A stretch of DNA of 64,000 nt from Eledone cirrhosa (Eukaryota): assembly GCA_964016885.1 (NCBI GenBank), contig OZ024753.1:20708001-20772000 (forward strand). The letters are read 5' to 3'. The notes beneath the pieces were generated by a model that searched no databases, had not been told where the DNA came from, and worked only from the letters and a program-made list of their open reading frames with translations. Numbering within the stretch: the first letter of the stretch is position 1; the number at the start of each line of letters is the position of its first letter. The position numbers and the translations under genes are program-made. Below are positions 1 through 64,000 of this stretch, piece by piece.

Positions 1-760
1 GTTTGCCAATGTTTTGCGATGGGAGGATCAGAGATGTGAGGTATTCCACACTGCAAGGCAGTGTTTCAGTCTAGACCAGGATGTTGTGGGAGATGTCCAA
101 AATGATGCTGGTGCACTTAATGTTACAGATGCTCAGAAAACGAAGGCCTGGAAATATGAGAGACTGATGAATGTCCAGAATGAAATGTAAAGTGGTAAGG
201 CGACTGGACTGCCAGGGATAATTGTTGAGATATTAACGGCATCAGGAGAAGTAGAAACTAAACTATTTACACACATAGTCAATCAAGTTATATATGGTGG
301 AGTCATACCCTAAAACTGGTGCAGCAGTATACTCGTTAACTGTTACAAAGGTAAAGAGGATGCTCTAGAAAGGAGCAATTTTAGAGGCATAAAACTGATG
401 GATCAGGTTATGAAATTGGCAGAAAGAATACTAGCGCAATTAATTAGAGATAGAATCAAATTACATTAAATGCAGTTTGGTTTTGTGCCTAAGAAAAGTA
501 CAACAGATGCCCTCTTCCTAGTGAATGGTTCTTAGAGAAAAAGAAGCCACTATATTTAGCTTTTGTTGACCTAGAGAATGCCTTTGATAGAGTACCCTGA
601 TCTGTAATCAGGTGGTCCCTAAGGAAACTAGATATAGGGAAATTGCCTGTGAGGACAGTGCAAGTTATGTACAGAGGAGCTTTCAGTAAAGTGAGGGTAG
701 GAATGGAGTTTAGTGAGGAATTCCAGATACAAGTAGTCCATCAGGGTTCGGTCCTCTGCC
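1..760 (+). mobile_element. Degenerate RTE-clade LINE fragment (reverse transcriptase region)
   Basis: Broken frames encode RT motifs (MQFGFVPKKSTTDALF, LYLAFVDLENAFDRVP, VHQGSVLCP) collinear with the RT ORF at 8037-9488. Multiple stops and frameshifts. Confidence 0.9.
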
Positions 761-863
761 CGCATTGTAACTTCCTCCCCTGCTCCCAAACAGTATGGAT
801 GCTACCAGGAAATAGTATTTTGGCCTATACTCTAACACGCTTTTTTCTTTTGTTATTGTTTAG

Positions 864-1023
864 CTTCAGGCCAAGCATAGAATTTATTTCTCATTTGGTT
901 AATGCTGTTAAACAAGATTTAAGATTTCCCCGGGGCTTCAGAATTGTTGGTATTTCACTTTTACTCATTTTTAAAGAGTTAAATATTACTAGAGGGGATA
1001 TTGTGGGTACTTTTAACAACCAG
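864..1023 (+). CDS. Candidate internal exon of an unrecognised host gene (FRPSIEFISHLVNAVKQDLRFPRGFRIVGISLLLIFKELNITRGDIVGTFNNQ)
   Basis: T-rich tract plus TTTAG acceptor (AG 862-863), CAG|GTATGA donor at 1023/1024. Only one frame is open, ending in phase 0. Non-repetitive sequence. Confidence 0.6.
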
Positions 1024-1152
1024 GTATGATAACACACAGAGAAATCAATCAAGAGAAATAATAAAAGAAAAAAAAACCGGATATAATTTAAAAATAGCTG
1101 CCTGAAGATCAGTTCATATATCTATTGAAACTACTTTAAAATTAAAACAAAC

Positions 1153-1275
1153 AAACATACATACATACAAGTACACCTTATATTTTGGAGGATATATATA
1201 TATATACACACACACACAAATATATATACACACACACATTCACATATACACATGTATTTATATATAATCATATAT
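1153..1275. repeat. Compound (ACAT)n/(TA)n/(CA)n microsatellite
   Basis: Directly visible simple repeats. Confidence 0.9.
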
Positions 1276-1825
1276 AATGATATAAAGTTGTCTGTCTTTT
1301 GCGATTTTCCTTTATTTTTGTTATTTATTTTATTATGGTCAATGTATTCTTTCCTGCTTCTTTTTTCCTTCTTTGTCTGTTTTCTTCTTTCCATCCAAGA
1401 TTGCATATATTGATTACTATTTGGAAAACATCTCACCAACTTTCTAAATAGGCTCACATTTAACCAATATTTACATCTAACTAGGTAGTAGAATGTTCTT
1501 CACAGATAACTTGGTCTAAACAACATGGAAAATTACAGTGCCAGACCAAGTATTGATTTAGTATATATAGTAGCTGATGAAAACTTGTTTACACAATGAT
1601 TCTTCTCAATGCTACTTTGCTGTGAAATATTCTTCAATATATTGGAATACATATATTAATATACTTTGTTTTCTTTTTTGTCTGCTGTTAATTTTTTGTT
1701 TTGTTTTACTTTTATTTATGCCAGTTGTTGGATATTAAAAAATATATAAATTCATTTATCTAAAGCTTAGAATAAGAAGTATTCAAATATTCATGGCTAA
1801 TAACAACAATATTATTATTATTATC

Positions 1826-4800
1826 ATTATTGTTCTTTGAGTCTCAGTCATTGATGTTAGTTAACTGGAAAGTTTGTTGAAATGAATATCAAGCCACTAC
1901 CTGCGGCCTCAGATATTCAGGATGTATCAGAGGGTTCTTGCTGTTCCCAGCAAGCATGCCTTTTGAAGCGTTCCAAAAAGCGGGGCGGGCCAATTTTCTT
2001 TAACCATCCCTGGAAACTTTATGAGATTGTACCTAATGCGCCTATGACAATCGGGACCACTTTGACTTCATGGCAGTTCCAAATCCTTTTTACCTCCCAC
2101 TTTAAGTCCTGGTGTCGGTTAATTTTCTCCCTCTCCTTCTCTTTCACTCTTGTGTCAAATGGGCAGGCCACATCCACAATCAGGTACGATCTTTTTTCCT
2201 TGTCCAAAACCAACAGGTCAGGTCTATTGTGTTCCAGTTTCTTGTCCGTCTGTATCCTAAAATCCCACAGCACCTTCACCTGATCGTTTTCTATCACCGA
2301 CTCTGGCTTATGCTCATACCACTTCTCAGAATGTGGTAAATTGTTTACTTTGCATAGGTGCCAGTGGGTCACCCTGCCCATCACATCATGTCTCCAGCCT
2401 TTATAGTGAGTCTGGGCTAGGTGTTTACACTCGGATACAATGTGAGCCACAGTCACCTCTCTCTCTCCACAGATCCTGCACAGTGGGCTAGCCTCCTCCT
2501 TGTAAATATGGTGTTTCAACCACTTCGTTTTGAGGGCCTGCTCTTGCGCAGCCATTAGCATTCCTTCTGTAGCCTTTTTAAGGTCTCCTCTTTTCAACCA
2601 GTTCCATGTCTCTTTTCTCAAAGAAGGTACTATGAAGGGATTTTTCCTGAAGGCTGCTCTTTCTCCTTGTTGTTATTTCCTCCTTGGACATCCCCTGGTC
2701 TATTGTTCTCTCCTTCAGTACAATTCTGGGCATTGCTCCTTACTATCAGTCACGTATTTGTGTAGGTTGTTTTTCTCCATCTGAACACAGTCCTCTATGC
2801 TGATAAGACCTCTTTCACCTTCAGATCTCCTTAAGTAGAGTCGATCGACATCACTCCTCTTGTGGAACATGTTGTAGATAGTCAATAGCTTCCTAGTCTT
2901 CCTATCCATTTCTTTTTGTTCAGCAACATTCCATCTCAGAATTCCCGCACTGTACCTAATAATAGACACAGCTCGGGAATTTACTGCACTTATGGCATTC
3001 CTACTGTTCAGATCTGACTTTAATACGCTCCTTACTCTCCGAATGTATTCAGATCTTATCAATTCCTTCATTTTTTTGTTCTTGATGTCATCAGCCTCCA
3101 GAACACCCAAATACTTGTATCCTTCTTCAGTGTCAATTTCCTTTATCATCTCACCTGTTGGTACCTGGATTCCGTAGCTTCTGCTCAATTTACCCCTCTT
3201 CATCACAAGGACTCCACACTTACTAATACCAAATTGCATACATATATCATTGCTGAAAATACGGACAGTGTCAACAAGCACATCCAACTCCTTCTCACTC
3301 TTCCCGAAGAGCTTAAGATCGTCCATGAAGAGGAGGTGATTGATGGTAAGCTCTCCCTTTCTCAACTTGTATCCTGCTCTCACTTTTCGCAGTATAATGG
3401 TCAGGGGCGTCAGGGCAAGGACAAACAACAGAGGCTATCTCCCTGGAAGATACTTCTCTTGATCTTCACGCCTCCCAAGGATTCTCCAGCTGATGTTAAC
3501 TCTGTTTTCCAGGACTTCATACTTTTGTCCAACAACTGTCTGATGTTATCTGCCACCTTGAAGATCTCTAGGCTTTTGGTGATCCAAGAATGAGGCACCA
3601 TGTCAAATGCTTTTTTGTAGTCTATCCATCCCATGGCAAGACCAGTGTGTCTCCTCTTGCAATTCCTCATTACCATCTTATCAATAAGTAACTGGTCCTT
3701 TGTACCACGGGACTTCTTTCGGCATCCTTTCTGTTCGTCCGGCAACAAGTTGTTTGTGTGGAGGTGATGGTAGATTTTCTCAGACACAATGCTTGTCAAC
3801 AGTTTCCACATTACGGACAGACATGTGATAGGTCTATAGTTGGTAACATCATTACCCTTGATTCGGTCTTTCATTACCAGAACTGTGGTACCTTTTGTCA
3901 ACCACTCTGCTACCTCACCTGACATCAAGCAGTCATTGAACATGGTTGTCAGTTTCGGGTGGAGGGATGTTATTTTTTAATCCAATACCCCTGCACACCA
4001 TCTGGGCCTGGTGATTTCCAGTTGGTTAGTTTTTTGGCCTTCCCCTTAAGTTTCAACTGTGATACTCAAATCAGTTTGTTGGTGTGCCTGTTCACTAATC
4101 TCCTGTTGTACTGTCTCAATCCACACTTCCTGGTCATTATGTTTAACATCCTGCTCCCATATTCCTCTCCAGAATGTCTTAGTTTGTTCCGCCTCAGGGA
4201 TCAAGTCGTTGCCTCCTTCTTTCCCTTCAAGCTGTCCAAACAACATCTTCTGGTTGTTGTCAAACATGCGGTTCTGTCTATACTGACTGACTCTGCTCTC
4301 ATACCGCCTAATCTTTGCACTCTTTGCTACAATGCGTTGCTTCAGTTCCTCTATGATAATATTTAGCTTTTTCCTCCTAGTTTTGTACTTTATTTCCAGT
4401 CTATTTTTAGTGTCTATGTTTTGTAGTGTCCCATTCAGTAGGGACTCAAGCTTTCCAATGTCATTTCTCATTCCCCTGATTTGACCATTCAGTCGTTTCT
4501 TCCACCAAGGTTCTGATCTTTCTTGTTTGTTGTTTCCTCTCGCTTTTATGCCAAGTAATTTCCTCACCGCATTTGCTGTTGCTTTGAGGATATTGTTGCA
4601 CTGGTGAAGGCTCCTCGCCTCAAGGTATGGGATGACTTTGTTTACCTTAGCTGTTGTTTCTTTTAACTTTTTCCTGTTTACAAATCTTAGGTTCATAGGT
4701 TTCCCACTATCATTGTTCAATTCATCTACCACTAAGTTTAGGATATCAACCAAATCTTGTCCTAGCCCGTCAGCATTCATCTCCTCAATGGCTGTATCTT

Positions 4801-4932
4801 TGTTCCAGGTATTATTTATTTCAGCATTCAGATCATTGTCTGCTTCGGATGGTTCCTCCATTCTCTCAACCTCTTCACCTTCATTTCCCACTGGCTCGTT
4901 TGCCTGGCATACTCCACTCTCCATTTCCAACC
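1826..4932 (-). mobile_element. R4/Dong-like (R2 group, restriction-like endonuclease) non-LTR retrotransposon, frameshifted and probably 5'-truncated
   Basis: Minus-strand ORFs 4046-5095, 3410-3943, 2715-3428 and 2019-2621 are pieces of one polyprotein. They contain RT (NYRPITCL, WIDYKKAFDMVPH, IFQGDS, LLFMDDLKLF), a CCHC finger (CRICGEREVTVAHIVSEC) and an RLE domain (RHD...NRPDLLVLD...IVDVACP..KE.EK). (ATT)n flanks both ends. Confidence 0.92.
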
Positions 4933-4934
4933 TA

Positions 4935-4973
<39 letters not shown>

Positions 4974-5009
4974 ATGATGATGATAATTATTATTATTATG
5001 ATGATGATG
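4933..5009. repeat. (ATT)n/(ATG)n trinucleotide microsatellite at the LINE 5' junction
   Basis: Directly visible. Produces the poly-Ile runs in ORFs 4046-5095 and 4632-5030. Confidence 0.95.
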
Positions 5010-5189
5010 CAACAGCCACAAGTGCTGTAAGACCATTTTCCCTTGCAGGTCCTATGATAGGTTCCATACTTATTATGGGGTCCTTTTTGAGGCAATGGTC
5101 TTACAGAGGCCCATCCTGTCTTGGTGACAACCTTTTTTGTCCCTTCTTATGACACACAGATAATAATAATACTATTAATAATATTAATG

Positions 5190-5360
5190 GTTCTGATGTA
5201 GGCACAAGGCTAACAATTTTGGGGAAAGTTGATTACTGGTACTTTATTTTATTAACCCCATAAGGATGAAAGGCAAAGCTAACTTCAGCAGGATTTGAAC
5301 TCAGAACATAAAGGACCATAACTCTACGTTATAAAACATGTTCTACCGATACTGCCAATC
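5190..5360 (-). mobile_element. tRNA-derived SINE, same family as 15464-15633
   Basis: Reverse complement contains GAGTTCAAATCC (B-box-like) and CTTTGCCTTTCATCC..GGGGTT..AAAATAAAGTACCAG, shared with other copies in the window. Confidence 0.75.
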
Positions 5361-5459
5361 TTCTGGGGCCCTCAGTTTTGTTTTATACTTGGATATAATA
5401 TCTTTTTTAACTTAAGTTTGAATACCAGTCTGTTTCAGAGGTGATGCTGCTACTCATAT

Positions 5460-5690
5460 TCAATTGAATGAACTGAAGCAGTGTGAAATGAAGTACCTTG
5501 CTCAAGGACTTAACATGTTACTGACTCATTATCTAACTATCTAACTTTCTCACTATCTATTTACTTACCTATCTATCTAACTATCAATCTACCACACTCC
5601 CTCACTATCAATCTATAGTAATCAAAGGACTGAACCCATGATTTAACAATTGGGAGTCCAACACACTAACTGTTAAGTCATGTAACTTTA
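5460..5690 (-). mobile_element. Degenerate CORE-type SINE interrupted by a (CTAT)n tract
   Basis: GAAGTACCTTGCTCAAGGAC (CORE-like, reverse strand) plus a tRNA-head-like segment. Similar to 62870-62990. Confidence 0.5.
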
Positions 5691-5741
5691 CTTGCTACTA
5701 AGACTCAAACATATATAACCTAACAGAGTTTTGTAACTTGC

Positions 5742-6600
5742 TTGAATTTAAATTTTAAAGACCAACACAATGTGTATGGAGAATGTAACAAGTGCAACCT
5801 ATTCTACATAGGCAGCACTATTCGACAGTTACATCTCAGTATTAAAGAGCATGTTAACACCAACTCCTCTTCCTTCCACAAACACATCATCAAATGTGGT
5901 AACCGGGACAACATTACCACCACAATCTTAGCTCCCGAACGCAGTATAGGCATGCTGAGAATTAAGGAAGCCCTCTTAATTAAGCAATTAAAACCTAGGA
6001 TCAATAATCAAATGGAAAGAAGTGCACCAGAATGACTAATTTAAAAGCATATATTCCAACATCCCAACGGCCAGTTTCATTCTTTCTTTCAAATTAAATC
6101 TATGTCCTCACTAGACACACTTAAACTCACACACACACATACATATATCAGACACATATTTTTCCTGTTTTATTATATACATATTTGCACACACCATTCA
6201 CTACAGAAACTTCATGCACGTATACACAAACATCCCACTAAACACACTTACATCCACACACATACATATATCATACACCTCACAACATGCACGTTCGCAA
6301 TTTTAGCATCTTTCCATTTCATTTAACTTAAATCTGGTCTCCAAACAAGCAATCAATTTTTAAGTCTCTCATAGGGTTAGTCCCTTGATAATGGGTTTTT
6401 AAACCTGAAAATATTTGGGATTGTTAAATTTGCTACGGTAAGATTCTTTTGTTATCTTGGCGATTTAACATTCTCCATATACATTGTGTTGGTCTTCCAA
6501 ATTTAAATTTGTGTTTCATATATAACCTATTTTTGAAATTCCCAGTTGGAATAATCAGCTATTTGTATCCTGTGTCCTGTTAACTATAATATATGTATGA
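5742..6600 (+). mobile_element. Penelope-like element 3' remnant: GIY-YIG endonuclease fragment (5742-6035) plus 3' UTR/pLTR
   Basis: NVYGECNKCNLFYIGSTIRQLHLSIKEH...HKH...IKEALLIKQLKPRINNQ is the Penelope-type GIY-YIG pattern. Hammerhead-like motif at 6381-6420. Confidence 0.85.
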
Positions 6601-6859
6601 ATGATTAATATGTCGCTCATTCAAAGGATTGACTTTATCGTGGGAGTCCAACACACTAACTGTTAAGTCATGTAACTTTATTTGTTACTAAGAAATAAAC
6701 ATATATAATCCAGTTGGCTATATTTGCTAGCCAGCTGTGTTCTGTGGGCTACAGCTATAATATATGTATAGATTAGAACTGAACTAAACTATTTTACACA
6801 ACCAACTATTGACCTAAGCTAGCATCAGAGAATCGATGTTAGAAAAATACATCTATTTG

Positions 6860-7022
6860 TGTCAGTGTTTGTGTGTGGGTATGTTTGTATGGGTGTGTAT
6901 TTGAGTATGGGTTTGTGTGTGTATTTGTGTGTATGTTCGTGTGTGTGTGTGTGTGTGTGTGTGAATGTGTGTGTATTTGTGCATGTGTATTTGTGAATGT
7001 GTGTATGTATATGTGTGTGTGT
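6860..7022. repeat. Imperfect (GT)n microsatellite
   Basis: Directly visible. Confidence 0.9.
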
Positions 7023-7120
7023 TGAAACCAGAAAGAGAACATCAATAAAATAAAATTCAATTACATAATATGTTATTGATTAGGAGTGGTGTATTATTGG
7101 ACCCTCTTCTACTGTTACAG

Positions 7121-7235
7121 AGAAACATCAATAAAATGGACGATGAATCACACATAACTAAATATTTACTCTCCTCTATTTTAAGTGTTGTAAATCAAAA
7201 GACTGAATTTGAAAGGATCTTTTATAAAAACTATG
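7121..7235 (+). CDS. Candidate internal exon (RNINKMDDESHITKYLLSSILSVVNQKTEFERIFYKNY), phase-compatible with exon 864-1023
   Basis: CCCTCTTCTACTGTTACAG acceptor, G|GTAATG donor. The single open frame starts in phase 0 and ends in phase 1. Confidence 0.55.
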
Positions 7236-7814
7236 GTAATGAAAGGGTCGTCTTATCAAAAGCGTGTGTGCATTGACGTTCTCTCTTTTTCTCTCACTGC
7301 CTCCATCTCTCACTATTATAAGCAAACAGGAGTCTATTTGCAGGCCACTCCACAACCCCGGTGGACAGAATAGAGAAGGCATTTCCATGGAGGATGGTGA
7401 GGGAGACGTGTTAGAAGAGCCCTTCAAGCTGACGAGGCTCACACCTATAGGTAGCCAACTCTGTCCGGCAGCGAGTAGGGAGGTGATCCTAGGGCCAAGG
7501 ACATCAGAACTAAAAAGTTAGCTTTAGATTGAGAAGTCTTGGGATATATGTGGTGAGACGGATCAATTTATTATGGAAGAATTCAGTAACTGTAAATAAA
7601 AAACAATATAAGAATGAGGAAAGCAATCAGTTTTTTTTTAAAGCTAACAGCAGAGTTATTAATAACAAAGTCTGGAAACTTCTAAAACTTAGATAAACAC
7701 CTTCAATTACTACTATATAACTTAATAGATTCTCAGAATTATACTGAAAATTGATACACGCATGCACGCACGCACGCACGCATGCACGCTCGCTCGCTCA
7801 CTCACTCACTCACT

Positions 7815-10020
7815 CATTTAAAGTCCATCTTCCACGCTTGCATGGGTTTGGACGGGGGTTTTCCCACTTGAGGCAACATTTGTTGTCCTGCTCGTATAGG
7901 ACTGTCTGGCGGGTTTTCTATGGCTGGATGCCCTTCCTAACACCAACCACGTTTACAGTGTGGAACTGGGAGGTTTTTACCGTGTTACCTACACGGCCAC
8001 ATTGCAGCGTGGACTGTGTGTTTTTTGTTGTGACACCTATACGACCTCATTTGTTTTGGACTGAATGTTGTGGTACCAACATAACTTCACATTTAAGGGG
8101 GTGGTGTGGATGGGGTGGGGGTAGTGGGACGGGGGGTGTATTTTGTTAGAGGTGCCTACTGACTGTAGGTTTCGCTTTGTACTTAGGCAAGGCGGGTCTT
8201 CTGTATGACTGTGTAGTGCCAAAGATCTCGGTCCAGTGACATTGTCTTGGAGAGGTGTAAGTGTGTGAGGTCGGAATTTATCAAGTCGTCCCAGGTTACC
8301 GTCTATTTTTATCGCCCTGCACTTTTTTATACAGCTGTCGTCTTTCATGCGCATCACGTGACCGTACCAATGTAGTCTTCTCTCGAGTAAACAACATCTG
8401 ATCCCTCTTATTCCTAATTTCTCACTTAGTTCGGTTATGCTTTGCCGTTCACGTATATTACTATTACACATCCAGCGGAGCATGCAAGCTTCGTTCCTCT
8501 CCAGTCTGTGTATATCCTCTGCACACAATGCCCAGGTCTCACTGCCATGTAACATTGCTGTTCGTATGCAGGCATCATACAGCCTGCCTTTCATTTTTTG
8601 AGAGAACCCTTTTGTGGCCAACAGCGGTATAAGCTCTCTGAACTTTTTCCATCCCGTTCTGACTCTAGCTACTGTACTTTCAGAGCACCCTCCCCCACTG
8701 CTGATTTTGTCACCCAGGTAACGGAAGGTGTCCACTATTTCTATAGAACTATCTGTGCAATGGAATGAGCTAGTATTCTGTGGGCACTTGCTGCTACTTA
8801 TTGCACCAGAGCACCGGCCACATATAAAATCTATATTCTTAGTTAGCTTACCTGTGATCCCGCTACATCTTTTATGCACCCATACTTTGCATTTGGGACA
8901 TAAAATGGAGTTGCCTACACCTTTCCTACACACTGAGCATGGCCATTTCCCAGATGGGACCAGTGCCCTATTTTCCTTCCTACAAACTAGAACTTTAGTC
9001 TTAGACAAGTTAACTTTAAGGCCTTTTGATTCTAGGCCATGCTTCCATGTTTGGAATTTCTTCTCTAGTTCAGCCATTGATTCAGCTATGAGCGTTAGAT
9101 CATCTGCATATAGGAGTTCCCATGGGCAGCCGGTCTTGAACTCCTCTGTTATAGCCTGAAGGGCAATAATAAATAGTAGGGGGCTAAGAACGGAGCCCTG
9201 ATGAACACCAACTTTTACGCTAAACTCTTCACTATATTTGTTGTTAATTCTAACCTTGCTGACTGTTTCTTTATACATGGCTTGTATAGCTCTCACAAGC
9301 CATTTATCAACACCTAGTTTTCTAAGCGCCCACCAGATAATGGAGCGGGGGACTCTGTCAAAGGCTTTCTCCAAGTCAACAAAAGCTAAGTATAGGGGTT
9401 TACTTTTAGCTAGGTACTTCTCTTGTAGTTTTCGTACAATGAAAAGAGCGTCTGTGGTACTTTTACCTGACACAAACCCGAACTGCATTTCATCTAGATC
9501 AATTCGTTCTCTGATTAGTTGCGCTATTACTTTTTCTGTGACCTACATGACCTGGTCGATTAATTTAATGCCTCTATAGTTACCCCTATCAAGAGCATCT
9601 CCTTTACCCTTGTAGCAGTTAATTATGATGCTGCTATGCCAGTCCTTCGGAACGGCCCCATTCTGTATGACTTAGTTTACTATCCGGGTGACCATAGTGT
9701 GTCCCACCGTTCCAGATGCTTTCAGCATTTCAGCAACTATTTCCGAAGGCCCAGCCGCCTTACCCGTCTTCATATCTTTGATTGCCTTACTTATTATACT
9801 ACCTTCAACTAGCACTGCTGGTCCCTCTATTGGATCGATGTGTGGGAGACTGTCTTTCTCCCATTTATTCTCCTCATTTAGTAGCCTTTTGTAGTGACAC
9901 TTCCAAGCTACCTTCTTATCAGCATCAGTGATGGCAAGTACACCATCATCATTAAGGACACACTTCTCCCCGACAATATCACGGTTTTCCTTGACACATT
10001 GCCTAGCAATCCTGAACACC
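7815..10020 (-). mobile_element. RTE-clade LINE, 5'-truncated, with 3' UTR and microsatellite tail (7760-7815)
   Basis: ORFs 9672-10019 and 8037-9488 encode RT (QFGF, AFVDLEKAFDRVP, GVHQGSVLSPLLF, LLYADDL, FRYLG), an inserted PHD-like Cys finger and an RTE-type C-terminus (HGSETW...LHWYGHVMRM). The 3' UTR matches the repeats at 10120-10480 and 10760-10992. Confidence 0.93.
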
Positions 10021-10027
10021 TCACGTT

Positions 10028-10069
10028 ATATATATATATATATATATATTTACACACACACACACACAG

Positions 10070-10118
<49 letters not shown>
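10028..10118. repeat. (TA)n/(CA)n microsatellite
   Basis: Directly visible. A similar (GAT)n(AT)n(AC)n tract lies at 10453-10560. Confidence 0.95.
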
Positions 10119-10119
<1 letters not shown>

Positions 10120-10478
10120 GGCGTCACGCAGTAATACAGGGTACCCGACCTCCCATGGGTACATGCTGAAGCATATAAACAATATGCCCCCACTCCCCCC
10201 ACCGCAAGGTGGTCGTGGAGGTGCCACGGCAAAAAAGCACCCAGCCCACACTGTAAAGTGGACGTGTAGGCGCCACGAAAAAGCACCCAGCACTCACTGT
10301 AAATGAGGTTGGTGTTAGGAAGGGCATCCAGCTGTAGAAATCAAGCCAGATCAGTTCCTGTATGAGCAAGGCATGGTCAGCCGACCAGACACTGCCCACA
10401 ACAGGAGAACCCGTCTAACCCATGCTAGCGTGGAAGAACGGACGTAAAACGGTGATGATGATGATGATGATGATGATG

Positions 10479-10480
<2 letters not shown>
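10120..10480 (+). mobile_element. RTE 3'-UTR-derived short element or heavily truncated RTE copy with (GAT)n tail
   Basis: GGTTGGTGTTAGGAAGGGCATCCAGC...CCGTCTAACCCATGCTAGCGTGGAAG..GGACGTAAAAC(GAT)n, homologous to the reverse complement of 7815-7975. Confidence 0.8.
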
Positions 10481-10515
<35 letters not shown>

Positions 10516-10759
10516 TATATATATATATACATATGTATATATATATACACACACATATACATGGATATAAACATATAATGCTAGAATTTGTGCAACACAC
10601 TTGAGAAATGGTAATTTAATATCTTCCCTACTTCTCTCTCTCTCTAGGCAACACCTTCCTCAACCTTCTATCCCCCCTCATTCACCTCCCTTAGTAACCA
10701 TACTTCCCCTACTACTCTATCCATATTTTCCCCAAGCTTCCTCCCCTCTCCCTAATCCC

Positions 10760-10993
10760 ATGACAAAAGTGCCCAGTCCACACTGTAAAGTGGTCATGTA
10801 GGAGACACGACAAAAAGTGCCCAGCACACACTGTCAATGTGGTTGGCATTAAGAAGGGCATCCAGCCACAGAAAACCAGCCAGAAACAGTCCTACATTAA
10901 GCAAGAAATGGTCACCTGACCCAACTTCCTCTTAATGGGACCCGTCTAACCCATGCTAGCGTGGAAGATAGACATTAATTGATGATGATGATG
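10760..10993 (+). mobile_element. Second RTE 3'-tail copy with (GAT)n tail
   Basis: Same AAGGGCATCCAGC...CCGTCTAACCCATGCTAGCGTGGAAG motif and (GAT)n tail. Confidence 0.8.
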
Positions 10994-11226
10994 AAACACG
11001 AGGACAATTCCTGCTTATCAGCTGTCTTCTGTAGATCACTGATGTTTTGAATGCATTAAAGACAGTTCATCTCACCACAGTGTGTTGATAGCTAAAAGGG
11101 ATAACTGCTGCTGCCTTTTCTTGTCCCCTTTCTTTATCGGTTTGTCTTTCCTTTTTGTTTTTCTTGTGTTTCTCTCACATTTTCTAAATATTAGTAACCA
11201 CACAGCACCATTCTCACTATATATAT

Positions 11227-11311
11227 ATAGGAAAATGTATGACCCCGACAGCAGAGCTCAAGCCTGTCGAAACAGCTTGAGCTCTGTCGTCGGGGTCATA
11301 CATTTTCCTAT
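11227..11311. repeat. 85-bp near-perfect palindrome centred on a hammerhead-like core (probable Penelope inverted terminus)
   Basis: ATAGGAAAATGTATGACCCCGAC..CAGAGCTCAAGC / GCTTGAGCTCTG..GTCGGGGTCATACATTTTCCTAT arms around CTGTCGAAACA. Confidence 0.8.
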
Positions 11312-12304
11312 TATCCACTCTACTACCCTAAGTATTGAGTACTCTGGTGTGTTATGGTCCATCTGGTTCCTTACCACAACTCCTTCGTTATATATATCAA
11401 TAGATAGATAATAAAAACAACATCTCTCTATCTCTCTAGCTGCCTAACTATCTCACTATCTGTCTATCTCGTAATCTAAATAATTTGTCTGTTTGTCTAT
11501 CTATCTCATTATCTATCTAACTGTCTATCTATAGTAATCTATGCACACACACATTTTCTTTACCGTTCAGTTGCTGGACAGTGTACATATTGGTACATTC
11601 ATTACCTTTCTGTTTTTAGTTGATTATATTCAGCCAGTACTTATTTTGTTTAGGTTAGAAGGAGGAAAGGTGAGACCACCCTAGCTAAAGAAACAAGATT
11701 CATTTGAATTATTTCTTGACAACAAAACAAGAAAAGGGGGTTAGTCTGGCAGATAAGAGCAGATGGAGTAGACAGACATTTGCAATTGTATGAAATGGAT
11801 GTGCTGTTTAAGGGGTAAAGGGGGAAGGGAGTGTAACAGAAAGATTTTGGAGTCGAGATAACTTATTCAATATACAAAATCTCACAATGAAAGACCATTG
11901 ATATTATATAAAAGTAACTGAGCAGTATCTAATAAAACAAAACACTTTGCTGAAGGAAACAGAAAAGGAAGAAGAGAAAAGAAAATGAAAAGGAGAAAAA
12001 GAAGGATCAAGCATCAAAGGGGGTGGGGAGGATAGTCATTACACCCCAGTCAGAGCAGCGCTTCAGCTGCACCCCGCAGACAAAACAACAAAAATGTTAC
12101 CGCAGAGAATGTCCAGAAGCACCTACTGTAAGACCAACCCCAGAGATAACTTAGTAGAGAGATGTTCTGAAATTTGAAAATATATCAACACATCTATATA
12201 TATCACAGCACCCAGTCCACCCTGCAAGGTGGTCATGTAAGTGTCACAATAAAAAAAACAATCCAGCACCCAGTAAATGTAGTTGATATTAGGAGGAACA
12301 TCCT

Positions 12305-12430
12305 GAGGGTTTAACTCTGTGATGGACTGGTGTCCTGTCCAGAGGGGAGTCATGTACTCTCAGTTGCTTCACACCATGGAAACCAGGATAACCATAGGCC
12401 TGATGAGCTCCAGGCTTGAGACAGACTTGT
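12305..12430 (+). mobile_element. V-SINE-like fragment
   Basis: CTGTGATGGACTGGTGTCCTGTCCAG resembles the V-domain, followed by a GAAACCAGGATAA..GGCCTGATGAGC tail. Recognised from memory only. Confidence 0.5.
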
Positions 12431-12919
12431 AATTTTTATAGCAAAGTTTTTTGTAACATTTCTTCTGCTCCAAATTACAAACTGTAACCATTAACCAACT
12501 TCTTATCATTTAACAACCACTTTTCATGGTAGAGTAAATGAGTCTGAGCTCCTATTTAGAATTATTGATCCCATAGATAGGTTGAAAGATAACATCACAC
12601 TTTCATTTGGCATGGTTTCTATGGCTGGATGACCTTTCTAATGAACAACCGCTTTACAGAGTATACTAGGTGTATTTTATCATAGTAAACACATTAGAGA
12701 GGTTGTCATGCTCCTGGCTAGACTAAAAAAGACTCTTTAGACTTGCCAGACACATATTTTATGCTGTGAACCTGTAACTCCTGAGGGAGTTGTGGGGCAT
12801 ATTGACATAGTGTTTCTTAAGGCATTTTTTAAACCTGGTGGAGCCAATCCCCTTTCCAGGTCTGAGAACAGCAAATTTCTTCCAGAGAAGGATAGAGAGG
12901 GAGTGAACAAGATTTAGAG

Positions 12920-13075
12920 AAAGAATCGACCCCAGAACTTGACTGATACTTTTTTTATTGATCTCAAATGGATGAAAAGCTTAGTTGACCTCAGTGGGAT
13001 TTGAACTCAGAGAGCAGAGAACCAGAATGAATACAGCAAAGCACTCTATCCTATATTCTAATGATTGCCAGACAT
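12920..13075 (-). mobile_element. tRNA-derived SINE, same family as 15464-15633
   Basis: TCGACCCCAG..ACTGATACTTTTTTTATTGATCTC..GGATGAAAAGC..GTTGACCTC..GGATTTGAACTCAG is the reverse complement of the family core. Confidence 0.7.
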
Positions 13076-13312
13076 GACAGAAGGAATAAGTAAATATGTA
13101 ACAACGATCATGTCTATAATGTTTTGCTTAAGAGATTCTATAGTGAAATGAAAGTTTCTTTATTGTACATTAGTTGGGGTTTTTTTTCATGTAATACTTT
13201 ATAAAAATGTAAATAATCTATTTTTATTTATTTTTATATATTTTTATGTTTTTACTTGTTTTTAATCTATTTTAATTTATTTTTATGTATTTTTATATTT
13301 TTCTCATTTCAG

Positions 13313-13374
13313 TTATTCCAAATTATTAAAATTGATAAAAGGAGAATAAGTTTCTCGACACATTTTATGATTTG
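13313..13374 (+). CDS. Candidate 62-nt exon with strong splice sites
   Basis: Long T-rich tract plus TTTCAG acceptor, TG|GTAAGT consensus donor. Open only in phase 0 (LFQIIKIDKRRISFSTHFMI). In phase 1 it reads (V)IPNY-stop. Confidence 0.45.
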
Positions 13375-14479
13375 GTAAGTAAAATTGAATTTTAACAATT
13401 CTTTCTAACTTCACCATTTCCATATTTCTGCTGAAATACACTGGATTTGAATTATTTAATGAAGAATTTGGAAGGATTAACTGAAATGATTAAATGTTTT
13501 ATTATTAAGATGGTATTTGTAACATAACTAAACAAAAGGTAAAATTATGGTAAAAGATTTCTTATTTAATACTTTAAAACATGTGGTTTTGTTTCTAAGG
13601 GAAGGAAAAAAATTACAAACCGGTAATAGCAACAACAGCATGAACTCCAACCAAGTTTCTTCTGATAAAGGGTTTTTAGACCCAAAATATTAGGACAAGT
13701 ATATAGAATAACAGGTGACACACCAGCATCTTTGTTGTCTTCAATTTATTCTGAAATCTATCATAGATTTTGTATTGTTGTAGCCTCCAAATAACATACT
13801 GCTATATACTCTCATCCTGATTTGGCAGAGGGGGGCAACAGTTGACGCCTGAGATACAAGAGATCAAAACAGCTACTGACATAAAATGGAATTTGTTTGT
13901 ATATAACTGATATTTTGAGTCTGGTCAGGCTTCTACTAGCTACTATTGGTACCATGTAACCCAGTACAACCTGTTTCATAGTTGAGTGGTCAATGACTAA
14001 ACCAGTGGAACCTCAGCAGCACAAAAAAACAAGAGTTGTAAAAAGTGCTGATGAAGTCCTCAGAATCAATATCCATCCACCCCAACTATGGTTAAATAGC
14101 CTCACCAACCTACAATTGGTCAAGGACAGTGAGTACAGCTACACCCCTGACATGACCAAAACCAAACAGGAAGTGGTGGAAGTCAACCAAGGAAAATTTT
14201 CTCCAACAGAAGTGCGAAAACTCTGGATTGGAACTGATATTTATTTATTATTTGCTTCTGTGTATTGCAATGAGCAACTACCTTTCTTCAAATGGGAAAA
14301 GGGTTACCCCTATGTACATTGAAAGGCTAGAGTTTTTCTAACATACACAATGCATTGTCCATGATAGACTAAGAACTACTGAACTCATAAGGTTGTCCAA
14401 TATCTAATCAACTTATTAATCTGCTGTTTCTAAAGAATAATAATTAATTTTGACTTAATATTGTTGGTGCCTTAATAAC

Positions 14480-14800
14480 ATACACCCAGTACACTCTATA
14501 AAGTGGTAGGCAAATGGGCCAAGTAGATTCTGTAAAGTATTGAGAGAACTGTGAGTCTAGTTGAATACGTGAAAACCTCTTTATTGTTGCTCCAATTGTA
14601 AAATGCACCCAGTACACTCTGTAAAATAGTATGCAAATGATATGTCAGTCTGTTATAGAAACCATGCAAAACATGGAATATGCAAGTGAGACATGGTCTT
14701 CCAATTCAGTCTGAGGGAGGCAGAAACTCCAAATATGAACTGACATGGGTGAAGACCACCTATCTAACATGGAAAGAAGACATCAAATAATGATGATGAT
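14480..14800 (+). mobile_element. Old RTE-tail/SINE remnants
   Basis: Two CACCCAGTACACTCT(A/G)TAAA motifs (about 14484 and 14606) and CATGGAAAGAAGACATCAAAT(AAT/GAT)n, as in 10120-10480. Confidence 0.55.
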
Positions 14801-15463
14801 ATATTGGAGGAGGGCGGCAATTACTGCAATGGCACAGTGGGTAGTAATTAGTTATTCTATGTTTTCACTTTAATGTAGAGTAGTAGCTATGACCCTTTTC
14901 AAGAAACCCTGTGATTGTTTAGGGGAAGGGAGAAGTTATTCTTTTACGGGAAACCTCGTCTGAATGGTTACAGTGAAATGGGGCTTGTTAAAAACACCCA
15001 AAATGTCAAATGATAGAGTTAAACCAAGTGATGTAACCAAGAATGAGAATGATCTGTTCAACAGGCATCCACAAAGTTTCTATCTACTAAAATTCACTGA
15101 AAAGTATTTAGTCAACACTCGCCCAAAATACAGCCACACACTGAGATTGTTATGAAGGGAACTTCTTAACCACACAACCATGCATATATTCATATCATCT
15201 ATAATATATAACCAGCAATTTCTCTGTCTGTCTGTCCGACAGTGGAAACACGTGCGCGTGTGGTTGCTATCTCTCTCTCTCTCCAGCTATCCCTCTCTTT
15301 TAGTCTGTCTGTTTCTCTCACTCTCACTCTTTCTCTTTGTAACACACTAACATTCCTACCCTCTATCGCTGTGACAAATGGGGAGATGGAGGAGAGAGTC
15401 ACTTCGTCACTTCACCTTTGCCTTTCTCTCCCCTCTCACTCCCTCATTACGTACAGACATTAG

Positions 15464-15633
15464 GGCGGTGGATTGGCAGAATCTGTAGAGAGTCGGACAC
15501 CATGCTTCATAGCTTGGAGTTACGTCCCTTTACGGTCTGAGTTCAAATACCGCCGAGGTTAACTTTGCCTTTCATCCTCACGGGGTCGATAAAATAAAGT
15601 ACCAGTAATGTACTGGGTAATTGCTGGCCTTGT
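15464..15633 (+). mobile_element. tRNA-derived SINE with a MetaSINE-like central domain
   Basis: GGCGGTGGATTGGCAGAA (A-box-like), GAGTTCAAATACC (B-box-like), AGGTTAACTTTGCCTTTCATCC..GGGGTCGATAAAATAAAGTACCAG. The 3' part recurs at 16503-16568. Confidence 0.8.
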
Positions 15634-16502
15634 CTATATATATAAAACTGAGGATGTCTGTCTGTGTGTGTGTGAGCTTGAATCCCTAAAACTCGAGAAC
15701 CACCCAACCGACTGTTTTCAAACTTTACACATGTAATACTTATGTTTCAGGGAGTGTTCTGAGCAAAAGAAATTTCAAATTTTCAATGCCCTAGGGACCG
15801 CATTAGGCGATTTAGCGATCTCTCTCTATAATTCTTAGTCTTTCTCTTTTTAGATAGATACATACATATAACGTCACACCCTTATAATATCTGTCTATAT
15901 GTCTGGCTGTCTGCATTACGTCACTTCCCTGAGGATGTCTGTCTGTGTGTCTGTGTCTGTGAGTTTGAATCCCTAAAACTCGAGAAGTACCCAACCGATT
16001 TTTTTCAAACTTTACATGTGTATTACTTATGTTTCAGGAAGTGATATGCACATAAAAAATTCAACATTTTGATCTCCTAGGGTGAAAAACTGCATTTTTA
16101 AAGCTTTTTAGGGCTTTTTGGAGGCATTACGTCTAGCTGATTTTCCCAAAATTTCAAAGCATATTATGCACATAAAAAAGTTCATTTTCTTGATCCCCTA
16201 CATTTTTCCTGCTTCATCGAGGAAAGATTATCCAGCCATCAGAGTAATCGGTTTATTTTCTTTACATATTGTCCAGGCATGCAGTTTTTCCGTCTGTTGG
16301 CAGCCCGCATTTCAAAATACCTTATCCCATGCAATGCCAGCTACCACTATATATGATTCCAGTCAACTTTTCAAGATAATAATGAGTTTGATATTTACGA
16401 GATTTTTACAGCTACAAGCAAACCAAATAGATTACATACAAATCTGATTCTTTAATTAAATTGTGTGATTTCAATCTTAAAGACATAAATACAATTTTGC
16501 TT
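15633..16502 (+). mobile_element. Non-autonomous Helitron-like insertion with an internal duplication
   Basis: Starts TCTATATATATAAAACTGAGGATGTCTGTCTG, a typical animal Helitron 5' end. The 5' block (about 15648-15790) recurs at about 15929-16080. No canonical 3' hairpin+CTAG confirmed. Confidence 0.55.
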
Positions 16503-16809
16503 TAAAATAAAGTCCCAGTAATGCACTGGGATAATTGATGGCCTTGTGCCAAAAGTAGAAACAATTATTTCCTGCTTTTTTTTTGTCTTTGATTTATAAG
16601 ATGGTTAGGATACTTAAAAAAAGAAAATGGATGTGTGTGTATGTGTGACTGGTTTCAGTGAGTTGTCTGAGGCCATGCTACAACACTACAGGGATTTAGT
16701 CAGTTGTCTGATATACCAGAACACTACAGAGATTTAGTCTGTAGTCTGACATACCAGAACAAGCAATTTAATGAGACAAATGCAACTGGTCAAAATTTGT
16801 TACAATTTT

Positions 16810-16921
16810 TTAAAATCTGGCACAATGTTGCTGGTAGAAATTCATGGATCTGTTCTTGGACTTGTTTATTTTAAGGCAGGAAAAACTCTGTTCACAGATG
16901 TAAGTTGACCCCAAAATAGAA
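16810..16921 (-). pseudogene. hAT transposase C-terminal dimerisation-domain scrap (Charlie/SPIN/GTF2IRD2-like)
   Basis: ILGSTYICEQSFSCLKINKSKNRS matches the family motif FGSTYxCEQxFSxMKxxKSxxRS. Confidence 0.7.
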
Positions 16922-18090
16922 TTGGCTAGTACTGGGCATCCACAGCCTATGTGGTTCATTGTCTCTTCCCTATCTACACATATTCTACAGTTACTTATTG
17001 TGCTTTGTTTCATTTTGTACTTCTGGTAGTTTCTGTTAGGTAGACTCTGGTCCTGCACTGCAATTAGAAATCGTTCCATCTCAGCTTTTAGTCCAGTACT
17101 TTGGAGCCAGTTTGGTGTGTTTTCTTTGTCTACTTCCTTTCTATTTATAGGGGTATTGGCCATATAAGGATTTCTCTTGCCATTGTTTTAACATGGCATT
17201 CTGGGAGTCAGTTTTCAATTAAAATGTTATGTCTTTCACAATTTCTGTTGTTTTTTTCTTTGTTTCATTTTCCTCACAATTATCTGTTAGTCCAGATTCT
17301 CATTTGATATTTTGGGTTTCCTTGAAGAACAAGAACGATTTTTTGTTTTGTGCATGTTTTGTGGTTATTTGTATTAGCTTTCTTTTGTTTTTTATTAGGT
17401 ATTTTTGTAGTTATTTTATAAGAGTTTTCTAGTTGCATAAGGCCTCTTCCTCCTTGTGGTCTTGGTAGGTATAATCTTTCTACATCTGATTTTGGATGGT
17501 GTATTCTAAATGCAGTCATTATATTTCTTGTTTTTCTATCTATTCCAGTTAGTTCTTTTAGTGTCCAGTTCAAAATGTTAAAGCTGTAGCTCATTACTGG
17601 GACTGCTAAAGTGTTGATGCCAATCACCTTATTCTTTACATTTAGTTTAGTTTTCAGTATTAACCTAATTCTTCTGTAGTGTTCTTTTCTAATCTTTTCT
17701 TCCATCTGTGTGTTGAATCTTATCTAGTTCGTTAATTCCTACGTATTTGTATGTCTGAGTTTGATCTAGTTCTCTTTTTTCTGTTTCTTTATCTAAGATG
17801 ATATTATTGCTTTTCACTAGTTTTCCTCTCTCCAGAGTTGCCTTGGCACATTTTTCTAATCTGAATTACATAATTATTTTTTTGGTGAATCTGTGTACAG
17901 TTTGGAGCAATGTTTGGAGTTGTTTTTCCTTTGTAGCATACAGCTTTAGATCATCCATATATAGGAGATGCTTCATTTTCCCATAGTAGTATTTATGCCC
18001 TAGCCCAGTTCTGTTTAGTGTTTCAGATAGTAGTGTTAATGCTAGGCAGAAAAGCAGTGGTGATAGGGAGTCTCCTTGAGATATGCCTCT
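16922..18090 (-). mobile_element. Second, divergent R4/Dong-like LINE fragment
   Basis: Encodes ISQGDSLSPLLFCLAL, HLLYMDDLKLY, DRKTR...DVERLYLPRPQGGRGL and AVQDQSL...CRICVDREETMNHIGCGC. ATT-rich sequence at the 5' junction (about 18095-18117). Confidence 0.88.
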
Positions 18091-18897
18091 GTTTTTATTA
18101 CTTTATTATTATTATTAGCTGGTATCTGGAATATTTGGGGTTCAGTTCCTTATAGCAGCCATCTTTTAAAGATGGAATGCCATGTTTGAATCTGGAGGAT
18201 TTTAAAAAATACCACATGGTATTTTATCCTACTCTCCAATGACTACAACTTCACTGATCTATGGCCATAAAGGATTTAGATATATTATCCCATAAGTCAA
18301 CAGACTTTCTACTTTTTAAAACATCCCTACAGTATTTCGTGCCTTTCATCTGTGCCTGTCTGTTGTCTTCACATCTACCACAAATACCATCACCATCAAA
18401 TTGAGGGATCCATTATGTGGTTATTCTACATGTTAGAAACCGCAGCCAAATTCCCTCAGATCACACCCTAACATCCACCAAAGTTTAACAGACTGCTTTC
18501 ACTTTACACTGGTCTCCATCAAGACCCCTGGCATCCTTGGTCCCCACACTGCTGATTTTCTTCATTAATTTGGGAAGACAGCAGCCTGCTTGAGGAGAGT
18601 GTTCTGTGAGGTATGATTGCTACAACAGAGGGTGTCTCTGGTCATTCTCCATAGTAATGCTGTTTTGTCCGTGGGGTGGGGCTGAAGCATCAATCAGACT
18701 GGTGTATAGTGACTGTCCATCCACTTATTTGTTTTCACTACTCAATCCTTATTTTTTTTTTCTTTTCTTCATATTTTCTCCTCTTCTTTTTCTCTTCCCT
18801 TTAATAATGTTTTTCTTTACTAGATACCATATTCTGGCCATATTACGTTTGTTTATTTCTCTGTATATTTGTTTGTCTATCTGTTTGTCTATCTGTA

Positions 18898-19408
18898 AGT
18901 CAAAAGGTTTATGGACAAGCTCTTTAGGTAAAAAACGACTTTATTTACATAAGTTTAAACACCATCACCTTCAAAATAGTTCCCTAGTACAGCAATGCAG
19001 CGATCTCAGTGTATTTTGAAGATCTGGCCCTGGGAGACGAATTCTTCATGAACAATCCTGCGGATGTTGAACAGGACTCTTCCATTGGCATCCTATTACT
19101 GGAAATCTGTCTTGCCTTCTTCAGTCGTGGAGATGATAGACTCTTCCATTGCGTTCATTTCTGTTTTGCCTCTGAAACATGTCCAATGCTCTCTGGCCGA
19201 TTTTCCAAGTTTAACGCCAAAATTTCAGGCTGACTCATTGTTTCAAAATGATGTCTGTGATCCAGACTTGCACATGATAAAAAAAACACCAATTAAACAA
19301 CTCAAATGTCACTTGGGACACTGACTAATGACAGTTACAGTTAACTGTGCATTCAACACTGAGCTGCCATCAGTTGGCTTGTGACAGGAAACTTTTTGAC
19401 ACCACCTC
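18898..19408 (-). mobile_element. Tc1/mariner-like internally deleted DNA transposon
   Basis: Imperfect terminal inverted repeats: GTCAAAAGGTTT at the left, GGAAACTTTTTGACACCACCTC at the right. TTTATTTAC...TTCAAAATAGTTCCC resembles a mariner 3' end on the minus strand. Confidence 0.65.
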
Positions 19409-22400
19409 TTCTGTCTGTCTGTCTGCCACTGTTTATCAATCTGTCTGTCTGTCTGTCACCGTCTATGTCTCTGTCTGTCTGTCTGTCTGTCACTGTCTAT
19501 CTATCAGTCTGTCTGTCTGTCATTGTCTATCAATCGGTCTGTCTGTCTGTCACTGTCTATCTATCAGTCTGTCCGTCTGTCACTGTCTATCAATCAGTCT
19601 GTCTGTCTGTCACTATCTATCAATCTGTCTGTCTGTCACTGTCTATCTATCTGTCGGTCTGTCTGCCACTGTCTATCTATCAATCTGTCTGTCTGCCACT
19701 GTCTATCTATCAATCTGTCTGTCTGTCACTGTCTATCTGTCGGTCTGTCACTGTCTATCTATCAATCTGTATGTCTGCCACAGTCTATCAATCTGTCTAT
19801 TTGTCTGCCACTGTCTATCAATCAATTTGTCTGTCTGTCACTATCTATCAATCTGTCTGTCTGCCACTGTCTATCAATCTGTCTGTCTGCCACAGTCTAT
19901 CAGTCTGTCTGTCTGTCTGCCACTGTCTATCTATCAATCTGTCTGTCTGCCACTGTCTATCTTTCTGGTTGTCGGTCTGTCACTCTCTATCAATCTGTAT
20001 GTCTGCCACTGTCTATCTATCTGTCTGTCTGTCTGTCAATCTATCTATCTGCCACTGTCTATCAATGTATCTGTCTGTCTGTCTGTCACTGTCTATCTAT
20101 CAGTCTGTCTGTCACTGTCTATCTATCAATCTATCTGTCTGTTTGTCACTGACTATCATTCAATCTGTCTGTCTGCCACTGTCTATCAATCTGTCTGTTT
20201 GTCTGCCACTGTCTATCTATCTATATGTCTGTCTGCCACAGTCTATCTATATGTCTGTCTGTCTGCCACTGTCTATCTGTCTGTCTGTCACTGTCTATCT
20301 ATCAATCTGTCTGTCACTGTCTATCTATCAATCTGTCCATCTGTCACTGTCTATCTCTCTGTCTGTATGTCACTCTCTATCTATCAATCTGTCTATCTGC
20401 CACTGTCTATCAATCTGTCTGTGTGTCACTGTTTATCTATCAGTCTGTCTGTCTGTCACTGTCGATCTATCAATCCGTCTGTCTGCCACAGTCTATCTGT
20501 CTGTCTGTCACTGTCTATCTATCGGTCTGTCTGTCTGTCACTGTCTATCTATCAATATGTCTCTCTGCCACTGTCTATCTATCTGTCTGCCATTGTCTAT
20601 CTATCTGTCTGTTTGCCACTGTCTATCTATCTCTCTGTGTGTCTGTCTGTCTGTCACTGTCTATCTATCAATCTGTCTGTCTGCCACTATCTATCTAGCA
20701 ATTTGTCTGCTGTCACTGTCTATCTATCAATCTGTATCTCTGTCACTGGCTATTTATCTTTCTCTCTGTCACTATCTATCTATCTCTCTGTCCGTCACTG
20801 TCTATCTATCAATGTGTCTGCTTTCACTGTCTATCTATCAATCTATCTGTCTGTCACTGTCTATCTATCTTTCTGTCTGTCACTATCTATCTATCTCTCT
20901 GCCTGTCACTATCTATCTGTCTGTCTGTCTGTCACTATCTATCGATCTGTCTGTCTGTCTGTCTGCCACTGTATATCTATCAATCTGTCTGTCCGTCAGT
21001 GTCTATCTATCAATCTGTCTGTCACTGTCTATCTATCAATCTGTCTGTCTGTCACTGTCTATCTACCTCTCTGTCTGTCTGTCACTGTCTATCTATCAAT
21101 CTGTCTATCTGCCACTGTCTATCAATCTATTTGTCTGTCACTGTTTATCTATCAGTCTGTCTGTCTCCCTGTCACTGTCTATCTATCAATCCGTCTGTCT
21201 GCCACAGTCTATCTGTCTGTCTGTCTGTCACTGTCTATCTATCGGTCTGTCTGTCTGTCACTGTCTATCGATCAATCTGTCTGTCTGCCACTGTCTATAT
21301 ATCTGTCTGTCTGTCTGTCATTGTCCATCTATCAATCTGTCTGTCTGTCTGTCACTGTCTATCTATCGATCTGTATGTCTGCCACTGTCTATATATCTGT
21401 CTGTCTGTCTGTCATTGTCCATCTATCAATCTGTCTGTCTGTCTGTCACAGTCTATCTATCGATCTGTATGTCTGCCACTGTCTATCTATCTGTCACTGT
21501 CTATCTATCAATCTGTCTGTCTGCCACTGTCTCTCTATCTCTCTGTGTGTCTGTCTGTCTGTGACTGTCTATCTATCTGTCACTGTCTATCTATTAATCT
21601 GCCTATCTGCCAATGTCTATCAATCTGTCTGTCACTGTCTATCTATCAATCTGTCTGTCTGCCACTATATATCTATCAGTCTGTATGTCTGTCACTGTCT
21701 ATCTATCTCTTTGTCTGCCACTGTCTATCTATCAATTTGTCTGGTGTCACTGTCTATCTATCAATCTATCTGTCTGTCACTGTCTATCTATCTCTCTGTC
21801 TGTCACTATCTATCTATCCCTCTGCCTGTCACTATCTATCTATCTGTCTGTCTGTCTGTTACTGTCTATCTATCAATCTGTCTGTCTGTCTGTCACTGTA
21901 TATCTATCAATCTGTCTGTCCGTCACTGTCTATCTATCAATCTCTCTGTCTGTCACCGTATATCATTCTGTGTGTCTGCCAGTGGCTATCTATCTGTCAC
22001 TCTGTCACTGTCTATCTATTATTCTGTCTGTCAATCACTCTATCTATCGGTCTGTCTCTCTCTCTGTCTGTCACTGTCTATCAATCTGTCTGTCTGTCTC
22101 TGACTATCTATCATCTGTCTGTCTGCCACTGTCTATCTACCTCTCTGTCTGTCACTGTCTATCTGTCTGTCTGTCACTGTCTATCTATCAATCTGTGTGT
22201 CTGTCACTGTCTATCTATCAATCTGTCTGTCTGCCACTGTCTATGAAACTGTCTGTCTGTCTCTCTCTGTCTATCTATCAATCCATCTGTCTGCCACAGT
22301 CTATCTATCAGTCTGTGTCTCTGTCACTGTCCATCTATCTGTCTGTCTGCCACTGTCTATCTGTCAGTCTGTCTGTCTGTGACTGTCTATCTATTAATCT

Positions 22401-25400
22401 GTCTATCTGCCACTGTATATGAATCTGTCTGTCACTGTCTATCTATCAATCTGTCTGTCTGCCTGCCAGTGTATATCTATCAATCTGTCTGCCACTGTCT
22501 ATCAATCTGTCTGTTTGTCACTGTCTATCTATCAATCTCTCTGTCTGTCACTATCTACCTATCAGTCTGTCTGTCTGCCCCTGTCTATCCGTCAATCTGT
22601 CTCTCTATCTCTCTGTCTGTCTGTCTGTCTGTCTGTGACTGTCTATCTATTAATCTGTCTATCAATCTGTCTGTCACTGTCTATCTATCAATCTGTCTGT
22701 CTGCCACTATCTATCTATCAGTCTGTATGTCTGTCACTGTCTATCTATCTCTCTGTCTGCCACTGTCTATCTATCAATTTGTCTGCTGTCACTGTCTATC
22801 TATCAATCTATCTGTCTGTCACTGTCTATCTATCTTTCTGTCTGTCACTATCTATCTATCTCTCTGCCTGTCACTATCTATCTATCTGTCTGTCTGTCTG
22901 TCACAGTCTATCTATCAATCTGTCTGTCTGCCTGCCACTGTATATCTATCAATCTGTCTGTCCGTCACTGTCTATCTATCAATCTGTTTGTCTGTCACCG
23001 TATATCATTCTGTGTGTCTGCCAGTGGCTATCTATCTGCCTGTCTGCCAATGTCTATCTATCGGTCTGTCTGTCTGCTACTGTCTGTCTGTATGTCACTG
23101 TCTATCAATCAATCTGTCTGTCACTGTCTATCTATCAATCTGTCTGTCTGTCACTGTCTATCTACCTCTCTATCTGTCACTGTCTATCTATCAATCTGTC
23201 TATCTGCCACTGTCTCTCTATCTCTCTATGTGTCTGTCTGTCTGTGACTGTCTATCTGCCACTGTCTATCAATCTGTCTGTCACTGTCTATCTATCAATC
23301 TGTCTGTCTGCCACTATCTATCTATCAGTCTGTATGTCTGTCACTGTCTATCTATCTCTCTGTCTGCTACTGTCAATCTATCAATCTATCTGTCTGTCAC
23401 TGTCTATCAATCTATCTGTCTGTCACTATCTATCTATCTGTCTGCCTGTCACTATCTATCTGTCTGTCTGTCTGTCACTGTCTATCTATCAATCTGTCTG
23501 TCTGTCTGCCACTGTATATCTATCAATCTGTCTGTCCGTCACTGTCTATCTATCAATATGACTGTCTGTCACCGTATATCATTCTGTGTGTCTGCCAGTG
23601 GCTATCTATCTGTCTCTCTGTCACAGTCTATCTATTATTCTGTCTGTCCGTCACTGTCTATCTATCGGTCTGTCTCTCTCTCTGTCTGTCACTGTCTATC
23701 AATCTGTCTGTCTGTCTCTGACTATCTATCAATATGTCTGTCTGCCACTGTCTATCAATCTGTCTGTCTATCTGTCTGTCACTGTCTATCAATCTGTCTA
23801 TCCGTCACTGTCTATCTATCAATCTGTCTGTCTGCCAGTGTCTATCTATCAATCTGTCTGTCTGTCACCATCTACCTATCAGTCTGTCTGCCTGCCCCTG
23901 TCTATCCGTCAATCTGTCTGTCACTGTCTATCTATCAATCTGTCTGTCTGTCAGTGTCTATCTATCTGTCTGTCTGTCTGCGACTGTCGATCAATCTGTC
24001 TGTTACTGTCTATCTATCAATCTGTCTGTCTGTCACTATCTACCTATCAGTCTGTCTTTCAACCCCTGTCTACCAATCAATCTCTCTGTCTGCCAATCTC
24101 TATCTTTTAATCTGTCTGTCTGTCACTGTCTATCTATCTCTGTGTCTGTCTGTCACTGTCTATCTATCAATCTGTCTGTCTGTCACTGTCTAACTATCAA
24201 TCTGTCTGTCTGTCACAGTCTATCTGTCTGTCTGTCTGTTTGTCTGCCACTGTCTATCTATCAATCTGTCTGTCTGTCACTATCTACCTATCAGTCTGTC
24301 TGTCTGCCCCTGTCTATCCGTCAATCTGTCTGTCACTGTCTATCTATCAATCTGTCTCTCTGTCACTGTCTATCTATCTCTCTCTCTGTCTGCCACTGGC
24401 TATCAACCTGTCTGTCTGCCACTGTCTATCTATCAATCTGTCTGCCTGTCACTCTCTATCTATATGTCTGTCTGTCTGCCACTGTCTATCTATTAGTCTG
24501 TCTGTCTGTCTCTGTCTATCTATCGGTCTGTCACTGTCTATCTATCAATCTGTCTCTCTGTCACAGTCTATCTATCGGTCTGTCTGTCTGTCTATCAATC
24601 TGTCTGTCTGTCACTGACTATCTATCAATCTGTCTGTCTGTCTGCCACTGTCTATCTATCAATCTGTCTGTCTGTCACTGTCTATCTATCAATCTGTCTG
24701 TTTGTAACTTTCTATCTATTAGTCTGTCTGTCAGCCACAGTCTATCTATCTGTCTGTCTGTCACTGTCTATCTATCTGTCTGTTTGTCACGGTCTATCTA
24801 TCTGTCTGTCTGCCACTGTCTATTTATCAATCTGTCTGTCTGTCACTGTCTATCTGTCTGTCACTGTCTATCTATCAATCCGTCTCTCTGCCACAGTCTA
24901 TCTATCAGTCTGTCTGTGTGTCACTGTCTATCTATCGCTCTGGCTGTCTGTCACTATCTATTGATCAATCTGTCTGTCTGCCACTGGCTATATATCTGTC
25001 TGTCTGTCACTGTCTATCTAAAATTCTGTCTGTCCGTCACTGTCTATCTATAGGTCTGTCTCTCTCTCTCTGTTACTGTCTATCAATCTGTCTCTCTGTC
25101 TCTGACTATCTATCTGTCTGTCTGCCACTGTCTATCAATCTGTCTGTCTGTCACTGTTTATCTGTCTGTCACTGTCTATCAATCTGTCTGTCTGTCACTG
25201 TCTGTCTATCTCACTATCTGTCTGCCACTGTCTATCAATCTGTCTGTCTGTAACTGTCTATCTATCAATCTGTCTGCCACTGTCTATCAATCTGTCTGTC
25301 TGTATGTCTGTCTGTCTCTGTCCATCTGTCTGTCTGCCACTCTCTATCTATCAATCTGTCTGTCACTGTCTATCTATCAATCTGTCTGTCTGGCACTGTC

Positions 25401-28400
25401 TATCTATCTCTCTGTCTGTCTGTCACTGTCTATCTATCAATCTGTCTATCTCCCACTTTCTATCTATCTCTCTGTTTGTCTGTCACTGTTTATCTATCTA
25501 TCGGTCTATCTGTCTGTCACTGTCTATCGATCAATCTGTCTGTCTGCCACTATCTATCTATTTGTATGTCTGTCTGTCACGGTCTATTTATCAATCTGTC
25601 TGTCTGCCACTGTCTATATATCTGTCTGTCTGTCTGTCATTGTCTATCTATCAATCTGTCTGTCTGTCTGTCTGTCTGTCTGTCACTGTCTATCTATCAA
25701 TCTGTATGTCTGCCACTGTCTATCTATCAGTCTGTCTGTCTGCCACTGTCTATCTATCAATCTGTCTGTCTGTCTCTGCCTGCCACTGTCTATCTGTCAC
25801 TGTCTATCTATCTGTCTGTCTGTCTGTCTGTCTGTCTGTCACTGTCTATCTATCAATCCGTATGTCTGCTACAGTCTATCTATCAGTCTATCTGTCACGG
25901 TCTATCGATCAATCTGTCTGTCTGCCACTGTCTATCTATCTGTCTGTCTGCCACTGTCAATCTATCAATCTGTCTGTCGCTGTCTAACTATCAATCTGTC
26001 TGTCTGTCACTGTCTATCTATCAATCTGTCTGTCTGTCACTGTCTATCTATCAATATGTCTGTCTGCCACAGTCTATCTATCAATCTGTCTGTCTGCCAC
26101 AGTCTATCTATCTGTCTATCCGTCAATCTGTCTGTCACTGTCTATCTATCTTTCTGTCTGTCACTATCTATCTATCTCTCTGCCTGTCACTATCTATCTA
26201 TCTGTCTGTCTGTCTGTCACAGTCTATCTATCAATCTGTCTGTCTGCCTGCCACTGTATATCTATCAATCTGTCTGTCCGTCACTGTCTATCTATCAATC
26301 TGTTTGTCTGTCACCGTATATCATTCTGTGTGTCTGCCAGTGGCTATCTATCTGCCTGTCTGCCAATGTCTATCTATCGGTCTGTCTGTCTGCTACTGTC
26401 TGTCTGTATGTCACTGTCTCTGTCTATCAATCAATCTGTCTGTCACTGTCTATCTATCAATCTGTCTGTCTGTCACTGTCTATCTACCTCTCTATCTGTC
26501 ACTGTCTATCTATCAATCTGTCTATCTGCCACTGTCTCTCTATCTCTCTATGTGTCTGTCTGTCTGTGACTGTCTATCTGCCACTGTCTATCAATCTGTC
26601 TGTCACTGTCTATCTATCAATCTGTCTGTCTGCCACTATCTATCTATCAGTCTGTATGTCTGTCACTGTCTATCTATCTCTCTGTCTGCTACTGTCAATC
26701 TATCAATCTATCTGTCTGTCACTGTCTATCAATCTATCTGTCTGTCACTATCTATCTATCTGTCTGCCTGTCACTATCTATCTGTCTGTCTGTCTGTCAC
26801 TGTCTATCTATCAATCTGTCTGTCTATCTGCCACTGTATATCTATCAATCTGTCTGTCCGTCACTGTCTATCTATCAATATGACTGTCTGTCACCGTATA
26901 TCATTCTGTGTGTCTGCCAGTGGCTATCTATCTGTCTCTCTGTCACTGTCTATCTATTATTCTGTCTGTCCGTCACTGTCTATCTATCGGTCTGTCTCTC
27001 TCTCTGTCTGCCACTGTCTATCAATCTGTCTGTCTATCTGTCTGTCACTGTCTATCAATCTGTCTGTCCGTCACTGTCTATCTATCAATCTGTCTGTCTG
27101 CCACTGTCTATCTATCAATCTGTCTGCCTGTCACCATCTACCTATCAGTCTGTCTGCCTGCCCCTGTCTATCCGTCAATCTGTCTGTCACTGTCTATCTA
27201 TCAATCTGTCTGTCTGTCAGTGTCTATCTATCTGTCTGTCTGTCTGCCACTGTCGATCAATCTGTCTGTTACTGTCTATCTATCAATCTGTCTGTCTGTC
27301 ACTATCTACCTATCAGTCTGTCTTTCAACCCCTGTCTACCAATCAATCTCTCTGTCCGCCAATCGCTATCTATTAATCTGTCTGTCTGTCACTGTCTATC
27401 TATCTCTGTGTCTGTCTGTCACTGTCTATCTATCAATCTGTCTGTCTGTCACTGTCTAACTATCAATCTGTCTGTCTGTCACAGTCTATCTGTCTGTCTG
27501 TCTGTTTGTCTGCCACTGTCTATCTATCAATCTGTCTGTCTGTCACTATCTACCTATCAGTCTGTCTGTCTGCCCCTGTCTATCCGTCAATCTGTCTGTC
27601 ACTGTCTATCTATCAATCTGTCTCTCTGTCACTGTCTATCTATCTCTCTCTCTGTCTGCCACTGGCTATCAACCTGTCTGTCTGCCACTGTCTATCTATC
27701 AATCTGTCTGCCTGTCACTCTCTATCTATATGTCTGTCTGTCTGCCACTGTCTATCTATTAGTCTGTCTGTCTGTCTCTGTCTATCTATCGGTCTGTCAC
27801 TGTCTATCTATCAATCTGTCTCTCTGTCACAGTCTATCTATCGGTCTGTCTGTCTGTCTATCAATCTGTCTGTCTGTCACTGACTATCTATCAATCTGTC
27901 TGTCTGTCTGCCACTGTCTATCTATCAATCTGTCTGTCTGTCACTGTCTATCTATCAATCTGTCTGTTTGTAACTTTCTATCTATTAGTCTGTCTGTCTG
28001 TCACTGTCTATCTATCTGTCTGTTTGTCACGGTCTATCTATCTGTCTGTCTGCCACTGTCTATTTATCAATCTGTCTGTCTGTCACTGTCTATCTGTCTG
28101 TCACTGTCTATCTATCAATCCGTCTCTTTGCCACAGTCTATCTATCAGTCTGTCTGTGTGTCACTGTCTATCTATCGCTCTGTCTGTCTGTCACTATCTA
28201 TTGATCAATCTGTCTGTCTGCCACTGGCTATATATCTGTCTGTCTGTCACTGTCTATCTAAAATTCTGTCTGTCCGTCACTGTCTATCTATAGGTCTGTC
28301 TCTCTCTCTCTCTGTTACTGTCTATCAATCTGTCTCTCTGTCTCTGACTATCTATCTGTCTGTCTGCCACTGTCTATCAATCTGTCTGTCTGTCACTGTT

Positions 28401-29042
28401 TATCTGTCTGTCACTGTCTATCAATCTGTCTGTCTGTCACTGTGTCTATCTCACTGTCTGTCTGCCACTGTCTATCAATCTGTCTGTCTGTAACTGTCTA
28501 TCTATCAATCTGTCTGCCACTGTCTATCAATCTGTCTGTCTGTATGTCTGTCTGTCTCTGTCCATCTGTCTGTCTGCCACTCTCTATCTATCAATCTGTC
28601 TGTCACTGTCTATCTATCAATCTGTCTGTCTGGCACTGTCTATCTATCTCTCTGTCTGTCTGTCACTGTCTATCTATCAATCTGTCTATCTGCCACTTTC
28701 TATCTATCTCTCTGTTTGTCTGTCACTGTTTATCTATCTATCGGTCTATCTGTCTGTCACTGTCTATCGATCAATCTGTCTGTCTGCCACTATCTATCTA
28801 TTTGTATGTCTGTCTGTCACGGTCTATTTATCAATCTGTCTGTCTGCCACTGTCTATCTATCTGTCTGTCTGTCATTGTCTATCTATCAATCTGTCTGTC
28901 TGTCTGTCTGTCTGTCACTGTCTATCTATCAATCTGTATGTCTGCCACTGTCTATCTATCAGTCTGTCTGTCTGCCACTGTCTATCTATCAATCTGTCTG
29001 TCTGTCTCTGCCTGCCACTGTCTATCTGTCACTGTCTATCTA

Positions 29043-29076
<34 letters not shown>

Positions 29077-32000
29077 ACTGTCTATCTATCAATCCGTATG
29101 TCTGCTACAGTCTATCTATCAGTCTATCTGTCACGGTCTATCGATCAATCTGTCTGTCTGCCACTGTCTATCTATCTGTCTGTCTGCCACTGTCAATCTA
29201 TCAATCTGTCTGTCGCTGTCTAACTATCAATCTGTCTGTCTGTCACTGTCTATCTATCAATCTGTCTGTCTGTCACTGTCTATCTATCAATCTGTCTGTC
29301 TGCCACAGTCTATCTATCAATCTGTCTGTCTGCCACAGTCTATCTATCTGTCTATCCGTCAATCTGTCTGTCACTGTCTATCTATCTTTCTGTCTGTCAC
29401 TATCTATCTATCTCTCTGCCTGTCACTATCTATCTATCTGTCTGTCTGTCTGTCACAGTCTATCTATCAATCTGTCTGTCTGCCTGCCACTGTATATCTA
29501 TCAATCTGTCTGTCCGTCACTGTCTATCTATCAATCTGTTTGTCTGTCACCGTATATCATTCTGTGTGTCTGCCAGTGGCTATCTATCTGCCTGTCTGCC
29601 AATGTCTATCTATCGGTCTGTCTGTCTGTTACTGTCTGTCTGTATGTCACTGTCTCTGTCTATCAATCAATCTGTCTGTCACTGTCTATCTATCAATCTG
29701 TCTGTCTGTCACTGTCTATCTACCTCTCTATCTGTCACTGTCTATCTATCAATCTGTCTATCTGCCACTGTCTCTCTATCTCTCTATGTGTCTGTCTGTC
29801 TGTGACTGTCTATCTGCCACTGTCTATCAATCTGTCTGTCACTGTCTATCTATCAATCTGTCTGTCTGCCACTATCTATCTATCAGTCTGTATGTCTGTC
29901 ACTGTCTATCTATCTCTCTGTCTGCTACTGTCAATCTATCAATCTATCTGTCTGTCTGTCACTATCTATCTATCTGTCTGCCTGTCACTATCTATCTGTC
30001 TGTCTGTCTGTCACTGTCTATCTATCAATCTGTCTGTCTATCTGCCACTGTATATCTATCAATCTGTCTGTCCGTCACTGTCTATCTATCAATATGACTG
30101 TCTGTCACCGTATATCATTCTGTGTGTCTGCCAGTGGCTATCTATCTGTCTCTCTGTCACTGTCTATCTATTATTCTGTCTGTCCGTCACTGTCTATCTA
30201 TCGGTCTGTCTCTCTCTCTGTCTGCCACTGTCTATCAATCTGTCTGTCTATCTGTCTGTCACTGTCTATCAATCTGTCTGTCCGTCACTGTCTATCTATC
30301 AATCTGTCTGTCTGCCACTGTCTATCTATCAATCTGTCTGTCTGTCACCATCTACCTATCAGTCTGTCTGCCTGCCCCTGTCTATCCGTCAATCTGTCTG
30401 TCACTGTCTATCTATCAATCTGTCTGTCTGTCAGTGTCTATCTATCTGTCTGTCTGTCTGCCACTGTCGATCAATCTGTCTGTTACTGTCTATCTATCAA
30501 TCTGTCTGTCTGTCACTATCTACCTATCAGTCTGTCTTTCAACCCCTGTCTACCAATCAATCTCTCTGTCTGCCAATCGCTATCTATTAATCTGTCTGTC
30601 TGTCACTGTCTATCTATCTCTGTGTCTGTCTGTCACTGTCTATCTATCAATCTGTCTGTCTGTCACTGTCTAACTATCAATCTGTCTGTCTGTCACAGTC
30701 TATCTGTCTGTCTGTCTGTTTGTCTGCCACTGTCTATCTATCAATCTGTCTGTCTGTCACTATCTACCTATCAGTCTGTCTGTCTGCCCCTGTCTATCCG
30801 TCAATCTGTCTGTCACTGTCTATCTATCAATCTGTCTCTCTGTCACTGTCTATCTATCTCTCTCTCTGTCTGCCACTGGCTATCAACCTGTCTGTCTGCC
30901 ACTGTCTATCTATCAATCTGTCTGCCTGTCACTCTCTATCTATATGTCTGTCTGTCTGCCACTGTCTATCTATTAGTCTGTCTGTCTGTCTCTGTCTATC
31001 TATCGGTCTGTCACTGTCTATCTATCAATCTGTCTCTCTGTCACAGTCTATCTATCGGTCTGTCTGTCTGTCTATCAATCTGTCTGTCTGTCACTGACTA
31101 TCTATCAATCTGTCTGTCTGTCTGCCACTGTCTATCTATCAATCTGTCTGCCTGTCACTGTCTATCTATCAATCTGTCTGTTTGTAACTTTCTATCTATT
31201 AGTCTGTCTGTCTGTCACTGTCTATCTATCTGTCTGTTTGTCACGGTCTATCTATCTGTCTGTCTGCCACTGTCTATTTATCAATCTGTCTGTCTGTCAC
31301 TGTCTATCTGTCTGTCACTGTCTATCTATCAATCCGTCTCTCTGCCACAGTCTATCTATCAGTCTGTCTGTGTGTCACTGTCTATCTATCGCTCTGTCTG
31401 TCTGTCACTATCTATTGATCAATCTGTCTGTCTGCCACTGGCTATATATCTGTCTGTCTGTCACTGTCTATCTAAAATTCTGTCTGTCCGTCACTGTCTA
31501 TCTATAGGTCTGTCTCTCTCTCTCTCTGTTACTGTCTATCAATCTGTCTCTCTGTCTCTGACTATCTATCTGTCTGTCTGCCACTGTCTATCAATCTGTC
31601 TGTCTGTCACTGTTTATCTGTCTGTCACTGTCTATCAATCTGTCTGTCTGTCACTGTCTGTCTATCTCACTGTCTGTCTGCCACTGTCTATCAATCTGTC
31701 TGTCTGTAACTGTCTATATATCAATCTGTCTGCCACTGTCTATCAATCTGTCTGTCTGTATGTCTGTCTGTCTCTGTCCATCTGTCTGTCTGCCACTCTC
31801 TATCTATCAATCTGTCTGTCACTGTCTATCTATCAATCTGTCTGTCTGGCACTGTCTATCTATCTCTCTGTCTGTCTGTCACTGTCTATCTATCAATCTG
31901 TCTATCTGCCACTTTCTATCTATCTCTCTGTTTGTCTGTCACTGTTTATCTATCTATCGGTCTATCTGTCTGTCACTGTCTATCGATCAATCTGTCTGTC

Positions 32001-35000
32001 TGCCACTATCTATCTATTTGTATGTCTGTCTGTCACGGTCTATTTATCAATCTGTCTGTCTGCCACTGTCTATCTATCTGTCTGTCTGTCTGTCATTGTC
32101 TATCTATCAATCTGTCTGTCTGTCTGTCTGTCTGTCACTGTCTATCTATCAATCTGTATGTCTGCCACTGTCTATCTATCAGTCTGTCTGTCTGCCACTG
32201 TCTATCTATCAATCTGTCTGTCTGTCTCTGCCTGCCACTGTCTATCTGTCACTGTCTATCTATCTGTCTGTCTGTCTGTCTGTCTGTCTGTCACTGTCTA
32301 TCTATCAATCCGTATGTCTGCTACAGTCTATCTATCAGTCTATCTGTCACGGTCTATCGATCAATCTGTCTGTCTGCCACTGTCTATCTATCTGTCCGTC
32401 TGCCACTGTCAATCTATCAATCTGTCTGTCGCTGTCTAACTATCAATATGTCTGTCTGTCACTGTCTATCTATCAATCTGTCTGTCTGTCACTGTCTATC
32501 TATCAATCTGTCTGTCTGCCACAGTCTATCTATCAATCTGTCTGTCTGCCACAGTCTATCTATCTGTCTATCCGTCAATCTGTCTGTCACTGTCTATCTA
32601 TCAATCTGTCTCTCTGTCACTGTCTATCTATCTCTCTCTCTGTCTGCCACTGGCTATCAACCTGTCTGTCTGCCACTGTCTATCTATCAATTTGTCTGCC
32701 TGTCACTCTCTATCTATATGTCTGTCTGCCACTGTCTAGCTATTAGTCTGTCTGTCTGTCTCTGTCTATCTATAGGTCTGTCACTGTCTATCTATCAATC
32801 TGTCTCTCTGTCACTGTCTATCTATCTGTCTGTCTGTCTATCTGTCTGTCTGTCACTGACTATGTATCAATCTGTCTGTCTGCCACTGTCTATCTCTCCG
32901 TATGTCTGTCAGCCATTGTCTATCTATCTGTCTGTCACTGTCTATCTATCTGTCTGTTTGTCACGGTCTATCTATCTGTCTGTCTGCCACTGTCTATCTA
33001 TCAATCCGTCTGTATGTCACGGACTATCTATCTGTCTGTCTGTCTGTCACTGTCTATCTATCAATCCGTCTCTCTGCCACAGTCTATCTATCAGTCTGTC
33101 TGTGTGTCACTGTCTATCTATAGATCTGTCTGTCTGTCACTGTCTATTGATCAATCTGTCTGTCTGCCACTGTCTATCTATCTGTCTATCTGTCACTGTC
33201 TATCAATCTGTCTGTCTGTCACTGTCTATCAATCTGTCTGTCTGTCACTGTCTATCTATCAGTCTGTCTGTGTGTCACTCTCTATCTATCGCTCTGTCTG
33301 TCTGTGTGTCACTCTCTATCTATCGCTCTGTCTGTCTGTTACTGTATATTGATCAATCTGTCTGTCTGTCTGCCACTGTCTATCTATCTGTCTGTCACAG
33401 TCTATCTATCAATCCATCTCTCTATCTGCCACTGTCTATCTATCAATCTGTCTGTCTGCCACTGTCTATCTATCAATCTGTCTGCCTGTCACTGTCTATC
33501 TGTCTGTCTTTCTGCCACTGTCTATCTATCTCTCTGTGTGTCACTGTCTATCTATCAATCTGTCTGTCTGTCTGCCACTGTATATCTATCAATCTGTCTT
33601 TCTGCCACTGTCTATCTATCAATCTGTCTGTCTTTCACTGACCTATCTATCGGTCTGTCTCTCTCTCTCTCTGTCTGTCACTGTCTATCTATCAGTCTGT
33701 CTGTCTCTGACTATCTATCAATCTGTCTGTCTGCCACTCTCTATCTATCAATCTGTCTGTCTGTCATTGTCTATCAATCTGTGTATCTGTCACTGTCTAT
33801 CTATCAATCTGTCTGTCACTGTCTATCTATCAATCTGTCTGTCTGTCTGTCACTGTCTATCAATCTGTCGGTCTGTCACTGTCTATATCAATCGGTCTGT
33901 CTGTCACTGTCTATCTATCAATCTGGCTATCTGTCAGCGTCTATCTATCTGTCTGTCACTGACTATCTATGAATCTGTCTGTCTGTCACTGTCTATCTAT
34001 CAATCTGTCTCTCTGACCCTGTCTATCTATCGGTCTGTCTGTCGTCTGTCTGTCTATCTGTTACTGTCTCTCAGTCTGTCTGTCACTGACTATCTATCAA
34101 TCTGCCTGTCTGTCTGTCACTGTCTATCTATCAATCTGTCTGTCTGTCACTGTCTATCTATCAATCTGTCTGTCTGCCACAGTCTATCTATCAATCTGTC
34201 TGTCTGCCACAGTCTATCTATCTGTCTATCCGTCAATCTGTCTGTCACTGTCTATCTATCAATCTGTCTCTCTGTCACTGTCTATCTATCTCTCTCTCTG
34301 TCTGCCACTGGCTATCAACCTGTCTGTCTGCCACTGTCTATCTATCAATTTGTCTGCCTGTCACTCTCTATCTATATGTCTGTCTGCCACTGTCTAGCTA
34401 TTAGTCTGTCTGTCTGTCTCTGTCTATCTATAGGTCTGTCACTGTCTATCTATCAATCTGTCTCTCTGTCACTGTCTATCTATCTGTCTGTCTGTCTATC
34501 TGTCTGTCTGTCACTGACTATGTATCAATCTGTCTGTCTGCCACTGTCTATCTCTCCGTATGTCTGTCAGCCATTGTCTATCTATCTGTCTGTCACTGTC
34601 TATCTATCTGTCTGTTTGTCACGGTCTATCTATCTGTCTGTCTGCCACTGTCTATCTATCAATCCGTCTGTATGTCACGGACTATCTATCTGTCTGTCTG
34701 TCTGTCACTGTCTATCTATCAATCCGTCTCTCTGCCACAGTCTATCTATCAGTCTGTCTGTGTGTCACTGTCTATCTATAGATCTGTCTGTCTGTCACTG
34801 TCTATTGATCAATCTGTCTGTCTGCCACTGTCTATCTATCTGTCTATCTGTCACTGTCTATCAATCTGTCTGTCTGTCACTGTCTATCAATCTGTCTGTC
34901 TGTCACTGTCTATCTATCAGTCTGTCTGTGTGTCACTCTCTATCTATCGCTCTGTCTGTCTGTGTGTCACTCTCTATCTATCGCTCTGTCTGTCTGTTAC

Positions 35001-38000
35001 TGTATATTGATCAATCTGTCTGTCTGTCTGCCACTGTCTATCTATCTGTCTGTCACAGTCAATCTATCAATCCATCTCTCTATCTGCCACTGTCTATCTA
35101 TCAATCTGTCTGTCTGCCACTGTCTATCTATCAATCTGTCTGCCTGTCACTGTCTATCTGTCTGTCTTTCTGCCACTGTCTATCTATCTCTCTGTGTGTC
35201 ACTGTCTATCTATCAATCTGTCTGTCTGTCTGCCACTGTATATCTATCAATCTGTCTTTCTGCCACTGTCTATCTATCAATCTGTCTGTCTTTCACTGAC
35301 CTATCTATCGGTCTGTCTCTCTCTCTCTCTGTCTGTCACTGTCTATCTATCTGTCTGTCTGTCTCTGACTATCTATCAATCTGTCTGTCTGCCACTCTCT
35401 ATCTATCAATCTGTCTGTCTGTCATTGTCTATCAATCTGTGTATCTGTCACTGTCTATCTATCAATCTGTCTGTCACTGTCTATCTATCAATCTGTCTGT
35501 CTGTCTGTCACTGTCTATCAATCTGTCGGTCTGTCACTGTCTATATCAATCGGTCTGTCTGTCACTGTCTATCTATCAATCTGGCTATCTGTCAGCGTCT
35601 ATCTATCTGTCTGTCACTGACTATCTATGAATCTGTCTGTCTGTCACTGTCTATCTATCAATCTGTCTCTCTGACCCTGTCTATCTTTCGGTCTGTCTGT
35701 CGTCTGTCTGTCTATCTGTCACTGTATCTCAGTCTGTCTGTCACTGACTATATATCAATCTGCCTGTCTGTCTGCCACTGTCTATCTATCAATCTGTCTG
35801 TCTGTCACTGTCTATCTATCAATCTGTCTGTCTGCCACTGTCTATCTATGAGTCTGTCTGTCTGCTATTGTCTATCTGTCTGTCTGTCTGTCACTGTTTA
35901 TCTATCTGTCTGTCTGTCACGATCCATCTGTTGTCTGTCACTGTCTATCAATCTGTCTGTCTGTCACTGTCTATCAATCTGTCTGTCTGCCACTGTCTAT
36001 CTATCTGTCTGTCTGCCATTGTCTATCCAACTGTCTGTCACTCTCTATATGTCTGTCTGCCACTGTCTATCTGTCTGTCTGTCTGTCTGCCACTGTCTAT
36101 CTATCAGTCAGTCTGTCTGTCTATCTATCGGTCTGTCACTGTCTATCTATCAATCTGTCTCTCTGTCACTGTATATTGATCAATCTGTCTGTCTGTCACT
36201 GTCTATCTAACAATATGTCTGTCTGCCACTGTCTATCTATCAATCTGTCTGTCTGCCACTGTCTATCTATCAGTTTGTCTGTCATCTTCTATCTATCAAA
36301 CCGTCTGTCTGCCACCGTCTATCTATCAGTCTGTCTGTCTCTCACTGTCTATCTATCAATCCGTCTGTCTGCCACAGTCTATCTATCAGTCTGTCTGTCT
36401 CTCACTGCATATCGATCAATCTGTCTGTCTGCCACTGACTATCTGTCAGTCTGTCTGTCTGTGACTGTCTATCTGCCACTGTCTATCAATCTGTCTGTCA
36501 CTGTCTATCTATCAATCTGTCTGTCTGTCACTGTCTATCATACAATGTGTCTGTCTGTCACTGTCTATCTATCTCTCTGTCTGCCACTGTCTATCAATCT
36601 GTCCGTTTTTATCACTGTCTATCTATCAATATGTTTGTCTGTCACAGTCTATCTATCTGTCTGTCTGTCTGACTGCCACTGTCTATCTATCAATCTATCT
36701 GCCTGTCACTATCTACCTATAAGTCTGTCTGTCTGTCTGCCCCTGTCTATCTCTCTCTCTGTCTGCCACTGTCTATCAACGTGTCTGTTTGTCTCTGTCT
36801 GTCTATCAATCCGTCTTTCTGCCACAGTCTATCTATCAGTCTGTCTGTGTGTCACTGTCTATCTATCGCTCTGACTGTCTGTCATTGTCTATTGATCAAT
36901 CTGTCTGTCTGCCACTGTCTATCTATCTATCTGTCTGTGTGTCTGTCTGTCACTCTCTATCTATCAATCTGTCTGTCTGCCACTGTCTATCTATCCGTCT
37001 GTCTGTCACAGTCTATCTATCAATCTATCTCTCTGTCTGCCACTGTCTATCTATCAATCTGTCTGTCAGCCACTGTCTGTCTGTCTGTCTGTCACTGTCT
37101 ATCTATTTGTCTGTCTGTCACTGTCTATCTATCAGTCTGTCTGTCAGCCACTGTTTATCTATCTGTTTGTCTGTCACTGTCTATCTATCTGTCTGTTTGT
37201 CACGGTCTATCTATCTGTCTGTCTGCCACTGTCTATCTATCAATCTGTCTATCTGTCACTGTCTGTCTATCAGTCTGTCTGTGTGTCACTCTCTATCTAT
37301 TGCTCTGTCTGTCTTTCACTGTCTATTGATCAATCTGTCTGTCTGCCACTGTCTATCTATCTGTCTGTCTGTCTGTCTGTCACTGACTATCTATCAATCT
37401 GTCTCTCTGCCACTGACTATCTATCAATCTGTCTGGCTGTCACTGTCTATCTATCAATCTGTCTGTCTGCCACTGTCTATCTATCAATCTGTCTGCCTGT
37501 CACTGTCTATCTATATGTCTGTCTGTCACTGTCTATCTATCTGTCTGTCTGTCACTGTCTATCTATCAATCTCTCTGCCACTGTCTATCTGTATGTCTGT
37601 CTGTCTGCCACTGTCTATCTATTAGTCTGTCTGTCTGTCTCTGTCTATCTATCGGTCTGTCACTGTCTATCTATCAATATGTCTCTCTGTCACTGTCTAT
37701 CTATCGGTCTGTCTGTATGTCTGTCTATCTGTCACTGTCTATCTGTCTGTATGTCACTGACTATCTATCAATCTGTCTGTCTGTCTGTCACTGTCTATCT
37801 ATCAATCTCTCTGTCTGCCACTGTCCTATCTATCAGTCTGTCTGTCAGCCACTGTCTATCTATCTATCTGTCTGTCTGTCTGTCACTGTCTATCTATCTA
37901 TCTGTCTGTCTGTCTGTCACTGTCTATCAATCCGTCTGTATGTCACGGACTATCTATCTGTCTGTCTGTCTGTCACTGTCTATCTATCAATCCGTCTCTC

Positions 38001-41000
38001 TGCCACAGTCTATCTATCAGTCTGTCTGTGTGTCACTGTCTATCTATAGATCTGTCTGTCTGTCACTGTCTATTGATCAATCTGTCTGTCTGCCACTGTC
38101 TATCTATCTGTCTATCTGTCACTGTCTATCAATCTGTCTGTCTGTCACTGTCTATCAATCTGTCTGTCTGTCACTGTCTATCTATCAGTCTGTCTGTGTG
38201 TCACTCTCTATCTATCGCTCTGTCTGTCTGTGTGTCACTCTCTATCTATCGCTCTGTCTGTCTGTTACTGTATATTGATCAATCTGTCTGTCTGTCTGCC
38301 ACTGTCTATCTATCTGTCTGTCACAGTCTATCTATCAATCCATCTCTCTATCTGCCACTGTCTATCTATCAATCTGTCTGTCTGCCACTGTCTATCTATC
38401 AATCTGTCTGCCTGTCACTGTCTATCTGTCTGTCTTTCTGCCACTGTCTATCTATCTCTCTGTGTGTCACTGTCTATCTATCAATCTGTCTGTCTGTCTG
38501 CCACTGTATATCTATCAATCTGTCTTTCTGCCACTGTCTATCTATCAATCTGTCTGTCTTTCACTGACCTATCTATCGGTCTGTCTCTCTCTCTCTCTGT
38601 CTGTCACTGTCTATCTATCTGTCTGTCTGTCTCTGACTATCTATCAATCTGTCTGTCTGCCACTCTCTATCTATCAATCTGTCTGTCTGTCATTGTCTAT
38701 CAATCTGTGTATCTGTCACTGTCTATCTATCAATCTGTCTGTCACTGTCTATCTATCAATCTGTCTGTCTGTCTGTCACTGTCTATCAATCTGTCGGTCT
38801 GTCACTGTCTATATCAATCGGTCTGTCTGTCACTGTCTATCTATCAATCTGGCTATCTGTCAGCGTCTATCTATCTGTCTGTCACTGACTATCTATGAAT
38901 CTGTCTGTCTGTCACTGTCTATCTATCAATCTGTCTCTCTGACCCTGTCTATCTTTCGGTCTGTCTGTCGTCTGTCTGTCTATCTGTCACTGTATCTCAG
39001 TCTGTCTGTCACTGACTATATATCAATCTGCCTGTCTGTCTGCCACTGTCTATCTATCAATCTGTCTGTCTGTCACTGTCTATCTATCAATCTGTCTGTC
39101 TGCCACTGTCTATCTATGAGTCTGTCTGTCTGCTATTGTCTATCTGTCTGTCTGTCTGTCACTGTTTATCTATCTGTCTGTCTGTCACGATCCATCTGTT
39201 GTCTGTCACTGTCTATCAATCTGTCTGTCTGTCACTGTCTATCAATCTGTCTGTCTGCCACTGTCTATCTATCTGTCTGTCTGCCATTGTCTATCCAACT
39301 GTCTGTCACTCTCTATATGTCTGTCTGCCACTGTCTATCTGTCTGTCTGTCTGTCTGCCACTGTCTATCTATCAGTCAGTCTGTCTGTCTATCTATCGGT
39401 CTGTCACTGTCTATCTATCAATCTGTCTCTCTGTCACTGTATATTGATCAATCTGTCTGTCTGTCACTGTCTATCTAACAATATGTCTGTCTGCCACTGT
39501 CTATCTATCAATCTGTCTGTCTGCCACTGTCTATCTATCAGTTTGTCTGTCATCTTCTATCTATCAAACCGTCTGTCTGCCACCGTCTATCTATCAGTCT
39601 GTCTGTCTCTCACTGTCTATCTATCAATCCGTCTGTCTGCCACAGTCTATCTATCAGTCTGTCTGTCTCTCACTGCATATCGATCAATCTGTCTGTCTGC
39701 CACTGACTATCTGTCAGTCTGTCTGTCTGTGACTGTCTATCTGCCACTGTCTATCAATCTGTCTGTCACTGTCTATCTATCAATCTGTCTGTCTGTCACT
39801 GTCTATCATACAATGTGTCTGTCTGTCACTGTCTATCTATCTCTCTGTCTGCCACTGTCTATCAATCTGTCCGTTTTTATCACTGTCTATCTATCAATAT
39901 GTTTGTCTGTCACAGTCTATCTATCTGTCTGTCTGTCTGACTGCCACTGTCTATCTATCAATCTATCTGCCTGTCACTATCTACCTATAAGTCTGTCTGT
40001 CTGTCTGCCCCTGTCTATCTCTCTCTCTGTCTGCCACTGTCTATCAACGTGTCTGTTTGTCTCTGTCTGTCTATCAATCCGTCTTTCTGCCACAGTCTAT
40101 CTATCAGTCTGTCTGTGTGTCACTGTCTATCTATCGCTCTGACTGTCTGTCATTGTCTATTGATCAATCTGTCTGTCTGCCACTGTCTATCTATCTATCT
40201 GTCTGTGTGTCTGTCTGTCACTCTCTATCTATCAATCTGTCTGTCTGCCACTGTCTATCTATCCGTCTGTCTGTCACAGTCTATCTATCAATCTATCTCT
40301 CTGTCTGCCACTGTCTATCTATCAATCTGTCTGTCAGCCACTGTCTGTCTGTCTGTCTGTCACTGTCTATCTATTTGTCTGTCTGTCACTGTCTATCTAT
40401 CAGTCTGTCTGTCAGCCACTGTTTATCTATCTGTTTGTCTGTCACTGTCTATCTATCTGTCTGTTTGTCACGGTCTATCTATCTGTCTGTCTGCCACTGT
40501 CTATCTATCAATCTGTCTATCTGTCACTGTCTGTCTATCAGTCTGTCTGTGTGTCACTCTCTATCTATTGCTCTGTCTGTCTTTCACTGTCTATTGATCA
40601 ATCTGTCTGTCTGCCACTGTCTATCTATCTGTCTGTCTGTCTGTCTGTCACTGACTATCTATCAATCTGTCTCTCTGCCACTGACTATCTATCAATCTGT
40701 CTGTCTGTCACTGTCTATCTATCAATCTGTCTGTCTGCCACTGTCTATCTATCAATCTGTCTGCCTGTCACTGTCTATCTATATGTCTGTCTGTCACTGT
40801 CTATCTATCTGTCTGTCTGTCACTGTCTATCTATCAATCTCTCTGCCACTGTCTATCTGTATGTCTGTCTGTCTGCCACTGTCTATCTATTAGTCTGTCT
40901 GTCTGTCTCTGTCTATCTATCGGTCTGTCACTGTCTATCTATCAATATGTCTCTCTGTCACTGTCTATCTATCGGTCTGTCTGTATGTCTGTCTATCTGT

Positions 41001-44000
41001 CACTGTCTATCTGTCTGTATGTCACTGACTATCTATCAATCTGTCTGTCTGTCTGTCACTGTCTATCTATCAATCTCTCTGTCTGCCACTGTCCTATCTA
41101 TCAGTCTGTCTGTCAGCCACTGTCTATCTATCTATCTGTCTGTCTGTCTGTCACTGTCTATCTGTCTGTCTGTCACTGTCTATCCATCAATCTGTCTGTC
41201 TGCCACTGTCTATCTCTCCGTATGTCTGTCAGCCATTGTCTATCTATCTGTCTGTCACTATCTATCTATCTGTCTGTCTGCCACTGTCTATCTATCAATC
41301 CGTCTGTATGTCACTGTGTATCTATCTGTCTGTCACTGTCTATCTATCAATCCGTCTCTCTGCCACAGTCTATCTATCAGTCTGTCTGTGTGTCACTGTC
41401 TATCTATAGATCTGTCTGTCTGTCACTGTCTATTGATCAATCTGTCTGTCTGCCACTGTCTATCTATCTGTCTGTCTGTCACTGTCTATCAATCTGTCTG
41501 TGTGTCACTGTCTATCTATCGCTCTGTCTGTCTGTTACTGTATATTGATCAATCTGTCTGCCACTGTCTATCTATCTGTCTGTCACAGTCTATCTATCAA
41601 TCTATCTCTCTGTCTACCACTGTCTATCTATCAATCTGTCTGTCTGTCACTGTCTATCTGTCTGTCTTTCTGCCAATGTCTATCTATCTGTCTGTGTGTC
41701 ACTGTCTATCTATCAATCTGTCTGTCTGTCTGCCATTGTATATCTATCAATCTGTCTGTCCGTCACTGTCTATCTATCCATCTGTCTGTCTGTCACTGTA
41801 TATCAATCTGTCTGTCTTTCACTGACCTATGTATCGGTCTGTCTACCTCTCTCTCTGTCTGTCACTGTCTATCTATCTGTCTGTCTGTCTCTGACTATCT
41901 ATCAATCTGTCTGTCTGCCACTCTCTATCTATCAATCTGTCTGTCTGTCACTGTCTATCAATCTGTGTATCTGTCACTGTCTATCTATCAATCTGTCTGT
42001 CACTGTCTATCTATCAATCTGTCTGTCTCTCTGTCACTGTCTATCAATCGGTCTGTCTGTCACTGTCTATCTATCAATCTGGCTGTCTGTCAGCGTCTAT
42101 ATATCTGTCTGTCACTGACTATCTATGAATCTGTCTGTCTGTCACTGTCTATCTATCAATCTGTCTCTCTGTCCCTGTCTATCTATCGGTCTGTCTGTCG
42201 TCTGTCTGTCTATCTGTCACTGTCTCTCAATATACTGTATATTGATCAATCTGTCTCTCTGACTGCCACTGTCTATCTATCTGTCTGTCACAGTCTATCT
42301 ATCAATCTGCCTGTCCGTCTGCCACTGTCTATCTATCAATCTGTCTGTCACTGTCTATCTATCAATCTGTCTGTCTGCCACTGTCTATCTATGAGTCTGT
42401 CTGTCTGCCATTGTCTATCTGTCCGTCTGTCTGTCACTGTCTATCTATCTGTCTGTCTGTCATGATCTATCTGTTGTCTGTCACTGTCTATCTCTCAATC
42501 TATCTGTCTGGTACTGTCTATATATCTGTCTGTCTGTCTGCCACTGTCTATCTATCTGTCAGTCTGTCTGTCTGTCACTGTCTATCTATCAATCTGTCTG
42601 TCTGTCAGTGTCTATCTATCTGTCTGTCTGTCTACCACTGTCTATCTATCTGTATGTCAATATGTCTGTCTGTCACTGTCTGTCTGTCTCTGTCTGTCAG
42701 TGTCTATCTATCTGTCTGTCTGTCTGCCACTGTCTATCTATCTGTATGTCTATCTGTCTCTCTGTCACTGTCTATCTATCAATCTGTCTGTCTGCCACTG
42801 TCTATCTATCAATCTGCCAGTCACTGTCCATCTATCTGTCTGTCTGTCACTGTCTATCTCTCAATCCGTCTGTCTGCCATAGTCTATCGATCAGTCTGTC
42901 TGTCTCTCCCTGCCTATCGATCAATATGTCTGTCTGCCACTGTCTATCTGTCAGTCTGTCTGTCTGTGACTTTTTATCTGCCACTGTCTATCAATCTGTC
43001 TGTCTGTCACTATCTTCCTATCAGTCTGTCTTTCTGCCCATGTCTATCCATCAATCTGTCTGTCTGTCACTGTATATCTATCAATCTGTCTGTCTGTCAC
43101 TGTCTATCTATCTCACTCTCTGCCACTGTCTATCAATCTGTCTGTTTGTCACTGTCTATCTATCAATCTGTCTGTGTGCCACAGTCTATCTATCAGTCTG
43201 TCTGTGTGTCACTGTCTATCTATCGCTCTGACTGTCTGTCAGACTCTATTGATCAATCTGTCTGTCTGCCACTGTCTATCTATCTATCTGTCTGTCTGTA
43301 TGTCACTGTCTATCTATCAATCTGTCTGTCAGCCACTGTCTATCTATCTGTCTGTCTGTCACGGTCTATTTATCTGTCTGTCTGCCACTGTCTATCTATC
43401 AATCTGTCTGTCTGTCACTGTCTATCTATCAATCCGTCTCTCTGCCACAGTCTATCTATCAGTCTGTCTGTGTGTCACTGTCTATCTATAGCTCTGTCTG
43501 TCTGTCACTGTCTATTGATCAATCTGTCTGTCTGCCACTGACTATCTATCTGTATGTCTGTCACTGTCTATCTGCTGTGTCACTGTCTATCTATCAATCC
43601 GTCTGTCTGCCACAGTCTATCTATCATTCTGTCTGTGTGTCACTGTCTATCTATCGCTCTGTCTGTCTGTCACTGTCTATCTATCAATCCGTCTGTCTGC
43701 CACAGTCTATCTATCATTCTGTCTGTCTGTCACTGTCTATCTATCGCTCTGTCTGTCTGTCACTGTCTGTCTATCAATCCGTCTGTCTGCCACAGTCTAT
43801 CTATCATTCTGTCTGTGTGTCACTGTCTATCTATCGCTCTGTCTGTCTGTCACTGTCTATCTATCAATCTGTCTGTCTGCCACTGTATATTTATCAATCT
43901 GTCTGTCCGTCACTGTCTATCTATCAATCTGTCTGTCTGTCGCCGTATATCGATCTGTCTGTCTGCCACTGGCTATCTGTCTGTCTGTCCGTCACTGTCT

Positions 44001-47000
44001 ATCTATCAATCTGTCTGTCTGACACTGTATATCAATCTGTCTGTCTGCCACTGGCTATCTATCTGTCTGTCTGTCACTGCCTATCTATTATTCTGTCTGT
44101 CCGTCACTGTCTATCTATCGGTCTGTCTCTCTCTCTGTCTGTCACTGTCTATCAATCTGTCTATCTGCCACTGTCTATCTGTCAATCTGTATGTCTGCCA
44201 CTGTCTATCTATCAATCTGACTGCCTGTTACTATCTATCTGTCTGTCACTGTCTATCTATCAATCCCTCTGTCTGCCACAGTTTATCTATCATTATGTCT
44301 GTGTGTCACTGTCTATCTGTCGCTCTGTCTGTCTGTCACTGTCTTTGATCAATCTGTCTGTCTGCCATTGTCTGTCTGTCTGTCTGTCTTTCTGCCACTG
44401 TCTATCTATGTGTCTGTCTGTCACTGTCTATCTATCAATCTGTCTGTCTGTCTGCCACTGTATATCTATCAATCTGTCTGTCCGTCACTGTCTATCTATC
44501 GCTCTGTCTGTCTGTCACCGTATATCAATCTGTCTGTCTGCCACTGGCTATCTATCCGTCTGTCTGTCCGTTACTGTCTATCTATCAATCTGTCTGTCTG
44601 ACACTGTATATCAATCTGTCTATATGCCACTGGCTATCTATCTGTCTGTTTGTCACTGTCTATCTATTATTCTGTCTGTCCGTCACTGTCTATCTATCGG
44701 TCTGTCTCTCTGTCATTCACTGTCTATCAATCTGTCTGTCTGCCACTGTATATCTATCAATCTGTCTGTCCGTCACTGTCTATCTATCAATCTGTCTGTC
44801 TGACACTGTATATCAATCTGTCTGTCTTTCACTGACCTATCTATCGGTCTGTCTGTCTCTCTCTCTGTCTGTCACTGTCTATCAATCTGTCTGTCTGCCA
44901 CTCTCTATCTATCAATATGTCTGTCTGTCTGTCACTGTCTATCAATCTGTGTATCTGTCACTGTCTATCTATCAATCTGTCTGTCACTGTCTATCTATCA
45001 ATCTGTCGGTCTGTCACTGTCTATATCAATCGGTCTGTCTGTCAGTGTCTATCTATCAATCTGGCTGTCTGTCACTGTCTATCTATCGGTCTGTCTATCG
45101 GTCTGTCTGTCTATCTGTCACTGTCTATCAATCTGTCTGTCTGTCTGTCACTGACTATCTATCAATCCGTCTGTTTGTCACTGTCTATCTATCAATCTGT
45201 CTGTCTGTCACTATCTATCAATCTGCCTGTCTCTCTGTCACTGTCTATCCATCAATCTGTCTGTCTGCCACTGTCTATCAACATGTCTGTTTGTCACTGT
45301 CTTTCTATCAATCCGTCTGTCTGCCACAGTCTATCTATCAGTCTGTCTGTGTGTCACTGTCTATCTATCGCTCTGACTTCTGTCACTGTCTATTGATCAA
45401 TCTGTCTGTCTGCCACTGTCTATCTGTCTGTCTGTCTGTATGTCACTGTCTATCTATCAATATGTCTGTCTGTCTGTCACTGTCTATCTATCTGTCTGTT
45501 TGTCACGGTATATCTATCTGTCTGTCTGCCACTGTCTATCTATCAATCGGTCTGTTGTCACTGTCTATCTATCTGTCTGTCACTGTCTATCTATCAATCT
45601 TTCGGTCTGCCACTATCTATCTGTCTGTCACTCTCTATCTATCAATCCGTCTGTCTGCCACAGTCTATCTATCGCTCTGTCTGTCTGTCACTGTCTATTG
45701 ATCAATCTGTCTGTCTATCTATCAATCTGTCTGTCTGTCACCGTATATCAATCTGTCTGTCTGCCACTGGCTATCTATCTGTCTGTCTGTCCCTCACTGT
45801 CTATCTATCAATCTGTCTGTTTGACACTGTATATCAATCTGTCTGTCTGGCACTGGCTATCTATCGGTCTGTCTGTCTCTCTCTCTGTCTGCCACTGTCT
45901 ATCAATCTGTCTGTCTGTCTGTCTCTGACTATCTATCAATCTGTCTGTCTGCCACTCTCTATCTATCATTCTGTCTGTCTGTCTGTCACTGTCTATCAAT
46001 CTGTCTGTCTGTCACTGTCTATCTACCAATCTGTCACTGTCTATCTATCAATCTATCTGTCTGTCTGTCGCTGTCTATATCAATCTGTCTGTCTGTCACT
46101 GACTATCTATGAATCTGTCTGTCTGTCACTGTCTATCTATCAATCTGTCTGTCACTATCTATCTATCGGTCTGTCTGTCGGTTTGTGTGTCTGTCTATCT
46201 GTCTGTCTTTTACTGACTATCTATCAATCTGTCTGTCTGTTTGCCGATGTCTATCTATCAATCTGTCTGTCTGTCACTGTTTATCTATCAATATGTCTGT
46301 CTGCCATGTCTATCTATCTGTCTGTCTGCCACTGTCTATCTATCTGTATATCTATCTGTCACTGTCTAGCTATCAATCTGTCTGTCTGTCACTGTCTATC
46401 TATCTCTCTGTCTGTCTGTCACTGTCTATCTATCAATCTGTCTGTCTGCCATGTCTATCTATCAATCTGTCTGTCTGTCACTGTCTATCTATCTCTCTGT
46501 CTGCCACTGTCTATCAATCTATCTGTTTGTCACTGTGTATCTATCAATCTGTCTGTCTGTCACAATCTATCTATCTGTCTGTCTGTCTGACACTGTCTAT
46601 CTATCAATGTGTCTGTATGTCAGTATCTACCTATCAGTCTGTCTGTCTGCCCCTGTCTATCCATCAATCTGTCTGTCTGTCACTGTCTATCTATCAATCT
46701 GTCTGTCACTATCTATCTATATCTCTCTCTGTCTGCCACTGTCTATCAACCTGTCTGTTTGTCACTGTCTGTCTATCAGTCTGTCTGGCTGCCACTATAT
46801 ATCTATCAATCTGTCTGCCTGTCACTGTCTATCTATCTGTCTGTCTGTCTCTGTCTATCTATCAATCTTTCTGCCTGTCACTCTCTATCTATCTGTCTGT
46901 CTGTCACTGTCCATCTATCAATCCGTCTGTCTGCCACAGTCTATCTATCAGTATGTCTGTCTGTCACTGTCTATTGATCAATCTGTCTATCACTGCCTGT

Positions 47001-50000
47001 CTGTCTGTCACTGTCTATCTGTCTGTCTGTCTGCCACTCTCTATCTATGAATTTGTCTGTCTGTCTGTCACTGACTATCAATCTGTCGGTCGGTCACTGC
47101 CTATATCAATCCGTCTGTCTGTCACAGTCTATCTATCAATCTGTCCTTCTGTCACTGTCTATCAATCTATCGGTCTGTCACTGTCTATATCAATCCGTCT
47201 GTATGTCACTGACTATCTACGAATCTGTCTGTCTGTCACTGTCTATCTATCAATCTGTCTCTCTGTCACTGTCTATCTATCGGTCTGACTGTCGGTCTGT
47301 CTGTCTATCTGTCACTGTCTATCAATCTGTCTGTCTGTCTGTCTGTCATGGACTATCTATCAATCTGTCTGTCTGTCTGCCACTCTCTATCTATCAATCT
47401 GTCAGTCTGCCACTGTCCATCTATCAATCTGTCTGTCTGTCAGTGTCTATCTCTCTGTCTGTCTGTCTGTCTGTCTGCCTGCCACTGTCTATCTATCTGT
47501 ATGTCTATCTGTCTGTCTGTCACTGTCTAGCTATCAATCTCTCTGTCTGCCACTGTCTATCTATCAATCTGTCTGTCTATCACTGTCTATCTATCTCTCT
47601 GTCTGTCTGTCACTGTCTAACTATCAATCTGTCTGTCTGCCACTGTCTATCTATCAATCTGCCTGTCACTGTCCATCTATATGTCTGTCTGTCACTGTCT
47701 ATCTATCAATCTGTCTGTCTGCCACAGTCTATCTATCTGTCTGTCTGTCACTGTCTATCCATCGGTCTGTCTGTCTCTCACTGCCTATCGATCAATCTGT
47801 CTGTTTGCCACTGTCTATCTGTCAGTCTGTCTCTCTGTGAATGTCTATCTGCCACTGTCTATCAATCTGTCTGTCACTGTCTATCTAACAATCTGTCTGT
47901 CTGTCACTATCTACCTATCAGTCTGTCTTTCTGCCCCTGTCTATCCATCAATCTGTCTGTCTGTCACTGTCTATCTATCAATCTGTCTGTCTGCCACTGT
48001 CTATCAAACTGTCTGTCTGTCTGTCACTGTCTATCTATCAATATGTCTGCCAATGTCTATCAATCTGTCTGTCTGTCTCTGTCTATCTGTCTGTCTGTCT
48101 GCCACTCTCTATCTATGAATCTGTCTGTCTGTCACTGTCCATCAATCTGTCTGTCTGTCACTGTCATTCTATCAATCTATCTGTCTGCCACTGTCTATCT
48201 CTGAGTCTGTCTGTCTGCCACTGTCTATCTATATGTCTGTCTGTCTGTCACTGTCTATCTATCAATCTGTCTGTCTGGCACTGTCTATCTATCTGTCTGT
48301 CTATCTGCGACTGTCTATCTATCTGTCTGTCTGTCACTCTCTATCCATCAATCTGTCTGTCTGTCACTGTCTATCTATCAATCTGTCTGTCACTATCTAT
48401 CTATATCTCTCTCTGTCTGCCACTGTCTATCAACCTGTCGGTTTGTCACTGTCTATCTATCAATCTGTCTGTCACTGTCTATCTATATCTCTCTCTGTCT
48501 GCCACTGTCTATCAACCTGTCTGTTTGTCACTGTCTGTCTATCAGTCTGTCTGGCTGCCACTATATATCTATCAATCTGTCTGCCTGTCACTGTCTATCT
48601 ATCTGTCTGTCTGTCTCTGTCTATCTATCAATCTTTCTGCCTGTCACTCTCTATCTATCTGTCTGTCTGTCTGTCACTGTCCATTTATCAATCCGTCTGT
48701 CTGCCACAGTCTATCTATCAGTCTGTCTGTCTGTCACTGTCTATTGATCAATCTGTCTATCACTGCCTGTCTGTCTGTCACTGTCTATCTGTCTGTATGT
48801 CTGCCACTCTCTATCTATGAATTTGTCTGTCTGTCTGTCACTGTCTATCAATCTGTCGGTCGGTCACTGCCTATATCAATCCGTCTGTCTGTCACAGTCT
48901 ATCTATCAATCTGTCCTTCTGTCACTGTCTATCAATCTATCGGTCTGTCACTGTCTATATCAATCCGTCTGTATGTCACTGACTATCTACGAATCTGTCT
49001 GTCTGTCACTGTCTATCTATCAATCTGTCTCTCTGTCATTGTCTATCTATCGGTCTGACTGTCGGTCTGTCTGTCTATCTGTCACTGTCTATCAATCTGT
49101 CTGTCTGTCTGTCATGGACTATCTATCAATCTGTCTGTCTGTCTGCCACTCTCTATCTATCAATCTGTCAGTCTGCCACTGTCCATCTATCAATCTGTCT
49201 GTCTGTCAGTGTCTATCTCTCTGTCTGTCTGTCTGCCTGCCACTGTCTATCTATCTGCATGTCTATCTGTCTGTCTGTCACTCTCTAGCTATCAATCTCT
49301 CTGTCTGCCACTGTCTATCTATCAATCTGTCTGTCTGTCACTGTCTATCTATCTCTCTGTCTGTCTGTCACTGTCTATCTATCAATCTGTCTGTCTGCCA
49401 CTGTCTATCTATCAATCTGCCTGTCACTGTCCATCTATATGTCTGTCTGTCACTGTCTATCTATCAATCCGTCTGTCTGCCACCGTCTATCTATCAGTCT
49501 GTCTGTCTCTCACTGTTTCTCTATCAATCCGACCGTCTGCCACAGTCTATCTATCAGTCTGTCTGTCTGTCACTGTCTATCCATCGGTCTGTCTGTCTCT
49601 CACTGCCTATCGATCAATCTGTCTGTTTGCCACTGTCTATCTGTCAGTCTGTCTCTCTGTGACTGTCTATCTGCCACTGTCTATCAATCTGTCTGTCACT
49701 GTCTATCTAACAATCTGTCTGTCTGTCACTATCTACCTATCAGTCTGTCTTTCTGCCCCTGTCTATCCATCAATCTGTCTGTCTGTCACTGTCTATCTAT
49801 CAATCTGTCTGTCTGTCACTGTCTATCTATCAATCTGTCTGTCTGCCACTGTCTATCAAACTGTCTGTCTGTCTGTCACTGTCTATCTATCAATATGTCT
49901 GCCAATGTCTATCAATATGTCTGTCTGTCTCTGTCTATCTGTCTGTCTGTCTGCCACTCTCTATCTATGAATCTGTCTGTCTGTCACTGTCCATCAATCT

Positions 50001-50739
50001 GTCTGTCTGTCACTGTCTATCTATCAATCTATCTGTCTGCCACTGTCTATCTCTGAGTCTGTCTGTCTGCCACTGTCTATCTATATGTCTGTTTGTCTGT
50101 CACTGTCTATCTATCAATCTGTCTGTCTGGCACTGTCTATCCATCTATCTGTCTATCTGCGACTGTCTATCTATCTGTCTGTCTGTCACTGTCTATCTAT
50201 CAATGTGTCTGTCTGTCACTGTCTATCTTTCAATGTGTCTGTCTGTCACTGTCCTATATATCAATGTGTCTGTCTGCCACTGTCTTTCTATATGTCTGTC
50301 TGTCTGGCACTGTCTATCTATTAATCTGTATGTCTGCCACTGTCCATCAATCTGTCTGTCTGTCAGTGTCTATCTATCTGTCTATCTATCAATCTGTCTG
50401 TCTATCAGTGTCTATCTATCTGTCTATCTGCCACTGTCTATCTATCTGTATGTCTATCTGTCTGTCTGTCACTGTCTAGCTATCAATTTGTCTGTCTGTC
50501 ACTGTCTATCTATCTCTCTATCTGTCTGTCACTGTCTATCTATCAATCTGTCTGTCTAGCACTGTCTATCTATCAATCTGCCTGTCACTCTCCATCTATC
50601 TGTCTGTCTCTCACTGTCTATCTATCAATCCGTCTGTCTGCCACCGTCTATATATCAATCTGTCTGTCTCTCACTGTCTATCTATGAATCCGTCTGTCTG
50701 CCACTGTCTGTCTATCCGTCTGTCTGTCTGTCACTGTCT

Positions 50740-51372
50740 ATCCATCCTCATCCTTCTTCCGAAATGATATCGGAAGAAACGGACCAGTTGTTGGCCAGAG
50801 AGAAAGGTGTCTGACCTCAGTCCTTTCAGACGCGTCCACCACACAACCTCTTTCGCCATGGTTATTACGCACAGAAACACCGCCTCTCCTTCGTTTTTGA
50901 AGAGGGGAGGCGGCTTGATCGTTACAATAGACTCGGTGGTCAACCGGATCGGTCCCACCCTTGACAGCAGTTGTTCGACATAGCCCCACAGATCGGCAAT
51001 GCACGAGCAGTGTACCAATGCGTGTGCAACGGTTTCCTCGTCGCACACGCATCTGGGACAGATCTTTTTCGATGGGTCCCTACCCGGGCGCCCGTGTCTG
51101 TAGAGCCTTTCTCGAACGGGCAGAGCCCTTCTGTAGCATTGCCAGGCCAGGGACCTCTGGAAGTTATCCATGGGTCTCGGGCTGAATGTCCTACCGAACA
51201 GGTTGGCCAGTTCGTCTTCCTCCATGCCTAGGGCTTCTCGGAGGGCGTCATCGCACCTCCTAACCACCAGCCCTCTATAGAATGACGAGGTGGATTCTCC
51301 ACTGACAGCCGGGTCCGCCTGCCAGAGAGCCGTGAGCGCCTGGGCACACTCGGTTTGCCAGGCGCCCAGTTT
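50740..51372 (-). mobile_element. Internal Tx1/L1-clade LINE ORF2 C-terminal fragment, inverted, inside the satellite
   Basis: ORF 50731-51267 (DNFQRSLAWQCYR...CPRCVCDEETVAHALVHC) is a close paralogue of about 60260-60880. Confidence 0.93.
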
Positions 51373-52188
51373 TTGATAGATAGACAGTCACAAACAGACA
51401 TATTGATAGACAGTGGCAGACAAACCGATTGATGGATAGACAGGGGCAGAAAGACAGACTGATAGGTAGATAGTGACAGACAGACAGATTGATAGACAGT
51501 GGCAGATAGAAAGATTAATAGATAGACAGTCACAGACAGATAGATAGACAGTGGGAGACAGACAGATTGATTGATAGACAGTGAGAGAGAGACAGAGCGA
51601 TAGATAGACAGTGACAGACAGACAGACAGACAGATAGATAGATGGATAGACAGGGGCAGAAAGACAGACTGATAGGTAGATAGTGACAGACAGACAGATT
51701 GATAGACAGTGGCAGATAGAAAGATTAATAGATAGACAGTCACAGACAGATACATAGACAGTGGGAGACAGACAGATTGATTGATAGACAGTGAGAGAGA
51801 GACAGAGCGATAGATAGACAGTGACAGACAGACAGACTGATAGATAGACTGTTGCAGGCAGACGATTTGATAGATAGACAGTGACAGACAGACAGACAGA
51901 TAGATAGATGGACAGTGACAGGCAGATTGATAGATAGACCGTGACATACAGACAGAGAGATAGATAGACAGTGACAGACAGACAGATTGATAGATAGACA
52001 GTGGCAGACAGACAGATTGATAGATAGACAGTGACAGACAGATTGATAGATAGACAGTGGCAGACAGCCAGATTGAGATAGACAGTGACAGACAGACAGA
52101 TTGATTGACAGTGACAGACAGACAGACAGACAGACAGATAGAGAGTGACAGACAGACAGAGAGATAGATAGACAGTGACAGACAGACA
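51373..52188 (-). repeat. Inverted segment of the satellite (GATA/GACA on the + strand)
   Basis: Reads GATAGATAGACAGTGACAGACAG. Polarity flips back at GACAGACA|ATCTGTCTG near 52188. Internal 210-bp duplication (51431 vs 51641). Confidence 0.95.
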
Positions 52189-54890
52189 ATCTGTCTGCCA
52201 CTGTCTATCTATCAATCTGTCTGTCTGTCACTGTCTATCTATCAATCTGTCTGTCTGTCACTATCTATCTATCAATCTGTCTCTCTATCACTGTCTATCT
52301 ATCAGTCTGTCTGTCGGTCTATCTGTCACTGTCTCTCAATCTGTCTGTCTGTCACTGACTATCTATCAATCTGTCTGTCTGTCTGCCACTGTCTATCTAT
52401 CAATCTGTCTGTCTGTCTGCCACTGTCTATCTATCAATATGTCTCTCTGTCACTGTCTATCTATCGGTCTGTCTGTCTGTCACCGTATATCAATCTGTCT
52501 GTCTGCCACTGGCTATCTATCTGTCTGTCTGTCACTGTCTATCTATCGATCTGTCTGTCTGTCTGCCACTGTCTATCTATCAATCTGTCTGTCTGTCTGC
52601 CACTGTCTATCTATCAATATGTCTCTCTGTCACTGTCTATCTATCGGTCTGTCTGTCTGTCACCGTATATCAATCTGTCTGTCTGCCACTGGCTATCAAT
52701 CTATCTGTCTGACACTGTCTATCTATCAATCAGTATGTCTGCCACTGTCAATCAAACTGTCTGTCTGTCTGTCACTGTCTATCTATCAATCTGTCTGCCA
52801 CTGTGTACCAATGTGTGTGTCTGTCTGTCACTGTCTATCTGTCTGTCTGTCTGCCACTGTCTATCAATCTGTCTGTCACTGTCTATCTATCAATCTGTCT
52901 GTCACTGTCTATCTATCAATCTGTCTGTCTGCCTGTCTGTCACTGTCTATCAATCTGTCGGTCTGTCACTGTCTATATCAATCTGCCTGTCTGTCACTGT
53001 CTATCTATCAGTCTGTCTGTCGGCTGTCTGTCTATCTGTCACTGTCTATCAATCTGTCTGTCACTGTCTATCAATCCGTCTGTCTGTCTGCCACTGTCTA
53101 TCTATCAATCTGTCTGTCTGTCACTGTCTATCTATCAATCTGTCTGTCTGTCTGCCACTGTCTATCTATCAATCTGTCTGTCTGTCTGTCACTGTCTATC
53201 TATCAATCTGTCTGTCTGTCTGCCACTGTCTATCTATCAATCTGTCTGTCTGTCTGCCACTGTCTGTCTGTCTGCCACTGTCTATCTATCAATCTGTCTG
53301 TCTGTCTGCCACTGTCTATCTATCAATCTGGCTGTCTGTCACCATCTATCTATCTGTCTGTCACTGTCTATCTATCAATCTGTCTGCCTGTCACTGTCTA
53401 TCTATCACTGTCTATCTATCAGTCTGTCTGTCTGTCTATCTGTCACTGTCTATCAATCTGTCTGTCTGTCACTGACTATCTATCAATCTGTCTGTCTGTC
53501 TGCCACTGTCTATCTATTAATCTGTCTGTCTGTTTGCCACTGTCTATCTATCAATATGTCTCTCTGTCACTGTCTATCTATCTGTCTGTCTGTCTGTCTG
53601 TCACTGTCTATCTATCGGTCCGTCTGTCTCTCACTCTCTATCTATCAATCTGTCTGTCTGTTTGCCACTGTCTATCTATCAATATGTCTCTCTGTCACTG
53701 TCTTTCTATCTGTCTGTCTGTCTGTCTGTCTGTCACTGTCTATCTATCGGTCTGTCTGTCTCTCACTCTCTATCGATCAATCTGTCTGTCTACCACTGTC
53801 TATCTATCTGACTGTCTGTCTGTCTGTCACTGTCTATCGATCAATCTGTCTGTCTGTCTCTGTCTATCTGTCTGTCTGTCACTGTCTATCTCTCCGTCTG
53901 TCTGTCGCTGTCTATATATCTGTCTGTCTGTCACTGTCTATCTATCAATATGTCTGTCTCTCGCAGTTGTTTCTATCAATCTGTCTGTCACTGTCTATCT
54001 ATCAGTCTCTCTGTCACTGTCTATCTATCAGTCTGTCTGTCTGCCACTGTCTATCTATCTCTTTGTCTGTCTGTCAATCTCTATCTAGCTGTCTGTCTGT
54101 CACTGTCTATCTATGTGTCTTTTTGTCTGTCTGTCACTGTCTATCTATCGGTCTGTCTGTCTGTCTGTCACTGTCTATCTTTCAATCTGTCTGTCTGTCA
54201 CTGTCTATCTTTCAATCTGTCTGTCTGCCACTGTCTATCTATCTGTCTGTCTGTCTGTCACTGACTATCTATCAATCTGTCTGTCTACCACTGTGTATCT
54301 ATTAATTTGTCTGTCTGCCACTGTCTATCTATCAATCTGTCTGTATGTCACTGTCTATCTGTCTGTCACTGTCTATCTATCTGTCTATCTGTCTGCCTGC
54401 CACTGTCTATCTGTCTGTCTGCCACTGTCTATCTGTCTGTCTGCCACTGTCTATCTATCAATATGTCTGTCTGCCACTGTCTATCTATCTTCTGTCTGAC
54501 TGTCACTGTCTATCTATCTATCTGTCTGTCTGGCACTGTCTGTCTATCAATCTGTCTGTCTGCCACTGTCTATCCATCTGTCTATCTATCAGTCTGTCTG
54601 TCTGCCACTGTCTATCTATCAATCTGTCTGTCTGTCTGTTACTGTCTATCCATCTGTCTGTCTGTCTGTCACTGTCTATCTATCTGTCTGTCACTGTCTA
54701 TCTATCTGTCTGTCACTGTCTATCTATCTGTCTGTCACTGTCTATCTATCTGTCTGTCACTGTCTATCTATCAATCTGTCTGTCTGCCACTGTCTATCTC
54801 TCTGTCTGTCACTGTCTATCTATTAATCTGTCTGTCTGCCACTGTCTATCAATCTGTCTGTCTGTCACTGTCTATCTATCTGTCTGTATG

Positions 54891-54896
54891 TCAGTT
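54891..54896 (+). promoter_or_regulatory. Initiator-like TCAGTT at the LINE 5' boundary
   Basis: Matches the TCAGTY Inr consensus exactly where the satellite ends. A short motif that could be chance. Confidence 0.35.
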
Positions 54897-55550
54897 GTTG
54901 ATAGTGGACGTCTTTAACATCGGCTCTTCGATTTTGAATCACTACTTGGTTATTTGTGAGTGTGTTATTTTAATTGTGTTACTATTGTTGACTCTAACCC
55001 CTCGTCCGGGACTGTAGACGTAGGGTAAATATATTTTCGCCCCTTTTGGGGTGAACATCTTTAATTTAAAATGTTTATTGATATCGTTAAAAACGAGCAA
55101 GCCATATTGCAAGCTAACGCCACTCCCACCAAAAAAAAGAGAGAAAGAGGGAACAACAATTCAAACTGTTGAACTACCCCTCCTCTCGAATGGAAAAAAC
55201 ACTGTTAATTTGAGTGAAAACCCAAATTTTGAAAAAGGTAACAGGGAAAAAAATACCAGAAAAAATGGAATTAATAAAACCAACAACATTGCAACAACAA
55301 ACAACAATGAACGAAACGAAAACAACAAAACAGCAAAATTTCTTTTGCCCCAACGGTAAAAAAAACGATCGAATACAAACCCATAGACATTACTAACGCT
55401 AAGCAAAACTTACTAAATGCCAGAAAATACGTATCTTTTGGGGAGGATGGTTCTTTTACGATCAACTCCTCAGAAGAAGTTCGTCAACAGGCATACAGGA
55501 ATACTATATCTTTCAGGACTATATCCAACGCAACAAGAAAACCAGCTCAA

Positions 55551-56369
55551 TTGACAGAAAGTCAAATTGAGCTGGTTCTGAAAGACATAAAAAAAGACAT
55601 ACTCTTTATTGAAAGAGGAAAGCTTTATGCCAGCATTATGGTCCGAATGAAGGACCAAATGCTGGCTCGAAAATGCTCAGTGGCACCTATAGTGTCACCA
55701 CAATACACCTTCTTCCCCACATATAAAGGAAGAAGAACACAAAGACTAAGAATGTGGAGCTCAACGCCAGAAGTAGATATCTGGTCCGTCCTGACAGGAT
55801 TCACGGACCTAGAAAAGGACATTCTAATATCAGCAGGTGAGTCCACCAGTGGACTGTTCGAGGGGAAAAGTCTGAAGGTTCTCATACAGATGACACCAGA
55901 GAGAATCGCCGGAATACCCAACCGAGTACTACTGGATGGTTCAACCTTTATTAATATTACGGTGGAAGGCAGGAGGCCCTCATGTTACCACTGCGCTGGA
56001 AGAGGTCACCCGCGGACTGCCTGCCCTCTACTAACAACAAAAAAAAACACTGCTACAAACACCACAACAACAACAAAAACAACCAGCACCACCACCACAA
56101 AAACAACAAAATACACAACAATCACCACCACCACCACAACGACAACAAAAACTAACAAGACCACCTCCAGCACCACCACCACAACAACAACAAAAACAAA
56201 AGAGCACGAAACAAATCAGTCACACCCACCCACCCCACACAGAAAACAATCAAAAATACACACACCAACACAACACTACCACAAAATATCCCCCTACCCG
56301 CGAACACGGACGAAAACCTCCTTACATCGGAGCATAGCGAAGATGAAGGAGAGCCGTTCCGACCAGTAA
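55551..56369 (+). CDS. LINE ORF1 (gag-like nucleic-acid-binding protein), main open segment
   Basis: VEGRRPSCYHCAGRGHPRTACP = CX2CX4HX4C knuckle, followed by a Thr-rich tract. ORF1 probably extended from about 55265 to about 56820 before frameshifts. Confidence 0.85.
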   Translation: MTESQIELVLKDIKKDILFIERGKLYASIMVRMKDQMLARKCSVAPIVSPQYTFFPTYKGRRTQRLRMWSSTPEVDIWSVLTGFTDLEKDILISAGESTSGLFEGKSLKVLIQMTPERIAGIPNRVLLDGSTFINITVEGRRPSCYHCAGRGHPRTACPLLTTKKNTATNTTTTTKTTSTTTTKTTKYTTITTTTTTTTKTNKTTSSTTTTTTTKTKEHETNQSHPPTPHRKQSKIHTPTQHYHKISPYPRTRTKTSLHRSIAKMKESRSDQ

Positions 56370-56874
56370 AAAGGAAAAAAAGGAAACATACCACTAACAG
56401 AAACCAAACAAACACAGAAGAAACCAACACAACACAAAGCACCCCTCCCCATTACACAACACTAACAGCGTCACAGAAAAAAATATTACAGTACACTTAC
56501 ATCAACAAACAAAACAAAAAACTGCTGAATATAATAAAACAGCAACCCTTCGGTTTGCACTGAAGGGCCAAATTTTAAGACAGTGGATGACTCTCCACAC
56601 CTCAAAATGATAAAGGTCCCCATGAACCTTTATCAAACTTTAAAAAACATTTATAAAGAGGACGTGGGGCCCCCCTGTAACAAACCGTTTAACCGCGCCC
56701 TCTTAAAAAGTTACCCACCCCTTCCTCAGACACCCACACAACTCCAAATACCCCAACCCCACCACACACTAATACCCCACCCCCACCCAACAACCCCTCC
56801 ACCACCCCCATGGAAACTGAACAGCCCGGACTCCGGGACGCAGAGAGGTAAGTGCCTCTTTCTTTACCACCAAC

Positions 56875-58945
56875 ATGGCTGTGTTAAGAGTAGGTTGTCT
56901 AAATGCGCGTGGCTTGGACTCACCTTGGAAGCAAGCTAAACTTCTAAATGACCTCAGGTCACGAGGTATAAATGTGATGGTTATTTGGGGGGGGGACTGG
57001 AATGGTATCCTAGATGCACGTTGGGACTAAGTAGGGGCATGTCCCGATAGAGGGGGGTGTAACAACCTCAAGGGGTTAATCGGCCGATTTGACCTGGCCG
57101 ATAGATATCGACTAGATTTTCCGACTGTGCCAACCTGGACTTGGACAAACCACAGTGGTCAATCTAGATCGTACCTGGATAGGTTCTTAGTTAGAATTAA
57201 GGATAGGGACTTTTTAAGTTGTCCAGAAATGCTCATGGTGCTCTATTCAGACCACAAGTTAGTGACCTGCGCAGTCCACCTTGATAGAACGCATAGGCAG
57301 AGACCTAGTTACTGGAAGCTCAACTTGTCCTTACCGGCAAGTAGAGCTTACAGGGACCGGATTAGAACCTTAGTTAAGGAGCGGTTGACGGGCGCCATCG
57401 TCAACAGCAGGTGGTGGGGCTCTCTGAAAAGAGAGATTAGAGTAGTTTCAATAGGAGATAGTAAGGAGTTAACCTCAGATAGAAATAGGAAGGAAAGGGA
57501 GTTGGTAGTTAATGTTGAAGAGGCAATGAGAAGCGGCAACGTGGCCAGAGTGCTACGTTGAGAACGGCCTTGAGCCAGTTCTTCGACGCGAAACACGAAG
57601 GCTGCGTTGTCCGAAGCAAAATACGTGCTCTGGGAAACGAGGGGACCAAAGCTGTTAGCTGGGCCCGCGTGACAGAAGCCAAAAGTGGGATTAGATCCAC
57701 TATCCGGTCTTTGCGAGACCAGGATGGACGGGTGATCCTTTAACCTAAGCAAATGTGCGAGGCTTTTCAAAGGTAGTTTGCCCGATTGTTTGGGAGGGGC
57801 GGGGGGCCAGTTGGGATGTGGATTTCGGTCCATACCTCGACGGCCTGCCGCGTCTTTCGGACGAGGAGGCAAGGTCCTGCGACAGGCCGATCTCAGCTGC
57901 TGAAATAGGGGACGTGCTAAGCTTATGCGGCAAACGCAAATCTCCAGGCCTCGATGGTCTGCCCTACGAACTATATATTAATATGCCGGACTTGTTCCCC
58001 GATCTCCTCGAGGCGGTCTACTGCAACTGGCAACAGAACGGGAGAATTCTCTGTTTTATGACCAAGGGTGTAGTCTTGCTAGTGAGGAAGGACGAGTACA
58101 AGGGGGATGACATTAGTAATTTTAGGGCCATAACTCTGCTAAATGCAGAGTTAAAGATTTTGACCAAGGTGTTAGCGAAGAGATTGGCGCTTGTCGTGCG
58201 GGGCCTGGTGGGAGATGCGCAGACATGCGCTATCCCATCCAGGTCCATCCACGACAACCTCCACCTCATGCGATACGTCATAGAGAGGGTTGGGAACAAA
58301 CCCGGCTTTGGTGGGGCCCTGATAAATTTAGATCAGTCTAAAGCTTTCGATAGGGTGGATCATGGTTACCTGGATGTGGTGCTAGCAGCGGCTGGTTTCG
58401 GACCCGTTTTCAGGGGCTGGATCACTGCCATGCATAGCAGCCGTATCTGCTCTAGAGTCAAGGTGAACGGCTACCTCTCGGAGCCGTTCGAAATCACCCG
58501 CTCCATCCGACTGGGGTGCCCTTTCTCCTCTCTTCTGTATGTATTGGCTCTCGAGCCACTACTGCGGAAGTTGGAGTTGTTGCAGGGCATCCCTTTGGAA
58601 CCGAGATTGCGCAAAGCGGTGTCGGCCTACGCCGATGACGTAACAGTAATGGTGTCGACCACTGCGGAAATCGAGGCAATCGGCACCTTACTGGAGGAGT
58701 ACGAAAGGTTGACAGGGGCTAAGCTGAACCGGGACAAGTCAGTCGCTTTCCAACTCGGCGAGTGGAGGGGCAAACCGATGTCGTCCGACGGTATTGTCGA
58801 GCGGTGGACGGAGGGCCCGGTGAAGTTGCTTGGGGTCTGGTTCGGACCGGACCTCCAGGTGGAGAAAAACTGGGGTGAGGTGATGAATAGGGTGCTTGCA
58901 CTGACCCAGAAGTGGGCCGAGTGCAAACTATCCCTGAAAGGTCGG
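56875..58945 (+). pseudogene. LINE ORF2 copy A (APE with internal deletion plus RT), disrupted
   Basis: ATG at 56875 (MAVLRVGCLNARGL). ORF pieces 57127-57561, 57558-57743 and 57755-58945 with YADD. Stops and frameshifts. Confidence 0.9.
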
Positions 58946-59283
58946 CCAAATTTTAAGACAGTGGATGACTCTCCACACCTCAAAATGATAAAGGTCCCCA
59001 TGAACCTTTATCAAACTTTAAAAAATGTTTATAAAGAGGACGTGGGGCCCCCCTGTAACAAACCGTTTAACCGCGTCCCCTTAAAAGGTTACCCACCCCC
59101 CTCCTCAGACACCCACACAACTCCAAATACCCCAACCCCACCACACACTAATGCCCCCACACCACCACAAACCACCACCCCACTCAACTACCCCTCCCCC
59201 ACCCCCATGGAAGTTGCACGTCCCGGGCCCCGGGACGTAGAGAGGTTGGTGTTTTTTCTTTTTTCTTCCCCTTCGCCGCCAAC

Positions 59284-60976
59284 ATGGCTGTGTTGAGAGA
59301 GGGTTGCCTGAATACGCGTGGCCTGGGCGCAGTTTGGAAGCAAGCTAAGCTCCTAAATGACCTCAGGTCACGCGTTATAAATGTGATGGTTATTTGCGAG
59401 ACCCGGATCAGCAGCGTGCGCAAACTTTGATGACTTTGAGATGCACGCATCTCCCTGTCAGCCCGGAGGTGGGGGTGGGTTTGTTGTTCTGCTGCAAAAA
59501 CATCTGGGTCTCGCCACACAGATGGTAGACCTGGACCCGGAGGGTCGACTGGTGGTCTTAGACGTTGGCAGTGGTGAAGGTGGAGTCTTTAGGCTGGTCG
59601 CCGCCTACGTCATTTTGGGTCCGCGTGGCCGGACATCTTCCAACGTCTGGAGTCTTTTCTGGAAATCGGGGCAATCGCACCTTACTGGAGGAGTACGAAA
59701 GGTTGACAAGGGCTAAGCTGAACTGGGACAAGTCAGTTGCTTTGCAACTCGCCGAGTGGAGGGGCAAACCGATGCCGTCCGACGGTGGATGGAGGGCCCG
59801 GTGTAGTTGCTTGGGGTCTGATTCGGTCCGGACGTCCAGGTGGAGAAAAACTGGGGTGAGGTTACGAATAGGGTGTTTGCACTGACCCAGAAGTGGGCCG
59901 GTGCAAACTATCCCTGAAAGGTTGGGCGGAGGTGGTGAACTCTTACATAGTGTCCGTCATCTATTACCACTTGACTGTCGTGCCTTGCCCGGGTGAGATC
60001 CTCACCAAAATGGAGTGCGCTCTCTTTCAATTCCTTTGGAAGAAGAGGTCTCCTCTAGTGAGGAGATCCATCTGCTGTCAAGACCCTTTGAAAGGAGGGC
60101 TGGGGATGCCGTGGCTAAAAATGCGTATACACGCATTGAGGCTACAGAACCTCCAAGTATTCCTCACCGGTCAACCGGTGTGGGTCCCGTTTGTGAGGCG
60201 AGCATTCCCGAGGCTCGTCTCGCTCACCGAGCTGCAGTCCTGGGTGAAGCAAAGACCGAGAAAACTGGGTGACTGGCACACCAAGTGTGCCCAGGCGCTC
60301 ACGGCTCTCTGGCAGGTGGACCCGGCTATCGGTGGAGACTCCACCTCATCTTTCTATAGAGGGCTGGTGGTCAGCAGGTGCGACGACGCCTAGGCATGGA
60401 GGAGGACGAACTGGCCAGCCTATTCGGTAGGACTTTCGGCCCGAGACCTATGGACAACTTCCAGAAGTCCTTGGCCTGGCAGTGCTACCGAGGGGCTCTG
60501 TCCGTTCGGGATAAGCTCAACAGACACGGTCGCCCAGGTAGGGACCCCTCGAAAAAGATCTGTCCCAGATGCGTGCGCGACGAGGAAACCGTCGCGCACG
60601 CATTGGTACACTGCCGGGCGTTGCCGATCTGTGGGGCTATGTCGAACAACTGCTGTCACGGGTCGGACCAATTAGGTTGACCACCGAGTCCATTGTAACG
60701 ATCAAGCCGCCTCCCTCCTTCAAAAATGAAGGAGAGGCGGTCTTCCTCTGTGTAATAGCCATAGTAAAAGAGGTTGTATGGTGGACGCGTCTAAAAGGGC
60801 TGAGGTCGGACACCTTTCTTTCCGGCCAACAACTAGGCCTTTTCTTCTGTTACCATTTCGGAAGAAGGATCAGGATGGAAAGAGAGGTGCTCCACCCCAG
60901 CCAGTTTTATGAAAGGTGGGTGAAAGTTGCGAGAATGGCCCGTGTGAATGGGCCTTCTCTCTACCTCAGCCTGTAG
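59284..60976 (+). pseudogene. LINE ORF2 copy B (APE N-terminus joined to post-RT and C-terminal region), disrupted
   Basis: ATG at 59284 (MAVLREGCLNTRGL..ICETR..DPEGRLVVLDV), then a jump at about 59670 to LLEEYERLT, KLSLKG, GGLGMP and the Zn finger. Stop at 60976. Confidence 0.88.
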
Positions 60977-61200
60977 GTGGAAAAGGATGAAGGAAGAAGG
61001 GAGCAGCCTCTCTTTGTGCTCCCGTAGAGAAGGGTCGCACATTTTTTTTCGGGGGTGTGTGTGACCCCAAGACGATCCCTCCCTATTGAGGACCTTTTTG
61101 TTATAATTTTATTTATTACATTTTTTTACTTGATTTCTATGTACCCCCCCCCCATGTAGGTGTCCCTTTCTTTTGTGCCCTCGTGGCAAATAAATAGAAA

Positions 61201-61305
61201 TTTATCTATCTGCCTGTCTGTCTGTCTGTCTCTCTATCCATCTATCTGTCTGTCTGTCTCTCTATCCATCTGTCTGTCTGTCTGTCTCTCTATCTATCTG
61301 TCTGT
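61201..61305 (+). repeat. (TCTA)/(TCTG) tract between two Tx1 copies
   Basis: Directly visible. Confidence 0.95.
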
Positions 61306-61840
61306 GGCGGTGGGACCAATCCAGTTGACCACCGAGTCCATTGTCATGATCAAACCGCCACTCTCCTTCAAAAACAAGGGAGAGGCGGTTTTCCTATGTG
61401 TTATGGCTATGGTGGACGAGATTAAAAGGGCTGAGGTCAGGCACCTTTCTCTCCGGCGAGCAACTGATTCGTTTTTTCAAATATCATTTTGGAAGAATAA
61501 TCAGGATGGAGAGAGAGGTGCTGTACCCCAGCAAGTTTTATGAAAGATGGGTGAATGTGGCAAAGATGGTCCGAGTGGTTGGGCCTTCTCTCTATATAAG
61601 CCTGTAGGTTGAGGAAAAAGAGGAAGAGAGGAAGGGAGTACTCACTCTTGGTGCTCCTGGAGATGAGGGTTGTACATTTTTTCGGGATGTGTACAACCCT
61701 GTGTAACGCCTCCCCCCTATTGGGGATATCAATTGTTATTTGTTATTTTATTAATAGTTTTATTTTCATATACCTGTATGTAAACTCCCCATTTGTATTT
61801 GTCCCCTCCTTTTGTGCCCTTGTGGCTAATAAAGAAATTT
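61306..61840 (+). mobile_element. 5'-truncated, more divergent Tx1/L1-clade copy (ORF2 end plus 3' UTR)
   Basis: GPIQLTTESIV..KPP..GEAVFLCV, WWTRLKGLRS...GPSLYISL. AATAAA at 61828-61833, then TTTATCTATCTATCT. Confidence 0.9.
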
Positions 61841-62159
61841 ATATATTTATCTATCTATCTCTCTATATATTTGACTCTATGTCAAATACTACGAATTATT
61901 CTGCATTATAAATTAGATAGAAATCTTTATACTTTTAATATTTATTTTTAGTTTTCTTTTAGATTTTACTTTCTATTTTGAATTTTTGATCTATACTGGG
62001 TGTGTGTGTGGGGGTGGGGGTGGGGGGGGGGGGGGGGATGTGAAAGGTCTCACACTGCGACCTCTTCTTCGTCTTCTCCTTCTCCTTCTTCTTTGGTAAT
62101 ACTTAAATTTTAAAATCAATGGACATTGCATGATTTCCTAAAGCTCTCCTTCCTGCAAC

Positions 62160-62355
62160 GCGCACATGCATGTACAGATATGCACTCACACATATACACA
62201 CATAAGCATAGTCACATACACACGAGCACACATAAATAAGCACACATACACATACATGCACAAGCATACATGCTTACATACACACAAGGACATGGACAAA
62301 TACACACACACACACACACACGCATGCATATGGACACAGATATACACACACAAAT
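62160..62355. repeat. Degenerate (CA)n/(CATA)n tract
   Basis: Directly visible. Confidence 0.85.
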
Positions 62356-62869
62356 ACAGGATAGTGGATTGGTGGAATTGTTAATGTGTTGGTTGAGATG
62401 TTTTGCTGTATTTGTTCCATTTATTTGTGGATTGTAGAATAGGCAGAAAGTGTGATGGGTGGGTGGTGAGTGGACAGTACAGAAAGTGGGGTGAGTGGGG
62501 GTGAGTGGACAGCAGGAGAATCTTCAATGCAACAACTCCCATTAAGTGTTTTGGCCCTTGATTCCTCCTAACACTCTAAGGGATCCGGGGGCCACCTAGG
62601 TGTCCTCCTGTTGTTTTTTCTCCCCCTCCAGAGGGTGATCTTGTTTCCCATTGGTAGAATTAACACTGCACATCTATTTAGCTGCTTTTTCTAGCATGTC
62701 TTAGAAATATGTAGCGACTCCTTCTTTGGCATATCATAAGTGAGACTGAATCAACAAGATCTCAGACTTCATTTGCTTACCTAGTGGGGTGAAACTTGTC
62801 AGATCAGACCAAGGAAACAATGCTTCCATTGCTCATTTCATTGCTTAAACTATCTACTGGTCACAATTC

Positions 62870-62990
62870 CTGGAAGAAGGAGCAACATGAAATAAAGTGT
62901 CTTACTCAAGGACATAACACCTCGCCCAGCTCAGAAATCGAACTCAAAAGCTCATGACTGTGAATCCAACTCTGTAACCATTAAGCCACT
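62870..62990 (-). mobile_element. CORE-type tRNA-derived SINE head
   Basis: AAGTGTCTTACTCAAGGACATAAC..GAAATCGAACTC..GTGAATCCAAC..TAACCATTAAGCCAC: reverse-strand B- and A-box-like motifs plus CORE-like sequence. Confidence 0.6.
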
Positions 62991-63832
62991 TCATTGACAT
63001 ATAAATCATGTTGATAAAGTTGGTACTAGAAGTGAAGTGACAGTAAAAGATGTTTTCTTCTCCAGTTGGTGATCTTGTCTCCTATTCCTGTGCTTGACAC
63101 CACTCAGCCAAAAAGTACCATCAGAAGAACTAACACTTTACATCTATTTAGATATTTTTTCTAGCATGTCATGAAAACACGTAGAGAGTCTCCTTCTTTG
63201 ACATATAAATCATGATGATAAAGTTGGTACTGGAACTGAAATGACATTTTTACTAAAAGGCATTGGAAATATGAAAACATTTTAGTATTTTTTCTTTTAA
63301 TGTTGTCATTACCAATCAGTTTGGAGAAATAAAAGATTGAAAATGATGAAGGATTACAAAATGTAGAATGTGAGTAGAAATATAAAACACAGATGTTGTT
63401 ATTTTTATTTTTTGGGGGTAGATTTTTGAGTTTCTTTTGTTTTCTTTCAGTTAAATTATCTTCAGTGAAAACAAAACTCCATATTCAAATAAGGATTAAT
63501 GCAGGAGTGAGATAGAGTGAACTGCTAATGAAATAAGATTTTGCAAAGATTTTTATGTGTTGTGCATGCAAAATTGTTCAGAAGTGATAAAGAGATATTT
63601 ATGATGGCACCAATACAAGATAGTGTATATATTTCTTTTCTTTTTGAGTTAAGGCAAAATTTTCTTTTTCTATAATTGCAAATGAATAATATGAAGTTAT
63701 CACTTTCATGTCAAGTACTTTAGAAATATGTAAATGTAGAAAACTTAGATCAATCAAAATGTAAACCTGAATCTCTAGAATCTTACACCTTGTCCTATGA
63801 TGTTCACCAGGAAATTATATTATTATTACTTG

Positions 63833-64000
63833 TAAGTTCAAATCCCACCAGGGTTAGCTTTGCCTGTTATCCTTACGAGATCGATAAAATAAAGTACCCA
63901 TCTCGCACTGAGGTAGATTTAACTGACTTTCCCCTCCTCCAAATTGCTAGCGTAGAAAGCTGATGTTGAAACGATGATGTTGATGATGATGATGTTGATG
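63833..64000 (+). mobile_element. SINE fragment (15464 family core) with RTE-like (GAT)n tail
   Basis: AAGTTCAAATCCC..CTTTGCCTGTTATCC..GATCGATAAAATAAAGTACC, ending GCTAGCGTAGAAAGCTGATGTTGAAAC(GAT)n. Confidence 0.7.

Follow-up and report, generated by a model that had tools for sequence, protein, structure and literature searches.

Background

Some APE-type LINEs are known to target microsatellites, by a mechanism described as "not well understood" (PMC3812793). The closest described systems are Kibi and Koshi, which occupy (TC)n and (TTC)n, respectively, in teleost fish, and the crocodilian Tx1 families found in (TTCC)n/(TTTC)n (PMC4494074, PMC3812793); Waldo (ACAY), Mino (AC) and Dong (TAA) are further microsatellite targeters (PMC3812793). 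A Tx1 family has been counted as target-specific when one kind of sequence makes up more than 20% of its flanks, and such elements also occur within other repeats, namely Tx1L in Tx1D of Xenopus and Tx1-Mar in Mariner-N4_AMi (PMC4494074). The RNA of R2 keeps upstream 28S sequence (PMC3774820), and annealing at the 3' end has been described for SART1 and R1 (PMC7265360). In the octopus, repeat annotation recognizes 80 L1-Tx1 families covering 56 Mb, 13 of them recently active, with no target analysis seen and the word "target" absent from the main text (PMC13282606). This annotation probably includes relatives of the families described here.

Here we analyze a 64,000-nucleotide stretch of the octopod Eledone cirrhosa (contig OZ024753.1, positions 20,708,001 to 20,772,000 of assembly GCA_964016885.1), hereafter the window, together with related copies across the genome. 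The elements resemble Kibi, Koshi and the crocodilian families in being two-ORF APE non-LTR elements specific to the pyrimidine-rich strand of a microsatellite, with related families differing in the repeat targeted. They differ in that the octopod clade, with more than 21,000 termini, targets TCTA/TCTG, and its sister families (ATT)n. As this target is neither (TC)n nor (TTC)n, they are not members of Kibi or Koshi. No GATA/GACA target for such a LINE was found in the literature searched. The mode of targeting is like that of Kibi and Koshi, and, within that literature, GATA/GACA is an addition to the list of targets.

Architecture of the locus

The window is dominated by a forward-strand satellite of TCTG/TCTA and CACTG units of 26-30 bp, whose main array (19410..50746) adds up with 51373-54892 to the approximately 35 kb of the original prediction. 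Block 1 (50734..51373, reverse strand) is an internal ORF2 fragment from the zf-RVT region, 96% like family G and matching 60261-60886 at 87% in a comparison within the window. Its 3' end is missing: the 50734 side is a break within ORF2, where the adjoining repeat has the opposite polarity, whereas its 5'-truncation point, 51373, abuts satellite sequence in sense polarity. Together with the reverse-strand satellite piece that follows (51373..52188), block 1 makes up a single inverted segment, 50734-52188. Direct reading bears out the original prediction that all six outer junctions of the blocks touch TCTA/TCTG; the one at 50740, however, is no element end, being the internal ORF2 break of the inversion.

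A forward-strand satellite piece (52190..54892) lies directly 5' of block 2, in which two family A copies on the forward strand are fused at a short shared word. The first copy (54897..58945) has an intact 5' end starting with GTTGATAG, separated from the satellite by 4 extra bases. Its ORF1 is frameshifted, with a CCHC knuckle near 55983, and its ORF2, beginning at 56875, lacks approximately 300 bases of the endonuclease at 56987/56991 and extends through the RT domain up to 58945. The second copy (58944..61204) opens with the last part of ORF1 and the first part of ORF2 (58944-59660) and, beyond an internal deletion of approximately 1.7 kb, resumes in the ORF2 C-terminus and continues through the 3' UTR to the terminus. 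No TCTA/TCTG is present at 58944, where the two copies join. The terminal region (61177..61212, forward strand) runs into TCTA/TCTG without poly(A). A forward-strand TCTG/TCTA microsatellite spacer (61205..61305), with a 28-bp sub-repeat and devoid of the satellite's CACTG motif, separates block 2 from the tandemly placed block 3 (61309..61842, forward strand), a 5'-truncated copy 89-94% like family F that retains the end of ORF2, the 3' UTR and the terminus (61816-61837), after which come a short TA run and TCTA repeats. The blocks therefore belong to three subfamilies, G, A and F, and not to one family as had been supposed. Both complete 3' ends (61177-61200 and 61816-61837) do read AATAAA-(TA)GAAA-TTTAT into TCTATC without poly(A), the second through the short TA run, and their polarity matches that of the main satellite. 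Because the 35-kb TCTA/TCTG-rich array contains or borders four of the six junctions, the window alone proves little, and proof rests on the genome-wide counts.

Classification of the elements

Intact copies have two ORFs, the first with a CCHC knuckle and the second combining APE endonuclease, RT and zinc domains. Both are intact in L133, L134 and L141. ORF2 of L133 and L134 matches PF03372, PF00078 and, just below the cut-off, PF13966, while their ORF1 products of 593-625 aa give a weak zf-CCHC match. The catalytic motifs of the endonuclease are retained in every family. The closest solved protein to ORF2 is human L1 ORF2 (E 2e-49 across 850 residues), R2 matching only in the RT region (E 1e-22). 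The APE-RT-zinc ORF2, the separate ORF1, the greater proximity to L1 than to R2, and the 5' truncations and duplications identify the clade, at the level of sequence, as L1-group non-LTR retrotransposons with an APE endonuclease. Membership of the Tx1 clade is likely; the RT tree comprised relatives and one Argonauta protein. Waldo, Mino and Dong belong to the R1 and R4 clades; they share microsatellite-specific insertion with the octopod elements, and Dong shares its TAA/ATT target with the sister families, but they belong to clades other than that of the octopod elements, whose ORF2 resembles L1 more than any other solved structure.

The elements also differ from R2 in endonuclease class and in the lack of a detected HDV-like ribozyme: no Rfam match above chance was obtained in L156 (whole) or L138:700-1500, and a descriptor-based scan, which a divergent ribozyme could escape, found none in 13 5' ends. 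A DPE-like word, RGACGT, lies 7-12 bases into most 5' ends and is absent from family E and the ATT families; this is a lead only, which would place the transcription start in the target.

Insertion at TRTCT across the genome

Among 21,491 3' ends of the clade in the genome, 16,669 (78%) have TRTCT within the next 1-4 bases, against only 11 followed by the opposite-strand motif AGAYA, and reversed-pattern controls returned zero. The fraction is well above the 20% used for target-specific Tx1 families, and the predicted TCTA/TCTG-linked insertion in a fixed polarity thus holds; the 4,822 termini lacking TRTCT within 4 bases may reflect decay, other targets or off-target insertion. The same terminus runs into TATCTATC on contigs of two other organisms. 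Flanks were sampled mostly from one contig, the flank sample being the first 80 termini by position on contig C1. Full-length copies of families A and C carry at least two sense TCTR units within 16 bases on the 5' side in 34/34 cases (one also antisense) and on the 3' side in 31/34, against a background of 0.31% and 0.34% per strand, measured across 199,680 windows drawn from 20 randomly chosen 10-kb stretches. The best-scoring full-length family A copies show the same pattern in 37/39 cases. A few copies (L188, L276, L181) are flanked by (TC)n, a minority among flanks that are otherwise TCTA/TCTG. 

We therefore consider it probable that the blocks are decayed members of a large L1/Tx1-type clade that attaches its 3' ends to the genome at TRTCT in a single orientation, the cause likely being APE nicking of the GATA/GACA strand and initiation of reverse transcription there. 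Passive accumulation near microsatellites is known for Waldo-A/B (PMC3812793), and random insertion followed by mere survival in repeat-rich DNA could in principle be invoked. Its probability is negligible, as neither the base-exact phase nor the 16,669:11 strand bias can arise from survival, which refutes it; moreover, the young family C (median identity 97.7%) is already at the target in 26/26 copies.

Target or tail

The original prediction allowed the repeat to be either the target of insertion or a (TATC)n tail laid down by the element. If reverse transcriptase added (TATC)n at any site and so seeded microsatellites, the absence of poly(A) and the 3' runs reaching 80 bases would be accommodated, as would the first TTTRTC after the terminus, which tracks the element variant despite differing flanks in L133, L097 and L086; a few bases of this TTTRTC are probably element-borne. 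Apparently truncated copies (n = 27) are informative here, since a tail cannot place repeats at their 5' junctions, of which 12 carry the TCTR pattern in sense and none in antisense. Truncated copies with a duplication score of at least 10 number 13, versus 5.6 in permutations (p = 0.0001), and the target-site duplications of 5'-truncated copies span 14-19 bp. In L259 (19 bp), L280 (16) and L287 (14-15) the duplicated sequence is not repeat and starts 0-2 bases past the terminus, which a tail cannot give; the repeat is therefore mainly target. Many 3' runs are, in addition, only 0-8 bases long (7/8 in family F). Long element-made tails are thus largely refuted and the tail as main source of the repeats is improbable, the target option being favored.

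In 15 of the 27, the 5' junction does not have two TCTR units. On visual inspection, five of these are not true truncations, having a variant 5' region (L155, L188, L193), an inserted repeat (L180) or a divergent ORF1 (L294); four carry a duplication instead, and six (L236, L267, L275, L284, L285, L286) are left without explanation. L154 was not retained as a clean 12-bp duplication: it belongs with an 8-copy subfamily that invariably begins with TCAG, and may instead be an internal deletion. No locus-specific duplication was seen at full-length copies (A, 8.0 vs 8.9 permuted; C, 20.4 vs 20.2; B, 7.3 vs 7.8), so that the repeats on their 5' side do not count as separate evidence for targeting.

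Under the targeting model, the endonuclease is predicted to nick the GATA/GACA strand at the motif, where reverse transcription would begin, with the second strand being cut perhaps 14-19 bases downstream. The minimal site would be short (TATCT/TGTCT, sometimes TATAT), and its high density in microsatellites may explain why these are hit. Full-length RNAs would start upstream, in the target copy duplicated on insertion, and at their other end would probably extend a few bases into the target; both ends could then anneal at a new site, as has been proposed for the 5' ends of R2 and the 3' ends of SART1. The octopod elements resemble those systems in their uniform full-length and variable truncated 5' junctions, and in the short target-like 3' end of the RNA. 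Trains of copies may form because each insertion would duplicate the site: tandem trains spaced 8-110 bases are observed, and insertion beside another copy's 3' end is seen in 10/31 family C and 7/14 family D copies.

Relationship to the satellite

This adjacency is a smaller feedback than the one originally proposed, in which the LINE would give rise to the 35-kb satellite, itself a source of targets. The satellite units are indeed composed of TCTG/TCTA, and two copies have their 5' junctions on satellite in sense polarity (51373, 54892). Yet the satellite motif occurs only at this locus (349/351 matches in a genome search, 100/100 in another), in a genome where the clade has more than 21,000 termini, and the satellite lies 5' and not 3' of the elements. 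Five termini genome-wide are followed by the motif, none of them here (0/5). No LINE piece was found in the approximately 31 kb of satellite at 19000-50733, and the absence of insertions from so motif-rich an array counts against the targeting reading itself. Higher-order periods of approximately 3.27 and 1.66 kb suggest ordinary array expansion. Seeding of the satellite by a LINE tail was accordingly rejected, no 3' end running into it; mutual feeding is refuted as a general loop and very improbable. The satellite is an ordinary, single-locus array without sign of production by the LINE. It probably represents TCTA/TCTG-rich DNA that expanded locally and received insertions at its edge, later inversion and deletions giving the present layout.

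What reads the target

A compatible possibility, which we hold distinctly less likely than not, concerns which part of the machinery reads the target: RNA ends that copy the parent flank may chiefly set it by annealing to similar nicked DNA, with endonuclease specificity minor, so that copies arising in TCTA would insert into TCTA and those arising in TCTG into TCTG. Precedents exist in SART1 3' annealing (PMC7265360) and R2 5' annealing (PMC3774820). In family A, TAGA accompanies a TATC first unit in 10 copies and CAGA a TGTC one in 30, with none of these 40 scored copies, among 47, discordant; the match of variant and flank persists past the first unit (6:4 vs 3:22, Fisher p = 0.007). The majority endonuclease sequences of the TAGA and CAGA variants differ at few positions, none in the beta-hairpin loop, and the endonuclease loop was rejected as what decides between TCTA and TCTG, no consistent difference being found. 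Against this, because the copies are kin, the association may represent one or two events (the tree needs five changes, of which starred branches force only two), one copy outside this set, L074, is discordant, and 5'-truncated copies land on TRTCT as well. Further, the endonuclease loop of the ATT families differs from that of the TCTA/TCTG families, as protein-based choice predicts.

The target of family B is a 71-bp minisatellite carried by a small DNA transposon-like element (approximately 0.8 kb in L160) that has terminal inverted repeats, and in the RT tree the family falls among the TCTA/TCTG families, which points to a recent target switch. In inserting into a repeat within such an element it resembles Tx1L and Tx1-Mar, differing in the minisatellite target and in its recent switch within the TCTA/TCTG families. 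Its 5' flank is a near-invariant 15-mer in 24/28 copies though the 3' flank matches it in only 9/28, and the 15-mer is likely carried in the RNA.

In family B the 5' flank forms 10/10 base pairs with the first bases of the element; 8 pairs are formed in H and 6 in C, and family I has a stem of 11 pairs at its 5' end. No 5' stem exceeded its own null in D, E, A' or either ATT family, and a 5' hairpin was therefore rejected as a requirement for targeting; a GTGG/GTAG variant of family A that accompanies a flank with poorer pairing also counts against it.

Implications

RT identity among closely related families is 70-87%, and four different targets are used in one genome. It is possible, though doubtful, that the RNA helps to choose the target: its two ends would carry a copy or complement of the target, the 5' end would fold back onto the target copy that was captured, and preference would be inherited through a few bases, switching (TCTA to TCTG to transposon minisatellite) outpacing change in the endonuclease. 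If this is true, RNA-guided choice would constitute a natural, re-addressable APE retrotransposon system. With four targets, thousands of copies per family and intact young copies, the roles of protein loop and RNA pairing are testable by swaps. For the animal itself, the targeting means that many TCTA/TCTG microsatellite markers are insertion hot spots beside repeats.

Association of LINE termini with TCTA/TCTG repeats

The association of the LINEs with TCTA/TCTG (TCTR) is real, strong and genome-wide, and has a fixed orientation. A pattern for the 3' terminus (AATAAA-x-GAAA type) lacking any flank sequence recovered 21,491 matches in the 3.0 Gb genome, with TRTCT 1-4 bases downstream in 16,669 (78%) and the opposite-strand motif in just 11, while reversed-pattern controls gave 0 matches genome-wide. 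From the 1,474 matches of a narrower earlier pattern, we sampled places 2-81 among 100 listed on contig C1, fetching 7 kb per place and omitting place 1, a different element. The 80 copies comprise three main families of 35, 31 and 10 copies and 4 singletons. The original prediction had called for comparing flanks with background, and this comparison bore it out: the first 16 flanking bases held two or more TCTR units on the 5' side of all 34 full-length copies (family C, 26/26; family A, 8/8) and on the 3' side of 26/26 and 5/8, respectively, compared with a per-strand background of 0.3% measured in 20 stretches of 10 kb chosen at random from 11 large contigs. Of the full-length family A copies, the 39 with the best scores included 37 in sense and 1 in antisense orientation. 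The terminus followed by TATCTATC also occurs in two other organisms, on one or two contigs each.

Organization of the window

The satellite (19410-50746) is built of 26-30 bp units of TCTG, TCTA and CACTG, with higher-order periods of ~3.27 and ~1.66 kb. Block 1 (50734-51373, minus strand) is an internal ORF2 piece, 87% identical to 60261-60886. As it forms a single inversion with the satellite piece 51373-52188, position 50740, where the repeat polarity is opposite, is a break and not an element end; all six named junctions do touch TCTA/TCTG, but this one is not an outer junction. Alignment to the genomic full-length copy L061 resolves block 2 into two copies, the first (54897-56987 and 56991-58945) 93-95% identical to L061 with ~300 bases missing, and the second (58944-59660 and 59661-61204) lacking ~1.7 kb relative to it; TCTA/TCTG is absent at their joint. 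Block 3 (61309-61842) is 5'-truncated. The nearest subfamilies are G, A and F for blocks 1, 2 and 3, respectively, which contradicts their assignment to one family. As first noted, both complete 3' ends lead into TCTATC and not poly(A). Left of the satellite, 17400-18200 looks by eye like the remains of an RT-bearing LINE in minus orientation. The segment 10408-10567 matches the family G reference sequence at 73% over 166 bases, and may represent another repeat within that reference.

A proposed feedback loop between LINE and satellite is unsupported, because the satellite is confined to a single locus (100/100 genome matches of a 29-mer and 349/351 of a 19-mer lie inside the window), no LINE piece was found in 19000-50733, the array lies on the 5' side of both copies that properly touch it, and the satellite motif CACTGTCTAT follows 5 termini genome-wide, 0 of them at this locus. 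The satellite is a local expansion, struck by LINEs at its edge.

Pre-existing target versus element-borne tail

Targeting of TCTA/TCTG and deposition of a (TATC)n tail had been offered as alternatives. We examined 139 termini (the 80 C1 copies and a sample from 27,605 matches of another pattern), 9 of them without family assignment. We set aside copies that were full-length, edge-limited or of the ATT families, a single match of 31 bases, and 9 copies whose element extends further upstream; this left 27 copies of TCTR families that look truncated and 6 of family B. A sense repeat occurs at the 5' junction in 12 of the 27 truncated copies and an antisense one in none; 13 have duplication scores of at least 10, versus 5.6 with permuted flanks (p = 0.0001). 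By eye, 5 of these 27 are not truly truncated and 6 fit nothing. Non-repeat duplications in L259 (19 bp), L280 (16 bp) and L287 (14-15 bp) start 0-2 bases past the terminus, and the family B copy L152 has one of about 18; no locus-specific duplication was seen at full-length copies. The 5' repeats of truncated copies and the non-repeat duplications together indicate that the repeat is mostly a target already present, that the motif needed for insertion is short, and that any tail carried by the element amounts to a few bases. Hence, targeting is favoured over a long tail.

Another terminus lies within 120 bases upstream in 10/31 family C and 7/14 family D copies, as counted with a loose pattern that occurs 23 times per 200 kb of random DNA. 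The region G000:C1:4228980-4259391 contains six termini on one strand at 5.7-7.1 kb spacing, as expected if many copies of full-length size lie there in tandem. L070 and L072 (G000:C3, 216 kb apart) share an identical 5' flank and insertion point with unlike 3' flanks, and are likely a segmental duplication rearranged later.

Target switching and family B

In a 41-row RT tree, the TCTA/TCTG families and family B form one starred clade (100/99), whose sister group unites (ATT)n-targeting families with an Argonauta protein (82/93). L233-L260 and L299-L305 include sister LINE families that share the terminus and occupy (ATT)n, where copies frequently follow one another in tandem at ~6 kb intervals. 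Family B inserts into a 71-bp (32+39) minisatellite within a repeat bearing terminal inverted repeats. This dispersed, MITE-like repeat is about 0.8 kb in L160 (G000:C1:73833626-73840626), and is also seen at L152, L157-L159, L192 and L200; its shared downstream end lies within 400 bases in 16/36. The 15 bases 5' of family B match a single sequence with at most one mismatch in 24/28 full-length copies; the 3' flank matches this sequence in 9/28, and a copy's own 5' flank in 6/28. The simplest reading would be that family B RNA carries the old duplicated target, which anneals at the new site; comparable annealing is proposed for R2 (PMC3774820). Fixed segments at the 5' ends of L007, L116, L272 and L274 resemble degenerate TCTG/TCTA repeats, as though target copies captured earlier had been absorbed into the element.

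In family A, the terminal TAGA/CAGA co-occurs with flanking TATC/TGTC in 40/40 scored copies (47 examined), the association persists past the first unit (p = 0.007), and the endonucleases of the two variants are near-identical. This match is weak evidence, since the tree forces only 2 TAGA/CAGA changes.

5' fold-back and proposed insertion mechanism

Thirteen 5' types were examined, each family represented by a single copy, and in several of them the first bases of the element pair with the upstream target copy: B forms 10 Watson-Crick pairs, H forms 8, C forms 6, and A(TCTA) and K form 5 each. Family I has an 11-pair predicted internal stem, and pairing is absent in the single copies of D, E, A', ATT1 and ATT2. 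The fold-back could protect or process the RNA, could let the cDNA self-prime, or could be a neutral by-product of snap-back or quasi-palindrome correction. L178 has an 8-base snap-back at its truncated 5' end.

The APE endonuclease would nick the GAYA (GATA/GACA) strand at the start of the TRTCT motif, and RT would begin at the RNA end right after AATAAA-x-GAAA, probably aided by a few paired bases. A second-strand cut 14-19 bases further would generate the duplication observed for truncated copies, with full-length copies putatively completed through annealing of a carried target copy, most clearly in family B. The beta-hairpin loop is the known specificity element of APE (PMC1950540); this loop differs between ATT and TCTR families, though not clearly between TCTA and TCTG.

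Classification and significance

Intact genomic copies encode an ORF1 of 593-625 aa and an ORF2 of 1163-1167 aa with APE, RT and zinc domains; an ORF of at least 1100 aa occurs in 11/119 loci screened. Human L1 ORF2 is the best match among solved structures. The one named relative is a protein of Argonauta hians (68% over RT), which makes an octopod host likely. Judged from architecture and behaviour, the family likely belongs to the Tx1 clade. The family C copies L155, L188 and L193 have a distinct 5' region, which suggests 5' UTR exchange among subfamilies; L147, L166, L179, L270, L271 and L297 are chimeras. A short repeat with a constant end motif, presumably a SINE or RTE end, interrupts L160, L180, L247 and L297.

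Microsatellite targets named in the literature passages searched are AC, ACAY, TC, TTC, TAA, TTCC, TTTC and TG (PMC3747384, PMC4494074, PMC13282606, PMC10294476, PMC4640811, PMC3812793, PMC1950540, PMC7265360, PMC3774820). TCTA/TCTG is not named in those passages, so that this target is undescribed within the searched literature only. The element is a further case of a known class, the microsatellite-targeting Tx1-type LINEs, and its sister families with switched targets form a useful set.
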